Shown here: positions 1 through 64,000 of the stretch, one piece after another
How the letters are laid out: the number at the start of each line of letters is the position of its first letter
Position numbering within the stretch: the stretch's first letter is position 1
The notes under the pieces: model-generated
Database searches by the model: none
What the model saw: only the letters and a program-made list of their open reading frames with translations
Told to the model about the DNA's origin: nothing
DNA from: Lytechinus pictus
Lineage: Eukaryota
Length of the DNA: 64,000 nucleotides
NCBI RefSeq assembly: GCF_037042905.1
Contig: NC_087247.1
Span: 14,818,001-14,882,000 of the forward strand
Reading direction: 5' to 3'
Made by a program: the position numbers and the translations under genes

Positions 1-397
1 ATATCAAGTTGGTTTATAATAAAAGCAGACAAATGAGAGAAATGTTTTCCGAAGGTTTGACAAAAAGACATAATAACACTTATGAAGTTTACATGTAGGC
101 CGTATTCTAAAAAAAAAAGGTTTCAATTGTACCATGGTACAAAATCATGAACTGTACAGATTTCTTTTATATCATGCTTATTAAATAAAGCACCCTTTGC
201 CATAAGTGTGTACTTATAATTGTCTTTTTTAACTAAAAATTTTAAGTACACTGTATATATGTGATAAAACATGGCCTAAAAATGTTTGTTCACCGTAACA
301 GAGGTTGAATAAGGATCGGTCACCGTCAGGGTTTAAAAAAATATTTTTTGGGGTTCTTCCTGTGTGATAAAACAGTAAAGCATACCACTTTCAAATT

Positions 398-1143
398 GGG
401 TTAAGTCCACCCCCCCTCAAAAAAAAAATATTGATTTTAATCAACAGAGAAATATCAAACAAGCATAATGCTGAAAATTTCATCGAAATCGGATGTACAA
501 TAAAAAAGTTATGACATTTTAAAGTTTTGCTTATTTTTCACAAAACAGTTAGGTATGCACAACTTTGATATGCAAATGAGAGAGTCGATGATGTCACTCA
601 CTCTTTCTTTTGTTTTTTATTGTTTGAATTATATGATATTTTATATTTTACAGATTTGACAATAGTGACCAACTTGACCGAACCACAAAATGTTGAAACA
701 ATGGTAATAATAATAATAATAATTGGATTTATATAGCGCTTTTTCTAGAGGATACAAAGCGCTGTTGATGGCATAAGACATGATTCAAACCTAATAGGTT
801 TATGGTTATATAAGTGTCTTTTGAGATTGTTTTCTTAAAACCGTACCACATGTTCAGGGAGGAAAAATCAATGTTTCACATGAAAATGAGGAGAAAATTA
901 AAACATTTTACAGTATATCTTATGATGAAATACAAAAGAAATAGTGAGTGGGTGACCTCATTAGTCCCCTCATTTGCATACCAGCCAGGATGTGCATATA
1001 ACTGTTCTGTGAATTTAAGCGAAACTTTGAAATGTCATAACTCTCTTATTTTACATCTGATTTTGATGAAATGTTCAGTGTTATGCTTGTTTGATTTTTC
1101 TCTTTTTATTTAAATTAATTTTTTCTTGGGATGGACTTGTCCT
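398..1143. mobile_element. Non-autonomous Kolobok-like MITE (family A), with an internal insertion at ~707-838
   Basis: Ends ..AAGTCCACCCC / GGGATGGACTTGTCCT|TTAA with long imperfect inverted arms; homologous to 41907-42405 and to the partial copy at 20255-20412. Confidence 0.75.
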
Positions 1144-2187
1144 TTAAGTTTATCAAGATTTAAATTAGGGTCTATGCTTAAAGACTAACCAAGATTGGTC
1201 TGGAATTTGAAACCTACTTTGGGATTGACATAATTTCTGTGACTGTTTAGGGGGAATGAATGTGCTGTGATGTAAACGAGTACATTTACGGACTCATGAA
1301 GCTAATCCCTCTTTATCCTCGTCAAGGTTTCAACCAGACTCGGGCCGGCCCTGGGCCAGCAAATTTCCAGATGTAACAAATAAAGGGTCTTAGGCAGAGT
1401 TACCTGTTCTTGGTCTGAACATTAACAACGATTTAAAAAAAAATTGTAAATTTGAATGGAATACATGTCCTGTACAATTTTGTAAAATGTTTACACAATA
1501 ATTTTTTTTAAACCATGATTTGGTGTTTTTTTTTTTTTTTTTTTTTTTTTTTGGGGGGGGCATATTTGGTGGAATGCTGGGCAGGCTAATGGAGAAAAAT
1601 TAGCAACAAGAAATGAGGGTATTCAATATGCCAACACTACATTTAAGCTTGAGGCATATTTTTATGTAAATGCTCAAGTAATATCAAGGCCATATTATTA
1701 TGACATTCAAACCCCAGGGACTTGACGTCCTAAAATGGATTAGAACACCGCCGATTAATTACTTCCTGTTTGAATGTGCAAAGTTCAACTTCACTGCCAG
1801 CCAGTGCCAGCTGCATGTGTTGCAAACTCCTAGATGCATTCCTCTGACATGTAAAAGGAAATGGTTGAAATTAAGGTAGCTGACATGTGTTGATGTTCTT
1901 TCAGTTAGCTCTTTTACAGGTTCATTGTCTGCAAGACATGAGACCTTGACTTTGATACATGATTGAATTTCAGTTTGTTTGGTATACTGTAAATGATGAT
2001 ATTTTTTACATAAATTTTTGTTTAAAGGCTATGTTTGTGCTGCTTTATTTTCATAAGTGCAACAGAATGCAACAAGATTTATTTATTGTGACAAAATTTG
2101 ATTGCTGTTAAAACATAAGTATCCACAATGTGTATGTAGGCCTACATGTATATTATTAGAAAAAATGTTTGATGAATTGCAAATTGT

Positions 2188-3241
2188 CAGAGACTCCAAC
2201 TCTCCTGCTCTCGGCGGGAGATCTCCCGCCGAAAGCCCATTTTCCCAAAATCTCCCGTTCTCCCGCTTGAGATTTAATATCTCCCGCCCAGACTCTGTTT
2301 CTCCCGCTTAAGATGTATTTCCCCCCCCCCCCCCCTTAAAATGATCTTTCTCCCGCCCAAACACCTTTTTAAAAACTGCAATTGAATTTTCATATCAAGG
2401 TAATTAGAGCGTCAAAGCTGTGCGCAATCTCGTTGCGGGAGCGAGCTATCAAGATAGCATCATCCTCCTATAGGCCCTCCTACGTTGCATATACCAAAGA
2501 ATTGATAACATGACATGAATTGATGACTATATATCATTAGAATGTAAAAAGTGAGGATATTCCTTCGTTTTGGTTTCTAGGAATACCATGTGAAATAATT
2601 TGAGAAGCAGTAAAATTGCTGATAATCAACTTTAAGCAATCTTACTCCAGAGATCATCATCAGGGGCCCGTTTCTTAAAGGACTTGCAACTGTTGTAACT
2701 TTGCCATTATCACGATTATGGCAACTACCATGGAAACCTTGGTTATGATTGGCTGCTGAGCCCTTTTACCATGGTAGTTGCCTTTTTTTTTTGTGGCAAA
2801 GTTACGTGTAAGTCCTTAAAACAAGCCCCATATGAGACAAGATGGATATGGAAATGTCAATTTAAGGTGAGGTCGTATTTATTATGTCTTTACTGGTTGA
2901 TACGAATAAAGATCGCAAAAATGTATGGTTTTGTAGATGCTTATCAAGTTCATATACGTGCACGAATAATGATATATAAAACCAAAATGTATGATTTGAT
3001 TCATTGAATTGTTATTTACTTAGAGCCATCATATATTGAAAATTAGCCTGAGATAGCACGGGAGAGCATCTAGGACCCTAGAGCTTCCAGGGCCCTTAAG
3101 TGGGCCCTATACACCCCGGCCGCAAGGGACTTCGCGCTCGTGGTGTGCGCTTCGCGCAAATCAAGTTGGAGTCTGCAGTTTGCTTGGAGATCCAGGCGGG
3201 AGAATCTCCAGATCAGAAGGTGCTTGGGGGTGGAGTCTCTG
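2188..3241. mobile_element. Non-autonomous hAT-like DNA element with apparent 6-bp TSD; nested MITE at 2663-2829
   Basis: TIR CAGAGACTCCA...TGGAGTCTCTG; flanks AATTGT at 2182-2187 and 3242-3247; repeated subterminal TCTCCCGC. Confidence 0.8.
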
Positions 3242-4979
3242 AATTGTTGATATAATAAAAATCAGGAGGGTCCTTTAAATGTTGACAGCTCTGTAGCAAT
3301 GTTTCAAAGAGTAACTAGACTCTTGCAATACCCACGTTGACATTGAAGAATATATTATAAATCAAAATATGAATTTACTGTGAAACATGCATTATCCTGC
3401 AACGTTTTGATAGAATGCAACCAATCCATGTGGAATAGTTGGGTCTTCGTAAGAATGAAGTTGCTGCTCTCGCCCACTGCAAGGTGGATGAGCTTCAGCT
3501 TGCATCTTCTCTTCATTAGAACAAAGATTAAATTGGTATGCATGTGTATAGGCCTGCTGCTTATGATGTATCCAGTAACTGTGTGTGGTACATGTACAAG
3601 CATGCTCCGCAAGGCATTATGGGAGTACTGGAGTAGTGCTTAATTCAGTTTGATGAAAATGACAAACAACAAAATTGCGGGCTAATTTGTAGTTTACAAG
3701 CAGCAGGTTCTGGGAATTGTCTTGTAATTTTCAGGAGATTTGGGTCATTATGGAAGAGAACATGAACTGAGCCGGGAATAGTAATTTTGTAATTTATTGA
3801 ATAGTGCCAGCACATGACAAGACTGGTATCAATACTATTTGACGTTTATAGTCCTTTGGTTCTTGTTCCTGCTTTCTCCAAAGTCTCCATTAAGTACAGT
3901 ATTATTCATGAAGTATATGAAATGTTCTCAGACATTTTTGTGTATTTTGCACATCAAAGACATATAGAGTGTTGACTTTGCACTCAGTCTCTAAATTACA
4001 AGGATTTGGAATAAATCCAGATGATCCAATCAGTTGCCAGCCAAATATAGATTTAAACCTTATGGATTTAAATATACGCTAAAAGATTTGAACTTCAATC
4101 ATTTAGAGTTTTGAAAAGAGTACACTAGTACTTAACATTAAAAATAAAGCCAATATTCGACTGATCACTACTCACAGCCAATATGGATTTATTGTAGATC
4201 CTTCAAATTTATATGCTTGATTGAACCAGCTGGAGGCGATATAGTCTTGCCTCTCCAGACCTTGACATTCTGACTCTAATACATGAATGAAAAAACAACC
4301 AGCAACAAACTGAAATGAGAATGCAGTTTTATTTGCAAGGTTGTTTTAGCCTGTTTGCGTTGAGCGAGTTTGCCTTAGCTGACAGTACATGTACTGTGGG
4401 TCCATACTCCATAGACCCATGCTACTGATAAATTTTGGGTATTGTGTTGCCTAGCTGCCCCAGAATTAGCAGGTGGGGGGGGGGGGGGGGGGGGGCTCAT
4501 GTCTGCCCACCTAAAAATTGACCATACAATTAAACATGAATTTCTTTAAAACTCCACTGAATATTTTCTGTTGATGCATTTATTTTACGCTTTTCGTGCC
4601 GATATTCATGGCCAATCATTTTTCAGATTAAAAAAAAAAACCCATGGTGCCCAATGTCTGCATGCCCATTCACTTTACACGCAATAAGGGGATTTGAAAA
4701 TTGATGAGAAAGGCAGCATTTTGGGGCTGCTATAGGAAATGCCAGAATTTCAATATTATTTCACCATTTTGGCTCAGATTATAATGAATATAAATATCTG
4801 TTTTCATATTGCATATGTAAAGTTTGTGGTTACTGCTTATCTCCTTTTATTTATTTATTAGAATCATGAACACAAGGGGCGCTGTGCAAACTTAAAGCAC
4901 CACACTTTACCGTACTTGAAATGACCATCCTTATCATTCAGCCATAAAGTCATTCTTCAATTTGTTTCATTATTTCTAG

Positions 4980-5146
4980 GAGATGTAGCCTCTTGTTCTC
5001 CCACCCGTGATGACGAACCTTCGTTCACACCTGAGTTTGAGACGGGAGACCTGGTCTGGGGTCAAATCAGAGGTTACTCATCTTGGCCAGGGAAGCTAGT
5101 TAGTGATGCTGAGGTCAAAGGTCAAAAGAAGAAGGAAGAAGGCAAG
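4980..5146 (+). CDS. MBD5: MBD5-like exon (PWWP N-half)
   Basis: ttctag|GA GAT...GGC AAG|gtaaat; DVASCSPTRDDEPSFTPEFETGDLVWGQIRGYSSWPGKLVSDAEVKGQKKKEEGK. Confidence 0.92.
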
Positions 5147-8057
5147 GTAAATTAAAATGGAAAGTTGTTTGATACTTCCTCTAAAAGTAGTTGCAGTTTT
5201 ATTTACATGCTTGAAGCTTTGATGGAGTTTGTTTCAACTGCCAATTCTTGCTACATGTATTAAGCGTAAATATTGAAAAGCATCAGCTATTTCAACGTGT
5301 CTTTACTGTTGATTAAAGTTTAACTTAGATGCCTGTTTTCAGCCAAAAGTCTTACCTGACAACTGTTAAAAGCTACTGAAATTTGTGCATCTTGATTGGC
5401 TCATAACAAATATTAATGAGTGGAAATCACTACCAATTTACTTTACTCCCCATATATTGGAAACTGAAGACTGAATGTAGAGTGGGGACTACTTAATCAC
5501 CCATGATATGTTTATTTTAGTCATGTGGAATTGCTTGTGATTTTGATGTTTTTATATTAAAAATCACATGTCTAGTTTTGCAAGAACAGGAACTGTACAT
5601 TTTTAAGGATGGTCTCAAACTTTTGCATGCATTGGATACAATTTTTTCACGAATCCTGTAGTCTATTGAAAAGTCATATTTTTAGAATAACTTCCCACTA
5701 TTAAAGTGACCATGTGTTTGAATATTTATTTTCATATTTACCAGTATTACATTGATAAGCATTTTCCAATAGCTCTTTGAAAAACAGAACTTCCAAACAA
5801 TAATGTCCAGTATCTGTTTAATAGTGTGTTGTGCGTAAGTGTAGTGTGCACTCTCACGTCCCTGCTTGGACACACATCCTGGTGCGATTGTTGTCAAAAA
5901 AAAAAAAAAATTTGGATTCTGATGGCATCGTACCAGGGAAAAAATTACACAGAGGGCTGGGTGGCGATTTAGCCCCCGAACTGCTCAAAAGAGCCCTGGA
6001 AATCCCCATTCATCATTGCAATAAATAAAGCTTTAATATCCAATGTTGCAGATTTAGGCCGTATGTTGTAAGAAATAACCCCAGAAAATAAAAACAATTT
6101 TTTGCTTGCATCATACTCTTGGCGCAGAGGGTACTTTTCAATCTTGAATAATTGAATTGAATTGGTATGGTTTATTGAAAAAATATCAAACAGGCAGCTC
6201 GCAGGCTGAAAATTTTCAATTTACAAGCAAAAAATCAACAGAGATAGTATAATTTTACAATGGTGAGAGATAAAGCAAAAAAGAATAAGCTATATTGACT
6301 GCCTGGAGTTCACTTGTGCCTGCTGCAGCTCATTTGTAGCGTGTCTTCATTCATGACCTTTGTTTGGGGGAGACATTGAAGGATGTGAAGAAAGAAAATG
6401 AAGAAATACAACATGCTATTCCTTTTCCATTTATATCCTTATAAGTATAAGGTTTGAATTTAAATATCAGAAAGCTGAAAAAAACCAAGAAGAGTATCAA
6501 AATATTTTACTCTCAGATAGAATGTATAAGTATCAATTGTGCTGTTGTCACTTGTTGTGTTGGTACATGGGTTCCCGGATTCTGATCGCATCGGACAGTT
6601 TTCTTTAATTTTTACTTCACCGAGTACATACTGTGGTGTGTGCAGTTATTATGCTGTTTCCTTTGACCTGCATTACTTGTGGTATAACATTACATCTTGC
6701 CACCATTCTATGATATCAACGTTCAATTCAATTCAAGTATGAAATACAACATGATTGTTGCTAAACCTGCTTTTATGCCATTTCATTGTAGGTTTGGGTG
6801 ATGTGGTTTGGGGATCACTCCTTTACTCAAGTTGAACCAACCAAGTTAAAAACTCTCACCGAGGGTCTAGAGGCTCATCACAAAGCAAGAACGAGGCATA
6901 GAACAAGGTAACATAATATTAGGCAGCCACTTACCATATGGTCTGCTGTAGGCGTTTTGTTTTTAAGATAACCTTTGAGTCATTTATTTTTTTATACACA
7001 AAGATTTTGTTGTTGAAGAGGGTTGATTATGTACATGTCTGCAAACTTTAAAAGTAAAAATAAAGAAAAGTGGACCTAAAATAGACCCTTGTCGGGTGCC
7101 ATTTATAACTTAGATAGAGATTTGTTTCCTATTAGAAGTGTAATCCAAGTGAGTTAACTGTTATGTGTTAAAAGTGAAGCTTATGAAATATGTCAATTAA
7201 CTTTTTTAGGGTGAACTTCCCCTTTAATCATTTGAAGAAATATTCAACCTGAGATCGTGTCCATGCATTATGCTTAACTTTGCACTACTGCTTGTATTTT
7301 ACAATTTTGAAAGGCACCGGACATTAACGAGCAGTTTAGAGGCAGCCATCCAGGAAGCTATGATGGAGCTGGATAATAAAGCAGAACAGGTATGGAATTA
7401 AATGATTTGGGAATGTGATCTAAATCTGTATGATGTAGAAAACCTGCTTTCTGAAGATTTAAATATCATTGGTTTCTGCTTGTGTCCACTAAAGATGGTT
7501 GCTGGAGATGTATGTTTTTGGGGTCATCTTTTCGTGGGTGGTGGTCTTTTGATTATATTTTGGGGTCACAAGGTTAATGGTCACTGAGGTCATTTCATAC
7601 TTAGTAGTCCATTCCAGCAGTACAGAAGCGCTTGACAGATAAACTTTGAATGCAGATAGGAATTAAGGTGATGTGATCAGATTGGGGTTATAAGGTCAAA
7701 GGTCTTACAATGACATGGATCATTAGCAAAATAAATAGACAAATCAGAAATAAACTAGGTTAAAAAAAGATTTATCAGAAATAAACTCTGTTGACTTGAT
7801 GCACATTTTAGTGAAAACAAAGTTTTATGATGCATAATATATTTCAAATCCAGCAATGGCAGAGGCATAAATTGCCTTTGTATAGATGAGAAATTGTACT
7901 TATTTTGTTCAAATCATAAAATTCCTTTCTTTTTGTTACTCTGTCAGGAATAAAAGCAGCTCCTTTTTTTTCTCTTCCTTATTTTTAGGCAAATGAAAAG
8001 AAGAGGAAAGCGGGAGCAAGAGGGCGATCACGGCTGAAAAGGCCAAAAATCAGATAA
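4980..8057 (+). CDS. MBD5: MBD5/MBD6-like protein, C-terminal PWWP-domain part (5' exons not identified in this window); join(4980..5146,6792..6907,7314..7389,7989..8057)
   Basis: Spliced translation ...FETGDLVWGQIRGYSSWPGKLV...EEGK|VWVMWFGDHSFTQVEPTKLKTLTEGLEAHHK...|HRTLTSSLEAAIQEAMMELD...|...KRPKIR* closely resembles the vertebrate MBD5 PWWP/C-terminus as I recall it (GDLVWGQIKG..SWPGKLV...KLKTLTEGLEA...LEAAIHEAMSELD). All junctions are GT-AG with consistent phases. Confidence 0.9.
5932..6110 (+). repeat. Interspersed repeat fragment shared with 26430-26612
   Basis: Both contain ggcgattt...cccc.aa.tgctcaaaagagc.ctggaaatccccattca...gca.atttagg...tttttgcttg. Confidence 0.8.
6792..6907 (+). 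CDS. MBD5: MBD5-like exon (PWWP C-half)
   Basis: ttgtag|GTT TGG...ACA AG|gtaac; VWVMWFGDHSFTQVEPTKLKTLTEGLEAHHKARTRHRT. Confidence 0.92.
7314..7389 (+). CDS. MBD5: MBD5-like exon
   Basis: tgaaag|G CAC...GAA CAG|gtatgg; HRTLTSSLEAAIQEAMMELDNKAEQ. Confidence 0.88.
7989..8057 (+). CDS. MBD5: MBD5-like terminal coding exon, basic NLS-like tail
   Basis: Long pyrimidine tract, then tttag|GCA; ANEKKRKAGARGRSRLKRPKIR* (TAA 8055-8057). Confidence 0.85.
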   Translation, partial: ANEKKRKAGARGRSRLKRPKIR

Positions 8058-8728
8058 GAAAATACCACATTTTCACTATCATTAATCTTGTGATGGCCTT
8101 AACTATGTGATTTAAGTATTCCTATGAAAGAATTGGTTTTATTTATGAGTGTGTGATTTTATGATCAAATTTTATAGTATTGATTTATTTTTCTGGTACA
8201 TCCAGGGGAAATGAATGTTTTACCTTTGTAGGTTCAACTAAATCAGGTGGGATATCTTATTGTCAAGTTGATTTACAAATGAAAAATGTTATATATAATT
8301 TGAAATGGAAAAAGTGCACAAAAAATTGCACTGAATCTTGTATGCTGGATAAATTTTTAGCATTCTCTCTGTATGTTTCCACTTACTGACGAGTCAAGTG
8401 AACCACCCCACCGCTTCCCCCCCCCAAAAAAAAATGATTTAGAAAATTTCATTTTCTCCTGTCTCCTGTAACATTTGAAATTCAATTCATTTTTTTTTCG
8501 TATGTATTTCATTTGCCATTTTGTACAAAATGATATTAATTGGGGCTTGTCACTTATGGCAGAATTCCAAAAATTGAATCAGAGCAGAAAAAACAACAAT
8601 CAAGTAAGTGGCTATGCCCTGTATATCATCCCTGAATCTAATCTTATGCAATCATATTGGTTCTACATCCAGATAGTGGGATTGGGATTCCAGCTCAATG
8701 GTAATTTTTCATGTATTTATCTACAAAA

Positions 8729-9107
8729 GGGCCGTCTGCACCATCCCGAGTTTTCAAATTAGCGCGCTATTTCTGATCCGACAAATTATCCCGATCTGAA
8801 CAATCTCGAGATTATTTGCAATGGAGACGCAATTATCGCGCTAGTTCGTAGGATTAATCTCGAGATTGCAATCCCAAGTCAACTTGGGATTATTTGCAAA
8901 ATAGCGCGCTAATTCGTAGGTGCAGACGCACTAGGGATTATTTATTCACGGCGTCAGACCATAATGCATCGATGCCTCGCTCGAGCCGGAATCGCTCTTC
9001 TTGCGATGGTGGCGACAGGGTTTCTTGAATCTCGAGATTAATCGCGAAGAGGACCGATCGGGCTAAAATCTCAAGATTGAGCAAACTCTGGATGGTGCAG
9101 CACCGCC
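8729..9107. mobile_element. Palindrome-rich MITE (Harbinger-like ends)
   Basis: Ends GG..CTGCACCATCC / GGATGGTGCAG..CC; internal inverted repeats AATTAGCGCGCTATTT / AAATAGCGCGCTAATT and three AATCTCGAGATT palindromes. Confidence 0.75.
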
Positions 9108-11785
9108 TTTGGACACTCAAAGGGAAAGAATGGACACTTGGGTAATTTTTTGAAACATACAATTTTGCTCATTGTGAAGGGTGCCCAACAGTGTTGAGTA
9201 AGCAAACCTTTGCACTTCAACACACAGTAATGTGTGAAGCATATGGGGTAAATGAGAGGGAGGGGGTTAGCGAGAGGGCACAAGGGCGGCGCATAGGAAT
9301 AATTTCACCTCTCCATTCGCAGTAACCTTTAAGATATATGCATATATTATTTTATCAAGATTTTTTTTAAAAAAAGCTTAAAATGTCAAAATCACCCCCT
9401 CCACCCCTCTACCATTTCCCCCATATGTTTTGTACAAATCCCAAAATGATGATATGCGAATGTATACCTACCCAATGCTGGCGGGCGTCCTTTCCAAGCG
9501 TTTCATTATGCGCTCTTTTGAGTGTCTTGTCTTTACCTTAATATAGTGTCTCTGATATCTATGCCAACAGGAAAATTAGTTTTGTTCGTTTACAAATTAA
9601 AACCATTTTCTTATTGCCCAATTCAAATATGGAATACATGTATACGTCTCTATGTTTCTGTACAATACTTACAATGACTGCGATCTCTATGTTGCTATAT
9701 TTTTAAAGGGGGAGTGAACTGTGTGTGGTCTCTCATTGACTGTATATTATAAATACATAGTCTTAAAATATACTTTTGTCAGATATCTACTAATACTACA
9801 GAGAATAAATTGACCTATAATTGTATTTGTATAGAGAAACTAAAATGTTTTGAGAGGAAAATTAATTGTTTTGCTACTTGGTAACATAACTATTGCGGTA
9901 TAAATGTATTAGGTAGTTAATTAGCATGTTATCATTCAAGTGGGTCTATATTACTAGACTACACTAGCATTATGGGTCAGGAAACTGGCCAGGTATGAGT
10001 AGTTGAGGACTCGAGATGGCGCTATTGGTTCGCTTTAAGAAATATTTCAGATTTAATATCAGGGGAGTATTTCACAAAATAAATACTGATTTTCACAATT
10101 GTTATAAGCTACTGAAATGAGTGTAGCTGATTGGCTGAGAGAAATTTGTCAGTGAAAATTGCTTACAGTTGCTTCATAAAACACTTCCCTATAATAGAAA
10201 AAAAATTATAGTGATTTCTTTCTGAAGATTGATGATTGTGTTTTGATTTGTAGCTCTTGAAATCTTAAAATTGATCGTATTCCATGCCCATTAATAAAAT
10301 ATACTTTGCCAAAATATTGTGTAGAGATTTTTGGTTGAGAAAATTTGATGGCCATTCCATCTTCATTGAAAAACAGGAATGCTTGGAAGCAAACATTTTG
10401 GTTTTATATTGTTGTTTCAATGATGTAAAGAGTAGCAACAATGTTTAGTGGGCTTATGTTACAAGACACCACTTTTAAAATGTTATATCCATTCATTGTA
10501 AGGACCCAGAACCTATCGAAGTACATACATGTGCTGTAGTTATGGTTAATTATGTTTTGTTCAGAGTAGCTGATTTGCTTTAAAGGGCAAATCAACCAGC
10601 AGCCTTAATGAATAGCCCCATCTCAAGTTCTTATTTGTCCAGGTTTATTACCCATAATGCAAAATTTGAGCAGAGTAGTCTTGTGATACAGGCCCACTTG
10701 AATGGTAAAACATTAATATACGTTCATATCACAATTGTTTTATCAAGGAGCAAAACATGCTTTTCCTCCCAAAATCATTTTAGTTATCTACATAAATAAT
10801 ATATGTCCATTTATATAGCACAGTTACTATGTGCATATACTCAACTGCGCTTTGATACTTGGTATCATATTATCAAATATAATTATATGCTAATTTATTT
10901 TCTAAATTATCAATAGTTGTCTCAATTTTTAGGTATATTTGGTACTTGACTTGTATGTCAATAGAGACCTGACACACACTCGCTCCCCTTTAAATGGGGA
11001 ATTTTCCTGATATAATGTAGTGCATTTTGAATGCTTTATTTTGGCTTTGGATGAAAAATTACCCTTCAAATCAATCTCTTACACTCTGTTATGTTTTTTA
11101 TTCAAAGATTTACAAGTATGTATTTGTACTATTGATAGTATAGGTCTCTTAACGAATGGGCATAAATATCTCCTTGTCTTTTCTTTTAAAGAATACATGT
11201 ACTAGGACTTATCCTTGGTGCCTGTTATATTTTCAGCAATAATATTGAACAAAGTTTATGCATTTCATGTTGAAATTTTATTTGGTGATCAACTGGCTGG
11301 CTATCAACACATTTCTTGTTTTCTTGACTTCATTTCTCTATTTTCTTGGTACATGTACACTTCCAATGGAGATTTCATACATGTAGGTATTGCCAATGAA
11401 ACTCGGTATCTTTGTTTTAATTTGTCACAGATTTCATGAAGTATGCCTTTTGACCTACATATAAATCAAAAAGTCAAAATGTTCAATTTTGAATTTTATT
11501 TGTATTTAAGATGTCCATACAGAGTTTTACTCTGATGTCTTATGTTAATACTATATAGTGGTATCTTCAATTTTCAAAAGTATTTGTGTCTCCTTATTGA
11601 TGACGTCACTGGGATTTTTTAATAGCCACATGGGTTTTTCAGTTTCATGAAGTATGACTTTTTGTGGATGTTTCAACTATGTGCTAGAGTACTATTATAT
11701 ATTGTCACATTTATGGATCACTTATACCAGTGCTATAGTGAGCCACATTTCCTCAAAAAGCATACTATTAAAAATAAACTTGCTT

Positions 11786-12037
11786 ATATAATGCCTAATA
11801 CCGCTTTTAATCAGAAGTCTCTAAACACTTTATGCAACACCCTATAGCTTTGGTTGAGATGCTGTTACGCGCTCAAGCGCTTCAAGGAATTAATTCTTGC
11901 CAGGTACCCATTTACCTCACATGGGTTGAGTGCAGCACAATGTGGAATTTCTTGCTGAAGAAATTACACCATGGTTGGGACTTGAACCCACTACCCTCTC
12001 TTTCAAAGTCTGGAGACTAATCCACTGGGCCATAACA
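11786..12037 (-). mobile_element. tRNA-derived SINE
   Basis: On the minus strand: A-box-like TGGCCCAGTGG, B-box GGTTCAAGTCCC, core CTCAACCCA..TGAGGTAAATGGGTACC; same family as 19867-20176, 44388-44627 and 56797-57080. Confidence 0.85.
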
Positions 12038-12834
12038 TTGGAAAAAGAGGCATATTTTAATTAATTTACGCAATATAGGCCTGATTTATCCAGTTGAGAA
12101 ACCTTGTGCGCTAAAGGCATACTTCTTGAAAATGGTGACGAATTCTGAGCAGTTCATGTAAATTATGTTCAAGGATGTTATGGTGTATGGAAAACTTCTC
12201 TTCAACTTTAAAAGAATATATATTTTGTTATAAATTATATGCTACATTATGTTATCAGGGTCATTTGACCCTTTGTATATTTTTATTTTACTGTACAGTG
12301 TAAAAAGTACTTTTTACCATTATCAGTACTGATTTAATAAAAAATACTCATGTTTTTTTAGTGATGTATAGTACCATCTCATTTCACTGTGTAACCCGAT
12401 GACTACTGAATTTTGTAATTCTTATAGGCTTTATACTGGTAGCACCCAGTTCTAGGAGGCAGTTGGTTATGTACATGTATCTGCAGCAATGATCATAGTT
12501 CCTGACAATATTAATTGTTTTGAAAACAAGCTAAATATTGCATATATGGTAATGGTTGTGCATATTTTCATATATACATGTAGAAGAGCATTTTCTCTTT
12601 ATTCCACTGGTGTTGTTTTGAAGGAATATCTATAGCCGAAAGCTTAATTATCCCAACAGTTTTGGATGAGGAAAAAAGGTTCTGAAATTGTTTATTACTT
12701 CACAATGACAATCATGTTATCATATTTGCCCAGTATTCTCACATTTTGAGAAATACATATTTAGCTGTTAAATATTTTTTAGGGCAAAAAGTATTTAAGT
12801 TATTGAAAACAAAAACCAAAATTTAGCCACTGTC

Positions 12835-13107
12835 CAGGCGCGGATCCAGGGGGGCTGCGGCACAGGGGGCACGTTCCCCCCCCCCTTTTTAGAAGCAAAA
12901 TAAAATTGTAATGTAAAAATGCCATGAAAACAGAGGTGTGCCCCCTCTTTTGAAACTAAAGGCCTTTTTTTTTTTGCTTGTCTAATTTTTCGGGTACGAA
13001 ATATCCTTAATTTGTCGTTGAAAACCTTTTTTGGGGGGGAGGGGCTTGTCAAAATTTTCCTCCGAAAAATTTACCCCCCCTTTTGGAAAATCCTGGATCC
13101 GACCCTG
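12835..13107. mobile_element. hAT-type MITE with 8-bp TSD
   Basis: TIR CAGG..CGGATCCAGG / CCTGGATCCG..CCTG; TSD CCACTGTC at 12827-12834 and 13108-13115. Confidence 0.9.
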
Positions 13108-14802
13108 CCACTGTCCATATATGATCAATGTTCAGATAATGACAATCTTGCTGTTGTGGCTATCCTTACATTTGTAGAGAAACTATCTTTTAATTTAAAG
13201 GCCAATTGATATCATATATGATTTATCTATTGATTTCTCGGCCGATCTTATAGCAGAATTACATGGGATATAAAACCGAGCATGAGTGGCAAGGATTTTA
13301 TCAGGTTTTGAGCAAATTCTCTTGTCAGTAAATTAATAGCTCATTTCTTTGTGGCATTTTGATTAAAGTCTTCAAATGATTTTTTTCTTCAGATTTCATC
13401 TTGAATGTGTCACGATGGTCTGTCATCTATATTTGATTTCATTTTGACTAGGCCTATGTGCAGTTGAAAATCTGTGTAGGAACCAGATCCAGAATATGTT
13501 GACTGATGGATATTTAGTTGAAAACCTAATAATCATAATCAGTCTTTTTGACTTTATCAATGCGGTTTTTGGACTAGGTTAAGTTGCATATTTCATGCAT
13601 CGCCTTTATATTGTGCAATTTTTTTCATCAAGGGTGTTGTACCTTTTTTCACATTTTCATTCTCATTTTTTAGCTGAATATAGGGTATTCATAATGATGA
13701 GAAGCAATGCTTTTCCTATTTAATGATAATATGCACTGTTGTTCATTTTAGTTGGCATTGTTTCTTTTACTGCCTGCCTTTTTGACACTCAGTTTGGTGT
13801 TTGCTTTGATGCCATATGAGTGTACTAATATTACTCCTGAAAAAGCTATATTTATCATTTATTTCATAATCAAAATGCTTGTTCATATACATGAATCATG
13901 GGATCATGGGATTGAAATATAATTGTTTCGCCAACAACAACAAATTGTCTGTTTGTGTTACAGTCTGTATTTCATTAAGTGTTCTGAATATCATTGTTTT
14001 CTATGATGGTTGCATGAAATGCCTGGGCTGTATTGGAATTTGTTTTACTTCTTTATTTCATTGCTTGTTTAATAGTTATGTATTTTACGCATTATTTTAT
14101 TATTAATTCAATGCATTTTATTGGTCAGGCTCTTATCTTTGCTTAACATATTTGTTATGTATTCATTCTCAATGTATATAATGAATGTAAATGATGTACT
14201 TAGATGGTGTTCTTGGGGCTTACTTTGACCTTTTTTTAAAGACTTTAAAAAGGATGTTGCAGCTGACTGTATTTTACAATCTTAGTTTTGATGTATCATG
14301 ACATTATAGTTCTTGCCCTTTAGTTACCCCTATTAAAGTTATTCTCATAATTTATTAATTCATAATGTGAACATGACACAGGCATGGTAAATGTTACAGG
14401 TGTTATTGAAATGCTTATTGTATATTATGTCCTGACATTAACCTGAATTTTTTTTTTGATGGTTATTTAAAATTTTGCTTCATTTATTTCATTTATTTTG
14501 TATTGGATAATCATTTTGGGAGAATGGCAGACCATAGTATAATTATGTTAAGTATGCATATTTTTTTCTTCATTTTTCAAAAGTACATTGGAAACTCTAG
14601 ATAGCTATGCTCTGCACTAACAAACATTTCTACGAAGAAAGACTCTGCTTTATGATTATTGTATTATTTACTGTGCATGCCATTTTTAATGTTACAATGT
14701 AAGTGAAACTTTATATCAGACTTGTATGTTCATTAACCCTTCAAATCCCATTACTTTTAAACTGACTTCCACTGTACATGTCACTTAGATGGCAAGGTCA
14801 CA

Positions 14803-14983
14803 GGTGAGTGTTTCGTAAAGCTGTCCTTAAGTTAAGAGCGACTTTAAGAACGACTGGTGATCCTTTCTTGTGGTAAATGATATACACCAAAATGTTCATT
14901 GGTGATTGTTTAGCGTGTAAGAATGGTTCACCGGTCGTTCTTGAAGTCGATCTTAACTTACGAACAGCTTTATGAAACACCCC
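14803..14983. mobile_element. Foldback MITE
   Basis: ~70-bp imperfect arms GTGTTTCGTAAAGCTGT..TAAGTTAAGA.CGACTT.AAGAACGAC and the reverse complement. Confidence 0.85.
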
Positions 14984-15278
14984 ATGCAGGTATATGATTT
15001 TCATAATGTACTCTAATCATTGTACTATTCCACTATGAATTGGTATCGTTGCAGGAAAAGGGATTTTATTGACTATCTTTTGTAAAGTAATGATTTAAGC
15101 TTGACTTCCCTTCTTTATAACAGCACTTTAAATCCACTTCTTCAAACCAAGGTAATTTTAATGTGGTAGTTAGATATTAGTATCATGTCCCTAAAAAAGT
15201 TCCTGACAGCAGAACTCTGATTGTTAATGTTATTTATTCCAAAGTTTACTTGTTATGATCAATGTTTATTTTTTCCTC

Positions 15279-15861
15279 TTTGTCTCGCCTGAAAGAAATT
15301 CAATCACCTTTTTTGTTGGTCTCTTATCTTAGTCCGTTGGTCTGTTCCAAAAATCTTAAAGATTTTGTTAAACTTGCTCTCATTTATTTCTGCACCAATT
15401 TGTTGACACATGGTAGGCCTACATATCATCCTTGGTTAATACCACATGTGTGTCCATGCAGGTGGTGGGGTCAAAGGTCATTTAGATCAAAAGGTCAAAT
15501 GATATTAGGTCATGTCCGATCTTTTATTGTTTTTTAAGTTTTTGTTCAACTTCATCAATTACCACATGTGTGTCAATGAGAGTGATGGGGTAAAAGGTCA
15601 TGTAGGGGTCAAAAGGTCAAATGATATGAAATCATGTCCGATCCTTTAAAAATAAAATAAAGTTTTTGTTCAACTTCCTGTCATTTTTTTATATCTGCAT
15701 CAATTATGTTGACACTTAGTACTTAGTGATCTTTGGGTAATACCTCACATGTTTTTATGAGGGTAACAAGGTCAAAGGTCATCTAGGGGTCAAAAGATCA
15801 TATTTCATATTTTATTGATTTCGAAATCAGGCGAGATTTGTGGTTCGTGAACCACCTTGTT
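15279..15861 (+). mobile_element. HINE-like (Helentron-associated) element with GGTCAAAGGTCA-containing core repeats
   Basis: 5' subTIR TCTCGCCTG, 3' subTIR CAGGCGAGA followed by hairpin GTGGTTCGTGAACCAC (15840-15855), T-rich flanks, ~120-bp internal tandem units. Confidence 0.75.
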
Positions 15862-16570
15862 CTGATTGGTGTTACATGTATGTTCAATTATTTGTGTTAC
15901 TGTTCCAATTATTCATGTGGTGATATTGGATACATTTACCTGTACTTTGTTAGCAGAATTCAGTCATTATAGACATGATTATGTTAGATCATCATTTATG
16001 TCCATTCAGTTGGCTTAATTCATTGACAAATATATTTTCATTGTATGAAATTTATCTGATTCCTTTATATCATAATGTATGATATGTAAATAGTGTAAAT
16101 TTTCATAAATTTTTGTCAAATTTTAGAACATCTTACAAAGAATCAACATTAAAGATGAATGATCATGTTGTTCAGAATTATAATATTGAAATTTGTGTCT
16201 CTTGCATTATTTTTGTAAGAATTATAGATATTTGTATTGAAAAAAAAATGAGATCTCTCCACGTATTCAAGAGTAATATTATAAGCATTGGTTGGGGGTC
16301 CATGTTATTTCATGACATGAGTCGATGACATTAACAAATGAACACAATTTGATTTAGAACTATTGAATTGAAACTTAAAAAAATATAGGCTTCTAAATGC
16401 TATAGCTGCATTACACTCCAGAAATTTGACAGAAAATTACTATAAAAGGTTTATGAAAAACAATTTTGTGAAATAAATTTGGTAAATCTTTGTCAGCAGC
16501 TCATATAGCCCAACCAACCCCCCCCCCTCAGCTGATTAATCATACTTCTAGATTGCTTAAAGATACTTAA

Positions 16571-17153
16571 AGGAGAATGAAACCCTTGAAACCAGCTGAA
16601 TCCATATCAAAGAGAAAAATCAAAGAAAAATATTGTTGAAAGTTTGAGGAAGATTGAATGAATAATAAGAAAGTTATGAGCATTTGAATATTGAGATCAC
16701 TAATGCCATGTAGTTCCTCCCATTGGCAATGCGACCAAGATCTGTGATGTCACACACGTACAACTCCCTCATTACTTTAGTACTTATTTCACTTATATTC
16801 TCACTTTTATAGTGTCTATGACAAGGTGAGGTTTTCTCTTTATGAGAGGACAAGTACAGAGGTTTCACAACATTATATCATTGATGAATCGTTTGTCATA
16901 TGATTAGAACGAGCAAAAAGAGATGTTTTGGGTATATTTTCAGTGTCCAAAAGGGGAGAGTTGTTCATCTGTGACATCATAGATCTTGGTCGCATTGCCA
17001 ATGGGAGGATCTCCATAGCATTAGTGATCTCGACATTCAAATGCTCATAACTCTTCTATTGCTAGTCCTATTTTACTCAAACTTTTGTTGATCTTATTCT
17101 TTGATTTTTCTGCTTTCACAAAAGCTAACTTGCTCCAAGAGTTTCATTCTCCT
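16571..17153. mobile_element. Kolobok-like MITE (family B)
   Basis: TTAA|AGGAGAATGAAAC...GTTTCATTCTCCT|TTAA; long inner inverted arms 16678-16753 and 16971-17046. Confidence 0.88.
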
Positions 17154-17549
17154 TTAAAGAATGGAAATGGTTTAGGCGTTTTACCCCCCCCCCCCTTCAC
17201 AGGCTTTTGCAATGGAATCCAGCAAAATCATACAGGTATATGATACAGGTAAAGCTAGGAAAGTAACCCCCAAAATTGTAGGATTGTTCAAATTATTATG
17301 GAAAATTTTTCAAACCTCCATTTCAATATTTTTCTTCCTAAAGTGACCCCCGAAAATATACTTGCCCCCCCAAAAAAAAAGAAAATTAAAAATAACAAGT
17401 ATGTGCATGCATAGGGGTGGGGGCTACCAAAACACCAGTGTTGCTCTTTTTTATTTTTATTCTTACTTTTACCCAAAAAAAGGGTTCGCTTCCTCTTGCC
17501 TCTCTGTTTTTTTTATTCTAAAAAAGCAAATATTATAGGCTACCATTGA

Positions 17550-18300
17550 ATGGGGAATGAAACACTTGGAACAAGTTAGCTTGTGTGATCTGAAAGGAAC
17601 AAAATAATCAATGAAAGTTTGAAAGACAAAATTAATGATATTTAGAAGCATTTGACTACAGAGATCACTCGATGTGGACATTCTCGCATTGGCAATACAA
17701 CCAACATGTTGCCACACACAACCCCTATAAAGCTTTCTGCAGATATTTTACTTGAATTATCTTTATTTTCCAAGAAGATCCATAGACGAGGTGGTTTTGT
17801 TTCATGGGAGGACATTTTAATGAAGGTTTCATAAAATGTATCGTGGGCAAAGATTGTTGCTATCATTAAGATAATGAAAAAAAAAAATGTTTGGGTATAT
17901 TTTAAATGTATAAAGGGGTGAGTTGTACTCCGGCCGGGGCGGATCCAGAATTTTCCAAAAGGGGGGGGGGCACATTTTCCTTGTGAAAATTTGACAAGCA
18001 AGCAAAAAAAAAAGGTCCTCACTTTCAAAAGGAAAACGGTATATTAAGTTAAAACCGTATATTAACATTACAAATTTTGATTATGGCTCTCAATGGGGGG
18101 GGGGGGGGGGGGGGGGGGCACGGGCCGGCTGTGCCCCCCCCCCCTGGATCCGCCACTGGTTGTACTTTTGTAATATCACAAATCCTTGATCACATTACCA
18201 ATGAGTGTCTATCCATAGCATTAGCATTGAGAGTAACACTCATTGCATTCGTGATTCAGCATTCTAATGCTCATTGTTAGTCTATTGTTCTCAAACTAAT
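17550..18300. mobile_element. Older diverged copy of Kolobok-like family B interrupted by a hAT MITE
   Basis: gaatgaaacacttggaacaagttagctt...agcatttga...gagatcact...cattggcaat arms are similar to 16571-17153. Confidence 0.65.
17930..18158. mobile_element. hAT-type MITE with 8-bp TSD (related to 12835-13107, opposite orientation)
   Basis: GGCGGATCCAG...CTGGATCCGCC; TSD GTTGTACT at 17922-17929 and 18159-18166. Confidence 0.88.
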
Positions 18301-18329
18301 AATATCTTCTTCATTGTGTTCCTACGTGT

Positions 18330-19390
18330 TAAAACGTGCTTAAAATGTTCCCTTTCGGGTCAGTATATCACACTCCCATCATTGAGATAATTTGAACAGT
18401 AGTTCTTTATTTAAAAACGTCCTAATTTACAGCTTTCAGATTGGAATATAAAATGTTTCATCTTTGCGCCTGTGTCATTTATTGAGCAAGATATACCCAC
18501 CCTTTTCATGTTTATAAAAAGTGAATGGAATGTCCCTAAAAAATCACCTCACGCATTAATTCTTTACTGGATATCTTGTTCTTTATGAAAAAAATAAAAG
18601 GTTATTACATTGTCAATATTTACAGATAGGAATAATTATCAACAATTTTCTGCTCGCGCTTCAAAGCTCATGCACATAGTGTTATTTTAGATATCCATTC
18701 TGTTAAAAAAATGCTTAGAATCTCCCGTTTAAGGTCTAAATCGCAAAAAATCAGCTCGCGCTTCGCGCTGCCACAAATTATAAATTTTTGATATTCCGAC
18801 CTAAAATTTGATATGCACATTTAACTGTCCAAGTTTAGGTCGGAATATCAAAAATTTAACCTCGCCCTTCGCGCTCTTATCAATTGTTTAGATAGCCATC
18901 TTGGTCATGGTTACAAAAAGTACTTAGAATGACAAGTTTCCAGTGAAAATGATAATTTTCAGCTCTCGCTTCGCGCTCTCATTGGTTGGTGAGATGTGTA
19001 TCCTCCTCGATCGTGAGCCTCTGCAAACACTAAGTCCGAAACAGGTCCCTTGACTCCCTTATCATGTCATATTACCAATTTTGGCACGCGCTTTGCGTTC
19101 ACATTATTTATACTTTATGAGACACCTTATCTTGTTCTTAATAATAAAGTTAAAAATGTAACTGCAGCAGCCTTTATCTTTTAGCGGCCGATCTGGGAAA
19201 GATGGATTACAATAATAAATTGTCTTCCGCCCCTAGCCTCACTCCCTCCTATTGGCGAAAGTTAGATCCGTCCCTGGAAGTAACAGAACTAAACATGAGT
19301 TCGGGCCTGATCATTGAAAGTAGAAAGGTCCACTTTTTACAATTCAGACCCCCCCCCCAAAAAAAAAAAAAACTGGCTACGGGATATACC
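18330..19390 (+). repeat. Diverged ~100-bp-unit repeat carrying the GCTCGCGCTTCGCGCT motif (probable internal repeats of an old DNA element)
   Basis: Motif variants near 18653, 18755, 18861, 18962 and 19085. Confidence 0.7.
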
Positions 19391-19866
19391 CATCTAATAT
19401 TGTATCATCTCCTACTCTATAAGTATCTTCTGCTTTGTATCTTTGTACAAATAATTTTTTATTAAAAAATGTTTGAAAAAAGAAGGAAGACAATTAGAGG
19501 TGGATATTTGTTGTGCGTTATGTGTTCTTTATTTTGTGATGATAAAGATGAAGAGAGGAGAAAATGGTGGTAAGAATGACGACAGTGTTCAGATTTTCAC
19601 ATCAGTGCCATGGGAAGAGCGCCCCCACTTTTTAACTTGTTAAGCAAACGATACTGAACCCCTTTTGAACATGCATATACTTCAATTTAGGGCAAATCAG
19701 TTCACATGGAAAATCATTTAATTGACATCCACAAACACACAAAATGATCGAATGGCAACAATTATCCTCATTTTATTGGAAAGGGTATAGTCCTTGCAAA
19801 TGAAAGAAATGAAGATATTAATTGATATAGGCATTAAAAAAAAGTGAAGACGATTATTTTTCCACT

Positions 19867-20176
19867 GATATAATAATAATAACGCAGTTCTTGTATTTTT
19901 TTTTTAGCGCATATCACATGTAATAACGTCCCTATGCGCCTCCGAAGGACTTGGATATTATTCCCCTGGCTTTAGCCCCGCAGCTTTATACAGCGCGATG
20001 GCATTTCATGGATTAAATTTCTGCCAGGTACCCATCTCACCTCGGTTGAGTGCAGCACAACGTGGACGAATTCCTTGCTGAAGGAAATTACGCCCCGATT
20101 ACGCCATGGCTGGGATTCTAACCCACGACCCTCTGTTTCAAAGTCAGAAGACTAATCCACTGGGCCACAACGCTCC
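19867..20176 (-). mobile_element. tRNA-derived SINE with (TTA)n tail
   Basis: Minus strand GGAGCGTTGTGGCCCAGTGGATTAGTC...GGGTTAGAATCCC...ATGGGTACC...tail. Confidence 0.88.
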
Positions 20177-20805
20177 ACATATTGATATTGCCATATCCCA
20201 TCAAAGGCAATTCACTTTAAAATTGAAAAAAAATTATCGAGCTAGATCATAGTGTTAAAGGACGGACTCCATCCCAACGAAAAGTTTATTTTAATAAAAA
20301 GAGAAAAATTCAATAAGCACAACACTGAAAATTTCATCAAAATCGAATGTGAAATAAAAAAGTTATACATATATCTTTCGCTAAATTTCACAAAACATGC
20401 ACATCCTGGTATAACCTTTATAATTATCATTATCCTTTATGTTTGTTTGCGATGGACAGGGCGGGGGGGGGGGGGTAGGCTGCATGGCTAGATTTGATTC
20501 TCCAGAAAAAAAAATTGAGACGATCAGAGGCCCGTTGCAGAAACTTTTTGCAATCAAACGCAACTCTAAATATCTTACGCAACTGTTAAAACAAATATTT
20601 ATGTTTTTATTTTAAATCTTATCATAAAAAAATATGCAACTCGACCAATTATCAAAAGCGTGATGGGCTCAATCATGACTACTCCCGGATTTTTTTTAGA
20701 CAACCTGCCTGGTTGTCATATTTTATGTTTTCATCTTGGCCTTGATATTTTTATAAATAATCGCTGAAGTCATTTTCGAGTTATTGGTTCAATCATAATA
20801 GTAGC

Positions 20806-20976
20806 CATAGGCGGCGGAAGCGGGGGGGGGGGGGGGGGACGTGTCCCCCTAAATTTGAGGTGGGGGGACGATCCCCCCTAAATTTCTTGTTGATGACCTT
20901 TTTTTTTTGTTTTTTTTTTGCTTGTCAATTTTGTTTCCTGCGTCCCCCCTAAAATTTTTGGCTTCCGCCGCCAATG
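20806..20976. mobile_element. hAT-type MITE with 8-bp TSD
   Basis: TIR CAT(A/T)GGCGGCGGAAGC; TSD ATAGTAGC at 20798-20805 and 20977-20984. Confidence 0.9.
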
Positions 20977-21399
20977 ATAGTAGCCAAGATAATAACATAA
21001 CATGACTTTTGTTTTAAACTTGAGCTAAATGGTTTTTAGGCTGCCTTCCCCTACTCCGTAAAGTTTACCAGGAAAATATTACTAATAGCCTATAGGGCCT
21101 ATATTTCGATGATTTGTTCTCACCAAAAGCAAAAAAAAAACAAAAACAAGTAGGCAGTCCAAAATTCGGCAAATTGGAGAATGAGCAGAAAAACTGTAAA
21201 TATTGTTTAAAAATGGAAATATTCAGCTGTTGATAATCTTAATATCTTTGATCTTATAACATTAAATTTTGCTAGAGTCTCGAAAAGACTGGTAAAAACA
21301 GTCAAATTTGCTCTTATTCAGTTAAAGCAAATTGCACTATTAAGTTTACAAGCGGTCTAATCCTGAAGTGTACACCGTTCACTACTACTGAAGCCATCA

Positions 21400-22000
21400 G
21401 CTGTTTTTAAATGGTTTAGGCCGAATGCACACACACAATTCCCGGGTTCCGCCGTGGGAACACAACACGTTATGAGATGCGCGCGCAGACGTGATCAATC
21501 CAGAGGAATTCTGGGAAGGTTGCGAATTTTTTGTCCGCCATGTTGTTATGTATAAAGGCGGAAAATTTACCGTTATTTTGCCTTCATTTGTGATTTTTAG
21601 CACATTTCTCCAGATTCTATCTGAATGAGAGGACGGATGATACCACTATTTCTGACTTCAGCTCGGTGATTTTGGCCTATTTGGCCTATAGAGGCACATT
21701 CTGGCATTTTTAAGGGATCGTTGACACTCCGTCATCATGAGCAAGCTAAGTTTTCGAGCTCGGGCTCCCGATCCCGCGAAGCCGATGCCCATCTACACAA
21801 CAGATGAGCTTCCAGATTTGCCTGATTTTTCCACTACCAATCGGGCAGTTCCTCAAATGCCCACAGGAATGGAAAAAGAAGAAGAATCGGTAGGTTTTTG
21901 TTTCATGCAAATTAGTCCGTTGGTCTTGCATATATAATGAGGTTACCCGGATCTGGCGGCCATTTTGAAATCACGCCCTTTTTGGCGGGACCGACGTTTT
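21400..22000 (+). promoter_or_regulatory. Probable EPC promoter/5' region with YY1-type motifs
   Basis: Local CpG enrichment around the first coding exon; CCGCCATGTT at 21535-21544 and GGCGGCCATTTTG at ~21955-21967; TSS not determinable. Confidence 0.55.
21737..21889 (+). CDS. EPC1: EPC exon 1
   Basis: ATG...GAA TCG|gtaggt; MSKLSFRARAPDPAKPMPIY...MPTGMEKEEES. Confidence 0.95.
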
Positions 22001-25000
22001 TTGCGAGACGAATAATTCATATTGTTTTGCGACATTTATTGGTTTGTTTTCAATGAGATATCTATTCACGGTTATTTATTAGATGCTTTCATTATTCAAA
22101 TTAAGAAATATGTGAACTGAAGTAAGTTGATTCGATTTAGAATTCGATTTTTGAAAGTTTTTTCCTCTGTGAAATGTTGACTTCACCCATTTTGAGAATG
22201 GACGGTCCCGCATGCGTCACATGCTAATAATTAGGTCACCGTATTATTTTTAAACCAAATTGAGTTATTTTTTATTAATTTTTTATTTAAACATGTATGA
22301 GCTGTTTAATGATGATGATTTTTTTTTCAGCTGTACAAAAAGAAGAAATTTTAAGGTTATGATACACTTGTGATATTTATTCTCCACTGCATGCTCATGA
22401 ATTATTCATAAGTGGATGATGAATGGTGGACAAGTCCATTATGTGTAGATAGGGTTAGACTTAGAGGGAAAATTTCTGTGTTGTGCAATAAACTCTGACA
22501 TGTGCACGATGAATGTAAACATGATTTCACTATTAAAATGTACATTTATTTGTTTACATGAAATGATGAGTTGACCTTAATTTGAATTATTGATTCTGAA
22601 TTTTTTAATGAAACCAACTTGGCCTTTTTTTCCCCTGAAATTAGAAGTCTACATGTACACAGTCACAGTAGATTTACCAAAGAAGTTCATAAGAACAAAT
22701 TAAGAGCAGAAATGTTATTGACAGGCTGACAAAATCTTAGAATATGACCAATACACAGAATACAGATATTTATTATTTTGTTTGTGCAACTTTTTTTTTT
22801 TTAATGTTTAGACATGTGTCCTCCTTTTCCCAATTTTCACATGTCAGATTTTTTTTTTTACAATATTAAACAAATATAGGGGTCTAATGATAATAATTAT
22901 ATGATATTAATAGTAATAATAATGATAATAATTATGATAATAATGATTATAATTTAATAATGATAATGTAATTTATAATATTGATGATGATGATATTAAT
23001 AACAATGATAATATTTTAATAACAATAATGATAATATTAATAACAAATAATATAAATAACAATAATGTGGTAGGCACTCATTCAATGAACAAGGTTATGA
23101 TATAACATTGTTCTCTGTTACTATTTATCCCCTGTGTGGAGAAATAAGGTTGGCAATGTTTGGCTTATTTTCTCTTGTTCTTGTGATTTTTTACACTGTC
23201 AATTTCCATTACAACTATTCATCGTATAACTTGGCTTGAAGTAAATTGAATTCTTTTGATTATTTTTTCCATATTAAAAATGAAGAATGTAAATGTTTTC
23301 TTGCAATTTTACTCTCCACCAATAGAGGGCCTACACAAAAGTATGCCCAAAATTCAAGTTTTTATGCTCTCTGGTGAATGAAAAAATGATCCCTAAGCTA
23401 TATGAATTAAATTAAATTGCAGATGTATGGAAATGAGTATATTTGGTTACAAAAGTGGTATTTTAATGATTTTTTTTTAATGTGTGTTGTATACTGCATA
23501 GATCCACTTGTAGGCCTATACATGTAGATTCCCACAGGCAGGGTGGTTGTAGTGAACAAGTGATGGTAGGGTCTACATGTAGTTATGTTTATTTTATGCG
23601 CTTTGACCAAAAATTCTTTTTTTCCTTAAGTTGTGAATTATTAACTTGGGGATCTTTTTTTTTATTCAGAGTGCACAAAAAATGTGATTTTGAGCATTTT
23701 TGTGTAGGCCCTCTATTGATTGAGAGTCATTTGCCCAGTTTGCCAATAGCTAAGTTTTTTTTAAGTTTTAAAAAAGATTTAAACTGATAAAAAACCTCAT
23801 AATTTGACATTTTTAAAATCAACATTTCACAAAATCCCACAAACGTCCAGACTATAAAAATATTATTAGTTTAATTTGTGATGCTACATGTATGTGTCAG
23901 AACTGCGGCCAAATGCAACAGGTCGTGTAATTTCAAATCATATTTCAAGATATATTGCAACTTTTATATTTGCTGTTCCCTGTAAAAGTGAGCAATGTGT
24001 CTGCTCATATTATCCCACCAGAGGCAGCGTAGAGTAATTCGGGAGTAATTACTACAAAAGCATTTTTCCTTTTGTAATTCACCTATAAGTTTGACTTTAG
24101 GAATCTTTGGTCTACAATCTGCAAGAAATATGCAATGAAACACATGTGTAACATATTTTTACCATTGCGGCATCAAAGTGGCAATAAAGAGAAAGTGTTG
24201 GATGGTTCCCCTTGTCTTAAAACTCCTTGACTCAACCCAGGTGAGGTACATGTAAATGGGTACCTGCAGGCAGTAATTCCTCAAAAAGTTGTGAGCACCG
24301 AAAAAAAAGAATACCAGCTTAGCCAGGGTAATATAGGAGCACCTTGAGCACCTAACATGGTGGATACATGTGCTAGATACAAGTTACGTATTATTTATTT
24401 ATTATTCATAATGCTGAAAATTTCATTGAAATTCAAATATGTGAAATATAGTCTTGAAGTTTGGCTTGGTTTTTTACAAAACATTAAGAGAGGGAACCTA
24501 TGACACCCATTCAAATCATAAATGCTTTATACCGGTATCATACATGTATTCAATTCTATGTGTGAGTTGTAGCATCAATGATGAAGAGAAAGTGCCAGTG
24601 TCTCCTTCAGGAGTCGCTCTAGCTTTGGATTAATTTTTGTCCTGCATCAGAATTTTATCAAGTTTAAGGTTTTTTTTTTATAAATTAATTTCAAAATTTG
24701 ATTAATTCAACAGGAGCATCATTTGCAAAGGGCTATTTCAGCACAGCAAGTGTATGGCTCAGCAAATCATCTGGTTATTCCAACCCCTGAGGTTCTCTCC
24801 AACCAGGAACTGTATGAAAATCTGTATGATGCAAGCTGCAAACAAAACAGACAGTACATTCATGTGCAGCGTGAGTACAATAATTCTTTCGTGACTTCCC
24901 TTTTGCCTTCTTTCTCTACTTTTTATCTTGAATTTTCCTGTTGACATTTTTTGTGCTGTATGTGTATCAGATTAAGTTCCGTTGAAGTTTGTGTGGGGGG

Positions 25001-28000
25001 TGTAGGGACAGTGATTTTCCGTTTAAAAAAATTGCCTTTTCCGTTTCAGAAAATCTCAAATTCCGTTTCAGCATGTCAGAAAACGGAAATTCTGTTTCCC
25101 CATAGACTTTGTACACACGGAAAAATGACAATTCCGTTTACACATTTAATAGCAAAATCACAACACGCACACTCGCACTGGTCAAAATTTGTATCTGCTA
25201 CTGTACCAACAACACAATAAAATCCGTTCTAATCGGATCTATGCGGGTGCATAAAATATTTCTACACACCCATTTTGCATGCATACATCCTCACCTTTCA
25301 TATTATTAGCATTATTTCACGGTGAAATGATATTTCATCGATAATTTGGGGGGTTTTTGGACATCGTTATCATCAGTCAACGGCTATTGCCAATCCGCCA
25401 TCTTGGATTTTAAGACCACGATATCGTGCTGTTACATCTTCAAACGTAGAGGGCAGCAACACACGACCGTGTAAGGAGTTGAACGATATGTGTGCATGTG
25501 AAGCCCAACCCGGCCGGCCGGGTACGGGTACGGTGCGGGGTACAATCGAGTGTGCTGATGTCAAGTGCAGTCACGATGTGTGAATTGTCATGATAGTAGC
25601 GAAGTGAGATCGTGTTTTCTGGGTTTTTGGGGCAATTTAATATTCTCATTTTGTTGTGATTTTGGAGTAATTTCTGTTGCTATTCTGTGTATTTTGAGGG
25701 AAAATACGTTTTCCGTGATTTTCCGTTTGAAATGCCACTTTCCGTTTCAAAAGGCCCTTTCCGTGAATTCCGTCCGTTTTCCGCGATCGCGGAAAATCAC
25801 TGTCCCTAGGGGTGGGGAATATCTCATTTCATCATTTTTATGATTAATTGCATATCAGTATAATGAAAGGTTTCAACCTTCATTTTTTTTGTGATTTCAG
25901 ATGGTGATTCACTTGCAGCTCAAATAAATTTTATAAATCTGCAGACCCATCCAATTTAAAATAAACTTCTGAACTAACCCTTTATAGTTTTATTTTCTTA
26001 CATAGTTAAATATATCAGTTTCAAGTAGTGATTTTAATCAAAATATCAACGCTTTTGGTGGGAATTGTTATTTTAATTGTGTTTTGCTATATCAGTGAAA
26101 TTCGATTAGTTAATTATCAAAGGTTGTGACCATTCATAGTAAGAAGTAAATTGACATTTTTTAATCCAGTTTTTCCAGCAAGGCCATTTTTAAAAGGGTA
26201 CTTTGAAAGGGAAGACGATGCTCACTTTGTAGGGGCATTTGTAATTGACACAAATACGCTCATTTACTTGACAGCCCTTAGCATGGAGCAGGACATTCCA
26301 GACTATGATATGGACTCGGGGGATGAGAGATGGTTGAGTGAAGAGGCAAAACTCTTCACAGATATCACTCCTCTCAAATTTGAGATCATGATGGACAGAT
26401 TGGAAAAGGGGAGCGGTCAGAGGGTAAGTACGAATCCGAACAAAATAACACACGGGCTTGGGGCGATTTCATCCCCAAAATGCTCAAAAGAGCTCTGGAA
26501 ATCCCCATTCATTGCAATGGTAAAGTTTATCCAATGTCGCAAATTTAGGTAGTAGACAGTAGAGTCTGAAAAGTAGCTCCCCAAAATAAAAATAAAAAAT
26601 AATTTTTTGCTTGGGTCACCTTACCAGTAAACTTGTAATAATAATAAGTACACCTTCCATTAGTGTAATATTCGCATAAGTCTATGCATTGTTTTTTTTT
26701 TAGACCAGATTATGAAAAACGTGTACCTCTTTCTAGTCAAATTTCTACTAAGTTTAACAAATTACTGCGGTCCGAATAGAGTTGAATTGTTATATAGAAA
26801 TTAATGCATGGAAATAATTTTCATAAACATAAACAACTCATTTAACTTTGCAACCGTCTATGGCAACTTCCTTGGAAACCATGATTTTGAATGGCTTTCA
26901 AGCCATGTTACCATGGTAGTTGCCACAACTGCAATGCTGCAATAGTTGTAACTCCTTTATGAAACTGCCCCTGATCTATAAAGTATTATATTGTTCTTTT
27001 TTTTCATATCGATATTTGGAAAAACTTTGTACACAAAAACATTTTTATAATGGGGGGGGGGGGGAGGTAAAACTTTGTTCTATAAATTGAAGAAAAACTC
27101 AACATTTTGGCTTATTTAGTCTGTTTTAACATGTTCATCTAAATCAATGAGTCTATTGCTTGCTTGGTATAATTGTATGATTGCCCTTAGTGATGCTTTA
27201 AATAGGAGTTTCTATAAATTTCCCAATGTTATACACATTTCAGGGTATTGGGGATATTAGTGTTGTTTCATATCCATGACATTCTGTATGTCACGTCTAT
27301 CCCGTTACGAAGAAAGGGCACTTTAGGGGCTCCTGTATGACAACAAATTACATGTATCCTGTAAAGCTACTATTTTTGTCCTCTATCATCACAATTTTCA
27401 GGTGATGAATCTGAAGGATGCCAAGGCTCTTTTGAAAGAGGATGATGATCTAATCATAGCAGTCTATGACTATTGGCTCAACAAGAGAGTCAGAGTGGTA
27501 AGTGTTTACAAATCTTAATTGTTCTCTCTCTTTCATATTAAAGTGCTATCAACCATGCATCAATAAAATCCGGTACATATGTATTGTCATTATTGACTTG
27601 TGATAATAGTTAAGGCATGCAAATTGGGAATTTCCTAATATTCTCAATCTTACATGTATCATCAACCATGTTCTTTGCTAGAGTGCATTCTAATTGGTTC
27701 ATTTTCTATTAACCCAGGGACATGCGCTGATACCCGAGGTCAAACAAGAGAAGCGTGATGGCTCTACCAGTAATAATCCCTATGTAGCTTTCAGAAGACG
27801 AACAGAGAAGATGCAGACGAGAAAGAATCGCAAGAACGACGAGGTTTCATATGAGAAGATGCTCAAACTCAAGCGAGACCTTTCCAAGGCAGTGTAAGTT
27901 CCTTTTGATATTCAATTAAGGCGGAACTGCAAATCTGGCAAACCTTGTCCAACAAGTTGCAAAACGATTGTTAACATCATACGTATGTCTTTATGGTAAC

Positions 28001-31000
28001 ACCCCTGGCTTTCTCATTGATTGCTTTGTAATTATAAGGTAGCAAGTGTTGTTTTATTCCAAATAATCAGTTAAGTTTTGTGTGAAGATTTTCTTCGCTA
28101 ATGGAGATCGGCTATTCATCAGCAAGTATTTTGTATGGGGGGGGGGATAAGTTAGTAATATTCTTGTAGCTTTTGAAATTTTGGAACTTGAGGTTGTAAT
28201 AAGGTGTGAAGATATATGATCTCTGTCTCATGGGGGAGGGGTGCAGTCTTCTAGAATAATTTGAAATGTCTTTGTTTTGTCCTCATGATTTATTTATGAC
28301 TATTGCACGTCAGCGGATATCTAGTTCAAGGTTTCTTGTTTTTCATCTTCTCAGAACATTGCTGGAGATGGTCAAGCGAAGAGAGAAGAGTAAACGAGAA
28401 AATCTTCACTTAACGATAGAAATATTCGAAAAGAGGTAAGAATCAACATTAGGTATTATAACCAAGTACCTGTTTGCAGAGTTGATATCGTTAATTGTCT
28501 CGTAGGAATTCTGACATTGAAGAAATATAGAAATTGGGTTGTCAAAATTAAAGTAAATATGGAATAAAAAAATGCATAATTTTCACCATGCGTGTTATCT
28601 TTGGAAGCTCTCTTGCAAAATATTTTGTAGAGATCTTTGTTTAAAAGATGAATCTTGACCGGATGGTGCTAATTGCAGCATTTTTTAAAATTCAGAATAA
28701 CTTGTGATAATTATGCCTGTCTGTCGATAATTCATTGAGATCAAGATAGACTAGAAGTGCAACCTGAAAGCAATATGTATTCACACAACAAATATGTCAC
28801 ATGTATTTAAAAAAAAGGCCTACATGCTATAGTTGCATCTTAATCTTTCTCCTTTCCTGACATCCCTCTGACTCTCCTTATCCTGTTTGTCCTTTATATT
28901 ATTGTTGGTTATGCTATATTGTAAATATTTTTTTCAGGTATCAAATGGATGATTTCTCAGGGACCATTTATGCCGAGTGTGAGGAACTCAGCAAGAAACA
29001 ACCTTCATTTACGATACCTGCTATTCCTAATGGCAACCAGTATAATACATGGGGTGCCAAGGTAAATGTCTACTCGCATGGATAAATCATTGATACTTAA
29101 TCTCTTTCTCCTACTTTCTGTTTATCAAAACATGTTGATGTGATTATTTATGTTTTGGTTTATTCACATTACTGGGTTTTTTTCGAGGTCCTAGAGTTTC
29201 CTCCCTTTCAGTTTAATTTTTGGGAAATCTCAAAGACATTTGTAGGAATTCCTTTTTTTAACATATGATTAGCCCTAGGAAACAAATTCTTCATGTATAA
29301 AAGGAGATGAGCTTCCTACTTATACCTGTATATGACTTCAAATTATCATATGAAATTTTATTTATGTTAGGGATTTTTAAAAAGCAAATTAGTTATGGTC
29401 AAGTTTTAGAATAGTGCAAAAATCAATGAATTAATTAAGACTTTAGATCTTGTGTTAATGTAATTATTGATAATTGCTTTCCTTTCATATTTTTCAGGAT
29501 GAGAATCTAGTGAAGAAGAAGAGGGAATACAAGAAGAGGAAGCACAAAACTTCTTCAGACAAACCCCGTCAATCATCATCCAGTCCTAGAGACAGGCATG
29601 TTATTGAGCCTCGTATATCAGACGAAGACACAACGGTTACACAACCTTCAAAAGTGAGTTTCACTCCGGTGATTTTAGATATTTGAAGTTTTCCCGGAAA
29701 AACACAGATTATTAATGCTTGGGTTTTTTTTGGCGAATATCTGTTAATGATGAAATTAATGAGCTGTTTATCACTGGGATTTTTTTTTTTTTTGGGGGGG
29801 GGTTATTTCAGGGCTTCAGGATAAGTAGATACTGTGAAGCTTTATTTTTGGATGACACAAAATCTATGCTCTCCTTATTTATGGGCAGTGAGACTGATTT
29901 CGTCTCATCCCTTACTTTTGGACAGCTACTTTTCACAAGCTTTTGTCTAATTCTGCAACATTGGATATGCTTTAACTTTGCATGGAATGGGGATTTTCTG
30001 GGGCTCCTAATTGATTTGTCAGGTTTGGTTTTTTTTAAACATTTAATTTTGGGGTCAAAATTGCCCCGAGTCCCTGTGTATTTCTTCCCCCTGATTTGTT
30101 TGAAAATCTATTGATAAAAGCAGAGAGCAAACCATTAAAAAAAATGTTTGGCGATTAAATATGCATGTCATATACACATATACATTGTTTCTTAAGATCC
30201 TCACCCCCCCCCCATGAAGACCTGGGGAGCGTTTCATCAACATATTCGTCCGATAAGACCTGACAACTTTTCTTGATTTTAATTGGCTGAGAGGTACTGT
30301 TACCATAGTAACTGTCGGATAAAACGTCTGACAAGTCCTTTCATGAAACGCTTTCCAGGAAAAAGTTAGCCATGAAAATAAGTAAAGCTTCTCATATCTT
30401 TGAAGGATGCTGCTCTTGCAACTTTTTTGCCTTATTAAATGATATTCCTTAGTCAAAGTAGTTCCATAATAATATTTTTTTATATCATGACTGTTCATGC
30501 AGAAATCTCCTATGCATATCTTCTTGCTGTTATAAACAAATAATATTGATGTCCTGTAACATGTGTTGATAATGTTTGTTTTTGTTATCATGCAAACAGG
30601 TGCAATCATTATCAGATCAGGAGGAGGAGAATGATCCCGATGGTATCTATGCATTCAGAAGAAAGAAGGGCTGCAATTATCATGCGGTAAGTTCCTTTAT
30701 CCTACCCATTCAATTAATTACCAGTGTTGTAGTGCCTTGACGCTCTACTTTAGGTATAAAGATGTAGGTATATTACGTTGTCAGTGCATTGACTTTGAGT
30801 GGTAGGGCTTTGACTACATTAATGTTGAATACTTTGTTTCAGTATCCTACGCGTAATCTGAATCTTTGGTTCTTTTAGATCCTACTCTCAACAAACTACA
30901 TATTTCTTGTAGAGGGTAGCAGGACATTTGATAATTTGTTATGAATTAAACAAAGAGCAATATATTGATTATGAGGAGTTATGTCACAGAACATTTGCAA

Positions 31001-34000
31001 TTTGTATCTTTGTATAGGTAATTTTTTTTTCAAAGCTTCAAAAGTCATAATTACTTTTAGGCCTTCCCAATATATAGGATCATATATTTTCTTAGGGTAT
31101 TATAGCGGGTGATCTTTGACTACCTGAGTATATCAGGCATGATATTTTCGGGATTAAAATCGGAGTTCCGATATAAATTTTTTATTTTTTATAAAAAAAA
31201 ATTTAAACATGAAATCCTTTGCTTAAGAACATTCTCATGCTGTTTTTTACTGTTTTTTTTTAGTCAAATGATAAAGCTATCATGCAGACTCACCTTGAAA
31301 AATCACTTTTGATTTCTTTACTATGCAAGATCTTGTAACCCCTACTGGGGTGCCTTGGACTTCGGCGGGGACTTAGCCACCCTTAGCTACTTTTCAGATT
31401 TTTTTTCAGAGGGGAATATCATGCCTGGTATATGCAATATCATTTAGCTTTTCTAAGCTGTCTGATTCTGGTTTTCCTGATACACTTTCATAGTTCTCAA
31501 AGTAGCACAATGATACCTGAGATAAGACCATCTAACCCTTGATCACATTTTTTTTCTTCAGCCTAACCCAGAGCTGGTCTGTGGGTGGCCTTGGTCAGAA
31601 GGCCAACACAAGGGTCTTATGGAGAGGCGATACCGTTACTGTTGCACCTCTATACGAAGGCCTAGGAAGTGTATTGGCTTTAGCAGGAGAAGAATCGGTA
31701 GAGGCGGGAGGTAAGATATCTCTAATTTCTGTCTTGAGTTTGTCATATCTTCAGGTTAGGGAGTAGGTAATTAGTTTTGTTTCTGCTTTGACTAAAATCT
31801 TTAAAAAAAAATTGTGTTGTGAATCACATCTCTACTGTATTACTTTATTTTACCTTATCCAAAGGAAGCATAAGAAAATGTCCATTCCCAAATTGTGTTT
31901 TTTGTATCTGCATGGATACATACTATACTTGATAGAGTTCGACATTTAGTTTTTGTCTTGCCTGCATAGCAGAGCGAGACTATAGGCGCCCCTTTTCCGA
32001 TGTCGGAGGTGGCGTTGTCAGTATCGATACCTTAACCAAAGTTAAGTTTCTGAAATGTCATCATAATGAATCTTTTTCATAAAATTTGGACATAAAGGTA
32101 ATCGAGTATCACTTATCATCTTGCATGAGTTTCAGGTCGTACGATCAAGGTTAAAGGTCATTTAGGGTCAGTGAACTTTGACTATGTTGCAGGTATCAAC
32201 ATTGAAATCTTGACCAATGTTAAGTTTTTGAAATGTCATAACTTAGTAATATGGGCCTTTTTCATGAAACTTGGACGTAAGGGCAAACAAGTATCACTAA
32301 TCTTGCCCAAATTTCATCCCACATGATCAAGGTAAAACGTCGTTAAGATCAATGAACTCAATATTTTATTAACATGTGAAAGATGTTTTTATGTATAATT
32401 GTTTATCTTGGTTGTTTTCCAAGTCAAAACTGCTGCTATATTGAATTGCATAATGCAGGCGAGATTGCTAGAGGCAGTTTATCCAAGAAGCACTTTTCAA
32501 GGAAGATGTTTTCCAGGGTAGTTTTCCTGTCCAGGAACCTGTCCTGTTGTGGAATGGTATTTAGAATTGGCAAGAATTTGTCTTCTTATTTTCAGGATAA
32601 TCTTAGACCGTGCAAGAACGATGTGGGATGATGATCTAGATGATCTTGATGACCATTCATACCCAAGGAGTCCATCACCAGTATCTTCATCGGATGAAGA
32701 GGACTATCCGGTATCACCTGTAGATCCCAGACCCTCACAAACCAGTCTTCCACTTAGTCAACTCCTTGAAGAAATCAAGGCAAAAAGAATGTAAGTTAAC
32801 CAACAAAATGGTTTAAAGATTTAGTATCATTGAAAGATATACCTGCATTGGTGAGATTTTTTTTTGTAAAGTGCATTTTAATTTGTTTGAATTCTTGTTA
32901 ATGAAATTGAAGTATGTGTATTTAAAATACTGGCTGAAGTACTCTTTTCTTTTTGATTTATCGAATTGATATTGAGAAACAAAGTTTTCTTTTTTAGGTT
33001 CTTTTAATAAAAGTGTCTACCTAACTTAAGGACAAGTCTTGTAGAGGGTCAGTAAACACAGTAGGAACTCTTGATTTTTCAGCCGACATGCGATTTGGAA
33101 TATTCCTTAACCAATTTTAATATGGGAAATGTTCATTTGATTCACTTGCAGATCACACTTCAGACCAAAGACGCCCCCACCCAGCAAAGAAAGCCAGTCA
33201 TTCTCATCGTATCCCTCCTCCTCTTCATCATCCTTCCATCAGTCGTCATCGCTCTATCCTTCCTTGCTATCAGAGTCTATCTACATGAGCTTCCCAGAGA
33301 GACCTCCTACATTAAGCCATACTACTTCACTCTACACCCCTTCTCTGGATACTGCCTCCACCTCCGCATTCCTGGACCCCTCTCTTGAGGAGGAGATCAT
33401 AGTAGATGTGTCCGACACACCAGGGACGGTCATGTCTACGTTAGAACTCAACAGCGAGGGGTTGGACAGCGTGCCGGATACGCTGGACTTGCAGTCCATG
33501 GAGGTGGACGTGGTCGGTCAGGACGGGACGCCCCCTGACCTCAACGTGTCGTTCACGTCGTTACCGAGGTCCAAGTTCAGTTTGGAACCGAGCGTGGTGA
33601 AAGTTTTATCTCAGGAAAGAACTGGTGTTCCCGCGGCAAAAGGATCCGTGCCAAATCATATACAAGTTGATGACACAAACAATGTAGAGATCGATAGTAA
33701 ATTAACAGGTAATGGAAACCACCTGATTGCTTTTGATTGGAATATGTTTGCATTGTTCACACTTTGGAAGCAATTTGCAAATTTCTTAACCTGCGGAATC
33801 AGCTATCATGGAGTTTTGGGAAAATTAATAATGCCTCCATCCACCATAGGTGGTTGCGAAGAGCATTTTCTTATTTGTGTTTTCTGCTTATCTCGTCATC
33901 CTACTTTTGATCTTGCGATAACTACAGAGCTGTTTTATGTATCATCTTAAAACTTGGTCATATTTGCATAAAGATGTGATGATCTGATATTATAGTCACA

Positions 34001-36183
34001 AGGTCTAAGGTCATATAGGTTGTTCTAAAAAAATATCTTCCTCGCTAAAACTAGAAAAACATTTGTGGAATCAACTCCAAACTTCTCCATGTCTATATCG
34101 GAGTGAACGTGATCAGATTTTTAGATCATGAAGTCAAATGTCACAAAGGTAATTATGAATATGAAAATAGCCTGCTCTTGCACGAAATGAAGGAATACTA
34201 TTTGAATGAATAACTTGGGGTCAAAGGTCATAGAGGTCATGGCTGGTCAAAATCTTTTGAATAAAAAATTAATTTAGTTAACAATTCCATTTGATTAGAT
34301 AATTTTTTTTTATTATATTAGAAGTTAATTGAGTAATACATTTCAAACTTGGCAATGGCAGAAGCATAAATTCAACTGCTTCCAGTTGAGGGTCCATCTA
34401 GTTTGTTTGATCTGCATCTCTCGTTTGACTCTTTCTTTCTATAAAGATATAGAAGAATACCCATGAAAAGACATTTTAATTGTATTTGAAACTGAAATAT
34501 ATTTACACATTTCTTCAACTATTTGGTGTTCTTTTTTATGGAAATCATCGACTTAATCCTGACCATAAACATGGTGAAATTAATGTGTTTAATCATTAAA
34601 AGTAAAAAATAATGATGCATAAATGAATTTTGACTGAAAATACAATTTACATTGGATTTGTACCCGAAATCAAGTTTTTGAGCAATCATGGTTCTGACAT
34701 GCACTTATGAAATGTTGCATTATTTGGAAACCGCATACCCAGGGGTCTCAAAAGTTGTGCTAAGACTTGAAAGAGAAAAAAAAGTCATGGCATGACACGA
34801 CACAACACCTGCTTTTTGCGTTGCAGATTTTATTGGGAATAATGTCCGGGGGGGGGGGGGGGATGGTGAATCAGGCCTCATCCCCAGTCTTATCAAGGGT
34901 TAATGAAAGGGAAGACAGTCCTCACTTTAGAAGGATCCATTAAAAAATGTTTACTTTAGTTGGACACTTGCACAGGATTACTGTTGAGCACCAAGGCCAC
35001 ATGCAGATAGTACATCATCACATGTTATTTGAAGGGCATCAAAGCCATTTGTGAAGGCATCTGAGTCCATGGCCTTGAATGGCCTTCAATTCATTTAAGC
35101 CCCAATATTTCTCATTCACAAGGTTTATTTTGCATTTAGTACATGATGATATTTATGTGATTGTATGTTTACAGCACCACAGGGCCATTCCACTGCCCCT
35201 GCAGATACAGTACTACAGCTTAATTTCCCCTTACCGCCGTCGACGGGCAACAAGGCATCGTCACTCCTAGCCTCCCTCTCCCAATCATCGCGCCTTGGTC
35301 AGGACAAAGCACGCACAAACTCTCTCACCGACTCTTGTAACAGTCTCCTATCCAGTACTAATACCAATTCACAAGACGACAAGATGAAGAAGAGGGAAGG
35401 TTCGTCGTTGCTGAGTTCTAAGGAATCAAGTCAGAGCAGTGGTTCACCAGCGAGCAACCTTTTGGCGATGGGGGTTAAGAGAAAGAATGATGTAGATACC
35501 ATCGCAAAGTAAGTCCTCCAATAAATACTTTATCAATAGGTTTAAATGTTAAGGCCACATGCTTTAATTCAACCCTTAGATGAGTTCATGTAGTATAAGT
35601 TTGTCAGTGACTCTTGTGGTCATAAATAAGCATAAAATAAATCCATTTATGCAGCAAAAATAAAAATAATCATTTATGATTTTTGGTTGACAACAAAATT
35701 TGCATTGACTTTGTAAAGGAAATCACGTTTTTGAGCAATTTTGGGTATAATATACCCTCATAAAACGTTGACTAATTTCGTAACTGCATACCTGGGCATC
35801 GCAAATTTGGTCTCAAATTATGCTTGAGAAGTGGGGTAAAAAAATTTGCACATCGAATTTATCGTGGAAAATGTCAAGGGAGGGGGCAGGAGGGGCATAG
35901 AGGTAAAAATTACCATAGTTGCAATTCTTTTTGTTATGGAAGGGGACCCAGGGCCAGTAATACAAAGATTAATGATTGATAACTAACATCAGACAACTTT
36001 TATTGCTTGATTGTGTGTATGTTTAACATCTAGTGCATAGAAGAATGATCGTCATTAGCCATTGCCTTATTTGACGAAATCTATATTTCTATTTTGTTCC
36101 CCCATCACAGGGAGAACCATGAGGAAAGTCCAGGAAGAAATCAAATACCTAGTAACAAATCGGTCCCCATGGAGGTTACGTGA
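21737..36183 (+). CDS. EPC1: Enhancer of polycomb homolog (NuA4/TIP60 subunit), complete, 14 exons, 2487 nt, 828 aa; join(21737..21889,24714..24870,26275..26423,27402..27497,27718..27893,28355..28435,28938..29061,29498..29653,30600..30686,31562..31710,32596..32790,33152..33708,35175..35508,36111..36183)
   Basis: EPcA N-terminus MSKLSFRAR...NRAVPQMPTGMEKEEES|EHHLQRAI, PDYDMDS, NPYVAFRRRTEKMQTRKNRKNDE; EPcB-type DPDGIYAFRRK and IGFSRRRIGRGGR|IILDRA; canonical C-terminal PMEVT*. All introns are GT-AG, phases are consistent and the total length is divisible by 3. EPC1 versus EPC2 cannot be distinguished in an invertebrate. Confidence 0.95.
22888..23066. repeat. Degenerate (AAT/GAT)n microsatellite
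   Basis: Direct inspection. Confidence 0.9.
24714..24870 (+). CDS. EPC1: EPC exon 2
   Basis: caacag|GAG CAT...CAG C|gtgagt; EHHLQRAISAQQVYG...QYIHVQ. Confidence 0.95.
25003..25808. mobile_element. Young non-autonomous hAT-like element in EPC intron 2
   Basis: Perfect 19-bp TIR TAGGGACAGTGATTTTCCG / CGGAAAATCACTGTCCCTA; many subterminal TTCCGT(TT) motifs; flanks share GGGGTG. Confidence 0.9.
26275..26423 (+). CDS. EPC1: EPC exon 3
   Basis: tgacag|CC CTT...CAG AGG|gtaagt; LSMEQDIPDYDMDSGDERWL...MDRLEKGSGQR. Confidence 0.94.
27402..27497 (+). CDS. EPC1: EPC exon 4
   Basis: tttcag|GTG ATG...AGA GTG|gtaagt; VMNLKDAKALLKEDDDLIIAVYDYWLNKRVRV. Confidence 0.94.
27718..27893 (+). CDS. EPC1: EPC exon 5
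   Basis: acccag|GGA CAT...GCA GT|gtaagt; LIPEVKQEKRDGSTSNNPYVAFRRRTEKMQTRKNRKNDEVSYEKMLKL. Confidence 0.95.
28355..28435 (+). CDS. EPC1: EPC exon 6
   Basis: tctcag|A ACA...AAG AG|gtaaga; TLLEMVKRREKSKRENLHLTIEIFEK. Confidence 0.94.
28938..29061 (+). CDS. EPC1: EPC exon 7
   Basis: tttcag|G TAT...GCC AAG|gtaaat; YQMDDFSGTIYAECEELSKKQP... Confidence 0.9.
29498..29653 (+). CDS. EPC1: EPC exon 8
   Basis: tttcag|GAT GAG...TCA AAA|gtgagt; DENLVKKKREYKKRKHK (NLS-like). Confidence 0.9.
30224..30356. mobile_element. Short MITE with central ATTGGCTG motif; relatives at ~2663-2829, 10061-10190, 26850-26972, 43440-43545 and 58138-58250
   Basis: GGGGAGCGTTTCAT...ATGAAACGCTTTCC inverted ends. Confidence 0.75.
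30600..30686 (+). CDS. EPC1: EPC exon 9
   Basis: aaacag|GTG CAA...CAT GCG|gtaagt; VQSLSDQEEENDPDGIYAFRRKKGCNYHA. Confidence 0.93.
31562..31710 (+). CDS. EPC1: EPC exon 10
   Basis: cttcag|CCT AAC...GGG AG|gtaaga; GWPWS...RYRYCCTSIRRPRKCIGFSRRRIGRGG. Confidence 0.93.
31950..32475 (+). mobile_element. HINE-like element; more decayed relatives at ~7480-7880 and ~33830-34400
   Basis: TTTTT-GTCTTGCCTGCA..GCGAGAC (subTIR plus nearby inverted repeat), internal tandem units with AAGGT.AAAGGTCA, 3' TGCAGGCGAGA. Confidence 0.75.
32596..32790 (+). CDS. EPC1: EPC exon 11
   Basis: tttcag|G ATA...AGA AT|gtaagt; IILDRARTMWDDD...LLEEIKAKR. Confidence 0.92.
33152..33708 (+). CDS. EPC1: EPC exon 12
   Basis: ttgcag|A TCA CAC TTC AGA CCA AAG...ACA G|gtaatg; SHFRPKTPP then a Ser/Pro/acidic low-complexity region. 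Confidence 0.88.
34580..34902. mobile_element. Fragment of a TTAA-targeting (piggyBac-like) non-autonomous element; related fragment at 35575-35890
   Basis: Ends AGGG|TTAA; shares tttttgagcaat...gcatacc..ggg..tc.caaa with 35575-35890. Confidence 0.55.
35175..35508 (+). CDS. EPC1: EPC exon 13
   Basis: ttacag|CA CCA...GCA AA|gtaagt; Ser-rich, phase matches both neighbours. Confidence 0.85.
36111..36183 (+). CDS. EPC1: EPC terminal coding exon
   Basis: tcacag|G GAG AAC...ATG GAG GTT ACG TGA; ENHEESPGRNQIPSNKSVPMEVT*. Confidence 0.92.
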
Positions 36184-37414
36184 AGAAAGTCATCATCGCC
36201 CCCCTCCGAGGGGCATGAATGCTAAGACGAATAACATCATAGCACGGACGGTTCGCTAGAGGTCATATGATTAAGAGCATTGTATATGTAGCTGCGTGGA
36301 CTTGTCACAGTAGAGAGTGAGAGAGAGAGAGAGTTGTGATCAATGGAATAGCTTTTGCGAGGTATTGTGAATGAAAGGAATTTTGATGTTTCAAGTTATC
36401 GTACATTATACATGATCTATCCTAGCTAGCTACGTCTCCACTTCACTGGAGGAAAAAAAATGAAAAGACGAGACGAATCCATCCTTCAAAGTTAACTTTT
36501 GATATGCAAGTCAATGAATTTATTCAACTTAAATTAATAAATATTACATATGAAATATTATACCAATGTTGGTCCATCTAGTTTTTCTTTGATTTGTAAA
36601 TAAAGATTAATCTTGTGGTTATGTTAGAAAATATTTGGAAAAAAATAAAAATAAAAAACGTGAACCATTGCCTTGAGTCAAGGCAATGGGTAGTCTTTTT
36701 GCTGCACAGCCATTAATACTATTTTATCCGTAGTGAGTTGAAACTTCTCCAAATTCTCTATTTGGGATATTTGTAGTTCCAGGAGCCTTATATATTACTT
36801 TGAAATTTACATGAAATGGGTATTCACGTTACTCCAAGATGTGATTTGTAATTGAATAGCATTTAACTAAATCTCTGTATTAGAGGGAAGAAACCGAATG
36901 GGTCACCGCACACGATCGTGTGTGAGAAGTTATTTTTGTCAACATTCAATTTAGTGATTTTCCATCGATACAAGCTTCGCTGGTAAATGATTGTGGCAAA
37001 TGTTACTTCTAAGGCTGTAATAAGTACGAGGGTTTGGCTGGTACAAAGGTAAATAATATGATTCCGCTTCAGCTCTGTAATATCGTGTACTACAAAAATA
37101 AAATACTGGTAACAACATTATCCATTGTGTCTGCTGAGATAAATCTGTACCATTTGCTGTACTGTGCATTAGGAAATCAATATTTTTATACCACATGTTG
37201 CTGATGCAAGACTCCACAGAATATGAATGTCTGAGGCATATTTTGTCAATTTGTGGCTCAAGCATTACCAGGTATTTAAGCTATGTAATGATTGTGAGAA
37301 GCAACAGGTCAGTGTATCACGATGTGGTGATTGATCCAATCAATCCCAATTATGGAAAGTCAGACACTTATGATTCAGAATGCGCATGTCTAACCAATTA
37401 CTCTTCATGTATGG

Positions 37415-37672
37415 AGGTGTTGAGGCTCAGTGGATAAGTCTCGGCAAGGTCCGGGGTTCAAATCCCACCGCAGCACTCGCGTCCTTTGGCAAGGCGTTCA
37501 TCTACGTTTGCCACTCTCCACCCAGGTGTAGTGAATGGGTACCCGGTAAGAAGGAATTCCTTGAATGCTCGAGCGTCCGATCAGGGTAGCTGTGACAAAG
37601 CCGGAGTAATAGTATGCAGCGCTTAGAAACATTTGTATTAAGCGCTTTATTAATGTTGCATATTATTATTAT
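37415..37672 (+). mobile_element. tRNA-derived SINE
   Basis: A box GAGGCTCAGTGG, B box GGTTCAAATCCC, core CACCCAGGTG..AATGGGTACC, tail GCGCTT...AAGCGC...(TAT)n. Confidence 0.88.
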
Positions 37673-37879
37673 TCTTTATACCAGTCAGCATATACCTGTT
37701 TACAAAGGGTCAATCCATGACTTTCCAGTCAACATGTAGGACAGGGCCTGGTTAAACAATGCTCCGCGATCGTTTGTAGAGCTGAATTTTATAATTGATT
37801 GCATTGATCGGTATATGTAATCACATCATACAAATCAACTGTACGGTCAATCTCTAAGCTTTGTGTTATCAAGCCTTAT

Positions 37880-38081
37880 GGGGTATTGCAAGAAAATTGC
37901 AATCAATTGCACATTTCTAATGCAAATTTACAAGTGAAAGATCAATTTTGCAATTTATACTTGATGGTATATGAAGTACACCCAACAATCAATTACAATT
38001 TGCGATGAAATGCATGACTTTCGATTGACTTTGGGACTAAGAATTGACTTGCGATCAATTGCAAGTTCCTTGCAACACCCC
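37880..38081. mobile_element. MITE family GGGGTGTTGCAAG...CTTGCAACACCCC; copies at 55636-55855 and 59521-59727
   Basis: Inverted ends and a shared internal GATCAATTGC / GGGAC.AA.AATTGACTTGC. Confidence 0.82.
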
Positions 38082-38316
38082 ATTAGTCATCTAATAGTTG
38101 CCCAGACACTGTACCATAACTGTTAATGAGATGTGAAAATGAATAGATGAAGACTGTATTTGATGTCAGTGTTGAAGTAATTTCTAAAGGTTTATATTTA
38201 CTTGGTCGACAACCAGTTGGTCTTCTCAGATAGTCTAAATGGGCTAAACTCATTTGGTCTACTATTAATATAGTGTAATTGCCTTTCGATCTTCACAACT
38301 TTGGGTTTTATAGATT

Positions 38317-38640
38317 ACCGAAGTGGTGATGTCACAGATAACTTTTTTTTTCATTTCAGCATTTTTTATACCATACCGCAGCAGGGCATGATGAAAAACA
38401 CCCATCACCCAAATTTGGTGGAAATCTGTCCATGGGGGCCTTAGATATGACCTCATAAATACATAATTAGCCCCAACGAAGTCAATGTATTCATGAGGTC
38501 ATATCTAAGGCCCCTCCCCCCATGGGCCGATTCATACCGAATTTTGGTTGTGGAAGTATTTCATCATGCTCAACAGAAATATGGTATAAAAAGTGGTAAA
38601 CTACACACAAAAAAAGAAAATACACTTTGGTACTGTATTA
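38317..38640. mobile_element. Foldback element downstream of the EPC stop
   Basis: Central arms GGGCCTTAGATATGACCTCAT.AATACAT / ATGTATT.ATGAGGTCATATCTAAGGCCC, extending outward imperfectly. Confidence 0.82.
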
Positions 38641-38909
38641 ATAGTGTATGGGTCAGAATGTTAAATTTCCATTTTATCTAACAATTATTTTGTACTCTCA
38701 AATGAATTTTGATTATTGAAAATTCATCTAATCACATAGGCAGTGATGTTAGACCAATTGGGTATTAGACACAATGGGTAAAAATTAACTGGAAATTCGA
38801 CAAAAATGGCAAATTGGCAATTAGACCAAATGGTTAGGAAACAATACAGTTGTAAACAAACATGGATTAGACCTTGTGGGATGAGACCAAATTAAAAGTA
38901 GATCAGTCC

Positions 38910-39158
38910 AGCAAAGAGTTACGATTGATCCCATCAAGCTCGAGTATACGGAAATCCATCAATGTCATAACTTTTTCTTCAGGCAATTTGCACTATGTCC
39001 TCTGTGAATAAAGAGAAGCACACTGAATTTTCAAGAATAATATTAATATATATATCCAGAAAATATTCTAAACAAACATGTATTTTAGATGTTGACGTTG
39101 CTGGCTTTCCATAGTCGGGTTGATTGGATCAATCGTAACTCTTTGTGAGACAGGGCCC
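38910..39158. mobile_element. MITE; related copy at 49504-49738
   Basis: CAAAGAGTTACGATTGATCC...GGATCAATCGTAACTCTTTG inverted arms. Confidence 0.82.
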
Positions 39159-41906
39159 AGGTGGGTGTAGACCGAGTGGCATTTTACTATTTCTAAAGCT
39201 TGTATACAAATCATTTTGGCTCAGGTTCTTTATAATATCTTCTTGAAGAGAACAGACCTTTGTGTGCCTCGCTAATGTTGGTTTGAATTGTTGGTAGCTT
39301 GTTAATTCATCACATTCCATTGATATTAGTATGGGCTGGATACCCATGCGAATAGATCTACATCTTGAGGATGTAACGGTGATTTATGTCCACTGAATGA
39401 AATGTTGATTGAGAGGTATAAGGGCACTTTGTCTATACACAAACATTTTTCGATCCTATTTTGGAATATTTTCCTGTTTTTATGATGTTAATTTTTTTAA
39501 AGAACAGCTGATTTGGAAGTTCGTAATTATTCATCCCCTTGGCAACAGTTGCTATCAGTACAAATCCTCAGCTTCAATTCCCTGATAAATGCCTAGCTTT
39601 GTAATGCTATGACAAAGAGAAGTATGTAACAAAGTAAAATATCCTATATTCTCTTCCCCCCCCCCCCCCCACAAAAAAAAGGAAAAATCGTCTATAACAT
39701 TGATGGTTAACCAGCCGTAAATCATAGTAGGATTTGTTTTTCTTTTAATATTTGGCTTGGAAAAAGATATCAATTTATAAAATGTATACCGTTAAATCTT
39801 GATTCTGGTTAAAATGTCACTTGCTTCCTTTTGTCAAAGAAAGACAGAATAGAGCTTGATATCACTTTGGTATTGATATAAAGAATTAGTATGATTCTTA
39901 CTTTCAATAATTTGTAAATTGAATTTTTATTTGATATATCCTCATTTCATTTTAATAGATCGGCAAGATTTCATAAGTATGATATTTAGTGCCCTTATGT
40001 GTCTCATGGACTGAAGGAGTAGATTTTGTGTCATGATTCATTGAAGAGTTTCCAGCATGCCTTGCTCTCTTTTCCTTCCCATGCATCAATCCAATACAAG
40101 ATATATTTCTCCTTTAATAATGTCAATCTCTGATTGATGTTTATTACAGGTCTTAACTTTATAACCCAAGGCACTGCCCTCATTTTTGGCCTCACTGCCC
40201 TTCTAATAAAATAGGCCTTTGATTATTCATTTTATTTGGTGCCCCATTAACTTTCCCCCATTCATGTTGTAGTATAGAATGTGCCCTTTAGAGAAGTGTC
40301 ATGCTCTAAAGAAATTTAAGGCCTGCAATTAATTTTGTTTGTGGTGTAGCATATATCTCTCCCTTCAAGCAATTTGAGATATGTACCCCCCCCCCTCCCT
40401 TCCCCCTTGTTAGACTTAACAGCCATTTGACTTTGATTTGATCTGTCAAATATTTTGATACCCTTTTATATCGGATTTTAGATTTTTTTTTCAACCATCT
40501 TCATAATCATCAGTCGTGGCAAATGATTGCGGTTATTAGCAACGACTCAAGATTGGCATGAAATCCATGTGTTTGACAGTGTGTGCGTAATATAGACTAA
40601 TATCTACTTCAGTTTTAAATGTTTGCAAATGTGCCGTGATTAGTCCTTAATATATAAAAATACAAGATAGGTTGCCCCCATTTTATATCAGTGTATAGGG
40701 TTACTGTGTTGTTGACGTATACCAATATTCCAAGGTTGAGAAAAGCAAGAGACTTGGATCTTCAAAATTTGTAATTCTTTTTTATTTTATCCCCATGTGT
40801 TACGAGTATTTGAATAGGATGTATGAAGACATGCTTTTTGTAGCCAGAGGTACCATGTTTTCACGAAGATTGCAGTTTTATGCTTTCAATGTAATATGAT
40901 TAAACCGAGAAGTCATTTCAATTTTATCGCAATGTACAGAGAATTTTAAATGTACAATAATCAAAAGGTAATTTCATATTTGTGGAAGATGTGCTCTCCT
41001 CCTCACTCAAAAATAAGGAAGAAAATGGATAAAACAAAGTCCTTAAAGGAAAAAATAGAATAGGGGATATTTGTGACAATGTTTGCAGGGTAAAATATCC
41101 CCAAGACAAACCAAGCAGAGAAAAAGTACCAAAAAGTATTTGTTGGTAAAGCATAACCCTTTGAATTGAAATATTCTACTTATGTATTTGTTATAGTCTG
41201 TTTTGTATCTGGCACAATGAATTACTATAATGATCATGTTCGGCTACAGTAGCAGAAATATGGATGTTGGTAGCGCAGTAATATTAAGAATAACTTCAGG
41301 GAGGGTCTGTAATTTAGTACAACGTACATTAGGTTTTCAAGGGGGGGGGGTATCGGGCTTTACCCCTGAAGTTACACGATAGATGTCCAAGGAATGTACA
41401 ACTATTCTTCCCAACGTTCGTGAAATATGTAAGTTTAAAAAATGCAAAACTAAAATAAGTTTATTAGGTAAAGGTGGTGGCTGCTGGTGATATTATTTAG
41501 CAGACAAAAAGACAATGTGGGTAGGAAACACTACTGTAAATGTTTTCATATTTGTATTCCTAGTAATAAGTTTCAAACCCCCTATATCCATAGCATATTG
41601 TATGAAATCAATAGGGTTGACCATCTTCAAGACCCGAGGATTTCAAACTATATTTTCAGTGAATCTTGATACATTGTGAACATTAATATTCAAATGAATT
41701 AAAACAAGAAGAATTGGCACCTGAAATTCATTTTATTTGTAGTGTGTGTATCCATCTCATATTGGTTTTTTTTTTCAGAAAGTGCTTTGAATAGATACAA
41801 GGACAAATGAAAAGTTACTTGTTTCATGAATAATACACATACATTATTTTATTACACTTCTCAAAGAAATTCAATTCTTGATATAAAGATTATCACAGCA
41901 TATTAA

Positions 41907-42405
41907 AGGACAAGTCCACCCCAACAAAAAATGTTGGTTTGAATCAAATGGGCATAACCATATTTTCATTTTTCAAAATCTGGTGTGAAATAACATTTAA
42001 CGTTCTGCTTAATTTCACGTAACAGATTCACAAAGCAAATTAGGGGACTGATGATATTCACTCATTTCTTCTGTATTTCATATGAAGTACTTTCTCCTTA
42101 TTATACTATGAAACAAAGTTTCATTCCTCCCTGAACATGTGGAATTTACATTGTTGTAACATTTTATAGTTCAAACGAGATGGTCCTTATTGTCAAATCT
42201 GTAAAAATGTGAATATTGTATGCTTCAAAAGAAATAGTTAGGAATCTCTGTGACTCTAATTTGCACATCACCGAGTTGGGCATATAACTGTTTGGTGAAA
42301 AACAAGCGAAACCTTAAAATGTCATAACTTTCTCAATTTCCATCTGATTTTGATGGAATTTTTAGGATTTTTCTTCATTTTTTTTTTCTGGGGTGGACTT
42401 AACCT
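41907..42405. mobile_element. Kolobok-like MITE (family A)
   Basis: TTAA|AGGACAAGTCCACCCCA...TGGGGTGGACTTAACCT|TTAA. Confidence 0.85.
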
Positions 42406-44387
42406 TTAAAAAGCTTTTCTATGAACAGACACAACATAGATCCAACTAGAATAAGGATATGTTACCAAAGTAGATCCACATACTGCAAAGTGCTTTTACA
42501 GTAAATGTGATGCCAACTGGTCCAAAATAGTACATGAACAATAATTTCCATTTTCTACCTTCTAACTCAGAAGACCACATTATATGTTGGCTTGATTTTT
42601 GCCTTAGATAATTATACTAGTTTATTCAATTAAATTGTATAGTGGTTAATTGCAATTCTGGTTTTAAAGATCCTACAACAGAATGAATATATACAATACC
42701 TTTGAGGTTTGTCAACAACAAATTTGCATCATAAAACAAAAATTGCACATCACAGCAACAATAGAGACAATTTCCCCTAAAATTGAACTGCTTTTAGTCT
42801 GTCTTTGACTTATTTCATTATTTAGATTTGCTAGCTTATAGCTTACAGCAAACTGATTTAAAATCAGGAATGTATTAGAAATTAAAATTTATGATTTGAT
42901 GGATTAGTTTTGTAGCAAAATGCATGCATGGATTTATCAGAATAAGTATTACCAATATATTAATATTCATCAAATTCCAAAAATTGATTAGCAAGCTATG
43001 TATTTAAATCATAGAATACAACATTACCCTTCTTCAATCATATTAATTAATATAGTATATACATTAAATGGGACCCTGTCATTCTGTATCAATTGTTTTT
43101 CAATCAACTTTCCATGAAATAAACAATAACTTTTTTTTTCTATAACAAACATGAAAATTGAACTGAGGAATAGACAGCAGAAGTTTTTGTCTAAAGAGGA
43201 ATTTGCAAGCCTGAGCCTGAACAAAATACTCATCATTAAAATAATTTGACCGATTTTAATTTGGGTAATTAAATGGCAGATTCATCCCATCCCTGGCAAA
43301 ATCAAACACAAAACACAAATTATATACAAAAACAATCAAGACCATGCACTGGTAAAAAGACATACAAAACATCAAAAGGAATTACAAAGCATTGAAATTA
43401 TCTAGAATCACAAACAAATGTACAATTTCAAAACAACAAGCTAGCAAAGTTCTGTAGCAGAGATCTCCTCTGCATGAACAAAGATTCTGATTGGCTCAGA
43501 ACAAATGTGAAAATTAATGACAAGATCCTTAATGAAACTGCCCCCATCCCATAAGCAGCGCTTGCACTGTGGCCCGCATACATACAGAAGTCTGAGATCT
43601 TCCTTTATAACAAGGGCAATTGGTTGCTTGACTCTACCCCTTTCTGGCCACGCCTACAGATGAGAGATTACAAAAGACTAATAGTGTATAAAATACAGCA
43701 AACATATTTTACACCTCGAATCAATTCACCTGTATCCATAAACCAACGAAGGTACAGCAACACACTGAATTATTTTAAAAAGTGGATTACATCTTAAATG
43801 CAGTATGTGACACTGTTCCAGAACAGAAGCTGTTTAGCTTTAATAGGCTTTATCATTACACACTGTATTGGCATTTTTAACTAAGTCATATCAAGAAGCA
43901 TGCATAAAAATGTATTCAAAATTGAACAATTGTCAATATAAGGAGGAAAGCAACGTTACAAGAGCTATACATCTCTATGGGTTAAAGCATGATAAACTTG
44001 TATTACCTTTCATCCACACTTCAGCAGAATGATTAATAGGTATTTACATTTCAGTTATATAAAAAAAGATGTTACTGCAGTCCCCCTAAACATAGTTTCC
44101 TTTATTTTAATTGGGAAAATTCATTGTTAAATTGTTAACTTGGGATACGTATTTACAAATTCTTGAACTGTTTATAGTCATTCACACACCCTTTATGAAG
44201 GAAAAAATAGAATTCCCATTAAATAATGGGATATTGTACCATTTTACAGTTTTAGTACTGTTGATTAGGATCAGCCTCAAACAGATTCTATGGTTCAGCT
44301 GTCTAAAAAACTTAAAAATACCTAAATTATAAAAGTGGACACAAGTTTACTATTGATAATATTACCTATATGATGTTCAAATCTTCC

Positions 44388-44627
44388 TAATAATATATAG
44401 CATTTATAGGGCGCCAATCATCTAGTTGCTAATTCAATGGCGCACTATATATTACCCCAACTTTAGCTCTAGCATTCAAGGAATTAATCCTTCCCGGTAC
44501 CCTGACCTGGGTTGAGTGCAGCACAATGTAGATCAAGTTCTTGCTGAAGGAATTACACCATGGTTGGGATGTGAACACATGACCCTCTGTTTCAAAGTCT
44601 GGAGACTAATCCACTGTGCCACAATGC
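44388..44627 (-). mobile_element. tRNA-derived SINE
   Basis: Same head, core and tail as 19867-20176. Confidence 0.85.
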
Positions 44628-45498
44628 ATCTTACTCACATCTTTCCAAAGAATTATTTCTCTCATTTGTGATTTGTACATATCAATATCATATTTTACAA
44701 AATAACAGGTTTTGATAGTATGCTTAGGAAAGGCAAGAACTTAAGGGTAAAATCCACATCCTCTCTTTCATTGACAAAATCACGTGATAATCATTAGCAA
44801 TGCATATTTTGTCCTAAAATTCAGTCACCATATGAAAATACAGCATATTTTGGAACAAGAGACATGCCTTTCTCAATTAAATTTGAAGTCATTCGAAATG
44901 ACCATGATAACATACTATCATCCTTTAAACTCGAATTCTAGACTTGAAATAAATGTATTTTCTATTTCTCATTTTATCCCATTAAATTCACACAAAGTGG
45001 CAAGCAGTTATGAGCACAGAAAATGTTATCGAATGAAGAAGCCTAATTAAAAATGTCCATCTGAATCATTGGCGATGAGGGGCCTGTTACATAAAGCGTT
45101 ATGATGAAATGTAACTTGATTTTTAACCAATAAAACGCGTGTATTGGGGACTTGCAAGTGATTTATTGTGTTAACTGCAACTCTCTCTGCAATAGGCAAC
45201 AAACAACTTCAATTCACTTCCCCAACTCGCAATTATATAAGTCTACATTCTAAGAATTTGACAATCACAACCATTCTATGTGATACATTTACTAAATTCA
45301 ATTATAAAAACAAAATATCTACAAAAACAAGACTTCCATATTTACATATGGAAAATATTTTGAAAGATTAAAGGTGTAGATCAACATGTTTGACTATCTT
45401 AAAAAGTAACAAAAGATATCACTACAAAGGAATATGTTCTCATGATATATGGTTATGAAAAATACAAGTTTTGTACACGTTGCAGGGGTTGAGTGAAC

Positions 45499-45552
45499 TC
45501 ATATTGCGTCCGTTGCCTTGGCAATAGCAAAGTGAACCTTCGATACAAATAC
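45499..45552 (-). CDS. VPS13C: VPS13 terminal coding exon
   Basis: gtgcag|[17 protein letters not shown] (TGA 45501-45499). Confidence 0.82.
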   Translation of the reverse strand, partial: VFVSKVHFAIAKATDAI

Positions 45553-48500
45553 CTGCACATCAAAATTGAGAAATGAAAAGGGATAATTTTTATTATCAAA
45601 AGAAGTTAAATTAAAGATTTATTATAAAAAAATATATGCCTTTGTCTTTCAAAAAGTTTAAATATAAATTGTGGTAAGAAAAATAAAGTCCTGTTACATA
45701 ATACCATGACATTAAATAAAAAGTAAAAATTGAGAAAATTTGAAAAAAATATTTTTAATGAAAACATTAGCGATGAGAACAGTTAATAATGCTCAAAATT
45801 AAGAAAAAATCATAAAGGTAAGTCATGTTTTGACAAAGAGCTGACCGAGATTGCCAGGCATAGGAACTTTATTAAGAATAATAACCTATCTTAACCTACC
45901 TCAGCAGATTTCTGATCTAATATGTGTACTATCTTGCCAGGTCCTTGCTTGCCTCTAATCAGGCTTCCTAAACGATTACCAAATCCTCTTCCAAGAGGAC
46001 CCTTTCCTTTTGGCGCTTCCTGCTTCTCCTATGGAAAAAAAAAAGCACAACAAATTACGGGCAAACTTGCATTAAAGCTAAATGATAGTAGTTGCAGTAA
46101 ACACTGATTTCGTGAGAAAGTCTGTAAAACCAAGGTTAAGTATTACTTTATCATCGTGGATCTAGATCTGGTACAGTTACATAAACTGAACTCTGTGAAA
46201 TCATAAAATCTAAGCTGAAAAACGATCACACTGAAGATCGCCAACACAGATAGGCACACGTGGGACAGTATATTATTATTGCTGGAAGTGCCCGAATCCG
46301 CGCTTATTTTGCTTATTTCTCAGCAATTACACAATTTCTTCCAGAATCCTTTGGCACATATTTTTTATTTATACAAACAGACATTTAGGTGGTCATTATA
46401 TTGGATTCTGTAAAAAGTCATTTTGAGATCGTTACCACAACTGGCATTTACCTTTAACTGCATTACAGACAAATATGCGTTTTCAGACCTTGTAACATAA
46501 AGCTTAGCAAAATGGGCTGAATTCTATAAGTGATTCTATTGATTATTGTGTCAGGTCCCGTATCAAATACAAAGGTTGGCGATCGATCGTACACTAGATT
46601 TTTACGATTGACTGTACATTGTAGTCAATGCAATCAATCATTAAAGAAATATTCTACAATGATTGCTAAGCTTTGAGTTACGGGCCCTTGATAGGGTTAT
46701 AGAAAAAATTCAGCCCCACAAGTAATCGCTTAACTGCTTACACTTAGAACACAGAATCATATTTATCGTCAAACAACCCATGGTTAAGCTATTGGGAGAA
46801 CAAGATTTTTTTTTAGGTGTAGAATGACCTACGGTGGGCAGAGCTATGAAGCCCAGCGCACACTATGCGATCCAACGTGACACAATTTTTTGCATTAGAT
46901 GTGAGAGTTTCAAGAAGTAAAAGGATTTCATTTTAAGTTCAGCATAATGTTAGGAATAACAAAATCATAATTTTGCTTTGCCGCAAACTCTGTGGTTGGA
47001 GTAAAGTCCAAAACGGCTTCAAGTCGTAGCCATCACGATTTGGATCCGAATTTGCTTTTATTCCTACAGGGAGGCTCGAACTACACTGAATTTTTTATTT
47101 CCGTAGTCCTACCACTATTCTGAACTCTGATCGCTAATATTAATTGGTTGGCCAATGTTCATATCAAATGTTATTACAATTCCTTTGAAATTCGGATCGT
47201 GACAAATCGCATAGTGTGCGCTGGCCTAAGGTACCGTGTCAAAACTCAGAACCACATCCTCTGTGGGATTCGGCCTCTAATTACCAATTCTCACACTTCA
47301 TCATAAGCAAATCATATGGGAATGCAGGAAAGCCGCTATGAAAAGATCTATAGTGCCTGTACAGTGGGATTCATGCTACAACACACCGGACAGACTTTTG
47401 ACAAGTTGCCTAGAAAAATCATGACATTTTTATTCTTTACAAAACAAACATCCTAGCCTGAATGCAAATGAGGGGGCACAACAATATCCATAAGCTGGAT
47501 GGAGCTCATTGTGCGCTGCCGCACGCATGGCCTTGGGGCAAAGGACAGGTACTCCAAGCAGGCAAAATATGAGATTTTATTTTCAGGGGATTTAAAAAAA
47601 ATATATTCAAGGGTTCTTTTATGTATTTCAGGTGCAAATCATCCCGAAATCTGTGTAATTTTTTCCCTGATGGCACGTCTCACAAGCATTTGGTGAAAAT
47701 TGAGGAGGTAGTTTGATTCGCAAGATTTGCAATGGAACAGTGGTGGATCCAGGCGGGATGCAAGGGACACCCCCCTCCCCCACTGTATTTTGAGAGTCAC
47801 CGCCTGAACATATATACTGATATACATGTATCATTACTTCACAAACAGCTTGATGAAACACCCACAAATCTTCTTTTAAATATGAGTCAGTAGAGAACTA
47901 CAGAAACAATTCAGAAAGTAACTTCGTGCACTGATAAAGCATGACCAACATTGATTACTTCAATTACCTTCTTTTTCTTTATCTCCTGTGGTAAAGCGTG
48001 TATATGAGAAATACAATATTTAAATGACACTTTTTAAGTGTAAGACACATATTTTTTTGACATGTTCCATTCATCCCAAATCATGTACATTCCAAATATG
48101 AAAAAACAAAACAGAAAAAAATAAAACAATATACAAACTCAAGTGCTGCTCGATCCACCACTTATGAAAAAAAAGGAAAACCCTATTGTGAGTACACTTT
48201 TGTTTGTTAATGTTTTAGTGCCATGGGATTGGAGATATGTATTTCTCGCAACAAAAGAAAAATTAAAGCAAAATTCTTTTTATCCATCACCTCCCTTAAA
48301 AAAAAAACATAACCCTCTCATAATCAGCAGGCCAATTTTTACAACAGTTATGCACCACGCAATTATTATGGCCCTTCAAACACCATCTGGTTGTTAGCAA
48401 AATTTATCATACACCATTTGATTGCCAATCTGTTAACTATCAAAAGATACTTTATATAATATTAGAATGTCCTAAAATCATAAACACCAACTAAATGTTA

Positions 48501-51500
48501 CAAAACCTTTGTACATCATCTGACAAGTATTACCATTCAAACACTAAGTGCAATACTTATCAACCATCAATCACCATCTGATTGTTATATATAATCCATT
48601 AAAAACCCATATGACTAGAAAGCTTCATCTTTATACACCATACAAACCTGTTATCACAATCTGATCATAATCAATACTTTATGTGCGAAAAGAGTTTAAA
48701 CACAATCTGCAAGCAGAGGTAAGGTATAACATTCTAACTATATGTTTATATGAGGGCCTCATAACACAGAGGTTTGTGATGGAGAGCAAATATGAAAGAA
48801 CACTTCTGATTGGTCCCTGGGTAATATTTTGAACAACGTGTGCATGTAACATTGACCATGATTGGCCATGGTCATTTAGCGATTAATCGCCAGCCTTTGT
48901 GTTAATGAGCCCTAGTATTCAACTATGACACTACATTCACTAGAGTACAGCACCCCGTCTGCTGTTTTTCTTGTTATTGTATTTTTTTATGATAACTTCC
49001 AATATAAAGTTAAAATTTAGATTGCTTATTGATTACTTCATTTCCTATGCTTCATTTTCAAATTACAATTCGATTCATTCCATGTAAAGCATTTAGCTTT
49101 TTGGCAAAAAGTTTTTGAAACAAGCCGTAAAAAAACATAATTTTTCAATTTCAGTGAAATATGATAATCTTCCCTTTGACATGGAGAGGATCGAAGCTTC
49201 ATTTTTTCATAGAGTGCCTAAATTTGGGTGAGAATTAAGAAAATAGATAATGTAACCATTACGTGAAAAAATAGCAAAAATGATGAAAGTTTACAATACC
49301 TCCACAGCAAATCTAATTTCATCACCTTTTTTGTTCAAGGAAGATTATTTTTCTGCGAATTTAGACACTCAAGAGCACATTTCCGCTCTTTTGGTATTTC
49401 ATTTATCTCACTTTTATAAATGTATATCAGATGCAAAAAGAGAAGCTTTGCCATGATTTGTAATTAATTGTTATAAGTCAACTCTGTAGTCTTTACAAAT
49501 ACAAGACCCTGTCTTACAAAAAGTTATGATTGATCCAATCAATCCTAACTATGGAATCTATCAATGTCATAAGGAAATAGGAAATCTAAACACTGTCATT
49601 TATTGACAATGATGCATGTATGAGTATACATCCTATAAAGAACACACTTTGAATGGACATGAGCATTGTAGATGTTGATGTCTTTCCATAGCTAAGAATG
49701 ACTGATTTGATCACAACACTATGATAGATTGGTTCCAGGCTTACCTTTGGTTCGATGAGAATTCCTTTCTCAGTAATCTTTGGTAGTTCTTTTAGGTTGG
49801 TATATAGGAACTCAAACTCCACGTTCCATTGGCCAAGCATGTCACCGCGTAAGGTGTAGATCAACCGCCTATCAAAATTAGAAAATAATATACCACAATC
49901 AAACTCCACATTCCATGTCACCGCGTGAGGTGTAGATTAATCGCCTATCAAAATGAAGAAAAAAAAATTCCATTGGCCAAGAATATATGTCACCTCTTGA
50001 GGTGTACATCAGAATGATATACATACACATCATGGTATTACATAAAGTACACTGATCTCTACCAACTTGCTTTTTACTTGCACCTAGATCACTTCAGCCC
50101 ATAACATGTTACCAATTATTTTGTGCAATACTGCGATGCTCTGCATTTTTGGGAGGTTCCATTTTTCCCATTATGGTAAAATCCTCAATTATGTCACAAT
50201 AACCTTGCTTGAGAAAGATCTAGATACGCAACCACAATCTACATACACCCTAGAAGTAAAACAAGCATTGGCTCAAGCGCATTTATTTACATGTATGAGA
50301 AAACCATGAAGTTCTTACCAGAATTCTCTCTTGGAAAGGAGAATAAAATTGTTTCCCTCCAATATAGATTCATGTTTTCGGATGTAGAATATAGAGTAAA
50401 TAACCACATCACGTCAAGACAAACCATCACTTACTCAGCAACCTAGGAGTTACATGCTGTTTGCCTTGGAGGTGATAGCTTCCCCGATACCTTAACCAAC
50501 AGCGATCACTTCCTTATCATTCTTAAACCTTTGGCGCCAAAGTCACCAATTGGTGCCATGTAATAATTCAACATCGCTACAATGGTATGATCTGAGATAA
50601 GCTTACTTGTCTGTAGCTAGTACGTAACTCTTCTTGTCCGGTGTGACCTGCAAGTGAGCAACGTAGTCCTCTGTATGAGCATATTTTCCCTTGTCTACTT
50701 GGAGGAGGAGAGAGTTGCCGAGAGCCATGGACTTGTTGTAGGCTCGGATGATACCGTCTGCACCGATGTAGCGAGGTTCACGCAGCTTCCGGATCTCAAC
50801 CTCGGATTCTACAACTCTGTTGGGGGGAGAAGTGGAAGAATAGGTTTGGTTTAAGGGCACTTTTGTTGCGCTTTCATTGTGACATCACTCACACGTGATA
50901 ACCCACAGACTACTCAACACCATGCATCAAACACAGTGTTTGTCTTTTGAAGTGATTACAAATCTCATTTAAACACTGTGATCTCACGTATCACAAGTAT
51001 TTGTGTTAGAGCGCCACCTTGTGGTGGAATACTCTGAATAATGTTTATGCGACAATAGTAATTCTCAGGGATAATTCTTCACTTATCAGTGCTGCAGTGA
51101 AGTCATGTGCTGCCTAATAAAGTAAGGTTCAATCATACAACTATTGTGAGGTGTCATTTTTATATTGGCATGGTGGCAGCGGTGGGATTTGTCATTCCTT
51201 TATTGTCATATAGTTCTACTGATAAATCCTCATTTCATCCCCCTGTACATCGGATTCATCATTCAGTTAAATATTTCTTTAATTTTTCAATTCTTATTCA
51301 CGACCACATCATCTTGTATATTTGAAGGAAAAGTATTCGACCAGGAAGCATCAATGATGAGAAACGTTGGTGGAATCTGTACTACGAAACATACAGTTTC
51401 CAGCTTGTGAAAATGGCAATCATTTAGTTTCAGACATGACATGATGTCACATTTGATACAAGACACAATAAGAGCATTTCTATGCTGATCAATAAAATTT

Positions 51501-54500
51501 TGTAAAATTCATTGTGTACTTGATAACAGGTAAAAGAAAAACATGTCTCTACATTTTGAAGTGTGATGCTTTCAAACTGACTGAATTGCTATGACCATAA
51601 TGTCAACGTCCAGTTCACCCTTGAAAGTCTTCAATGTAGAGCTTACCTTCTTATTCCCTCAAAGGTCCCGCTGGCAAAGTCAATGATACCGCCAGTAGGC
51701 TTGGCTACCACTCCAGCCAGACCCTTGCCAACACCCTTGAAGAATCCCTTAGCTCCTTCCTTCTTGGCACCTTCAAATGGATTCTTAACAACGCCACTCA
51801 CACCTTCGTAGAAACCCTGTCATAAAAAAATAATCAAGATGTATTAGATGCATCTTTCTGTTCAGATGGGTAGAAAGCACATTGGACAGACAAACAAGTA
51901 GAATCTTTTGCCTTAGGCATGAGACTCGAACATTAGGGGCTCTTGCTTTTCTCCCTTCACCTCTTTTCTCATGCCTATATAGTGAATGTCAACTTTTTGA
52001 CAACCACATGCAGATCTTGAATAGTCAATTTTTACATGTTTTACTGTTTCTGGAAAATTTTGTAACAGAATAAATAGAGAAAATGAATAAGATGACAATT
52101 GTGCTTCAGACAAAAAACGTTTATGGCAAGGATGATGGTGATAATCACGGTATAATTGATGACAGTTGATGATAATTATTGTCACAATCATTCTAACAAT
52201 ATTGATGATATACCTTCATTCCTACTTACCATAACAAGACCCTTGCCACCTCTGGCTAGACCCTCTTGGAATGTAGCAGGTCTTTGATTGATAGCTTGTT
52301 GTCTCTTCTTCTTATAATCTTCATCCATGGTGAGTGCGGCCAGACCTTTACCCAAGGTTCCAGTGATGCGGGATACAGCTCCTGCTGCACCACCTAGAAT
52401 TAAATAATGTTGATGGTTACATCATCATCATAATTACCGTCATCATTGTTGCCATTATCACCCCCACCACGCCACCACCATGACAATCAGAACAATCGTC
52501 ATCCCCATCATNNNNNNNNNNNNNNNNNNNNNNNNNNNNNNNNNNNNNNNNNNNNNNNNNNNNNNNNNNNNNNNNNNNNNNNNNNNNNNNNNNNNNNNNN
52601 NNNNNNNNNNNNNNNNNNNNNNNNNNNNNNNNNNNNNNNNNNNNNGTCAGGAATTGCGAAATTGATTTTTAGGATGTTATTCAATATATTTAGATAATAT
52701 ACATGCTATACATACCAACTGCATGTCCAAAGAGACTCCTCATACCAAGAGCTACACCCTCAGCAAACTCCTCAGGACCTTGTACAATTCCCTGGTTGGA
52801 TAGAGAAAGAAAAAAAGATTTGTCTGTAAAGAGTATTTCTTAGAAGTTTCAAATTATCCAAATCACATACTATGGAATTTTAACCTTAATACTCCTGGGG
52901 TATTTCTGGTCATTTTATAATTAGATTAGGGGTAGGGGGGAGGGGTGGGTTGATTATGGACCCCTATAAAATGTTGACTGTAGAATGTGTGATCATTATA
53001 AAGATTTACTTATTGGACTTAAAATTCACTCAATCTTTTTATCTTATTTCACATGGTTTAATTACGCTAATCTTTATGGGAAATTAGAATTCAGCTGAAA
53101 ATCTATCAATAAAACCCAGAACTGGAGTATTAGGGCTAAAAGCATTTGAACAATTAATAAAAACACAAACAAGAAGAAATGGGAAAACATAACCTGACAA
53201 GGTTTGCACAAAACGCCAGTTCCTACTCCTCCGATGAAACCAAATGGGTTACCAATCACATCAAACCCAAGAACAAGGACATAGAGCTGTTTGATGGTCT
53301 GATTAAGAGTAATGGACTCACCTGATAAGGTTCATAGAAGAGGTCTTTGACACCTGTTCCGACTCCTCTGACGAAACCAAATGGGTTACCAATCACATCA
53401 AGACCAAGAACGAGAACATAGAGCTGTTTGATGGCCTGATTAGAGTAATGGACTCACCTGATAAGGTTCATAGAAGAGGTCTTTGACACCAGTTCCGACT
53501 CCTCTGACGAAACCAAATGGGTTACCGATCACATCAAGACCAAGAACGAGAACATAGAGCTGTTTGATGGCCTGATTAGAGTAATGGACTCACCTGATAA
53601 GGTTCATAGAAGAGGTCTTTGACACCTGTTCCTACTCCTCTGACGAAACCAAATGGGTTACCAATCACATCAAGACCAAGAACTAGAACATAGAGCTGTT
53701 TGATGGCCTGATTAGAGTAATGGACTCACCTGATAAGGTTCATAGAAGAGGTCTTTGACACCAGTTCCTACTCCTCTGACGAAACCAAATGGGTTACCAA
53801 TCACATCAAGACCAAGAACTAGAACATAGAGCTGTTTGATGGCCTAATTGGAGTAATGGACTCACCTGATAAGGTTCATAGAAGAGGTCTTTGACACCAG
53901 TTCCTACTCCTCTGACGAAACCAAATGGGTTACCAATCACATCAAGACCAAGAACGAGAACATAGAACTGTTTGATGGCCTGATTGGAGTAATGAACTCA
54001 CTTGATAAGGTTCATAGAAGAGGTCTTTGACACCAGTTCCTACTCCTCTGACGAAACCAAATGGGTTACCAATCACATCAAGACCAAGAACGAGAACATA
54101 GAGCTGTTTGATGGCCTGATTAGAGTAATGGACTCACCTGATAAGGTTCATAGAAGAGGTCTTTGACACCTGTTCCTACTCCTCTGACGAAACCAAATGG
54201 GTTACCGATCACATCAAGACCAAGAACGAGAACATAGAGCTGTTTGATGGCCTGATTAGAGTAATGGACTCACCTGATAAGGTTCATAGAAGAGGTCTTT
54301 GACACCTGTTCCTACTCCTCTGACGAAACCAAATGGGTTACCAATCACATCAAGACCAAGAACGAGAACATAGAACTGTTTGATGGCCTGATTGGAGTAA
54401 TGAACTCACTTGATAAGGTTCATAGAAGAGGTCTTTGACACCAGTTCCTACTCCTCTGACGAAACCAAATGGGTTACCAATCACATCAAGACCAAGAACG

Positions 54501-57500
54501 AGAACATAGAGCTGTTTGATGGCCTGATTAGAGTAATGGACTCACCTGATAAGGTTCATAGAAGAGGTCTTTGACACCTGTTCCTACTCCTCTGACGAAA
54601 CCAAATGGGTTACCGATCACATCAAGACCAAGAACGAGAACATAGAGCTGTTTGATGGCCTGATTAGAGTAATGGACTCACCTGATAAGGTTCATAGAAG
54701 AGGTCTTTGACACCTGTTCCTACTCCTCTGACGAAACCAAATGGGTTACCAATCACATCAAGACCAAGAACTAGAACATAGAGCTGTTTGATGGCCTGAT
54801 TAGAGTAATGGACTCACCTGATAAGGTTCATAGAAGAGGTCTTTGACACCAGTTCCTACTCCTCTGACGAAACCAAATGGGTTACCAGTCACATCAAGAC
54901 CAAGAACGAGAACATAGAGCTGTTTGATGGCCTGATTGGAGTAATGGACTCACCTGATATGGTTCATAGAAGAGGTCTTTGACACCAGTTCCTACTCCTC
55001 TGACGAAACCAAATGGGTTACCAATCACATCAAGACCAAGAACGAGGACATAGAGCTGTTTGATGGCCTGATTGGAGTAATGGCGAACTACCTCCGATGA
55101 TAGCTGCTCTGGGCTGTAGAACTGGTACTCTCTCTCAAAGAAACCAAGCCTAGATGGTGTTTCACAAAGATTTAAGAGTGTCTTAAGAAGCATGCTTAAA
55201 CACCAACATGCACATAATGCGGTGTTGTATTACATACAGGGTTCCCTCATAATAATAATAATAATAATAATATAGAGTATTTCTAAAGCGCCAAATCCAC
55301 ATTATGTGCTCACGGCACTGCGAAAAGGAAATAACAGAAAAATAACATGGAGCAGGAAGGGACATGATGTATGGAAGATCATGGTTTGATGCACATTGCA
55401 CAGGTTTTTATTGTCTGGAATCCAACATGGCTGGCTGCCAAATCCACATTAATCATGTGCTCACGGCACTGCGAAAAGGAAATAAGAGAAAAATTACATG
55501 GAGCAGGAAGGGACATGATGTATGGAAGATCATGGATTGATGCACATGCACAGGTTTTTATTGTCTGGAATCCAACATGGCTGCCTGTGAAAACCCTTCA
55601 TATTGCACGCAAATAAGATTCAATTGCAATTCTAAGGGGGTGTTGCAAGAAAATATTTGCGATCAATTGCAAATATTCTGTTGCAATTTTACAACTGATA
55701 TAGATCAACGTTAGCTGTAGCAAATTAGATTAAACTTCTTGTTTCAAGGAGCAAATTAGCAATCAATCACTAATTTGCAATTAACTGCAAGACAATGATT
55801 GATTTAGGGACCAAAAATTGACTTGCAATTGATCGCAAGCTTCTTGCAACACCCCGATCAGTCATGCTTAAATTTTTATGAAACACTTCCAGGTTGAAAG
55901 GAATGGAGACAGTAAATGAATGGGTTAGGAAGACTACATGGATCAATCGTCGCAAGAAATTTCATTCAATACTTTGAAAATCCTTTTCAATCTTCCATAT
56001 CCCAAATTGTTCAGATTTATACTGTTAATACCATACACTATGTAAAAGAAACAGTCTGTCGCTCACAATTTATATACCAATTCAGTTTGAGTGCCATTTA
56101 AATGGTCTTCTTGTAACAGATACTGACACAGGATTGCACTTGAATCAATGCATAATTCATAGTATTTTCTTTTAATTTGGATGGGTCCAGCTATGGTTAA
56201 CATGAGTAAATGTTTTTAATTAGGTAGATGTAAACTGATTTAATGTGTTTTCACTGAAAGCCCAAGAGTCTAAAATTTCAATAAAATAATCCCTCAAAAT
56301 TGGACAGATTCTACTCACTTGAAGATGACATCATCTACGTTGGTCAGGGTGACCCCAACGCTCTGTAGTAGGAGATTGAGGGCGTTCTGACGGGCGTTGG
56401 CCTGGGCACTCAATAAAGACTTATCCTCTTTGCCGGTCTCTGACAGAGAAAAACTCACATGAATCTAAGAAGGAATGGAAAGACAAGGTTTCAGGTATAT
56501 ATCACCATCATCATCATCATAGTAATAATCTTAATAATAATTTCAGAGCTCACAGCTTTTTGAGGAATTACTTCCTGCCGGTACCCATTTTCAACTATTC
56601 AACTTTAGACCTTGATACCCAATAAACTAATCAGATCATTGTTGCTCATATATGAATATTTGGAACAAGTTTAAAGTTAATCCATCGAATGGTTCCTTAG
56701 TCATTGCAAGTATGAAAATTGGACAGCTGGACAGACGTCCAAAAATGCATCCAGCAACCATCTACAGTGGGCAGAGGCATAATCATCTCTGTAGAGGGGA
56801 TGTTGTGGTCTAGTGGTTCTGCCTCACTTCCTTTCATTCAGTAGGTCATGGGTTCAAATTCCAGCTATGGCGTGATTTCCTTCAGCAAGAAATTGACCCA
56901 CATTTTTCTGCACTCAACCCAGGTGAGGTGAATGGGTATCCGGTAGGATTAATTCCTTGAATGCACCGAGCACTGAAAGGCAGTTCAAGCTAAAACGGGG
57001 GTAATAATAATTGTGCGCCTCGGAATAGATTATTTCTAGGTAGATGGACCTATGCATATGCCTATTATTGTTATTGTTATAAGTGAACTTCTTGGATTTT
57101 GTAAAATACTTTTTTTTCTTCTTTTTTAAAGTGCACACCTGTTACCAAAATGTGCATAGCATTTCCATTTATCTGAATGCAGGATAAAAGAGCATTGCTG
57201 ATTAAATACCTTGCTCACGGGCATAGGTGCTGCTGCCGGGGATCGGCACCTTAGACCACTCAGCCACCTCCATTGAAAGAGTGCTCAAGCTAAAGCTTGA
57301 TTAATAACAAATACGCACTGTGGAATAGATTATTTCACTCCCCAGGGAGTGGAAATTGTGCACTTTTCGTGCGGGATTGAAATGAATCCAATGACCGGGG
57401 TAATAATATGCTGTAACGCGCTTTGAGCCATTCTGGGAAAAGCGCTTTATAAAAATTTGCTATTATTATTATTATTTCTAGATAGATGGACTTATGCAAA

Positions 57501-60500
57501 TGCCTGTAACTATTATTGCTATTAGAGAACTTCTTGGATGTTGTATAGTACTCACCTTAAGTGGAGAGAGATGGAATGAATCATAGAAGTTGAAGTCTTT
57601 GGCCAAAGCAACCTTGACATACTCAGCATCGGCTAACTCTAATCTTATTAGCTCCTTGTCCAACTCAAGCAGAGCAACCTATAAATAAAACAACAAAAAT
57701 ACTTCTTGATGACACATGGAAAGTAAATCTCAATCACATGATTGTTTGAGAGCAGAGAAGTCATCAGACATTTGTGTTATCTGACACAAAATTTTCTAAT
57801 GACTTTTGAAACACAAGGACCTGGTATTAATAATCTTGTCACTTAATTACACCAACACACTAGTCTCTTATCTTGAGTAATTAACAAAACAAAAACAGAT
57901 TTTATTAGATAAAATTGCAGATCAGAAGTACAAAAAGGGTAAATCATTTTATATCCTATACAAAAACAAAGGAATTAAGTGCTTTTAATAAGATGATATA
58001 ATCATTATTATTTTCAATGTCATTATTTTCCACATCTTCTTTGTGTGTAAGATGACTGAAACACCCTCCTTTTGACATCTACAAAATCATTCTCTTCTGC
58101 ATCCAGCTATTCTTTATTAGTAAACTTGCAAGAACCATGGGAGTGTTTCACAAAGCAAATAGTGTTTTTCACCTGCTAATTTGTTCTCAGCCAATCAGAG
58201 GCAAGGATTTCAGTAGCTTATAACAATTGACAGTGAAAATTAACTATTTGTTTTGGTAACACGCTCCTCAGATTTCCATCCTAACCCTATCAATGACTTG
58301 TTCTTCATCCGATTGGAAGATGGCTGCTATGTTGGCCAGGAATCCCATGTCCAGTTTGACCGCCATCTCTTGGACCAAAAGCTTGAGGTACTTGATCTGT
58401 TTGACCGTACTGTGCTCCGAGAAACGAACCATCATGCTGAACTCTAGAAGCTGTTTAGGGGCTGAGGACCAAAAAAAAAAACACACAAATTATTTATATA
58501 TTTTCAGATTTTTTATTTTCCATTTTGTAAAATTGGCTTCGCTAAAATATAATTTATATTTAGGGTCAATGAACTTAGATCATGTTGGGGGAATCATTTT
58601 TTTACTTCCAGATTTTTGTCAGGCTTGGTTTATTCAACGCCGCTGTAGTTTATTTACCAGAAAATATGGTATTTGTAGTTATATAATTTCTACAGAAATC
58701 AAACAGATCAGCAACTATTTCAAAGCTTTGCAAGACTCTTTTGTCATAATGTCTAGAGATTGGAACAGACTGCCTGCAGATTTTAAAGATTCTCTGTATC
58801 TGGAATCATAAAAAAAAAGTCAAATATGATGACATTCAATTCATATCACATGCTATTCCCCACATCTCAAGTAAGTGAGATGCATCAACACTTTCATATT
58901 TTTTTAAAGCAAATGTAAATATTCTCACTATGAATAAATGACTAATACAACAAAACAACAAACAATATCCAATTCTGTGTAGTATAAAAAGTCTACCTAC
59001 CATTCTCAGCTGCCACTGTCTTAGGGAGGGGTACGGGAGCCACCGGGGTAGGGAAGATAGCAGCCGGCATCTGATTGTCCACCTGTAGTCTGTTGATGGT
59101 CAGATGAAGCTGAAGCTGATGCTTAGAGGTACGCACTTGGGCCCACACACCCGAATGGTAGGTACGTCTTAGCTGCTGCTTCTTAGGGGCCAGCATCAAC
59201 ATACGTCCATAGTCAACCTGTGGATAGACAAGACATGCATGAGGTTTACTGAAATGCGATGAAAAAAAGCCGTAAATGAACAGGAATCTAGATTGACAAT
59301 GAAATGATGAATAACTGTTGAAAGTTGGTACATGTACATCTCTAGCAAAGTGGCTAAGAGGGTGTTGGAAGAAAATTAGTAATAAAAATACTACATAACA
59401 GATATGAGGCGCTTACTGCCGGTGTTTCTAAGCGCACTGTGTTCTGATTATGGTTTATACTTGGGAGAGGAAAAAAAAATGACACAACTATTAAAACAAC
59501 TAATACTAATAATCAGAACTGGTGTGCACCTACATAATCAATTGCATATTTCTGTTGCAATTTTATAAATGAGGGATCAATTTTAGCTGTAGAAAATCAG
59601 TTTACACTTCTTGTGGTAAGAAACAGATCAGCTATCAATTGCAAATTGCAATCAATTGAAAGACATATTATTAATTTTGGGTCCCTAAATAGATTTATGA
59701 TTGATAGTAGGTTTTTTGTAACACCCCATAAGATTTTATCAAGGTACCGTACCTCCATGCCATAATCTAACTTGTAAACTCTGGGTGGAAGATCCTTCTG
59801 ATCACTGGCATCTAGTCCTGCCTTGACGAATCCTTCCTCTAAGCTCTTCATCTCCTTCATGCTGAGATCCTTGTATCGACGACGGACCTTGTTCTGCCAG
59901 ATGATCCCAGAGCTGCCAACGAGAAAGAGACAAAATGATAATGNNNNNNNNNNNNNNNNNNNNNNNNNNNNNNNNNNNNNNNNNNNNNNNNNNNNNNNNN
60001 NNNNNNNNNNNNNNNNNNNNNNNNNNNNNNNNNNNNNNNNNNNNNNNNNNNNNNNNNNNNNNNNNNNNNNNNNNNNNNNNNNNNNNNNNNNNNNNNNNNN
60101 NNNNNNNNNNNNNNNNNNNNNNNNNNNNNNNNNNNNNNNNNNNNNNNNNNNNNNNNNNNNNNNNNNNNNNNNNNNNNNNNNNNNNNNNNNNNNNNNNNNN
60201 NNNNNNNNNNNNNNNNNNNNNNNNNNNNNNNNNNNNNNNNNNNNNNNNNNNNNNNNNNNNNNNNNNNNNNNNNNNNGGTGTTGATGACAAAGATGATGAT
60301 GATGATGATGATAATGATATTGATGATAATGGTGATGATTATGATAGCGGTGGTGATAATGATATGATGATGATGATTGTGGTGATGATGATGATGGTAA
60401 TAATATGTTTACAAAGTACTTAGAATCATTCCGATTGCATAAAGTGTTTTTGAAAAGCTGAGTATTAACAATATCTAATGATAATGGCTACCTAACCAAG

Positions 60501-60905
60501 GCTCAGTCTCACACATCATGTGCCTGTTATCAGTTACCAGTGGGATCAATGATTTCTTCACAAGGGCAATTATCCACAGAGGGGTAGGCATTGGGTCATC
60601 TCTCTTAAGTAATAAGTCTACTTATTATTACAGAGATGATAGCATTCATTGAGAACACTTAGAAAACTTGAGGCACTGAAGTTTTATCAAATAATATATA
60701 TCAGAATTTACTTATCCTAACAACCATAATCTCGGAATGACAAAAAACAATAAAAGGTTTTATACACAGCAGACTGTGCAAGAATGACATACCTGATGAG
60801 GCCAATGTATGCTACTTCTGTTCTTGATATGTTGTTGACAAGAGAAAGACCAATGCCTGGAAGTGAGACTAACAACTCCAAATCAGGCTGTTCTAATTCT
60901 GCAGC
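45499..60905 (-). CDS. VPS13C: VPS13A/C-like bridge-like lipid transfer protein, C-terminal ~685 aa (5' part beyond window end); exons 60793..60905, 59753..59912, 59001..59217, 58286..58461, 57556..57678, 56319..56464, 54954..55149, 52716..52791, 52230..52393, 51647..51816, 50607..50816, 49745..49868, (47968..47985), 45900..46028, 45499..45552
   Basis: Motifs [15 protein letters not shown], a WWE-like insert (IIWQ...SLEEGF...VDYGRMLM...LRR), [128 protein letters not shown]. All junctions are GT-AG with consistent phase. Assignment is to the A/C clade; A versus C is not resolvable. Confidence 0.93.
45900..46028 (-). CDS. VPS13C: VPS13 penultimate exon
   Basis: tttttttccatag|[43 protein letters not shown]|gtaggt. 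Confidence 0.85.
46076..46453. mobile_element. Kolobok-like MITE (family C)
   Basis: TTAA|AGCTAAATGATAGT...ACTGGCATTTACCT|TTAA. Confidence 0.75.
46851..47226. mobile_element. Harbinger-like MITE
   Basis: TIR CCAGCGCACACTATGCGAT / ATCGCATAGTGTGCGCTGG; flanks GAA / TAA. Confidence 0.85.
47968..47985 (-). CDS. VPS13C: Candidate 18-nt in-frame microexon of VPS13 (EIKKKK)
   Basis: ctttaccacag|GAG ATA AAG AAA AAG AAG|gtaatt; phase 0/0 between two phase-0 junctions; no transcript evidence. Confidence 0.5.
49745..49868 (-). CDS. VPS13C: VPS13 exon
   Basis: [41 protein letters not shown]; gatag|...AAG|gtaagc. Confidence 0.9.
49899..50011 (-). repeat. Two decayed tandem copies of the acceptor/5' part of VPS13 exon 49745..49868
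   Basis: 49899-49954 repeats tcaaactccac...gtcaccgcgt.aggtgtagat.aa.cgcctatcaaaat with an 11-nt deletion; 49968-50011 repeats ttccattggccaag...atgtcacc...aggtgta. Confidence 0.9.
50607..50816 (-). CDS. VPS13C: VPS13 exon (start of PH-like region)
   Basis: [28 protein letters not shown]...SYVLATD; aacag|...AA|gtaagc. Confidence 0.94.
51011..51024 (-). promoter_or_regulatory. CTCF-like motif
   Basis: Minus strand CCACAAGGTGGCGC has one mismatch to the core CCASYAGRKGGCRS; it lies in otherwise AT-rich intron. Confidence 0.4.
51647..51816 (-). CDS. VPS13C: VPS13 exon
   Basis: [56 protein letters not shown]; gacag|...AG|gtaagc. Confidence 0.95.
52230..52393 (-). CDS. VPS13C: VPS13 exon (ATG2_C-type helices)
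   Basis: [32 protein letters not shown]...[11 protein letters not shown]; tctag|...ATG|gtaagt. Confidence 0.95.
52512..52645. other. Assembly gap (134 N) next to CAT/CAC-rich microsatellite
   Basis: Run of N. Confidence 1.
52716..52791 (-). CDS. VPS13C: VPS13 exon
   Basis: [25 protein letters not shown]; accag|...G|gtatgt. Confidence 0.94.
53194..55082 (-). repeat. 136-bp tandem array made of the 3' 129 nt of a VPS13 exon plus its donor (GTGAGTC); source exon + 12 near-identical copies + 1 decayed copy
   Basis: Exon-copy 3' ends at 54954 (real exon), 54818, 54682, 54546, 54410, 54274, 54138, 54002, 53866, 53730, 53594, 53458 and 53322 (exact 136-bp period), and at 53194 (decayed, with indels). 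Confidence 0.98.
54954..55149 (-). CDS. VPS13C: VPS13 exon (source of the tandem array)
   Basis: [65 protein letters not shown]; tctag|...CAG|gtgagt. Confidence 0.93.
55290..55583. repeat. ~147-bp direct tandem duplication next to an (AAT)n retroelement-like tail (55249-55290)
   Basis: gccaaatccacatt...ctggaatccaacatggctg occurs at 55290-55432 and 55437-55583. Confidence 0.92.
56319..56464 (-). CDS. VPS13C: VPS13 exon
   Basis: IHVSFSLS...[20 protein letters not shown]; cttag|...AA|gtgagt. Confidence 0.93.
56797..57080 (+). mobile_element. tRNA-derived SINE
   Basis: TGGTCTAGTGG A box, GGTTCAAATTCC B box, CTCAACCCAGGTGAGGTGAATGGGTA core, (TAT/TGT)n tail. Confidence 0.85.
57556..57678 (-). 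CDS. VPS13C: VPS13 exon
   Basis: [12 protein letters not shown]...[12 protein letters not shown]; tatag|...AAG|gtgagt. Confidence 0.93.
58286..58461 (-). CDS. VPS13C: VPS13 exon
   Basis: [41 protein letters not shown]...; cctcag|...AGG|gttagg. Confidence 0.92.
59001..59217 (-). CDS. VPS13C: VPS13 exon
   Basis: [23 protein letters not shown]...[13 protein letters not shown]...PKTVAAEN; cacag|...G|gtaggt. Confidence 0.93.
59753..59912 (-). CDS. VPS13C: VPS13 exon (WWE-like region)
   Basis: [30 protein letters not shown]...LDYGME; ggcag|...GAG|gtacgg. Confidence 0.9.
59944..60276. other. Assembly gap (333 N) followed by (GAT)n microsatellite 60277-60402
   Basis: Run of N. Confidence 1.
60793..60905 (-). 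CDS. VPS13C: VPS13 exon
   Basis: [37 protein letters not shown]; ctgtag|...AG|gtatgt. Confidence 0.92.
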
Positions 60906-61568
60906 CTACAGGGAGAAAACAAACATAGAGTAAAAGAGCCAAAGTTTTAATCTATTGCCTACAAAAAAATCATGTTGTCCCTGTAATAAGACAAAGTGAT
61001 TTAGAATATTTAGTAGTCAACAAGTTAATACTGACCCACATGCAAATAGGCTTAAGGTTGGAATGGGGAATAGGACCTTTTAACTATACCTTTTGAGAAA
61101 AAATAGTTTCACTTACAATTATATTTTTCAGAAAACAAAATAAATCTTAATCAAAATCTTCCATTTCAAATTGTAAAATAAGTGACTATCAACCTTAGAA
61201 TGTTGAGTCACATACAAATCTTATCTAATTACCTTCTTTCCAATCTAGAGCTTTTGGCCAGCCCAAAGATATTTTGGCTGGTCAAAATTTAGATGTAAAG
61301 GCATTCTGGCATGTCAAAGATGTAGTTCTGGTCCAACTACGACCCTCCTTACTTACATGTAGATGGTAAAGGGTACAACACTTTGGCTGGCCCAAATCAC
61401 AAGGTCACGCATGCATGCCTGTGTGCGAGATTACTACGGGTGTTTTGGCTAAATCATGTTTTTACAATAGTTTTAGAAACTTGTAACTAGTGGTTATGTG
61501 AAAGGTTTGCGTTGGTTGAAATTTAGCCTTGCCAAAATCTTGGGGTAGATGGGAAAGAGGTACATTAA

Positions 61569-64000
61569 CCCTTTGCGTGCGGACCCGCGAAACCGGATAC
61601 CTCTCCCTCCGGCGGAGCCGTTTTGGTACATTGCTAGTATTTGGATCTGTTGTGGTGTTTTCCTAAACTATTGCTAAATGCGCCAAAATGAAGTATTTTC
61701 AGGATATTTAGTAAATGTAAAGATGAAAGATTATACATTTTTCTTTCTAGAAATGAAGATTTCGCTTCTTAAATCAATAGAATAGTTCAGAAGTTTTCTA
61801 GGAAATAGTCGTATTATTTTGTCAAATCTTCGCTTTTTCCCAAGTCAATAGGCACTGTGTATAAAAATGCGTAAGGGCAATCAGCACGCGCGGACGGGTC
61901 GGGTTCGATCGATACCGCTTTGTTGTCTGCTCTAGTGCTTTTTTCCCTGCCTATTGTCACGCTACTCAAGAATGGTGTCTTTAGCCCCTTGTATAGAGAT
62001 CATTTGCAAAGTGTATAATTACGATGATAATCTTGGGTGAAATCACAGCATACCAAATATCTTTATTTTTCAGAACGAATAAAAAAGGGCAAATGTTCCC
62101 TTGCAAGTACAATAATGATGCTGCGTAACGAAAGTCTGAAACTGTGATCTTTGGCTTCTGGGCTTTAAGACGGTGGCCTCAATGTTTCACTAAAAATCGC
62201 CCCTTCGGTTTCTTCTTTTCATGAATTATTGTTTGTAATAAAAAATAGTTTTGTTCCTGAAGATGAAACGCGAAATCCATAAACTTGTGATTTTGTTTTG
62301 GCCGGATCACTCCCTCCCACATCCAGCTAATCTATAATTCTGTATAAGTAAATATTTATGCAATAGCAAAAGCGCACATTATGGTTTAAATTATACCTTT
62401 TTGATCTATTTCTTTTTCCCCTCTCATTCTTCTGTCGTTTCATCATTCTCCTTTACATGTATCTCGATTTGCATTTTCTATTCTTTTTTTTTTCTCACTT
62501 ACATCTTCTTCCATCCCTATATGTGTATCATCACCTAGGGGAAATTGTATTTTTTTATGACAAAGCACTGTCATGTTCAAGAAGAAAATGTTCTTGCCAT
62601 GTTTTAAGCGCCTGCATGTTTTGTCAATAAGTGAGTAAACATTTGCTTTATAAAAAAATTACTGTCGTAATATGAAAAGCAGTATTCCTAAGAGCTTTTT
62701 GTATTGCTAAATACGAAAAGCATTCAGTGGGTCATCCTGACGAAATACACTAATCTTCCTTTTATTCAGGGCGTCAACTGGCTATTTGTCTCCTGCTCTT
62801 CTGAAAAGGAATTTGTTTAGGCGTCCGCCATGAATTTCTTTTGTTTGGGGAGTGCCGAGATCAAGAACTGGTGGACGTTTTCATTTTCAAAAGAGCAGGG
62901 GATAAACGGTGTTCTAAATTGCTTTATTTTCTGCTTATTTCCTTTGAAATAGAAGACAACAATAAGAGCAATAAGATGAGAGAACGAGAGAAAGCGGGGG
63001 GGGGGTTCAAAAGTGTACCAGGGGCTCGTTTTAAAAAGCTACTGAAATCCTTCTATTTGACTGGCGGATTGTAAATTTGTTTAAATTATTGCGCGTTTGT
63101 CAATATAAAATGTGCATGTATTTTATACAACGGTACCAATGAGGGATTTCCTCGTTTTCCCTTTCTCTAGTTTCTAACCTGTAACTGAAGGTATTTTCTA
63201 CCGCTTTCACCCCCTTTCTTATATCTATCGTCTTTCTATATCCCCATATCTGTATCATCTTCCTTCTCCCCGATTGGATACCTGCCCCCATCCCCCTCAA
63301 TCCTTTCTCTCTATTTTTTCTTCTCAGTACCTGTCATTTTACAATACATCTTGCGTCTCCCCCCGTCTTTCTTCATCGGAAACGGTTCCGAGACTATGCC
63401 TTGATTTTGCCAACTTGTATTGATCGGAGATGGTTGCATTTGTGGGCCTCTCGTCGAATTGCATCGTGGTCATCATGTCGACAATTTAGCCCCCCCCCCC
63501 CCCCCGTTTCTCAAATAATATCCCGAAAAACCTTTTAAAATCACTATTGTAACTGTCACTTCACAATAGATTTAATATCATCTTCCATTTTCTATACTGA
63601 TAACGTACATGTAGGTAGAAATATTTCGCAAAAGACAAAATGATGATGAGGATCATCGTATAAAAATGCACGACTAAACTATTTTTTTGTGAACTTGGGG
63701 CGTAGGGTAATGGCAAGACAGAGGCCTCAAACTTTTACTGAAAGTATTTTTTTTTATTTTTTCATAAATTATATGTCTCATTTAATTCGATTTTCCACGC
63801 AGCTATGATAATAAAAAAATTTTGTTCCTGAAGTTTGCGCACCGGTATTCAATTTGTAATATCCTGAAATTATTTCAGAGTTAAACGAGTAAAAGTGGCT
63901 AAAATTTTAAGTCTGGAATCGTACCTCCCAACTCTCTTCTTGTCACTTTCTACATTTCTTTCTTTATCTTACTTTTCCCTAAAAAGGAGCCATGCTAGCA
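61569..64000. mobile_element. Probable left end of a piggyBac-like (TTAA|CCC) element extending past the window
   Basis: TTAA|CCCTTTGCGTGCGG at 61565-61582, followed by a shift to CpG-richer sequence; no matching right TIR or transposase ORF seen. Confidence 0.45.

What the first reader, a model, noticed from the sequence alone, without database searches (positions are those of the whole stretch)
53194..55082. VPS13 intron filled by a 13-copy tandem array of its own exon end plus 5' splice site
Seen: about 1.76 kb of the 2162-nt intron (52792-54953) consists of 136-bp units. Each unit is 43 codons ([43 protein letters not shown]) plus GTGAGTC. The true donor is therefore followed by 12 equally good CAG|GTGAGT or CAA|GTGAGT donors and one decayed CAG|GTTATG. 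Because 136 = 3n+1, reading past the true donor hits a stop ([19 protein letters not shown]), so extending the exon to any distal donor gives a premature stop. The junction resembles exon sequence (AGGTAGTTCGCCAT versus AGGTGAGTCCAT), which suggests a microhomology-seeded duplication. Inference: a minisatellite of decoy U1 sites whose copy number could tune productive splicing or NMD of VPS13, or a snapshot of exon/intron gain by tandem duplication.
Basis: partly seen in the sequence, partly recalled or inferred. Interest (0 to 1): 0.85.

Follow-up and report, generated by a model that had tools for sequence, protein, structure and literature searches.

The report
Intron minisatellite repeating a splice donor
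Inside an ancient intron of a sea-urchin VPS13 gene sit 13 tandem copies of the preceding exon's last 129 bases plus its splice-donor signal; the array is real, but it is a known kind of repeat (human F7, LMNB2, PDGFA, CBS, IFI6) in which the first donor is normally the one used.

Summary
On the minus strand, a 136-bp unit (43 codons plus GTGAGTC) is repeated 13.7 times (53216-55083, 97% matches). The first unit is the real exon end. Twelve near-identical intronic copies and one decayed copy follow. They supply 10 donors identical to the authentic CAG|GTGAGT, 2 CAA|GTGAGT donors and one destroyed site. Any distal donor includes a stop codon 20 codons past the true donor.

The host gene is the VPS13A/C-like gene of a Lytechinus pictus-like sea urchin. 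All 15 L. pictus isoforms retrieved (the cluster lists 15 of its 18 members) join 54954 to 52791, the first donor. The intron is ancient. In Strongylocentrotus purpuratus it sits at the same site, is 544 nt long and has no repeat. So this is lineage-specific growth of an intron, not intron gain.

The kind is already described in human genes: minisatellites whose first monomer spans an exon/intron boundary (F7 IVS7, LMNB2, PDGFA, CBS, IFI6). In those, the most upstream donor is used exclusively or predominantly. The most likely reading is a young, near-neutral array with silent pseudo-donors. Copy-number tuning of splicing or NMD is untested. Two extras: unit variants are biased to synonymous sites (P about 0.002-0.008), and a second, decayed duplication spans an acceptor at 49868.

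The parts
54954..55149 (-). Authentic VPS13 exon, 196 nt (codons ...LGFFEREYQ...FYEPYQ). Its last 129 nt form unit 0 of the array.
   Evidence: Frame-1 translation. It is 100% identical to L. pictus XP_063952525. The junction was resolved exactly.
54948..54956 (-). Authentic 5' splice site CAG|GTGAGT. The last exon base is 54954.
   Evidence: Its PWM score of 12.3 bits is at the 90th percentile of 50 true donors of the S. purpuratus gene.
52792..54953 (-). Intron of 2162 nt, phase 0. About 1760 nt of it is array and about 400 nt is unique sequence.
   Evidence: The orthologous S. purpuratus intron (L001 79896-80439) is 544 nt and has no repeat.
53315..54946 (-). Intronic units 1-12, each exactly 136 nt. 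They carry 10 CAG|GTGAGT and 2 CAA|GTGAGT pseudo-donors (G of GT at 54817, 54681, 54545, 54409, 54273, 54137, 54001, 53865, 53729, 53593, 53457, 53321).
53187..53314 (-). Unit 13, the decayed distal copy. It has a 1-nt insertion, a deletion of about 10 nt, about 8-9% substitutions, and a destroyed donor (CAG|GTTATG at 53193).
53859..54674 (-). Higher-order 408-bp duplication. Units 3-4-5 (54674-54267) are repeated as units 6-7-8 (54266-53859): 3=6 and 4=7 are identical, and 5 and 8 differ at 1 nt. Units 2 and 10 are also identical.
   Evidence: Pairwise difference matrix.
54894..54896 (-). First in-frame stop (TGA) reached if the true donor is read through. It lies upstream of every distal donor.
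   Evidence: ORF 54894..55193.
52716..52791 (-). Downstream exon ([25 protein letters not shown]...), 76 nt. Its acceptor ...CCAACCAG| is the only strong acceptor in the region.
   Evidence: Its acceptor PWM score is at the 74th percentile, and no other AG in 55160-52780 reaches the 25th percentile.

Best explanation
This is a young, lineage-specific intronic minisatellite whose first monomer spans the exon/intron boundary of a VPS13A/C-like gene in a Lytechinus pictus-like sea urchin.

Origin (inferred). A tandem duplication copied the last 129 nt of the exon plus the first 6-7 nt of the ancient intron. The oldest copy, unit 13 at the distal edge, has since lost its donor and decayed. A later founder copy was amplified to 12 units by replication slippage or unequal exchange, partly in 3-unit (408-bp) blocks.

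Splicing. The spliceosome uses the most upstream donor (54954). That donor is the first one transcribed and the only one that gives an exon of normal size (196 nt). The 12 identical or near-identical pseudo-donors are therefore removed as part of the intron. Any rare use of them gives a transcript with a premature stop, which is expected to be degraded.

What is shown and what is inferred. Shown: the anatomy, the strength of the sites, the absence of the array from S. purpuratus, and the first-donor junction in the annotated proteins. Inferred: silence of the pseudo-sites in vivo, the order of events, and near-neutrality.
For: Array anatomy and exact 136-nt phasing. Host gene and species: window exons are 100% identical to L. 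pictus VPS13A-like, and all 6 decidable differences between L. pictus and L. variegatus match L. pictus. Junction: the spliced alignment reproduces 54954|52791 with 0 mismatches. Isoforms: every retrieved protein (15 L. pictus isoforms, 1 L. variegatus, 8 S. purpuratus entries that include this region, 2 Diadema) has a single copy of the segment and EPYQ|GIVQ. Lineage: S. purpuratus has the same intron with donor GTGAGTT, 544 nt and no repeat. History: units 1-12 share a derived T at unit position 36 that is absent from the exon, from unit 13 and from S. purpuratus, so they descend from one founder. The block identities 3=6, 4=7, 5~8 and 2=10 show stepwise expansion. Precedent: in human genes with the same arrangement, only the most upstream donor is used (F7 37 bp x5-9; LMNB2 100 bp x10-15; PDGFA 81 bp x16-18), or that donor plus the next two (IFI6, CBS). 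F7 mutagenesis showed that the pseudo-sites are functional but are out-competed by position (PMC1557585). Intronic minisatellites are common in the S. purpuratus orthologue.
Against: No RNA data were available, and protein annotations are biased towards open reading frames, so they would not report NMD-bound isoforms. The pseudo-donors fully match the MAG|GURAGU consensus. In the F7 study, perfect-consensus pseudo-sites could capture part of the splicing. The F7 rules come from mammalian cells with 37-nt spacing, whereas this is an echinoderm with 136-nt spacing. The excess of synonymous variants among the copies is not predicted by plain neutral decay.
Confidence: 0.7

Rival explanations
1. 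Regulatory decoy array. The 12 pseudo-donors bind U1 and are used, or stall spliceosome assembly, at an appreciable rate. This diverts VPS13 pre-mRNA into stop-containing, NMD-sensitive or intron-retaining products, so copy number sets VPS13 output.
For: Ten pseudo-donors have the same 9-mer as the real site and score at the 90th percentile of true donors. Every distal donor includes the stop at 54896-54894. In human IFI6 and CBS, two pseudo-sites are used besides the authentic one. The reference list of PMC1557585 also cites a study associating the CBS 31-bp VNTR with reduced enzyme activity.
Against: The array is absent from S. purpuratus, so it is not a conserved regulator. No retrieved isoform departs from the first donor. 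In F7, LMNB2 and PDGFA the pseudo-sites are silent. Exons of 332-1828 nt would be atypical beside the exons of about 76-220 nt in this part of the gene.
Confidence: 0.15
2. Assembly artefact. The array or its copy number is produced by mis-assembly of a shorter duplication.
For: No independent assembly or read set could be examined. Exact look-ups of four ORFs from the array found nothing. A metagenome scan for the unit junction also found nothing. An N run lies about 70 nt beyond the next exon.
Against: The units are not identical. Eleven variable sites are arranged in a structured pattern: a 408-bp higher-order block, an edge copy with indels, and a founder-specific substitution. This is what real minisatellites look like, not what collapsed or inflated assemblies look like. 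Phasing is exact over 12 units. The total of 1.9 kb is within the span of single long reads (own knowledge).
Confidence: 0.05
3. Exon or intron birth. The copies are on the way to becoming new in-frame cassette exons (38 codons, using the AATCAG|GCC site inside each unit), or the duplication created the intron.
For: Splicing to AATCAG|GCC would be in frame. Vertebrate-type VPS13 genes have an intron exactly at HYSKQ|AIKQ. Copy variants are mostly synonymous.
Against: The unit-internal acceptor scores 3.8 bits, at the 2nd percentile of true acceptors. Neighbouring units would leave a 22-nt intron. No retrieved isoform has two copies. Unit 9 has an in-frame TAG. The intron pre-dates the array.
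Confidence: 0.03

Closest known systems
Human F7 intron 7 VNTR (37-bp monomer, 5-9 copies; Borensztajn et al. 2006, PMC1557585)
   Same: The first monomer spans the exon/intron boundary, so the authentic donor is followed by identical pseudo-donors competing for one acceptor. In F7 the most upstream site is used.
   Different: The F7 monomer holds 4 nt of exon and 33 nt of intron, and its donor is weak (UGG|GUGGGU). Here the monomer holds 129 nt of exon and 7 nt of intron, the spacing is 136 nt, and the donor is consensus-strength. Splicing and polymorphism are documented for F7 and were not tested here.
Human LMNB2 intronic repeated element (100 bp x 10-15; de Stanchina et al. 1997, as cited in PMC1557585) and PDGFA intron 4 (81 bp x 16-18)
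   Same: Long monomers cover most of an intron and reiterate the exon/intron junction. Only the authentic donor is used. The unit size and copy number are the closest to this case.
   Different: These are mammalian genes. I could not read the primary papers, so the share of exon sequence in their monomers is unknown to me.
Human IFI6 (6-16) intron 2 and CBS intron 13 31-bp VNTR
   Same: Boundary-spanning minisatellites with many reiterated donors.
   Different: In these genes the first two pseudo-sites are also used constitutively, giving alternative products. The units are short. Whether anything similar happens here is unknown.
Intron gain by tandem duplication of an AGGT-containing exon segment (Hellsten et al. 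2011, PMC3265369; potato RdRp, PMC4974935)
   Same: A tandem duplication involving exon sequence and a GT donor changes the exon-intron structure in one step.
   Different: In those cases the duplication creates a new intron whose donor and acceptor both come from the duplicated copies. Here the intron already existed, its acceptor is not duplicated, and the result is only a longer intron.

Membership tests
Boundary-spanning intronic minisatellite that reiterates the 5' splice site (F7 / LMNB2 / PDGFA / CBS / IFI6 type) | Head-to-tail tandem array of a unit of tens to about 150 bp lying in an intron | tested here: met
   Period 136, 13.7 copies, 97% matches. It lies within the intron 54953-52792.
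Boundary-spanning intronic minisatellite that reiterates the 5' splice site (F7 / LMNB2 / PDGFA / CBS / IFI6 type) | The first monomer contains the authentic exon/intron junction | tested here: met
   Unit 0 (55082-54947) is the exon end plus GTGAGTC. The authentic junction at 54954|54953 was confirmed by spliced alignment to the L. pictus protein.
Boundary-spanning intronic minisatellite that reiterates the 5' splice site (F7 / LMNB2 / PDGFA / CBS / IFI6 type) | [quoted passage not shown] | tested here: met
   Ten of 12 have the identical 9-mer CAG|GTGAGT, and two have A at position -1.
Boundary-spanning intronic minisatellite that reiterates the 5' splice site (F7 / LMNB2 / PDGFA / CBS / IFI6 type) | Mature mRNA made from the most upstream donor (or the first few) | tested here: inconclusive
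   All retrieved annotated proteins use the first donor. No transcript reads were available, and NMD-bound forms would not be annotated.
Boundary-spanning intronic minisatellite that reiterates the 5' splice site (F7 / LMNB2 / PDGFA / CBS / IFI6 type) | Copy number varies among alleles (VNTR) | not testable with these tools
   Only one haplotype was seen. The L. pictus and L. variegatus loci could not be fetched because the gene range exceeds 100 kb.
Intron gain by tandem duplication (Rogers model) | The intron is absent from orthologues that lack the duplication | tested here: not met
   S. purpuratus has the intron at the same codon and phase without any repeat. Homology ends at EPYQ followed by GT in many other genomes.
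Intron gain by tandem duplication (Rogers model) | Donor and acceptor are both supplied by the duplicated copies | tested here: not met
   The acceptor at 52791 lies in unique sequence. The AG site inside the unit scores at the 2nd percentile of true acceptors.
Regulatory decoy 5' splice sites / decoy exons | Decoy sites are conserved among related species | tested here: not met
   Absent from S. purpuratus. L. variegatus was not testable.
Regulatory decoy 5' splice sites / decoy exons | Decoys bind U1 and lower productive splicing | not testable with these tools
   Only sequence complementarity can be shown.
VPS13 lipid-transfer protein family (host gene) | VPS13_N, VPS13_M, VAB and VPS13_C domains in the encoded protein | tested here: met
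   The L. pictus protein that matches the window exons carries PF12624, PF25033, PF25036 and PF25037. The window holds its last ~685 residues (about aa 2611-3295). The duplicated segment lies between VAB and VPS13_C and is not covered by any Pfam model.

The most novel reading that the evidence does not exclude
The array is not silent. A copy-number-dependent share of VPS13 pre-mRNA is spliced from pseudo-donors, or stalls on them, and is destroyed. This would make the minisatellite a polymorphic dosage modifier of a lipid-transfer gene. In addition, the synonymous-biased variation among copies could mean that the functional exon end and its intronic copies keep exchanging sequence by unequal recombination. 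The intron would then archive past exon alleles and could feed variants back into the exon.
Probability: 0.12. Interest if true: 0.5.

Novelty: new member of a known kind. Interest (0 to 1): 0.3.

Why it matters
This is a natural test of how a spliceosome chooses among identical 5' splice sites. It offers 12 consensus-strength pseudo-donors at 136-nt spacing in a non-mammalian deuterostome. To my knowledge (not checked here), L. pictus can also be bred and edited. It extends a class so far described in a handful of human genes. The units are almost entirely exon sequence, so the case also shows how exon sequence can be turned into intron sequence in bulk: the intron is about four times the length of the S. 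purpuratus one. If pseudo-donor use turned out to be appreciable, copy number would act as a dosage variant of VPS13. As it stands, this is an instructive but unsurprising example.

Tried and rejected
1. Pfam on the two flanking exon peptides gave no hit because they are too short. Gene identity came instead from a representative search and from spliced comparison.
Isoform X3 is not on record. Only S. purpuratus was obtained.
3. I looked for independent short-contig evidence of the array. A similarity search with the 99-aa read-through ORF found no Lytechinus contigs. Exact look-ups of the 99-, 46-, 44- and 30-aa array ORFs found nothing. A scan of JGI metagenome contigs for the unit junction found nothing.
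4. I tried to reach the L. variegatus array from the neighbouring gene. That gene, convergent on the + strand with an EPL1 domain at about 26 kb, appears to lie too far away for a 10-kb flank to reach the array. No full-length query was available either, so I abandoned this.
5. I tested whether the sequence after unit 13 is orthologous to the start of the S. purpuratus intron. The alignment score was reached by 60 of 300 shuffles, so it is not significant. The idea that unit 13 lost its donor by a 4-nt deletion stays a guess.
6. Microhomology origin: AGGTAGT (55093-55087) resembles AGGTGAGT, but it is 3-4 nt out of register with the unit boundary, so it is not accepted as shown.
7. Exonisation of units through AATCAG|GCC was rejected on the PWM score and on the retrieved isoforms.
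8. The Turri 1995 paper (PMC306954) is not held. The IFI6, LMNB2, PDGFA and CBS facts are taken second-hand from PMC1557585.
Full report
**Observation**

The gene lies on the minus strand. Tandem Repeats Finder reports a single long-period array in the window, at 53216-55083: period 136, 13.7 copies, 97% matches, no indels, score 3475. Reading the minus strand and locating donors shows GTGAGT at 54953 and then exactly every 136 nt down to 53321. A decayed CAG|GTTATG follows at 53193.

Cutting the array into units gives the following.
- Unit 0 (55082-54947) is the true exon end plus GTGAGTC.
- Units 1-12 differ from the consensus by only 2-3 nt.
- Unit 13 has a 1-nt insertion, a deletion of about 10 nt and about 8-9% substitutions.
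- Ten copies keep CAG|GTGAGT. Units 4 and 7 have CAA|GTGAGTT.
- The real exon has CCA TAT CAG and all copies have CCT.
- Reading through the true donor reaches a TGA at 54896-54894 after 19 codons, so any distal donor would include a premature stop.

**Host gene and organism**

A search with the 65-aa exon peptide returned VPS13 proteins. Named relatives are VPS13A/C-like proteins of echinoderms, hemichordates and amphioxus. Among echinoderm proteins, the Lytechinus pictus isoform is by far the closest. It is 100% identical within exons, against about 87% raw HSP identity for S. purpuratus. At the six decidable residues that distinguish L. pictus from L. variegatus, the window always carries the L. 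pictus state.

The window holds the last ~685 residues of the protein (about aa 2611-3295). A spliced alignment resolved 11 introns of 322-3716 nt. One of them is donor 54954 / acceptor 52791, 2162 nt, with no mismatch. The duplicated segment lies between the VAB and VPS13_C domains, in a very conserved stretch that no Pfam model covers.

**Which donor is used**

No transcript data could be reached. All annotated proteins that could be retrieved contain one copy of the segment and the junction EPYQ|GIVQ, which is the first donor. These are 15 L. pictus isoforms (the cluster lists 15 of its 18 members), one L. variegatus protein, 8 S. purpuratus entries that include this region, and 2 Diadema proteins.

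I built a position weight matrix from 50 exactly resolved introns of the S. purpuratus orthologue and scored the region with it.
- The authentic donor and its ten identical copies score at the 90th percentile of true donors. The two CAA variants score at the 42nd.
- No other GT in the region reaches the 25th percentile.
- The only AG that reaches the 25th percentile of true acceptors is the authentic acceptor at 52791.
- The in-frame AATCAG|GCC site inside each unit scores at the 2nd percentile.

So the intron offers 13 good donors and one acceptor. Use of the units as cassette exons is unlikely.

**Age and origin**

The S. purpuratus locus (L001) has the same exon, the donor GTGAGTT, an intron of 544 nt at the same codon and phase, and no repeat. 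All 13 window units align to the single S. purpuratus exon end. A marine-metagenome contig carrying an echinoid-like copy of the exon also shows no repeat after its donor. In many unrelated genomes, genomic ORFs lose homology exactly at EPYQ followed by a GT codon. The intron is therefore ancient, and the array is a lineage-specific insertion into it. This is not intron gain.

Within the array, units 1-12 share a T at unit position 36. The exon and unit 13 have C there, and S. purpuratus has A. So the 12 good copies descend from one founder. Units 3-4-5 are repeated as 6-7-8 (two identical pairs and one pair differing at 1 nt), and unit 2 equals unit 10. This shows stepwise, multi-unit expansion, as is typical of minisatellites. 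The structured variation also argues against an assembly artefact, although no reads or second assembly could be examined. The suggested microhomology (AGGTAGT versus AGGTGAGT) exists, but it is 3-4 nt out of register with the unit boundary, so it remains only a possibility.

**Comparison with what is known**

The arrangement is a described class. Borensztajn et al. 2006 (PMC1557585) study the human F7 intron 7 VNTR. Its first 37-bp monomer spans the exon/intron boundary, so the authentic donor is followed by 4-8 identical pseudo-sites. Only the most upstream site is used. The pseudo-sites are functional when the upstream ones are inactivated. Selection behaves as a 5'-to-3' scan, with a contribution from exon definition.

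The same paper lists other cases.
- LMNB2: 100 bp x 10-15. [quoted passage not shown] Only the authentic donor is used.
- PDGFA intron 4: 81 bp x 16-18, likewise.
- IFI6 and CBS: the first two pseudo-sites are also used.

The urchin array meets the structural criteria of this class. It differs in three ways: its monomer is almost entirely exon sequence (129 of 136 nt), its donor is consensus-strength, and it occurs in an echinoderm. It does not meet the criteria of intron gain by tandem duplication (Hellsten et al. 2011, PMC3265369; PMC4974935), because the intron pre-exists and the acceptor is not duplicated.

**Most likely mechanism and rivals**

My estimates are as follows.
- About 0.7: a near-neutral young minisatellite with silent pseudo-donors. 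The first donor is chosen by position, through co-transcriptional or scanning order and exon definition. The exon is 196 nt with the first donor and 332-1828 nt with any later one.
- About 0.15: the regulatory reading, with decoy U1 sites and copy-number-dependent NMD or intron retention. It is not excluded, because annotation would not show unproductive isoforms and the pseudo-sites are strong. It has no positive support, and the array is not conserved.
- About 0.05: assembly artefact.
- About 0.03: exon or intron birth.

**Unexplained**

Of the ten variable coding sites that arose among the intronic copies, seven are synonymous third positions. The count is eight of eleven if the exon-specific CCA is included. 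The expectation is 23-28%, giving a binomial P of about 0.002-0.008. One variant is a nonsense codon (unit 9). The sample is small. A plausible cause is unequal exchange that shifts unit 0 into the array. Unit 0 is the real exon end, and its population variants have been filtered by selection. This could be tested by resequencing the exon in a population.

**Also seen**

A second, older boundary-spanning duplication lies in the same gene. It consists of three decayed copies, about 76-81 nt each, of the acceptor plus the exon start, just upstream of the exon that begins at 49868. The pseudo-acceptor ends at 49945. The S. purpuratus gene carries five intronic minisatellites, and none touches an exon. 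The two N runs (52512-52645 and 59944-60276) lie in introns and were left untouched.

**Verdict**

This is a new member of a known kind, of moderate to low interest. Its main value is as a natural splice-site-choice experiment in an urchin.

Noticed in passing
window 49868-50030 (- strand): Decayed tandem triplication (period about 76-81 nt) spanning the acceptor of the VPS13 exon that starts at 49868. A pseudo-acceptor TTTTGATAG ends at 49945 and is followed by a diverged copy of the exon start. A third, older copy lies upstream. It is the mirror image of the donor array, and here the authentic site is the most downstream one.
   Followed up: partly
window 53315-54946 (units 1-12): Variants among the intronic copies are mostly synonymous third-codon-position changes (7 of 10, or 8 of 11; expected about 25%; P about 0.002-0.008), although the copies are not expected to be translated. 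Several variant states (unit positions 90, 96, 123, 136) equal the states of other echinoid orthologues.
   Followed up: partly
window 26151-26549 (+ strand): An ORF matches Pfam EPL1 (enhancer of polycomb-like), E = 2.5e-8. It is probably an exon of a neighbouring gene convergent with VPS13.
   Followed up: no
window 52512-52645 and 59944-60276: Two runs of N (134 and 333 nt). Both lie within VPS13 introns: the 322-nt intron after exon 52791-52716, and the intron 60792-59913. A (GAT)n microsatellite at 60292-60396 abuts the second run.
   Followed up: no
proteins P0058, P0060, P0072 versus window 55068/55067: Vertebrate-like VPS13 genomic ORFs show an additional intron at HYSKQ|AIKQ. This urchin, S. 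purpuratus and the metagenome echinoid lack it. The position coincides with the weak AATCAG|GCC site inside each array unit.
   Followed up: partly
L002 1-698, L003 1-601: Marine-metagenome contigs (ENA, one from Tara Oceans project PRJEB4352) carry an echinoid-like copy of this VPS13 exon. The protein is 96% identical, with many synonymous differences. The donor is GTAGAG, and there is no repeat in the roughly 110 nt that follow.
   Followed up: partly
L001 1913-2217, 40728-41436, 53612-53675, 58782-58943, 61930-62154: The S. purpuratus VPS13 gene contains several intronic minisatellites (periods 28-157 bp). None overlaps an exon. The two 46-bp arrays share a similar consensus and may be one dispersed repeat family.
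   Followed up: partly
window 22885-23066: Long impure (TAA)n / 21-bp AT-rich microsatellite, in the lowest-GC stretch of the window (0.29).
   Followed up: no

What the first reader, a model, noticed from the sequence alone, without database searches (positions are those of the whole stretch)
53322..55082. Variation among the intronic exon copies is overwhelmingly synonymous
By hand comparison of the 12 copies and the source exon I find 11 distinct substitutions in the 129-nt exon-derived part and no indels. Eight are synonymous: Ser TCC/TCT, Val GTC/GTT, Leu CTC/CTA, Ile ATT/ATC, Val GTA/GTC, Thr ACT/ACA, Pro CCA/CCT and Gln CAG/CAA; four of these are third-position transversions. Three are not: Leu->Phe in two copies, Ile->Thr in one, and Gln->TAG in the spacer part of one. 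Neutral intronic DNA should give only roughly a quarter to a third synonymous. Inference: either the copies are translated and under selection, or the array keeps exchanging sequence with the functional exon by gene conversion or unequal crossover. In the second case it would act as an archive or reservoir of past exon alleles.
Basis: partly seen in the sequence, partly recalled or inferred. Interest (0 to 1): 0.8.

Follow-up and report, generated by a model that had tools for sequence, protein, structure and literature searches.

The report
Exon-boundary minisatellite with mostly synonymous variants
A sea-urchin VPS13 gene carries, just inside an intron, 12 young tandem copies of the end of the preceding exon; their differences lean towards silent changes, which is probably a by-product of sequence exchange with the one real, selected copy rather than a sign that the copies are translated.

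Summary
A 136-bp tandem array lies on the minus strand at 53315-55082. Each unit is the last 129 nt of a VPS13 exon plus 7 nt of intron (GTGAGTC). It has 13 in-register units without indels and 11 variable exon-derived sites: 8 synonymous and 3 not (L>F, I>T, Q>stop).

"Overwhelmingly" is too strong. The plain binomial gives p=7e-4. Matching each change to its mutation type gives p=0.005-0.013. Dropping the two differences fixed between the real exon and all copies gives 0.007-0.058. The estimate is omega about 0.1-0.2, with an upper 95% limit of 0.5-0.8.

Translation of the copies has no support. Read-through is frameshifted and full of stops. The copies lack the exon's acceptor. All 26 full-length annotated echinoid VPS13 proteins checked carry the motif once. 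The three replacements hit residues that are invariant across echinoids.

Exchange among units is shown by seven four-gamete conflicts. My simulations show that selection on the first unit alone can give omega of 0.07-0.23, with replacements confined to the 5' half, as observed, but only at very high exchange rates. The real exon's two private alleles argue against that regime. Chance remains a serious rival.

The closest known anatomy is the human F7 IVS7 boundary-spanning VNTR. No population or RNA data were reachable.

The parts
54954..55149 (-). Functional VPS13 exon (196 nt). After its first base it encodes [65 protein letters not shown]. The acceptor AG is at 55150-55151 and the donor CAG|GTGAGTC follows 54954.
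   Evidence: Translation. tblastn of the L. variegatus and A. japonica VPS13 proteins. JGI hits to this exon are named VPS13A/C.
54947..55082 (-). Unit 0 of the array: the last 129 nt of the real exon plus the first 7 nt of the intron (GTGAGTC). It carries two alleles found in no other unit (36C, 123A).
53315..54946 (-). Units 1-12: twelve intronic 136-nt copies without indels, each with its own copy of the 5' splice site. Ten have CAG|GTGAGTC; units 4 and 7 have CAA|GTGAGTT. Units 2=10, 3=6 and 4=7 are identical, and 5 and 8 differ at one site, which marks a 408-bp higher-order duplication.
53187..53314 (-). Unit 13: an older, decayed terminal copy that runs into the unique intron. It has a 1-nt insertion, an 11-nt deletion and a 2-nt insertion. 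After polarising with S. purpuratus, about 3 silent and 6 replacement changes are on its own lineage. The donor has decayed to GTTATG.
   Evidence: tblastn hit at 53212-53304, 74-87% identity.
52714..52794 (-). Next VPS13 exon ([26 protein letters not shown]), phase 0, the partner of the unit 0 donor. The intron between them is about 2.16 kb, of which about 1.76 kb is array.
45870..60965 (-). 3' part of the VPS13A/C-like gene (15 mapped exons) in which the array lies.
   Evidence: tblastn of P0094 and P0343. Pfam VPS13_C on 50603-50860, E=1e-17.

Best explanation
The array is a young, lineage-specific, non-coding minisatellite. It arose by tandem duplication of a 136-bp segment that straddles the exon/intron boundary of a sea-urchin VPS13 gene.

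Only the first unit, which is continuous with the rest of the exon, enters the mRNA. Its donor is the most upstream of 13 near-identical donors. The other 12 units are intron.

The bias towards silent variants is a by-product of concerted evolution next to a strongly selected copy.
- Units are reshuffled by unequal crossover and gene conversion.
- An expansion that involves the first unit copies part of a real, selection-filtered exon allele into the array.
- A contraction fuses the 3' part of an interior unit onto the exon, where any replacement change is exposed to selection.
- In a very polymorphic, large population such as sea urchins have, unit lineages therefore pass repeatedly through the selected first position.
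- Silent differences survive this filter. Replacement differences survive only if recent or near the 5' end of the unit.

No function of the array is implied.

Shown: the anatomy, the counts, omega below 1, exchange or duplication among units, absence of the array in two other echinoderms, and neutral decay of the old edge copy.

Inferred: use of the first donor only, exchange with the first unit, and the filter itself.
For: Anatomy.

Gene identity and host:
- Pfam VPS13_C.
- 95-96% amino-acid identity per exon to L. variegatus VPS13 for most exons; 92% overall to L. pictus and 87% to S. purpuratus.

Constraint on the real exon:
- The 43-aa unit peptide is identical in Lytechinus, S. purpuratus and Diadema.
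- Unit 0 differs from the S. purpuratus exon at 14 of 129 nt, all silent.

Silent excess in the copies: 8 of 11, p=7e-4 to 0.013.

Exchange among units: seven four-gamete-incompatible site pairs and a duplicated 3-unit block.

Replacement variants:
- They sit in fewer units than silent ones (permutation p=0.036).
- They lie at unit positions 13, 28 and 59.

Forward simulations with selection on the first unit only:
- Omega among the units of one haplotype was 0.23 and 0.09 and 0.15, 0.14 and 0.07. Here unequal exchange was 500-1500 events per generation in a population of 500 haplotypes, with any offset.
- No-selection controls gave 0.97-1.15.
- Under selection, 75-84% of replacement variants fell in the first 59 nt, against 50% without selection.

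Internal control: the old edge copy (unit 13) has frameshifting indels and about 3 silent to 6 replacement changes on its own lineage.

Lineage specificity: the S. purpuratus (L005) and A. japonica (L003) orthologous introns are about 540 and 900 nt and hold no exon copies.
Against: - The filter needs very frequent exchange. At 8-80 events per generation in a population of 400 haplotypes, simulated omega stayed at 0.51-0.94.
- In the fast-exchange regime the first unit had two or more private alleles in only 1-5% of sampled haplotypes, against 19% in the neutral control. Here it has two (36C, 123A).
- Exchange between unit 0 and the interior rests only on the shared 9C allele. Recurrent mutation could explain that, and the conflicts at site 96.
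- The statistic rests on 11 events. In the most conservative test p is 0.058.
- The finding was picked because it looked unusual.
- Only one haplotype was available. No population, sister-species (Lytechinus) or RNA data could be fetched.
- The simulation is a proof of principle with arbitrary scaled parameters, not a fit to the data.
Confidence: 0.45

Rival explanations
1. Chance. The array is an ordinary, neutrally evolving intronic minisatellite. The 8:3 split is a sampling fluctuation, helped by a transition-rich mutation spectrum and by counting silent substitutions that actually occurred in the selected first unit.
For: - There are only 11 events.
- C<->T changes are 43-44% silent in this exon, so the matched expectation is 0.32-0.34 rather than 0.23.
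- Site 123, and possibly site 9, can be read as changes in the functional exon. Units 1-12, unit 13 and S. purpuratus all have 123T.
- Excluding the two fixed differences leaves 6 of 9, p up to 0.058.
- The first unit's two private alleles fit the neutral simulation (19%) better than fast exchange (1-5%).
- The three replacements include a stop codon and changes at invariant residues.
- The finding was selected for looking odd.
Against: - Every version of the test that keeps all 11 sites gives p of 0.013 or less.
- Two independent side patterns point the same way. Replacements are rarer (p=0.036) and all three lie in the first 59 nt ((59/129)^3, about 0.10).
- In no-selection simulations, 0 of 445 sampled arrays with at least 8 variable exon-derived sites reached 8/11 silent.
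Confidence: 0.35
2. The copies are translated. Unit positions 16-129 (114 nt, 38 codons, phase 0-0) act as in-frame cassette exons. They would use the AATCAG|GCC site at unit position 15|16 as acceptor and the unit's own CAG|GTGAGT as donor. This would add repeats of AIKQ...EPYQ to VPS13, and purifying selection would keep them coding.
For: - Joining CAG| to |GCC keeps the frame, read directly from the sequence.
- The same position is a genuine intron site in vertebrate-like VPS13A. ORFs P0141, P0143 and P0154 read through an intron between HYSKQ and AIKQ.
- By my count, the pyrimidine content before this AG (about 60%) is no worse than before the exon's real acceptor (about 59%).
- Under this reading the TAG of unit 9 is intronic, and the coding part has 7 silent to 2 replacement variants.
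Against: - Adjacent cassettes would be separated by only 22 nt, too short for a metazoan intron (established knowledge).
- All 26 full-length annotated echinoid VPS13 proteins checked, including 14 L. pictus and 7 S. purpuratus isoforms, have the motif once.
- No protein among the 150 best library hits repeats it.
- The segment is invariant across echinoids, so an inserted duplicate would probably be harmful.
- L>F and I>T occur at those invariant residues.
- The array is absent from S. purpuratus and the crinoid.
Confidence: 0.07
3. Assembly or sequencing artefact. The copy number or the variants are errors, or the array mixes the two haplotypes of a highly heterozygous animal.
For: Near-identical 136-bp repeats over 1.8 kb are hard to assemble. 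Sea-urchin genomes are very heterozygous (established knowledge). The first unit's distinct alleles could reflect a haplotype switch at the array edge.
Against: - There are no indels in 12 units, although indels are the usual long-read error.
- 8 of the 12 variable sites have their minority allele in two or more units, in consistent combinations.
- Identical unit pairs sit in a regular 3-unit block.
- Random errors would not favour third codon positions (p=0.009).
- A haplotype mix would change the copy order, not the silent excess.
Confidence: 0.05

Closest known systems
Human F7 intron 7 (IVS7) 37-bp VNTR minisatellite (Borensztajn et al. 2006, PMC1557585)
   Same: It is a tandem array whose first element spans the exon/intron boundary. 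The authentic donor is therefore followed by several identical 5' pseudo-sites that normally stay silent. That paper showed that the most upstream site is chosen by 5'->3' scanning. Here 13 units each carry the donor, and the first is continuous with the exon.
   Different: - The unit is 136 bp, of which 129 are exon, so each copy holds 43 codons and silent and replacement changes can be counted.
- It lies in a sea-urchin VPS13 gene.
- Donor choice was not tested here.
- I did not find a silent bias reported for F7.
Concerted evolution between a functional gene and non-functional copies (pseudogene-gene conversion; unequal-crossover models of tandem families)
   Same: Non-functional copies stay similar to a selected copy through recombinational exchange and can look constrained without being expressed (established knowledge). 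Exchange among units is shown by four-gamete conflicts, and omega is below 1.
   Different: - The selected copy here is the edge unit of the same array, and only part of an exon.
- The filter acts through contractions that fuse interior units to the exon.
- Direct exchange with the selected unit is inferred, not shown.
Tandem exon duplication giving mutually exclusive alternative exons (Dscam type and many smaller cases)
   Same: Head-to-tail copies of exon sequence lie inside one gene, and each copy has a good donor.
   Different: - The copies lack the exon's 5' 67 nt and its acceptor.
- The unit length is not a multiple of 3.
- The spacers are 7 nt, or 22 nt if the internal AG is used.
- The copies differ almost only silently, so they would give no protein diversity.
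Silent-cassette donor arrays (chicken pseudo-V genes, Borrelia vls, Neisseria pilS)
   Same: An array of unexpressed partial copies sits next to an expressed copy, with possible transfer by gene conversion.
   Different: Those arrays store protein-level diversity and are kept for it. Here 8 of 11 variants are silent and the exon is invariant across echinoids, so a reservoir would have nothing useful to deliver.

Membership tests
Exon/intron-boundary minisatellite (F7 IVS7 type) | Head-to-tail tandem units | tested here: met
   TRF: period 136, 13.7 copies, 97% matches, 0% indels. The units are in register.
Exon/intron-boundary minisatellite (F7 IVS7 type) | The first unit spans the exon/intron boundary | tested here: met
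   Unit 0 (54947-55082) is continuous with the unique 5' part of the exon (55083-55149) and ends with GTGAGTC.
Exon/intron-boundary minisatellite (F7 IVS7 type) | Every unit repeats the 5' splice site | tested here: met
   13 junction matches. Eleven are TATCAG|GTGAGTC and two are TATCAA|GTGAGTT.
Exon/intron-boundary minisatellite (F7 IVS7 type) | Only the most upstream donor is used and the pseudo-sites are silent | not testable with these tools
   This needs RNA data. Indirect evidence: any later donor gives a frameshift with stops, and the echinoid proteins checked have one copy of the motif.
Exon/intron-boundary minisatellite (F7 IVS7 type) | Copy number varies between individuals | not testable with these tools
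   No same-species sequence was found. DNA for the Lytechinus loci was not returned.
Tandemly duplicated alternative exons | Each copy is a complete exon with its own acceptor and donor, separated by spliceable introns | tested here: not met
   The copies start 67 nt inside the exon. The spacer is 7 nt, or 22 nt with the internal AG. The unit is 136 nt, not a multiple of 3.
Silent-cassette reservoir for gene conversion | The cassettes encode different protein variants | tested here: not met
   Only L>F (2 units), I>T (1 unit) and a stop (1 unit). The other 8 variants are silent.
Concerted evolution with a selected copy | Recombinational exchange among copies | tested here: met
   Seven four-gamete-incompatible site pairs, identical units at lags 3 and 8, and a 408-bp block duplication. 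Recurrent mutation at site 96 is an alternative for five of the seven.
Concerted evolution with a selected copy | Exchange between the selected copy and the non-functional copies | tested here: inconclusive
   The 9C allele is shared by unit 0 and units 1, 5, 8 and 9, and sites 9 and 36 show all four combinations once unit 13 is included. However, unit 0 has two private alleles, which is rare under fast exchange in simulation.
VPS13 (intermembrane lipid transfer protein) gene | Sequence similarity across several exons to VPS13 proteins, and the VPS13_C domain | tested here: met
   Pfam PF25037, E=1.1e-17. 15 exons align to L. variegatus VPS13, most at 95-96% identity.

The most novel reading that the evidence does not exclude
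The interior units are not inert. The 114-nt core of each unit (unit positions 16-129) is recognised as an in-frame cassette exon. Its acceptor would be an AG|G at exactly the place where vertebrate-like VPS13A has an intron. If so, this sea urchin makes VPS13 isoforms with one or more extra 38-residue modules, and purifying selection on those isoforms explains the silent bias.
Probability: 0.07. Interest if true: 0.65.

Novelty: new variant of a known kind. Interest (0 to 1): 0.35.

Why it matters
If the exchange explanation holds, this is a clean natural example of selection on one functional repeat unit giving a non-coding tandem array a coding-like substitution pattern. That is a caution for pN/pS-based calls of 'functional' duplicated exons and pseudogenes.

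It would also be a tractable locus for two measurements in a hyper-polymorphic animal: unequal-exchange rates, and donor choice among 13 near-identical 5' splice sites.

If it is chance, the array is just another boundary-spanning minisatellite. Either way there is no sign of a new biological system.

Tried and rejected
- Same-species or population data. A search with the 65-aa exon peptide found no hit closer than a Tara Oceans contig (P0014/L001). That contig is 96% identical in protein, differs from unit 0 at 24 of 129 nt and has no array in the roughly 140 nt of intron it holds. Scanning JGI metagenome contigs for the unit junction gave 0 hits.\n- Sister-species DNA. The L. variegatus, L. 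pictus and D. setosum VPS13 loci gave no DNA because the gene range exceeds 100 kb. Isoforms X3 of L. pictus and S. purpuratus were not on record. Only S. purpuratus (L005) and the crinoid A. japonica (L003) were readable, and both lack the array.\n- 'Archive of old alleles'. Polarising with S. purpuratus, the Tara contig, the crinoid and unit 13 gave conflicting ancestral states at sites 9, 96 and 123. Matches to the outgroup were no more frequent than chance.\n- Proteins with repeated motifs. The '2 stretches' hits in the representative search turned out to be ORFs reading through an intron, not tandem motifs.\n- Unit 13 as a neutral control. Its direction is as expected, but the Fisher test against the copies is not significant (p=0.39). 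The real exon (14:0) against the copies (8:3) gives p=0.07.\n- CpG hypermutability. By inspection of the unit sequence, only site 39 is in a CpG, and its change is C>A.\n- First simulation settings. With small-offset exchange the arrays saturated with variation and gave omega of about 0.94.\n- Literature. A first search for exon-derived intronic arrays with silent bias found nothing relevant. A second search led to the F7 VNTR.\n- Pfam on the 65-aa exon alone gave no hit.


Full report
**What is there.** TRF finds a single strong array at 53216-55083: period 136, 13.7 copies, 97% matches and no indels. The coding strand is minus. Translating it shows a VPS13 exon ending ...[43 protein letters not shown]|GTGAGTC.

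- Each 136-nt unit is the last 129 nt (43 codons) of that exon plus the first 7 nt of the intron.
- Unit 0 (54947-55082) is continuous with the exon's unique 5' part (55083-55149; acceptor AG at 55150-55151).
- Units 1-12 (53315-54946) follow in the intron, all in register.
- Unit 13 (about 53187-53314) is an older, decayed copy that runs into the unique intron.
- The next exon (GIVQGPEEF...) is at 52714-52794, phase 0.
- The unit junction occurs 13 times in the window against 0 in shuffles.

**Gene and organism.**
- Pfam VPS13_C hits the exon at 50603-50860, and hits to the exon peptide are named VPS13A/C.
- Ranking full-length VPS13 proteins against the window gives L. pictus 92%, S. purpuratus 87% and Diadema 82%. 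Most exons are 95-96% identical to L. variegatus XP_041460359.
- The window is therefore sea-urchin DNA, close to but not identical with Lytechinus.
- The 43-aa unit peptide is identical in Lytechinus, S. purpuratus and Diadema.
- Unit 0 differs from the S. purpuratus exon at 14 of 129 nt, all silent. The real exon is under very strong purifying selection.

**Checking the counts.** There are 11 variable sites in the 129 nt.
- Eight are silent: sites 9, 36, 39, 60, 90, 96, 123 and 129. Four of them are third-position transversions.
- Three are not: 28 L>F in units 5 and 8, 59 I>T in unit 1, and 13 Q>TAG in unit 9.
- There is one more variable site in the 7-nt intron part (136).
- Sites 36 and 123 separate unit 0 from all twelve copies.

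**How unusual is this?**
- Silent sites are 30.0 of 129 (0.233), and the binomial P(8 or more of 11) is 7e-4.
- The observed changes are rich in C<->T, which are 43-44% silent in this exon. Matching each event to its base-change type raises the expectation to 0.32-0.34 and gives P=0.005-0.013.
- Site 123 probably changed in the functional exon itself, since the copies, unit 13 and S. purpuratus all have T. Its being silent then needs no special explanation.
- Dropping both fixed differences leaves 6 of 9, with P=0.007 by site counts and up to 0.058 type-matched in the most conservative direction.
- From these counts and a Clopper-Pearson interval on 8/11 (my own calculation, not a tool output), omega is about 0.11-0.18 with an upper 95% limit near 0.5-0.8.
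- The bias is real but moderate.
- Two side patterns agree with it. Replacements sit in fewer units than silent variants (permutation p=0.036), and all three lie in the first 59 nt of the unit.

**Are the copies translated?** Nothing supports it.
- Read-through is out of frame (136 = 45x3+1) and hits stops at once.
- The copies lack the acceptor and the first 67 nt of the exon.
- All 26 full-length annotated echinoid VPS13 proteins checked have the GNPFG motif once.
- The exhaustive representative search gave 985 hits. None of the best 150 carries tandem motifs.
- The few '2-stretch' hits are ORFs that read through an intron lying between HYSKQ and AIKQ in vertebrate-like VPS13A.
- That intron position coincides with an AG|G at unit position 15|16. 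Positions 16-129 would thus be an in-frame 114-nt cassette with a plausible acceptor and a strong donor.
- I keep this as the most novel reading not excluded. Against it, neighbouring cassettes would be only 22 nt apart, the segment is invariant in echinoids, and the array is absent from S. purpuratus (about 540-nt intron) and from the crinoid A. japonica (about 900 nt; species identity from PMC9793003).

**Exchange.**
- Seven pairs of sites show all four allele combinations. Units 2=10, 3=6 and 4=7 are identical, and units 5 and 8 differ at one site, which marks a duplicated 408-bp block.
- Units are therefore duplicated and recombined. Recurrent mutation at site 96 could account for five of the seven conflicts.
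- Unit 0 shares 9C with units 1, 5, 8 and 9.
- Unit 13 shows what unconstrained decay looks like: three indels and about 3 silent to 6 replacement changes on its own lineage.

**Can selection on the first unit alone bias the whole array?** I ran forward simulations with haplotypes of 136-site units. They included mutation, equal and unequal crossover with breakpoints inside units, and lethality only for replacement alleles in unit 0.
- With modest exchange, omega among the units of one haplotype stayed at 0.51-0.94.
- With 500-1500 exchange events per generation in a population of 500 haplotypes and free offsets, it fell to 0.07-0.23. No-selection controls gave 0.97-1.15.
- In that regime 75-84% of surviving replacement variants lay in the first 59 nt. 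A contraction fuses the 3' part of an interior unit to the exon, so 3' replacements are purged. The control gave 50%. The observed positions are 13, 28 and 59.
- The same regime seldom leaves unit 0 with two private alleles: 1-5%, against 19% in the neutral control. Here it has two.
- The mechanism is thus workable and fits two features, but it needs minisatellite-like exchange rates in a very large population, and it fits a third feature poorly.

**Verdict.**
- 'Overwhelmingly synonymous' should be read as an omega of about 0.1-0.2 that is significantly below 1 in most, but not all, tests.
- I rank the explanations as follows: exchange with, and filtering through, the selected first unit (0.45); chance in a neutral array (0.35); translated cassettes (0.07); artefact (0.05).
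- The 'archive of past alleles' is not supported beyond chance. Two of 8 silent variants match S. purpuratus, where I estimate about 1.4 by chance.

**Comparison with known systems.** The anatomy is that of the human F7 IVS7 VNTR, whose first element spans the exon/intron boundary and whose identical downstream donors stay silent (PMC1557585). The differences are that almost the whole unit here is exon and that a silent bias can be measured. The array is not a set of alternative exons and not a diversity reservoir. I rate it a new variant of a known kind, of modest interest. It is chiefly a caution for pN/pS-based inference and a possible model for donor choice and array turnover.

Noticed in passing
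window 53315-55082 (-), unit positions 15|16: The AG|G inside each unit (AATCAG|GCC, between codons Q and A of HYSNQ|AIKQ) lies exactly where vertebrate-like VPS13A genes have an intron. ORFs P0141, P0143 and P0154 read through it. The sea-urchin exon is therefore a fusion of two exons of those orthologues, and unit positions 16-129 equal one of them.
   Followed up: partly
window 53315-55082 (-), unit ends: The exon end plus donor (CCTCTTCTATGAACCTTATCAG|GTGAGT) has a pyrimidine-rich run and an AG directly followed by a consensus donor. This is the layout of recursive splice sites. Splicing from any earlier donor to a later unit's ...TATCAG would regenerate the same junction, so stepwise removal of units would be invisible in the mRNA. 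This is inference from the sequence only.
   Followed up: no
window 55301-55445 and 55452-55595: Two direct copies, 150-151 bp apart and 92-96% identical, of a roughly 145-bp element in the intron just upstream of the exon. They are unrelated to the exon array.
   Followed up: partly
window 26151-26552 (+) and further + strand ORFs to about 36 kb: A second gene lies on the + strand. This ORF hits Pfam EPL1 (enhancer of polycomb-like), E=2.5e-8. From memory, the ORF at 27694-27897 also looks EPC-like.
   Followed up: partly
window 53187-53314 (-): The decayed edge copy (unit 13) has CTT at site 39, like S. purpuratus, where unit 0 and most copies have CTC. It may therefore preserve an older exon state. 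It also shares 9T and 123T with the young copies but 36C with the real exon, so no simple tree fits.
   Followed up: partly
window 22885-23066; 60292-60396; N runs 52512-52645 and 59944-60276: A (TAA)n/AT-rich microsatellite, and a (GAT)n run that overlaps the end of and continues past the 333-nt N run. The 134-nt N run lies in the intron after the exon at 52714-52794.
   Followed up: no
window 12795-13052, 17642-18068, 20381-20563 and others: ORF translations repeatedly show the same G-run-containing element on both strands (PPPFWKILDP / PPPFGKFWIRPG motifs). It is probably a dispersed repeat family.
   Followed up: no
L001/L002 (Tara Oceans marine metagenome contigs): Planktonic metagenome contigs carry an orthologous exon with 96% protein identity to the unit, differing from unit 0 at 24 of 129 nt, with a different intron start (GTAGAGG). 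Presumably they come from the larva of another echinoderm.
   Followed up: partly

What the first reader, a model, noticed from the sequence alone, without database searches (positions are those of the whole stretch)
53322..54953. Every array unit hides an in-frame 114-nt cassette exon, 22 nt from the next: a possible nascent mutually-exclusive/expandable exon bank
Seen: each unit reads gtgagtc-cattactc(t/c)aat(c/t)AG|GCC ATC...TAT CAG|gtgagt. The AG-to-GT segment is 114 nt = 38 codons ([38 protein letters not shown]), phase 0 at both ends like the host junction, with no stop in any of the 12 copies (for example 54682-54795). Established: 22 nt between a donor and the next acceptor is too short for a spliceosomal intron, the same steric constraint known from some mutually exclusive exon pairs. 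Only non-adjacent copies (introns of 22+136k nt) could be included together. Spacer variants preserve the signals: CAG->TAG is still YAG, GTGAGTC->GTGAGTT keeps the donor, and TCC->TCT creates a CTAAT branch-like motif (though very near the AG). Inference: isoforms could carry extra repeats of the hydrophobic/amphipathic segment at the start of the ATG2_C-type membrane-binding region. Caveat: the acceptor has only a short pyrimidine tract.
Basis: partly seen in the sequence, partly recalled or inferred. Interest (0 to 1): 0.75.

Follow-up and report, generated by a model that had tools for sequence, protein, structure and literature searches.

The report
Exon-end repeat array in urchin VPS13A
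An intron of the painted sea urchin's VPS13A-like lipid-transfer gene begins with 12 extra tandem copies of the preceding exon's end plus its splice signal; this is a known kind of repeat that is most likely spliced out unused, although the copies vary almost only at silent sites, which RNA data should follow up.

Summary
On the minus strand, 13 near-identical 136-nt units (55082-53315) and one decayed 14th unit follow each other head to tail. Unit 1 is the real end of a VPS13A-like exon in Lytechinus pictus. Each unit holds 15 exonic nt, then 114 nt, then gtgagtc. All 12 intronic copies keep an open 114-nt frame between a YAG and a GT, 22 nt apart.

The "acceptor" is the exon's own Gln codon, not a new signal. 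The best reading is a boundary-spanning minisatellite of the human F7 intron 7 / IFI6 type, with the first donor in use. All 14 RefSeq isoforms checked join EPYQ to GIVQ and none contains EPYQAIKQ. A mutually exclusive bank fails by definition: unit 1 cannot be skipped, and 10 of 13 units encode the same peptide.

Cassette use is not excluded:
- The donors are perfect.
- The acceptors score like mid-range real ones.
- The same 114 nt is a free-standing exon in a vertebrate VPS13A.
- Variation among the intronic copies is strongly synonymous (pN/pS 0.09, P about 0.02), unlike a control array in TMEM209.

The scan has noted many similar arrays elsewhere in this genome. No RNA reads could be examined.

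The parts
54954..55149 (-). Real 196-nt coding exon of the VPS13A-like gene. Its last 129 nt (55082-54954) are the exonic part of array unit 1.
   Evidence: The translation is identical to L. pictus RefSeq VPS13A-like isoforms. tblastn with the crinoid VPS13A protein P0003 maps here. Acceptor tctag|G at 55150/55149.
54952..54953 (-). Authentic 5' splice site GT (CAG|GTGAGT), the first of 13 tandem donors
   Evidence: All RefSeq isoforms read join EPYQ directly to GIVQGPEEF. The spliced alignment picks donor 54954 and acceptor 52791.
53315..54946 (-). Twelve intronic 136-nt units (units 2-13), each with a 114-nt open segment. The segments are 54931-54818, 54795-54682, 54659-54546, 54523-54410, 54387-54274, 54251-54138, 54115-54002, 53979-53866, 53843-53730, 53707-53594, 53571-53458 and 53435-53322.
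   Evidence: Mean pairwise difference is 2.5%. Units 4-6 and 7-9 differ at 1 of 408 nt. Units 3=11, 4=7 and 5=8 are identical.
53179..53314 (-). Degenerate 14th unit at the 3' edge of the array: 88% identical, 1-nt insertion in the spacer, 9-nt deletion, weak donor CAG|GTTATG
   Evidence: Donor PWM score is 3.8 bits, the 5th percentile of real donors.
52716..52791 (-). Next real exon (GIVQGPEEF...), the acceptor for the 2162-nt intron that holds the array
56319..56464 (-). Preceding real exon. It ends in phase 2 (..VIFK split AA|G).
   Evidence: The junction IFK|LGFF is present in the RefSeq proteins.
50606..50818 (-). Downstream exon with the Pfam VPS13_C match that identifies the gene family
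   Evidence: PF25037, E 1.4e-17; same domain on the RefSeq protein.

Best explanation
This is a boundary-spanning intronic minisatellite in the VPS13A-like gene of Lytechinus pictus.

Origin (inferred): A 136-bp segment covering the last 129 nt of an exon and the first 7 nt of the intron was duplicated in tandem. It was later amplified and kept homogeneous by unequal exchange. This leaves 12 young copies, one decayed edge copy and a 408-bp higher-order block.

Splicing (annotation-level evidence): The spliceosome uses the first, authentic donor, the one nearest the exon's real acceptor. The whole array is removed as part of a 2162-nt intron.

The copies look like 'cassette exons' because they are recent copies of coding sequence. 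The AG in front of each is the exon's own CAG codon. The frame is open because the copies are only about 2.5% diverged. Each pseudo-acceptor's branch-point and pyrimidine region lies on top of the previous unit's perfect U1 site, which should keep it masked (inferred).

The synonymous bias among copies is left as either chance or silent polymorphism of the real exon seeded into the array by unequal crossing-over in a highly polymorphic species (inferred, untested).
For: - Array anatomy, with unit 1 being the exon end.
- The unit is unique to this locus.
- The paralogue on contig 4 has the same fused exon and no array. A related marine echinoderm contig also has no duplication after the donor.
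- Identical units, a 408-bp block duplicated with 1 difference, and a more diverged edge unit all point to ongoing unequal exchange. Four-gamete violations among sites agree.
- The window lies on the L. pictus chromosome carrying XP_063952525.1 (contig length 82,431,108).
- 14 L. pictus RefSeq isoforms, and the L. variegatus, S. purpuratus and Diadema proteins, all have one copy and the EPYQ|GIVQ junction.
- Using any later donor hits a stop 19 codons past the junction.
- Precedents exist. In human F7 IVS7, a 37-bp VNTR has its first unit spanning the exon-intron junction and its downstream identical donors stay silent (PMC1557585). IFI6 has a similar minisatellite (PMC4526556).
- Earlier scan notes list many such arrays in this genome (leads only).
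Against: - Variation among the intronic copies is not neutral-looking. In the 114 nt, 7 of 9 variable sites are synonymous (P 0.001-0.004). Without the two unit-1-only sites it is 5 of 7 (P 0.018). pN/pS is 0.09.
- A control array in TMEM209 on the same chromosome shows a neutral pattern: 5 synonymous of 19 against 24% expected.
- The donors outscore all 38 real donors of the gene, and the acceptors fall within the range of real ones.
- All 12 intronic units share two silent states (T35, T122) not found in this haplotype's unit 1. This gives no sign of recent seeding from unit 1.
- RefSeq models may miss junctions that map to many repeat units.
Confidence: 0.62

Rival explanations
1. Working cassette exons. 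Non-neighbouring copies are spliced in, in 114-nt steps. This gives VPS13A isoforms with one or more extra copies of the 38-residue segment just before the helical C-terminal region, and purifying selection on the translated copies keeps them intact.
For: - pN/pS is 0.09 among the intronic copies and the synonymous excess has P about 0.002-0.02.
- The TMEM209 control array, whose units cannot form in-frame exons, varies neutrally.
- Donors score 12.07 bits, above every real donor. Acceptors score 4.9 bits, the 38th percentile of real ones.
- Phase is 0-0 and the length is 114 nt.
- The same segment is an autonomous exon in a vertebrate orthologue.
- Introns of 294 nt or more fall within this gene's range, which starts at 287 nt.
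Against: - No EPYQAIKQ in the 14 RefSeq isoforms read, or in the 985 homologues and 86 short fragments searched.
- About 9% of random intronic AGs score as well as these acceptors.
- Each acceptor's branch and pyrimidine region overlaps the preceding perfect donor (inference).
- The segment is 100% conserved across four echinoid genera, so a tandem insertion is likely to be harmful.
- Very recent copy-number change (identical units) fits a neutral VNTR better than a tuned device.
- The sample is small, only 7-9 variable sites. P rises to 0.03-0.11 if part of the variation comes from the selected real exon.
Confidence: 0.15
2. Splicing noise. Copies are included, or later donors used, at a low level. 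This yields aberrant or NMD-targeted transcripts with no function, and the array is a mildly costly by-product.
For: Strong decoy donors and usable acceptors. Later donors give premature stops. In IFI6 some downstream repeat donors are used (PMC4526556). In F7 the pseudo-sites are functional once the first is removed (PMC1557585).
Against: In F7 the downstream sites are not used at all while the first is intact. No annotated isoform shows it. It does not explain the synonymous bias.
Confidence: 0.18
3. Assembly artefact. The repeat number or the array itself is a mis-assembly.
For: An N gap lies 670 nt beyond the array's decayed edge unit, at 52512-52645. Repeat copy numbers are error-prone in assemblies.
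Against: There are 10 distinct unit sequences arranged in a higher-order pattern, with a decayed edge unit and exact 136-nt register throughout. No gap lies inside the array.
Confidence: 0.04

Closest known systems
Human F7 intron 7 37-bp VNTR (PMC1557585)
   Same: A tandem array whose first unit spans the exon-intron junction, so the authentic donor is followed by several identical donors. The most upstream one is used and the rest stay silent.
   Different: The unit here is 136 nt, not 37. It carries 129 nt of coding sequence, including a protosplice AG, so each unit also looks like a complete in-frame 114-nt exon. There are 13 donors here against 5-9 in F7. The donors here match the consensus perfectly.
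Human IFI6 (6-16) exon 2 / intron 2 minisatellite (Turri et al. 1995, cited in PMC4526556)
   Same: A junction-spanning minisatellite that supplies multiple splice donors.
   Different: In IFI6 two downstream donors are used and give in-frame isoforms. Here any later donor gives a stop after 19 codons, so only acceptor-plus-donor use of a whole unit could stay in frame.
Mutually exclusive exon clusters born by tandem exon duplication (PMC6071210, PMC5740500); steric exclusion by a too-short intron, as in alpha-tropomyosin exons 2/3 (from my own knowledge)
   Same: Tandem homologous exon-sized units in phase 0-0, with neighbours too close to be spliced to each other.
   Different: There is no substitution: unit 1 is fused to constitutive sequence. 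There is almost no peptide diversity. The spacers are 22 nt with no real intron. There is no transcript evidence.
Other junction-spanning donor arrays noted by this scan in the same genome (TMEM209, MAM-domain gene, FARP, kringle gene)
   Same: Exon end plus donor amplified inside the following intron. I confirmed the TMEM209 array.
   Different: The TMEM209 unit is 82 nt with about 48 exonic nt, is older (88% matches, with indels) and varies neutrally. The VPS13A array is younger, carries a whole exon-equivalent and shows a silent-site bias.

Membership tests
Boundary-spanning intronic minisatellite (F7 IVS7 / IFI6 type) | Head-to-tail array whose first unit spans the exon-intron junction | tested here: met
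   Unit 1 (55082-54947) is the exon's last 129 nt plus gtgagtc, and units 2-13 follow in exact 136-nt register.
Boundary-spanning intronic minisatellite (F7 IVS7 / IFI6 type) | Every unit repeats the 5' splice site | tested here: met
   13 donors: 11 CAG|GTGAGT and 2 CAA|GTGAGT. Scores are 12.07 and 9.18 bits against a mean of 8.1 for real donors.
Boundary-spanning intronic minisatellite (F7 IVS7 / IFI6 type) | The most upstream donor is the one used in mRNA | tested here: inconclusive
   All 14 RefSeq isoforms read, and the orthologues, have EPYQ|GIVQ. This is annotation-level evidence only; no reads were seen.
Boundary-spanning intronic minisatellite (F7 IVS7 / IFI6 type) | Copy number varies among individuals (VNTR) | not testable with these tools
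   Only one haplotype is available. Identical units and a 408-bp block with 1 difference suggest recent change.
Mutually exclusive exon cluster | One and only one exon of the cluster is included per mRNA (PMC6071210) | tested here: not met
   Unit 1 is contiguous with the constitutive 5' part of the exon and has no intron before it. Any copy would therefore be added, not swapped.
Mutually exclusive exon cluster | The alternative exons encode different peptide variants | tested here: not met
   10 of 13 units encode the identical 38 residues. The only variants are I>T (one unit) and L>F (two units).
Cassette exon | Open, frame-preserving exon between an AG and a GT | tested here: met
   114 nt, phase 0-0, no stop in 12 of 12 copies.
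Cassette exon | Functional 3' splice site (branch point, pyrimidine tract) with a flanking intron of workable length | tested here: inconclusive
   A PWM built from 39 real acceptors of this gene gives 4.9 bits. That is the 38th percentile of real acceptors and the 91st of 2074 decoy AGs. The 22-nt neighbour gap is too short; 158 nt or more is available only by skipping units. The region overlaps the previous donor.
Cassette exon | Seen in transcripts | tested here: not met
   No EPYQAIKQ in the RefSeq isoforms, the homologues or the short fragments. No retrocopy with either junction. RNA reads could not be searched.
VPS13 (VPS13A/C-like) host gene | VPS13 domains and orthology | tested here: met
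   Pfam VPS13_C, E 1.4e-17, in exon 50606-50884. More than 50 exons align to the crinoid VPS13A over 102 kb.

The most novel reading that the evidence does not exclude
The intronic copies are real, selectively maintained cassette exons. Sea urchin VPS13A could then be made with a variable number of extra 38-residue modules at the junction between its lipid groove and its C-terminal membrane-binding helices, from a copy-number-variable exon array in which neighbours exclude each other sterically. The same 114 nt is an autonomous exon in vertebrates, and the copies show pN/pS of about 0.09.
Probability: 0.13. Interest if true: 0.8.

Novelty: new member of a known kind. Interest (0 to 1): 0.42.

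Why it matters
As a silent array, it is one more natural case of a gene tolerating a dozen perfect decoy splice donors. It is also an unusually stringent one. Each decoy comes with a full exon body, a usable-looking acceptor and a consensus donor, inside a highly conserved, disease-relevant lipid-transfer gene. That makes it a good natural substrate for testing how first-donor choice and pseudo-exon suppression work outside mammals.

If the silent-site bias is real, there are two possibilities. Either selection acts on translated copies, which would be a new way to build length-variable proteins. Or exchange with the functional exon shapes variation in such arrays, which would be a measurable case of concerted evolution between an exon and its intronic copies.

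Tried and rejected
- **Pfam on single exons.** No hit for the repeated exon. Pfam's ATG_C model does not match the RefSeq C-terminus either, so the 'ATG2_C' label could not be confirmed by a family scan.
- **Structure of the native region.** An AlphaFold model of P0231:2890-3140 with a 39-sequence alignment gave mean pLDDT 38.5. It was unusable, so I say nothing about what the 38 residues fold into.
- **Repeat-containing isoform.** I did not build, fold or search a joined (spliced) protein carrying an extra copy, because it has no reference.
- **Orthologous DNA.** S. purpuratus was not on record.
- **Same-species fragments.** The 65-aa search found no fragments from this species, so there is no polymorphism or transcript information.
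- **Remaining isoforms.** Three members of the RefSeq isoform cluster could not be listed.
- **Retrocopies.** A search for retrocopies preserving either splice junction found nothing.
- **Second control array.** The kringle-gene array is too diverged and too short to serve as a control.
- **Alternative donor rejected.** A hidden upstream donor (GAG|GTAGTT at about 55095) could in principle let copies replace unit 1. It scores at the 11th percentile of real donors and would delete conserved residues.
- **Indirect selection rejected.** Selection acting through array-to-exon gene conversion seems too weak to produce the bias (reasoning only).
Full report
**What is there.** The finding lies on the minus strand. 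Tandem Repeats Finder reports one array at 53216-55083 with period 136, 13.7 copies, 97% matches and no indels. Cutting at CATTACTC gives 13 units of exactly 136 nt, starting at 55082, 54946 ... 53450, and a 14th degenerate unit at 53314-53179.

Each unit has three parts: 15 nt (cat tac tcY aat cag), then 114 nt, then gtgagtc. Unit 1 is not a copy. Its first 129 nt are the end of a real 196-nt exon (55149-54954), and its gtgagtc is the start of the real intron. So the array arose by tandem duplication of a segment that straddles the exon-intron junction. The 'acceptor' AG in front of each 114-nt segment is the exon's own Asn-Gln codons (AAT CAG).

All 12 intronic 114-nt segments are open and in phase 0 at both ends, with YAG before and GT after, 22 nt apart.

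**Host gene and organism.**
- A downstream exon (50606-50884) matches Pfam VPS13_C at E 1.4e-17.
- The nearest full-length relative in the representative library is the crinoid Anneissia japonica VPS13A-like protein. It aligns to more than 50 exons over about 102 kb of this chromosome.
- A word search seeded with that protein returned XP_063952525.1, VPS13A-like isoform X3 of Lytechinus pictus, on a contig of 82,431,108 bases. That is exactly the length of the contig holding this window. Its local sequence is identical to the window's exons.
- The unit occurs only here in the 812-Mb assembly.
- A VPS13 paralogue on contig 4 has the same fused exon and no array.

**History of the array.**
- Units 2-13 differ from each other by 2.5% on average, and from unit 1 by 3.3%.
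- Units 3=11, 4=7 and 5=8 are identical. The block of units 4-6 differs from units 7-9 at 1 of 408 nt.
- The unit at the 3' edge is only 88% identical, with a 1-nt insertion, a 9-nt deletion and a weak GTTATG donor.
- Pairs of variable sites show all four combinations.

This is the usual picture of an array homogenised by unequal exchange, with a decayed edge unit. It implies very recent copy-number change.

**Which splice sites are used.** All 14 L. pictus RefSeq isoforms that could be listed join EPYQ directly to GIVQGPEEF and have a single copy of the segment. The same holds for the L. variegatus, S. purpuratus and Diadema proteins. None contains EPYQAIKQ. Three isoforms of the cluster could not be listed. 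Use of any later donor runs into a stop 19 codons after the junction.

This is annotation-level evidence. Junction reads that map to many repeat units may be discarded by pipelines, so it argues against frequent inclusion but not against rare inclusion. No RNA reads could be searched. The protein collections hold no short fragments from this species, and the genome holds no retrocopy with either junction.

**Could the copies be spliced in?** I mapped 37 introns of this gene by spliced alignment and added two acceptors and one donor read by eye. From these I built position weight matrices.

| Site | Score | Comparison |
|---|---|---|
| Array donor CAG\|GTGAGT | 12.07 bits | above all 38 real donors |
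| Array donor CAA\|GTGAGT | 9.18 bits | 63rd percentile of real donors |
| Pseudo-acceptors | 4.9 bits (range 3.3-5.9) | 38th percentile of 39 real acceptors (leave-one-out) |
| Pseudo-acceptors against decoys | 4.9 bits | 91st percentile of 2074 intronic decoy AGs, so about 9% of random AGs do as well |

The TCC>TCT 'branch-like' variant lowers the acceptor score slightly rather than raising it. The shortest real intron in the gene is 287 nt. Skipping one unit gives 158 nt and skipping two gives 294 nt.

The model is small and cannot decide the matter. It shows only that the sites are not disqualified.

Against use, by inference from the known footprints of U1 and U2AF/U2: the only plausible branch point (cttAt, 26 nt upstream) and the pyrimidine stretch of each acceptor lie within and next to the perfect donor of the preceding unit. 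Bound U1 should therefore mask every pseudo-acceptor, whether or not the preceding unit is included.

Three predicted proteins from other animals (P0058, P0060, P0072) carry 28-56 unrelated residues exactly between HYSKQ and AIKQ. The DNA of one, a teleost-like contig (L035), shows a canonical gt...ag intron of 168 nt at that point and another after EPYQ. So in at least some vertebrate VPS13A genes the same 114 nt is a free-standing phase 0-0 exon. In the sea urchin gene and its paralogue the upstream intron is absent, and the CAG|G is a bare protosplice site.

**The silent-site bias.**
- Within the 114 nt, 9 sites vary among the 13 units and 7 are synonymous. The neutral expectation is 24-30%, giving P = 0.001-0.004.
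- Two of the seven separate unit 1 from all the others, and could be silent changes in the selected real exon. Without them the count is 5 of 7 (P = 0.018).
- Among units 2-13, pS = 0.070 and pN = 0.006, so pN/pS = 0.09.
- The two singletons in intronic copies are non-silent in the exon's frame (I>T, and CAG>TAG in the spacer), as new neutral mutations would be.
- As a control I analysed a junction-spanning array in TMEM209 on the same chromosome, which an earlier scan note pointed to. It has an 82-nt unit and 36.6 copies, and its units cannot form in-frame exons. Its exon-derived 48 nt carry 19 variant types, of which 5 are synonymous. That matches the 24% expected.

The bias is therefore not a general property of such arrays. 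It may reflect three things:
1. Selection on translated copies.
2. Silent polymorphism of the real exon seeded into the array by unequal crossing-over in a very polymorphic species.
3. Chance in a small sample. P rises to 0.03-0.11 if about 40% of the variation is expected to be silent, and many arrays were inspected by this scan.

Against the second possibility, all 12 intronic units share two silent states that this haplotype's unit 1 lacks. I cannot separate the three with the data available.

**Why it is not a mutually exclusive bank.** Mutually exclusive clusters include one and only one exon of the array (PMC6071210). Here unit 1 has no intron in front of it and cannot be left out, so a copy could only be added. 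Ten of 13 units encode the same 38 residues, so there is nothing to choose between. The segment is identical in four echinoid genera, which suggests that a tandem insertion there would be costly. VPS13 proteins are known to have grown by duplicating whole groove domains of about 500 residues, not short segments (PMC7613979). Among the 150 best homologues listed, the entries I read that had two matched stretches are intron read-throughs or ordinary spliced fragments, not duplications.

**Comparison with what is known.** The closest known case is the human F7 intron 7 minisatellite. Its first unit spans the exon-intron junction, and the following identical donors stay silent because the most upstream one is always chosen (PMC1557585). 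IFI6 is a second case, where two downstream repeat donors are used (PMC4526556). Earlier notes of this scan list many such arrays in this same genome. I treated them as leads and checked only TMEM209.

What is particular here is the unit: it is a complete exon-equivalent with a consensus donor, in the most conserved part of VPS13A, and it shows a silent-site bias.

**Verdict.**
- Observation: confirmed.
- Best explanation: a junction-spanning minisatellite spliced out through the first donor (0.62).
- Rivals: low-level noisy use (0.18), selected cassette use (0.15), mis-assembly (0.04).
- Novelty: a new member of a known kind.

It is moderately interesting as a natural test of donor choice and pseudo-exon suppression, and because the silent-site bias is unexplained and cheap to test with RNA and population data.

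The structure model of the native region failed (pLDDT 38.5). The joined repeat-containing protein was not built or searched, because it has no reference. The N runs were left as they are.

Noticed in passing
L035:840-1180 (Logan contig ERR3332459_171972), compared with window 55053-55082: In a teleost-like VPS13A, a 168-nt GT-AG intron sits exactly where the sea urchin exon reads AAT CAG|GCC. The 114-nt segment is therefore a free-standing phase 0-0 exon there. The sea urchin gene and its paralogue lack this intron, through either loss or vertebrate gain at a protosplice site.
   Followed up: partly
L037:1845-4854 (G000:C3:30860844-30863853): TMEM209 junction-spanning array: 82-nt unit, 36.6 copies, 88% matches. 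Its exon-derived part varies neutrally (5 synonymous of 19 variant types). The 9 nt GTTAGTTCA at the donor showed no variant in the 33 units extracted.
   Followed up: partly
window 55301-55595: A two-copy tandem duplication of about 150 bp (92-96% identical) in the intron upstream of the repeated exon.
   Followed up: no
L017 (G000:C4:12882500-12885500), minus strand: A VPS13 paralogue exon (58% identical) with the same boundaries. Its following intron is filled with a long ATG/GAT-type microsatellite, and the preceding intron holds a tRNA-like SINE-looking element.
   Followed up: no
window 56319-57678: Two exons (about 57481-57678 and 56319-56464) are present in the sea urchin proteins but found no counterpart in the tblastn alignment with the crinoid VPS13A. 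This may be a more variable linker region.
   Followed up: no
window 52512-52645 and 59944-60276: Two N runs (134 and 333 nt) inside introns of the gene.
   Followed up: no
L019 / L018 (Tara Oceans and another marine metagenome contig): A marine metagenome contig carries the orthologous exon of a related echinoderm: 96% identical protein, about 80% identical DNA with nearly all differences silent, and no duplication after the donor.
   Followed up: partly
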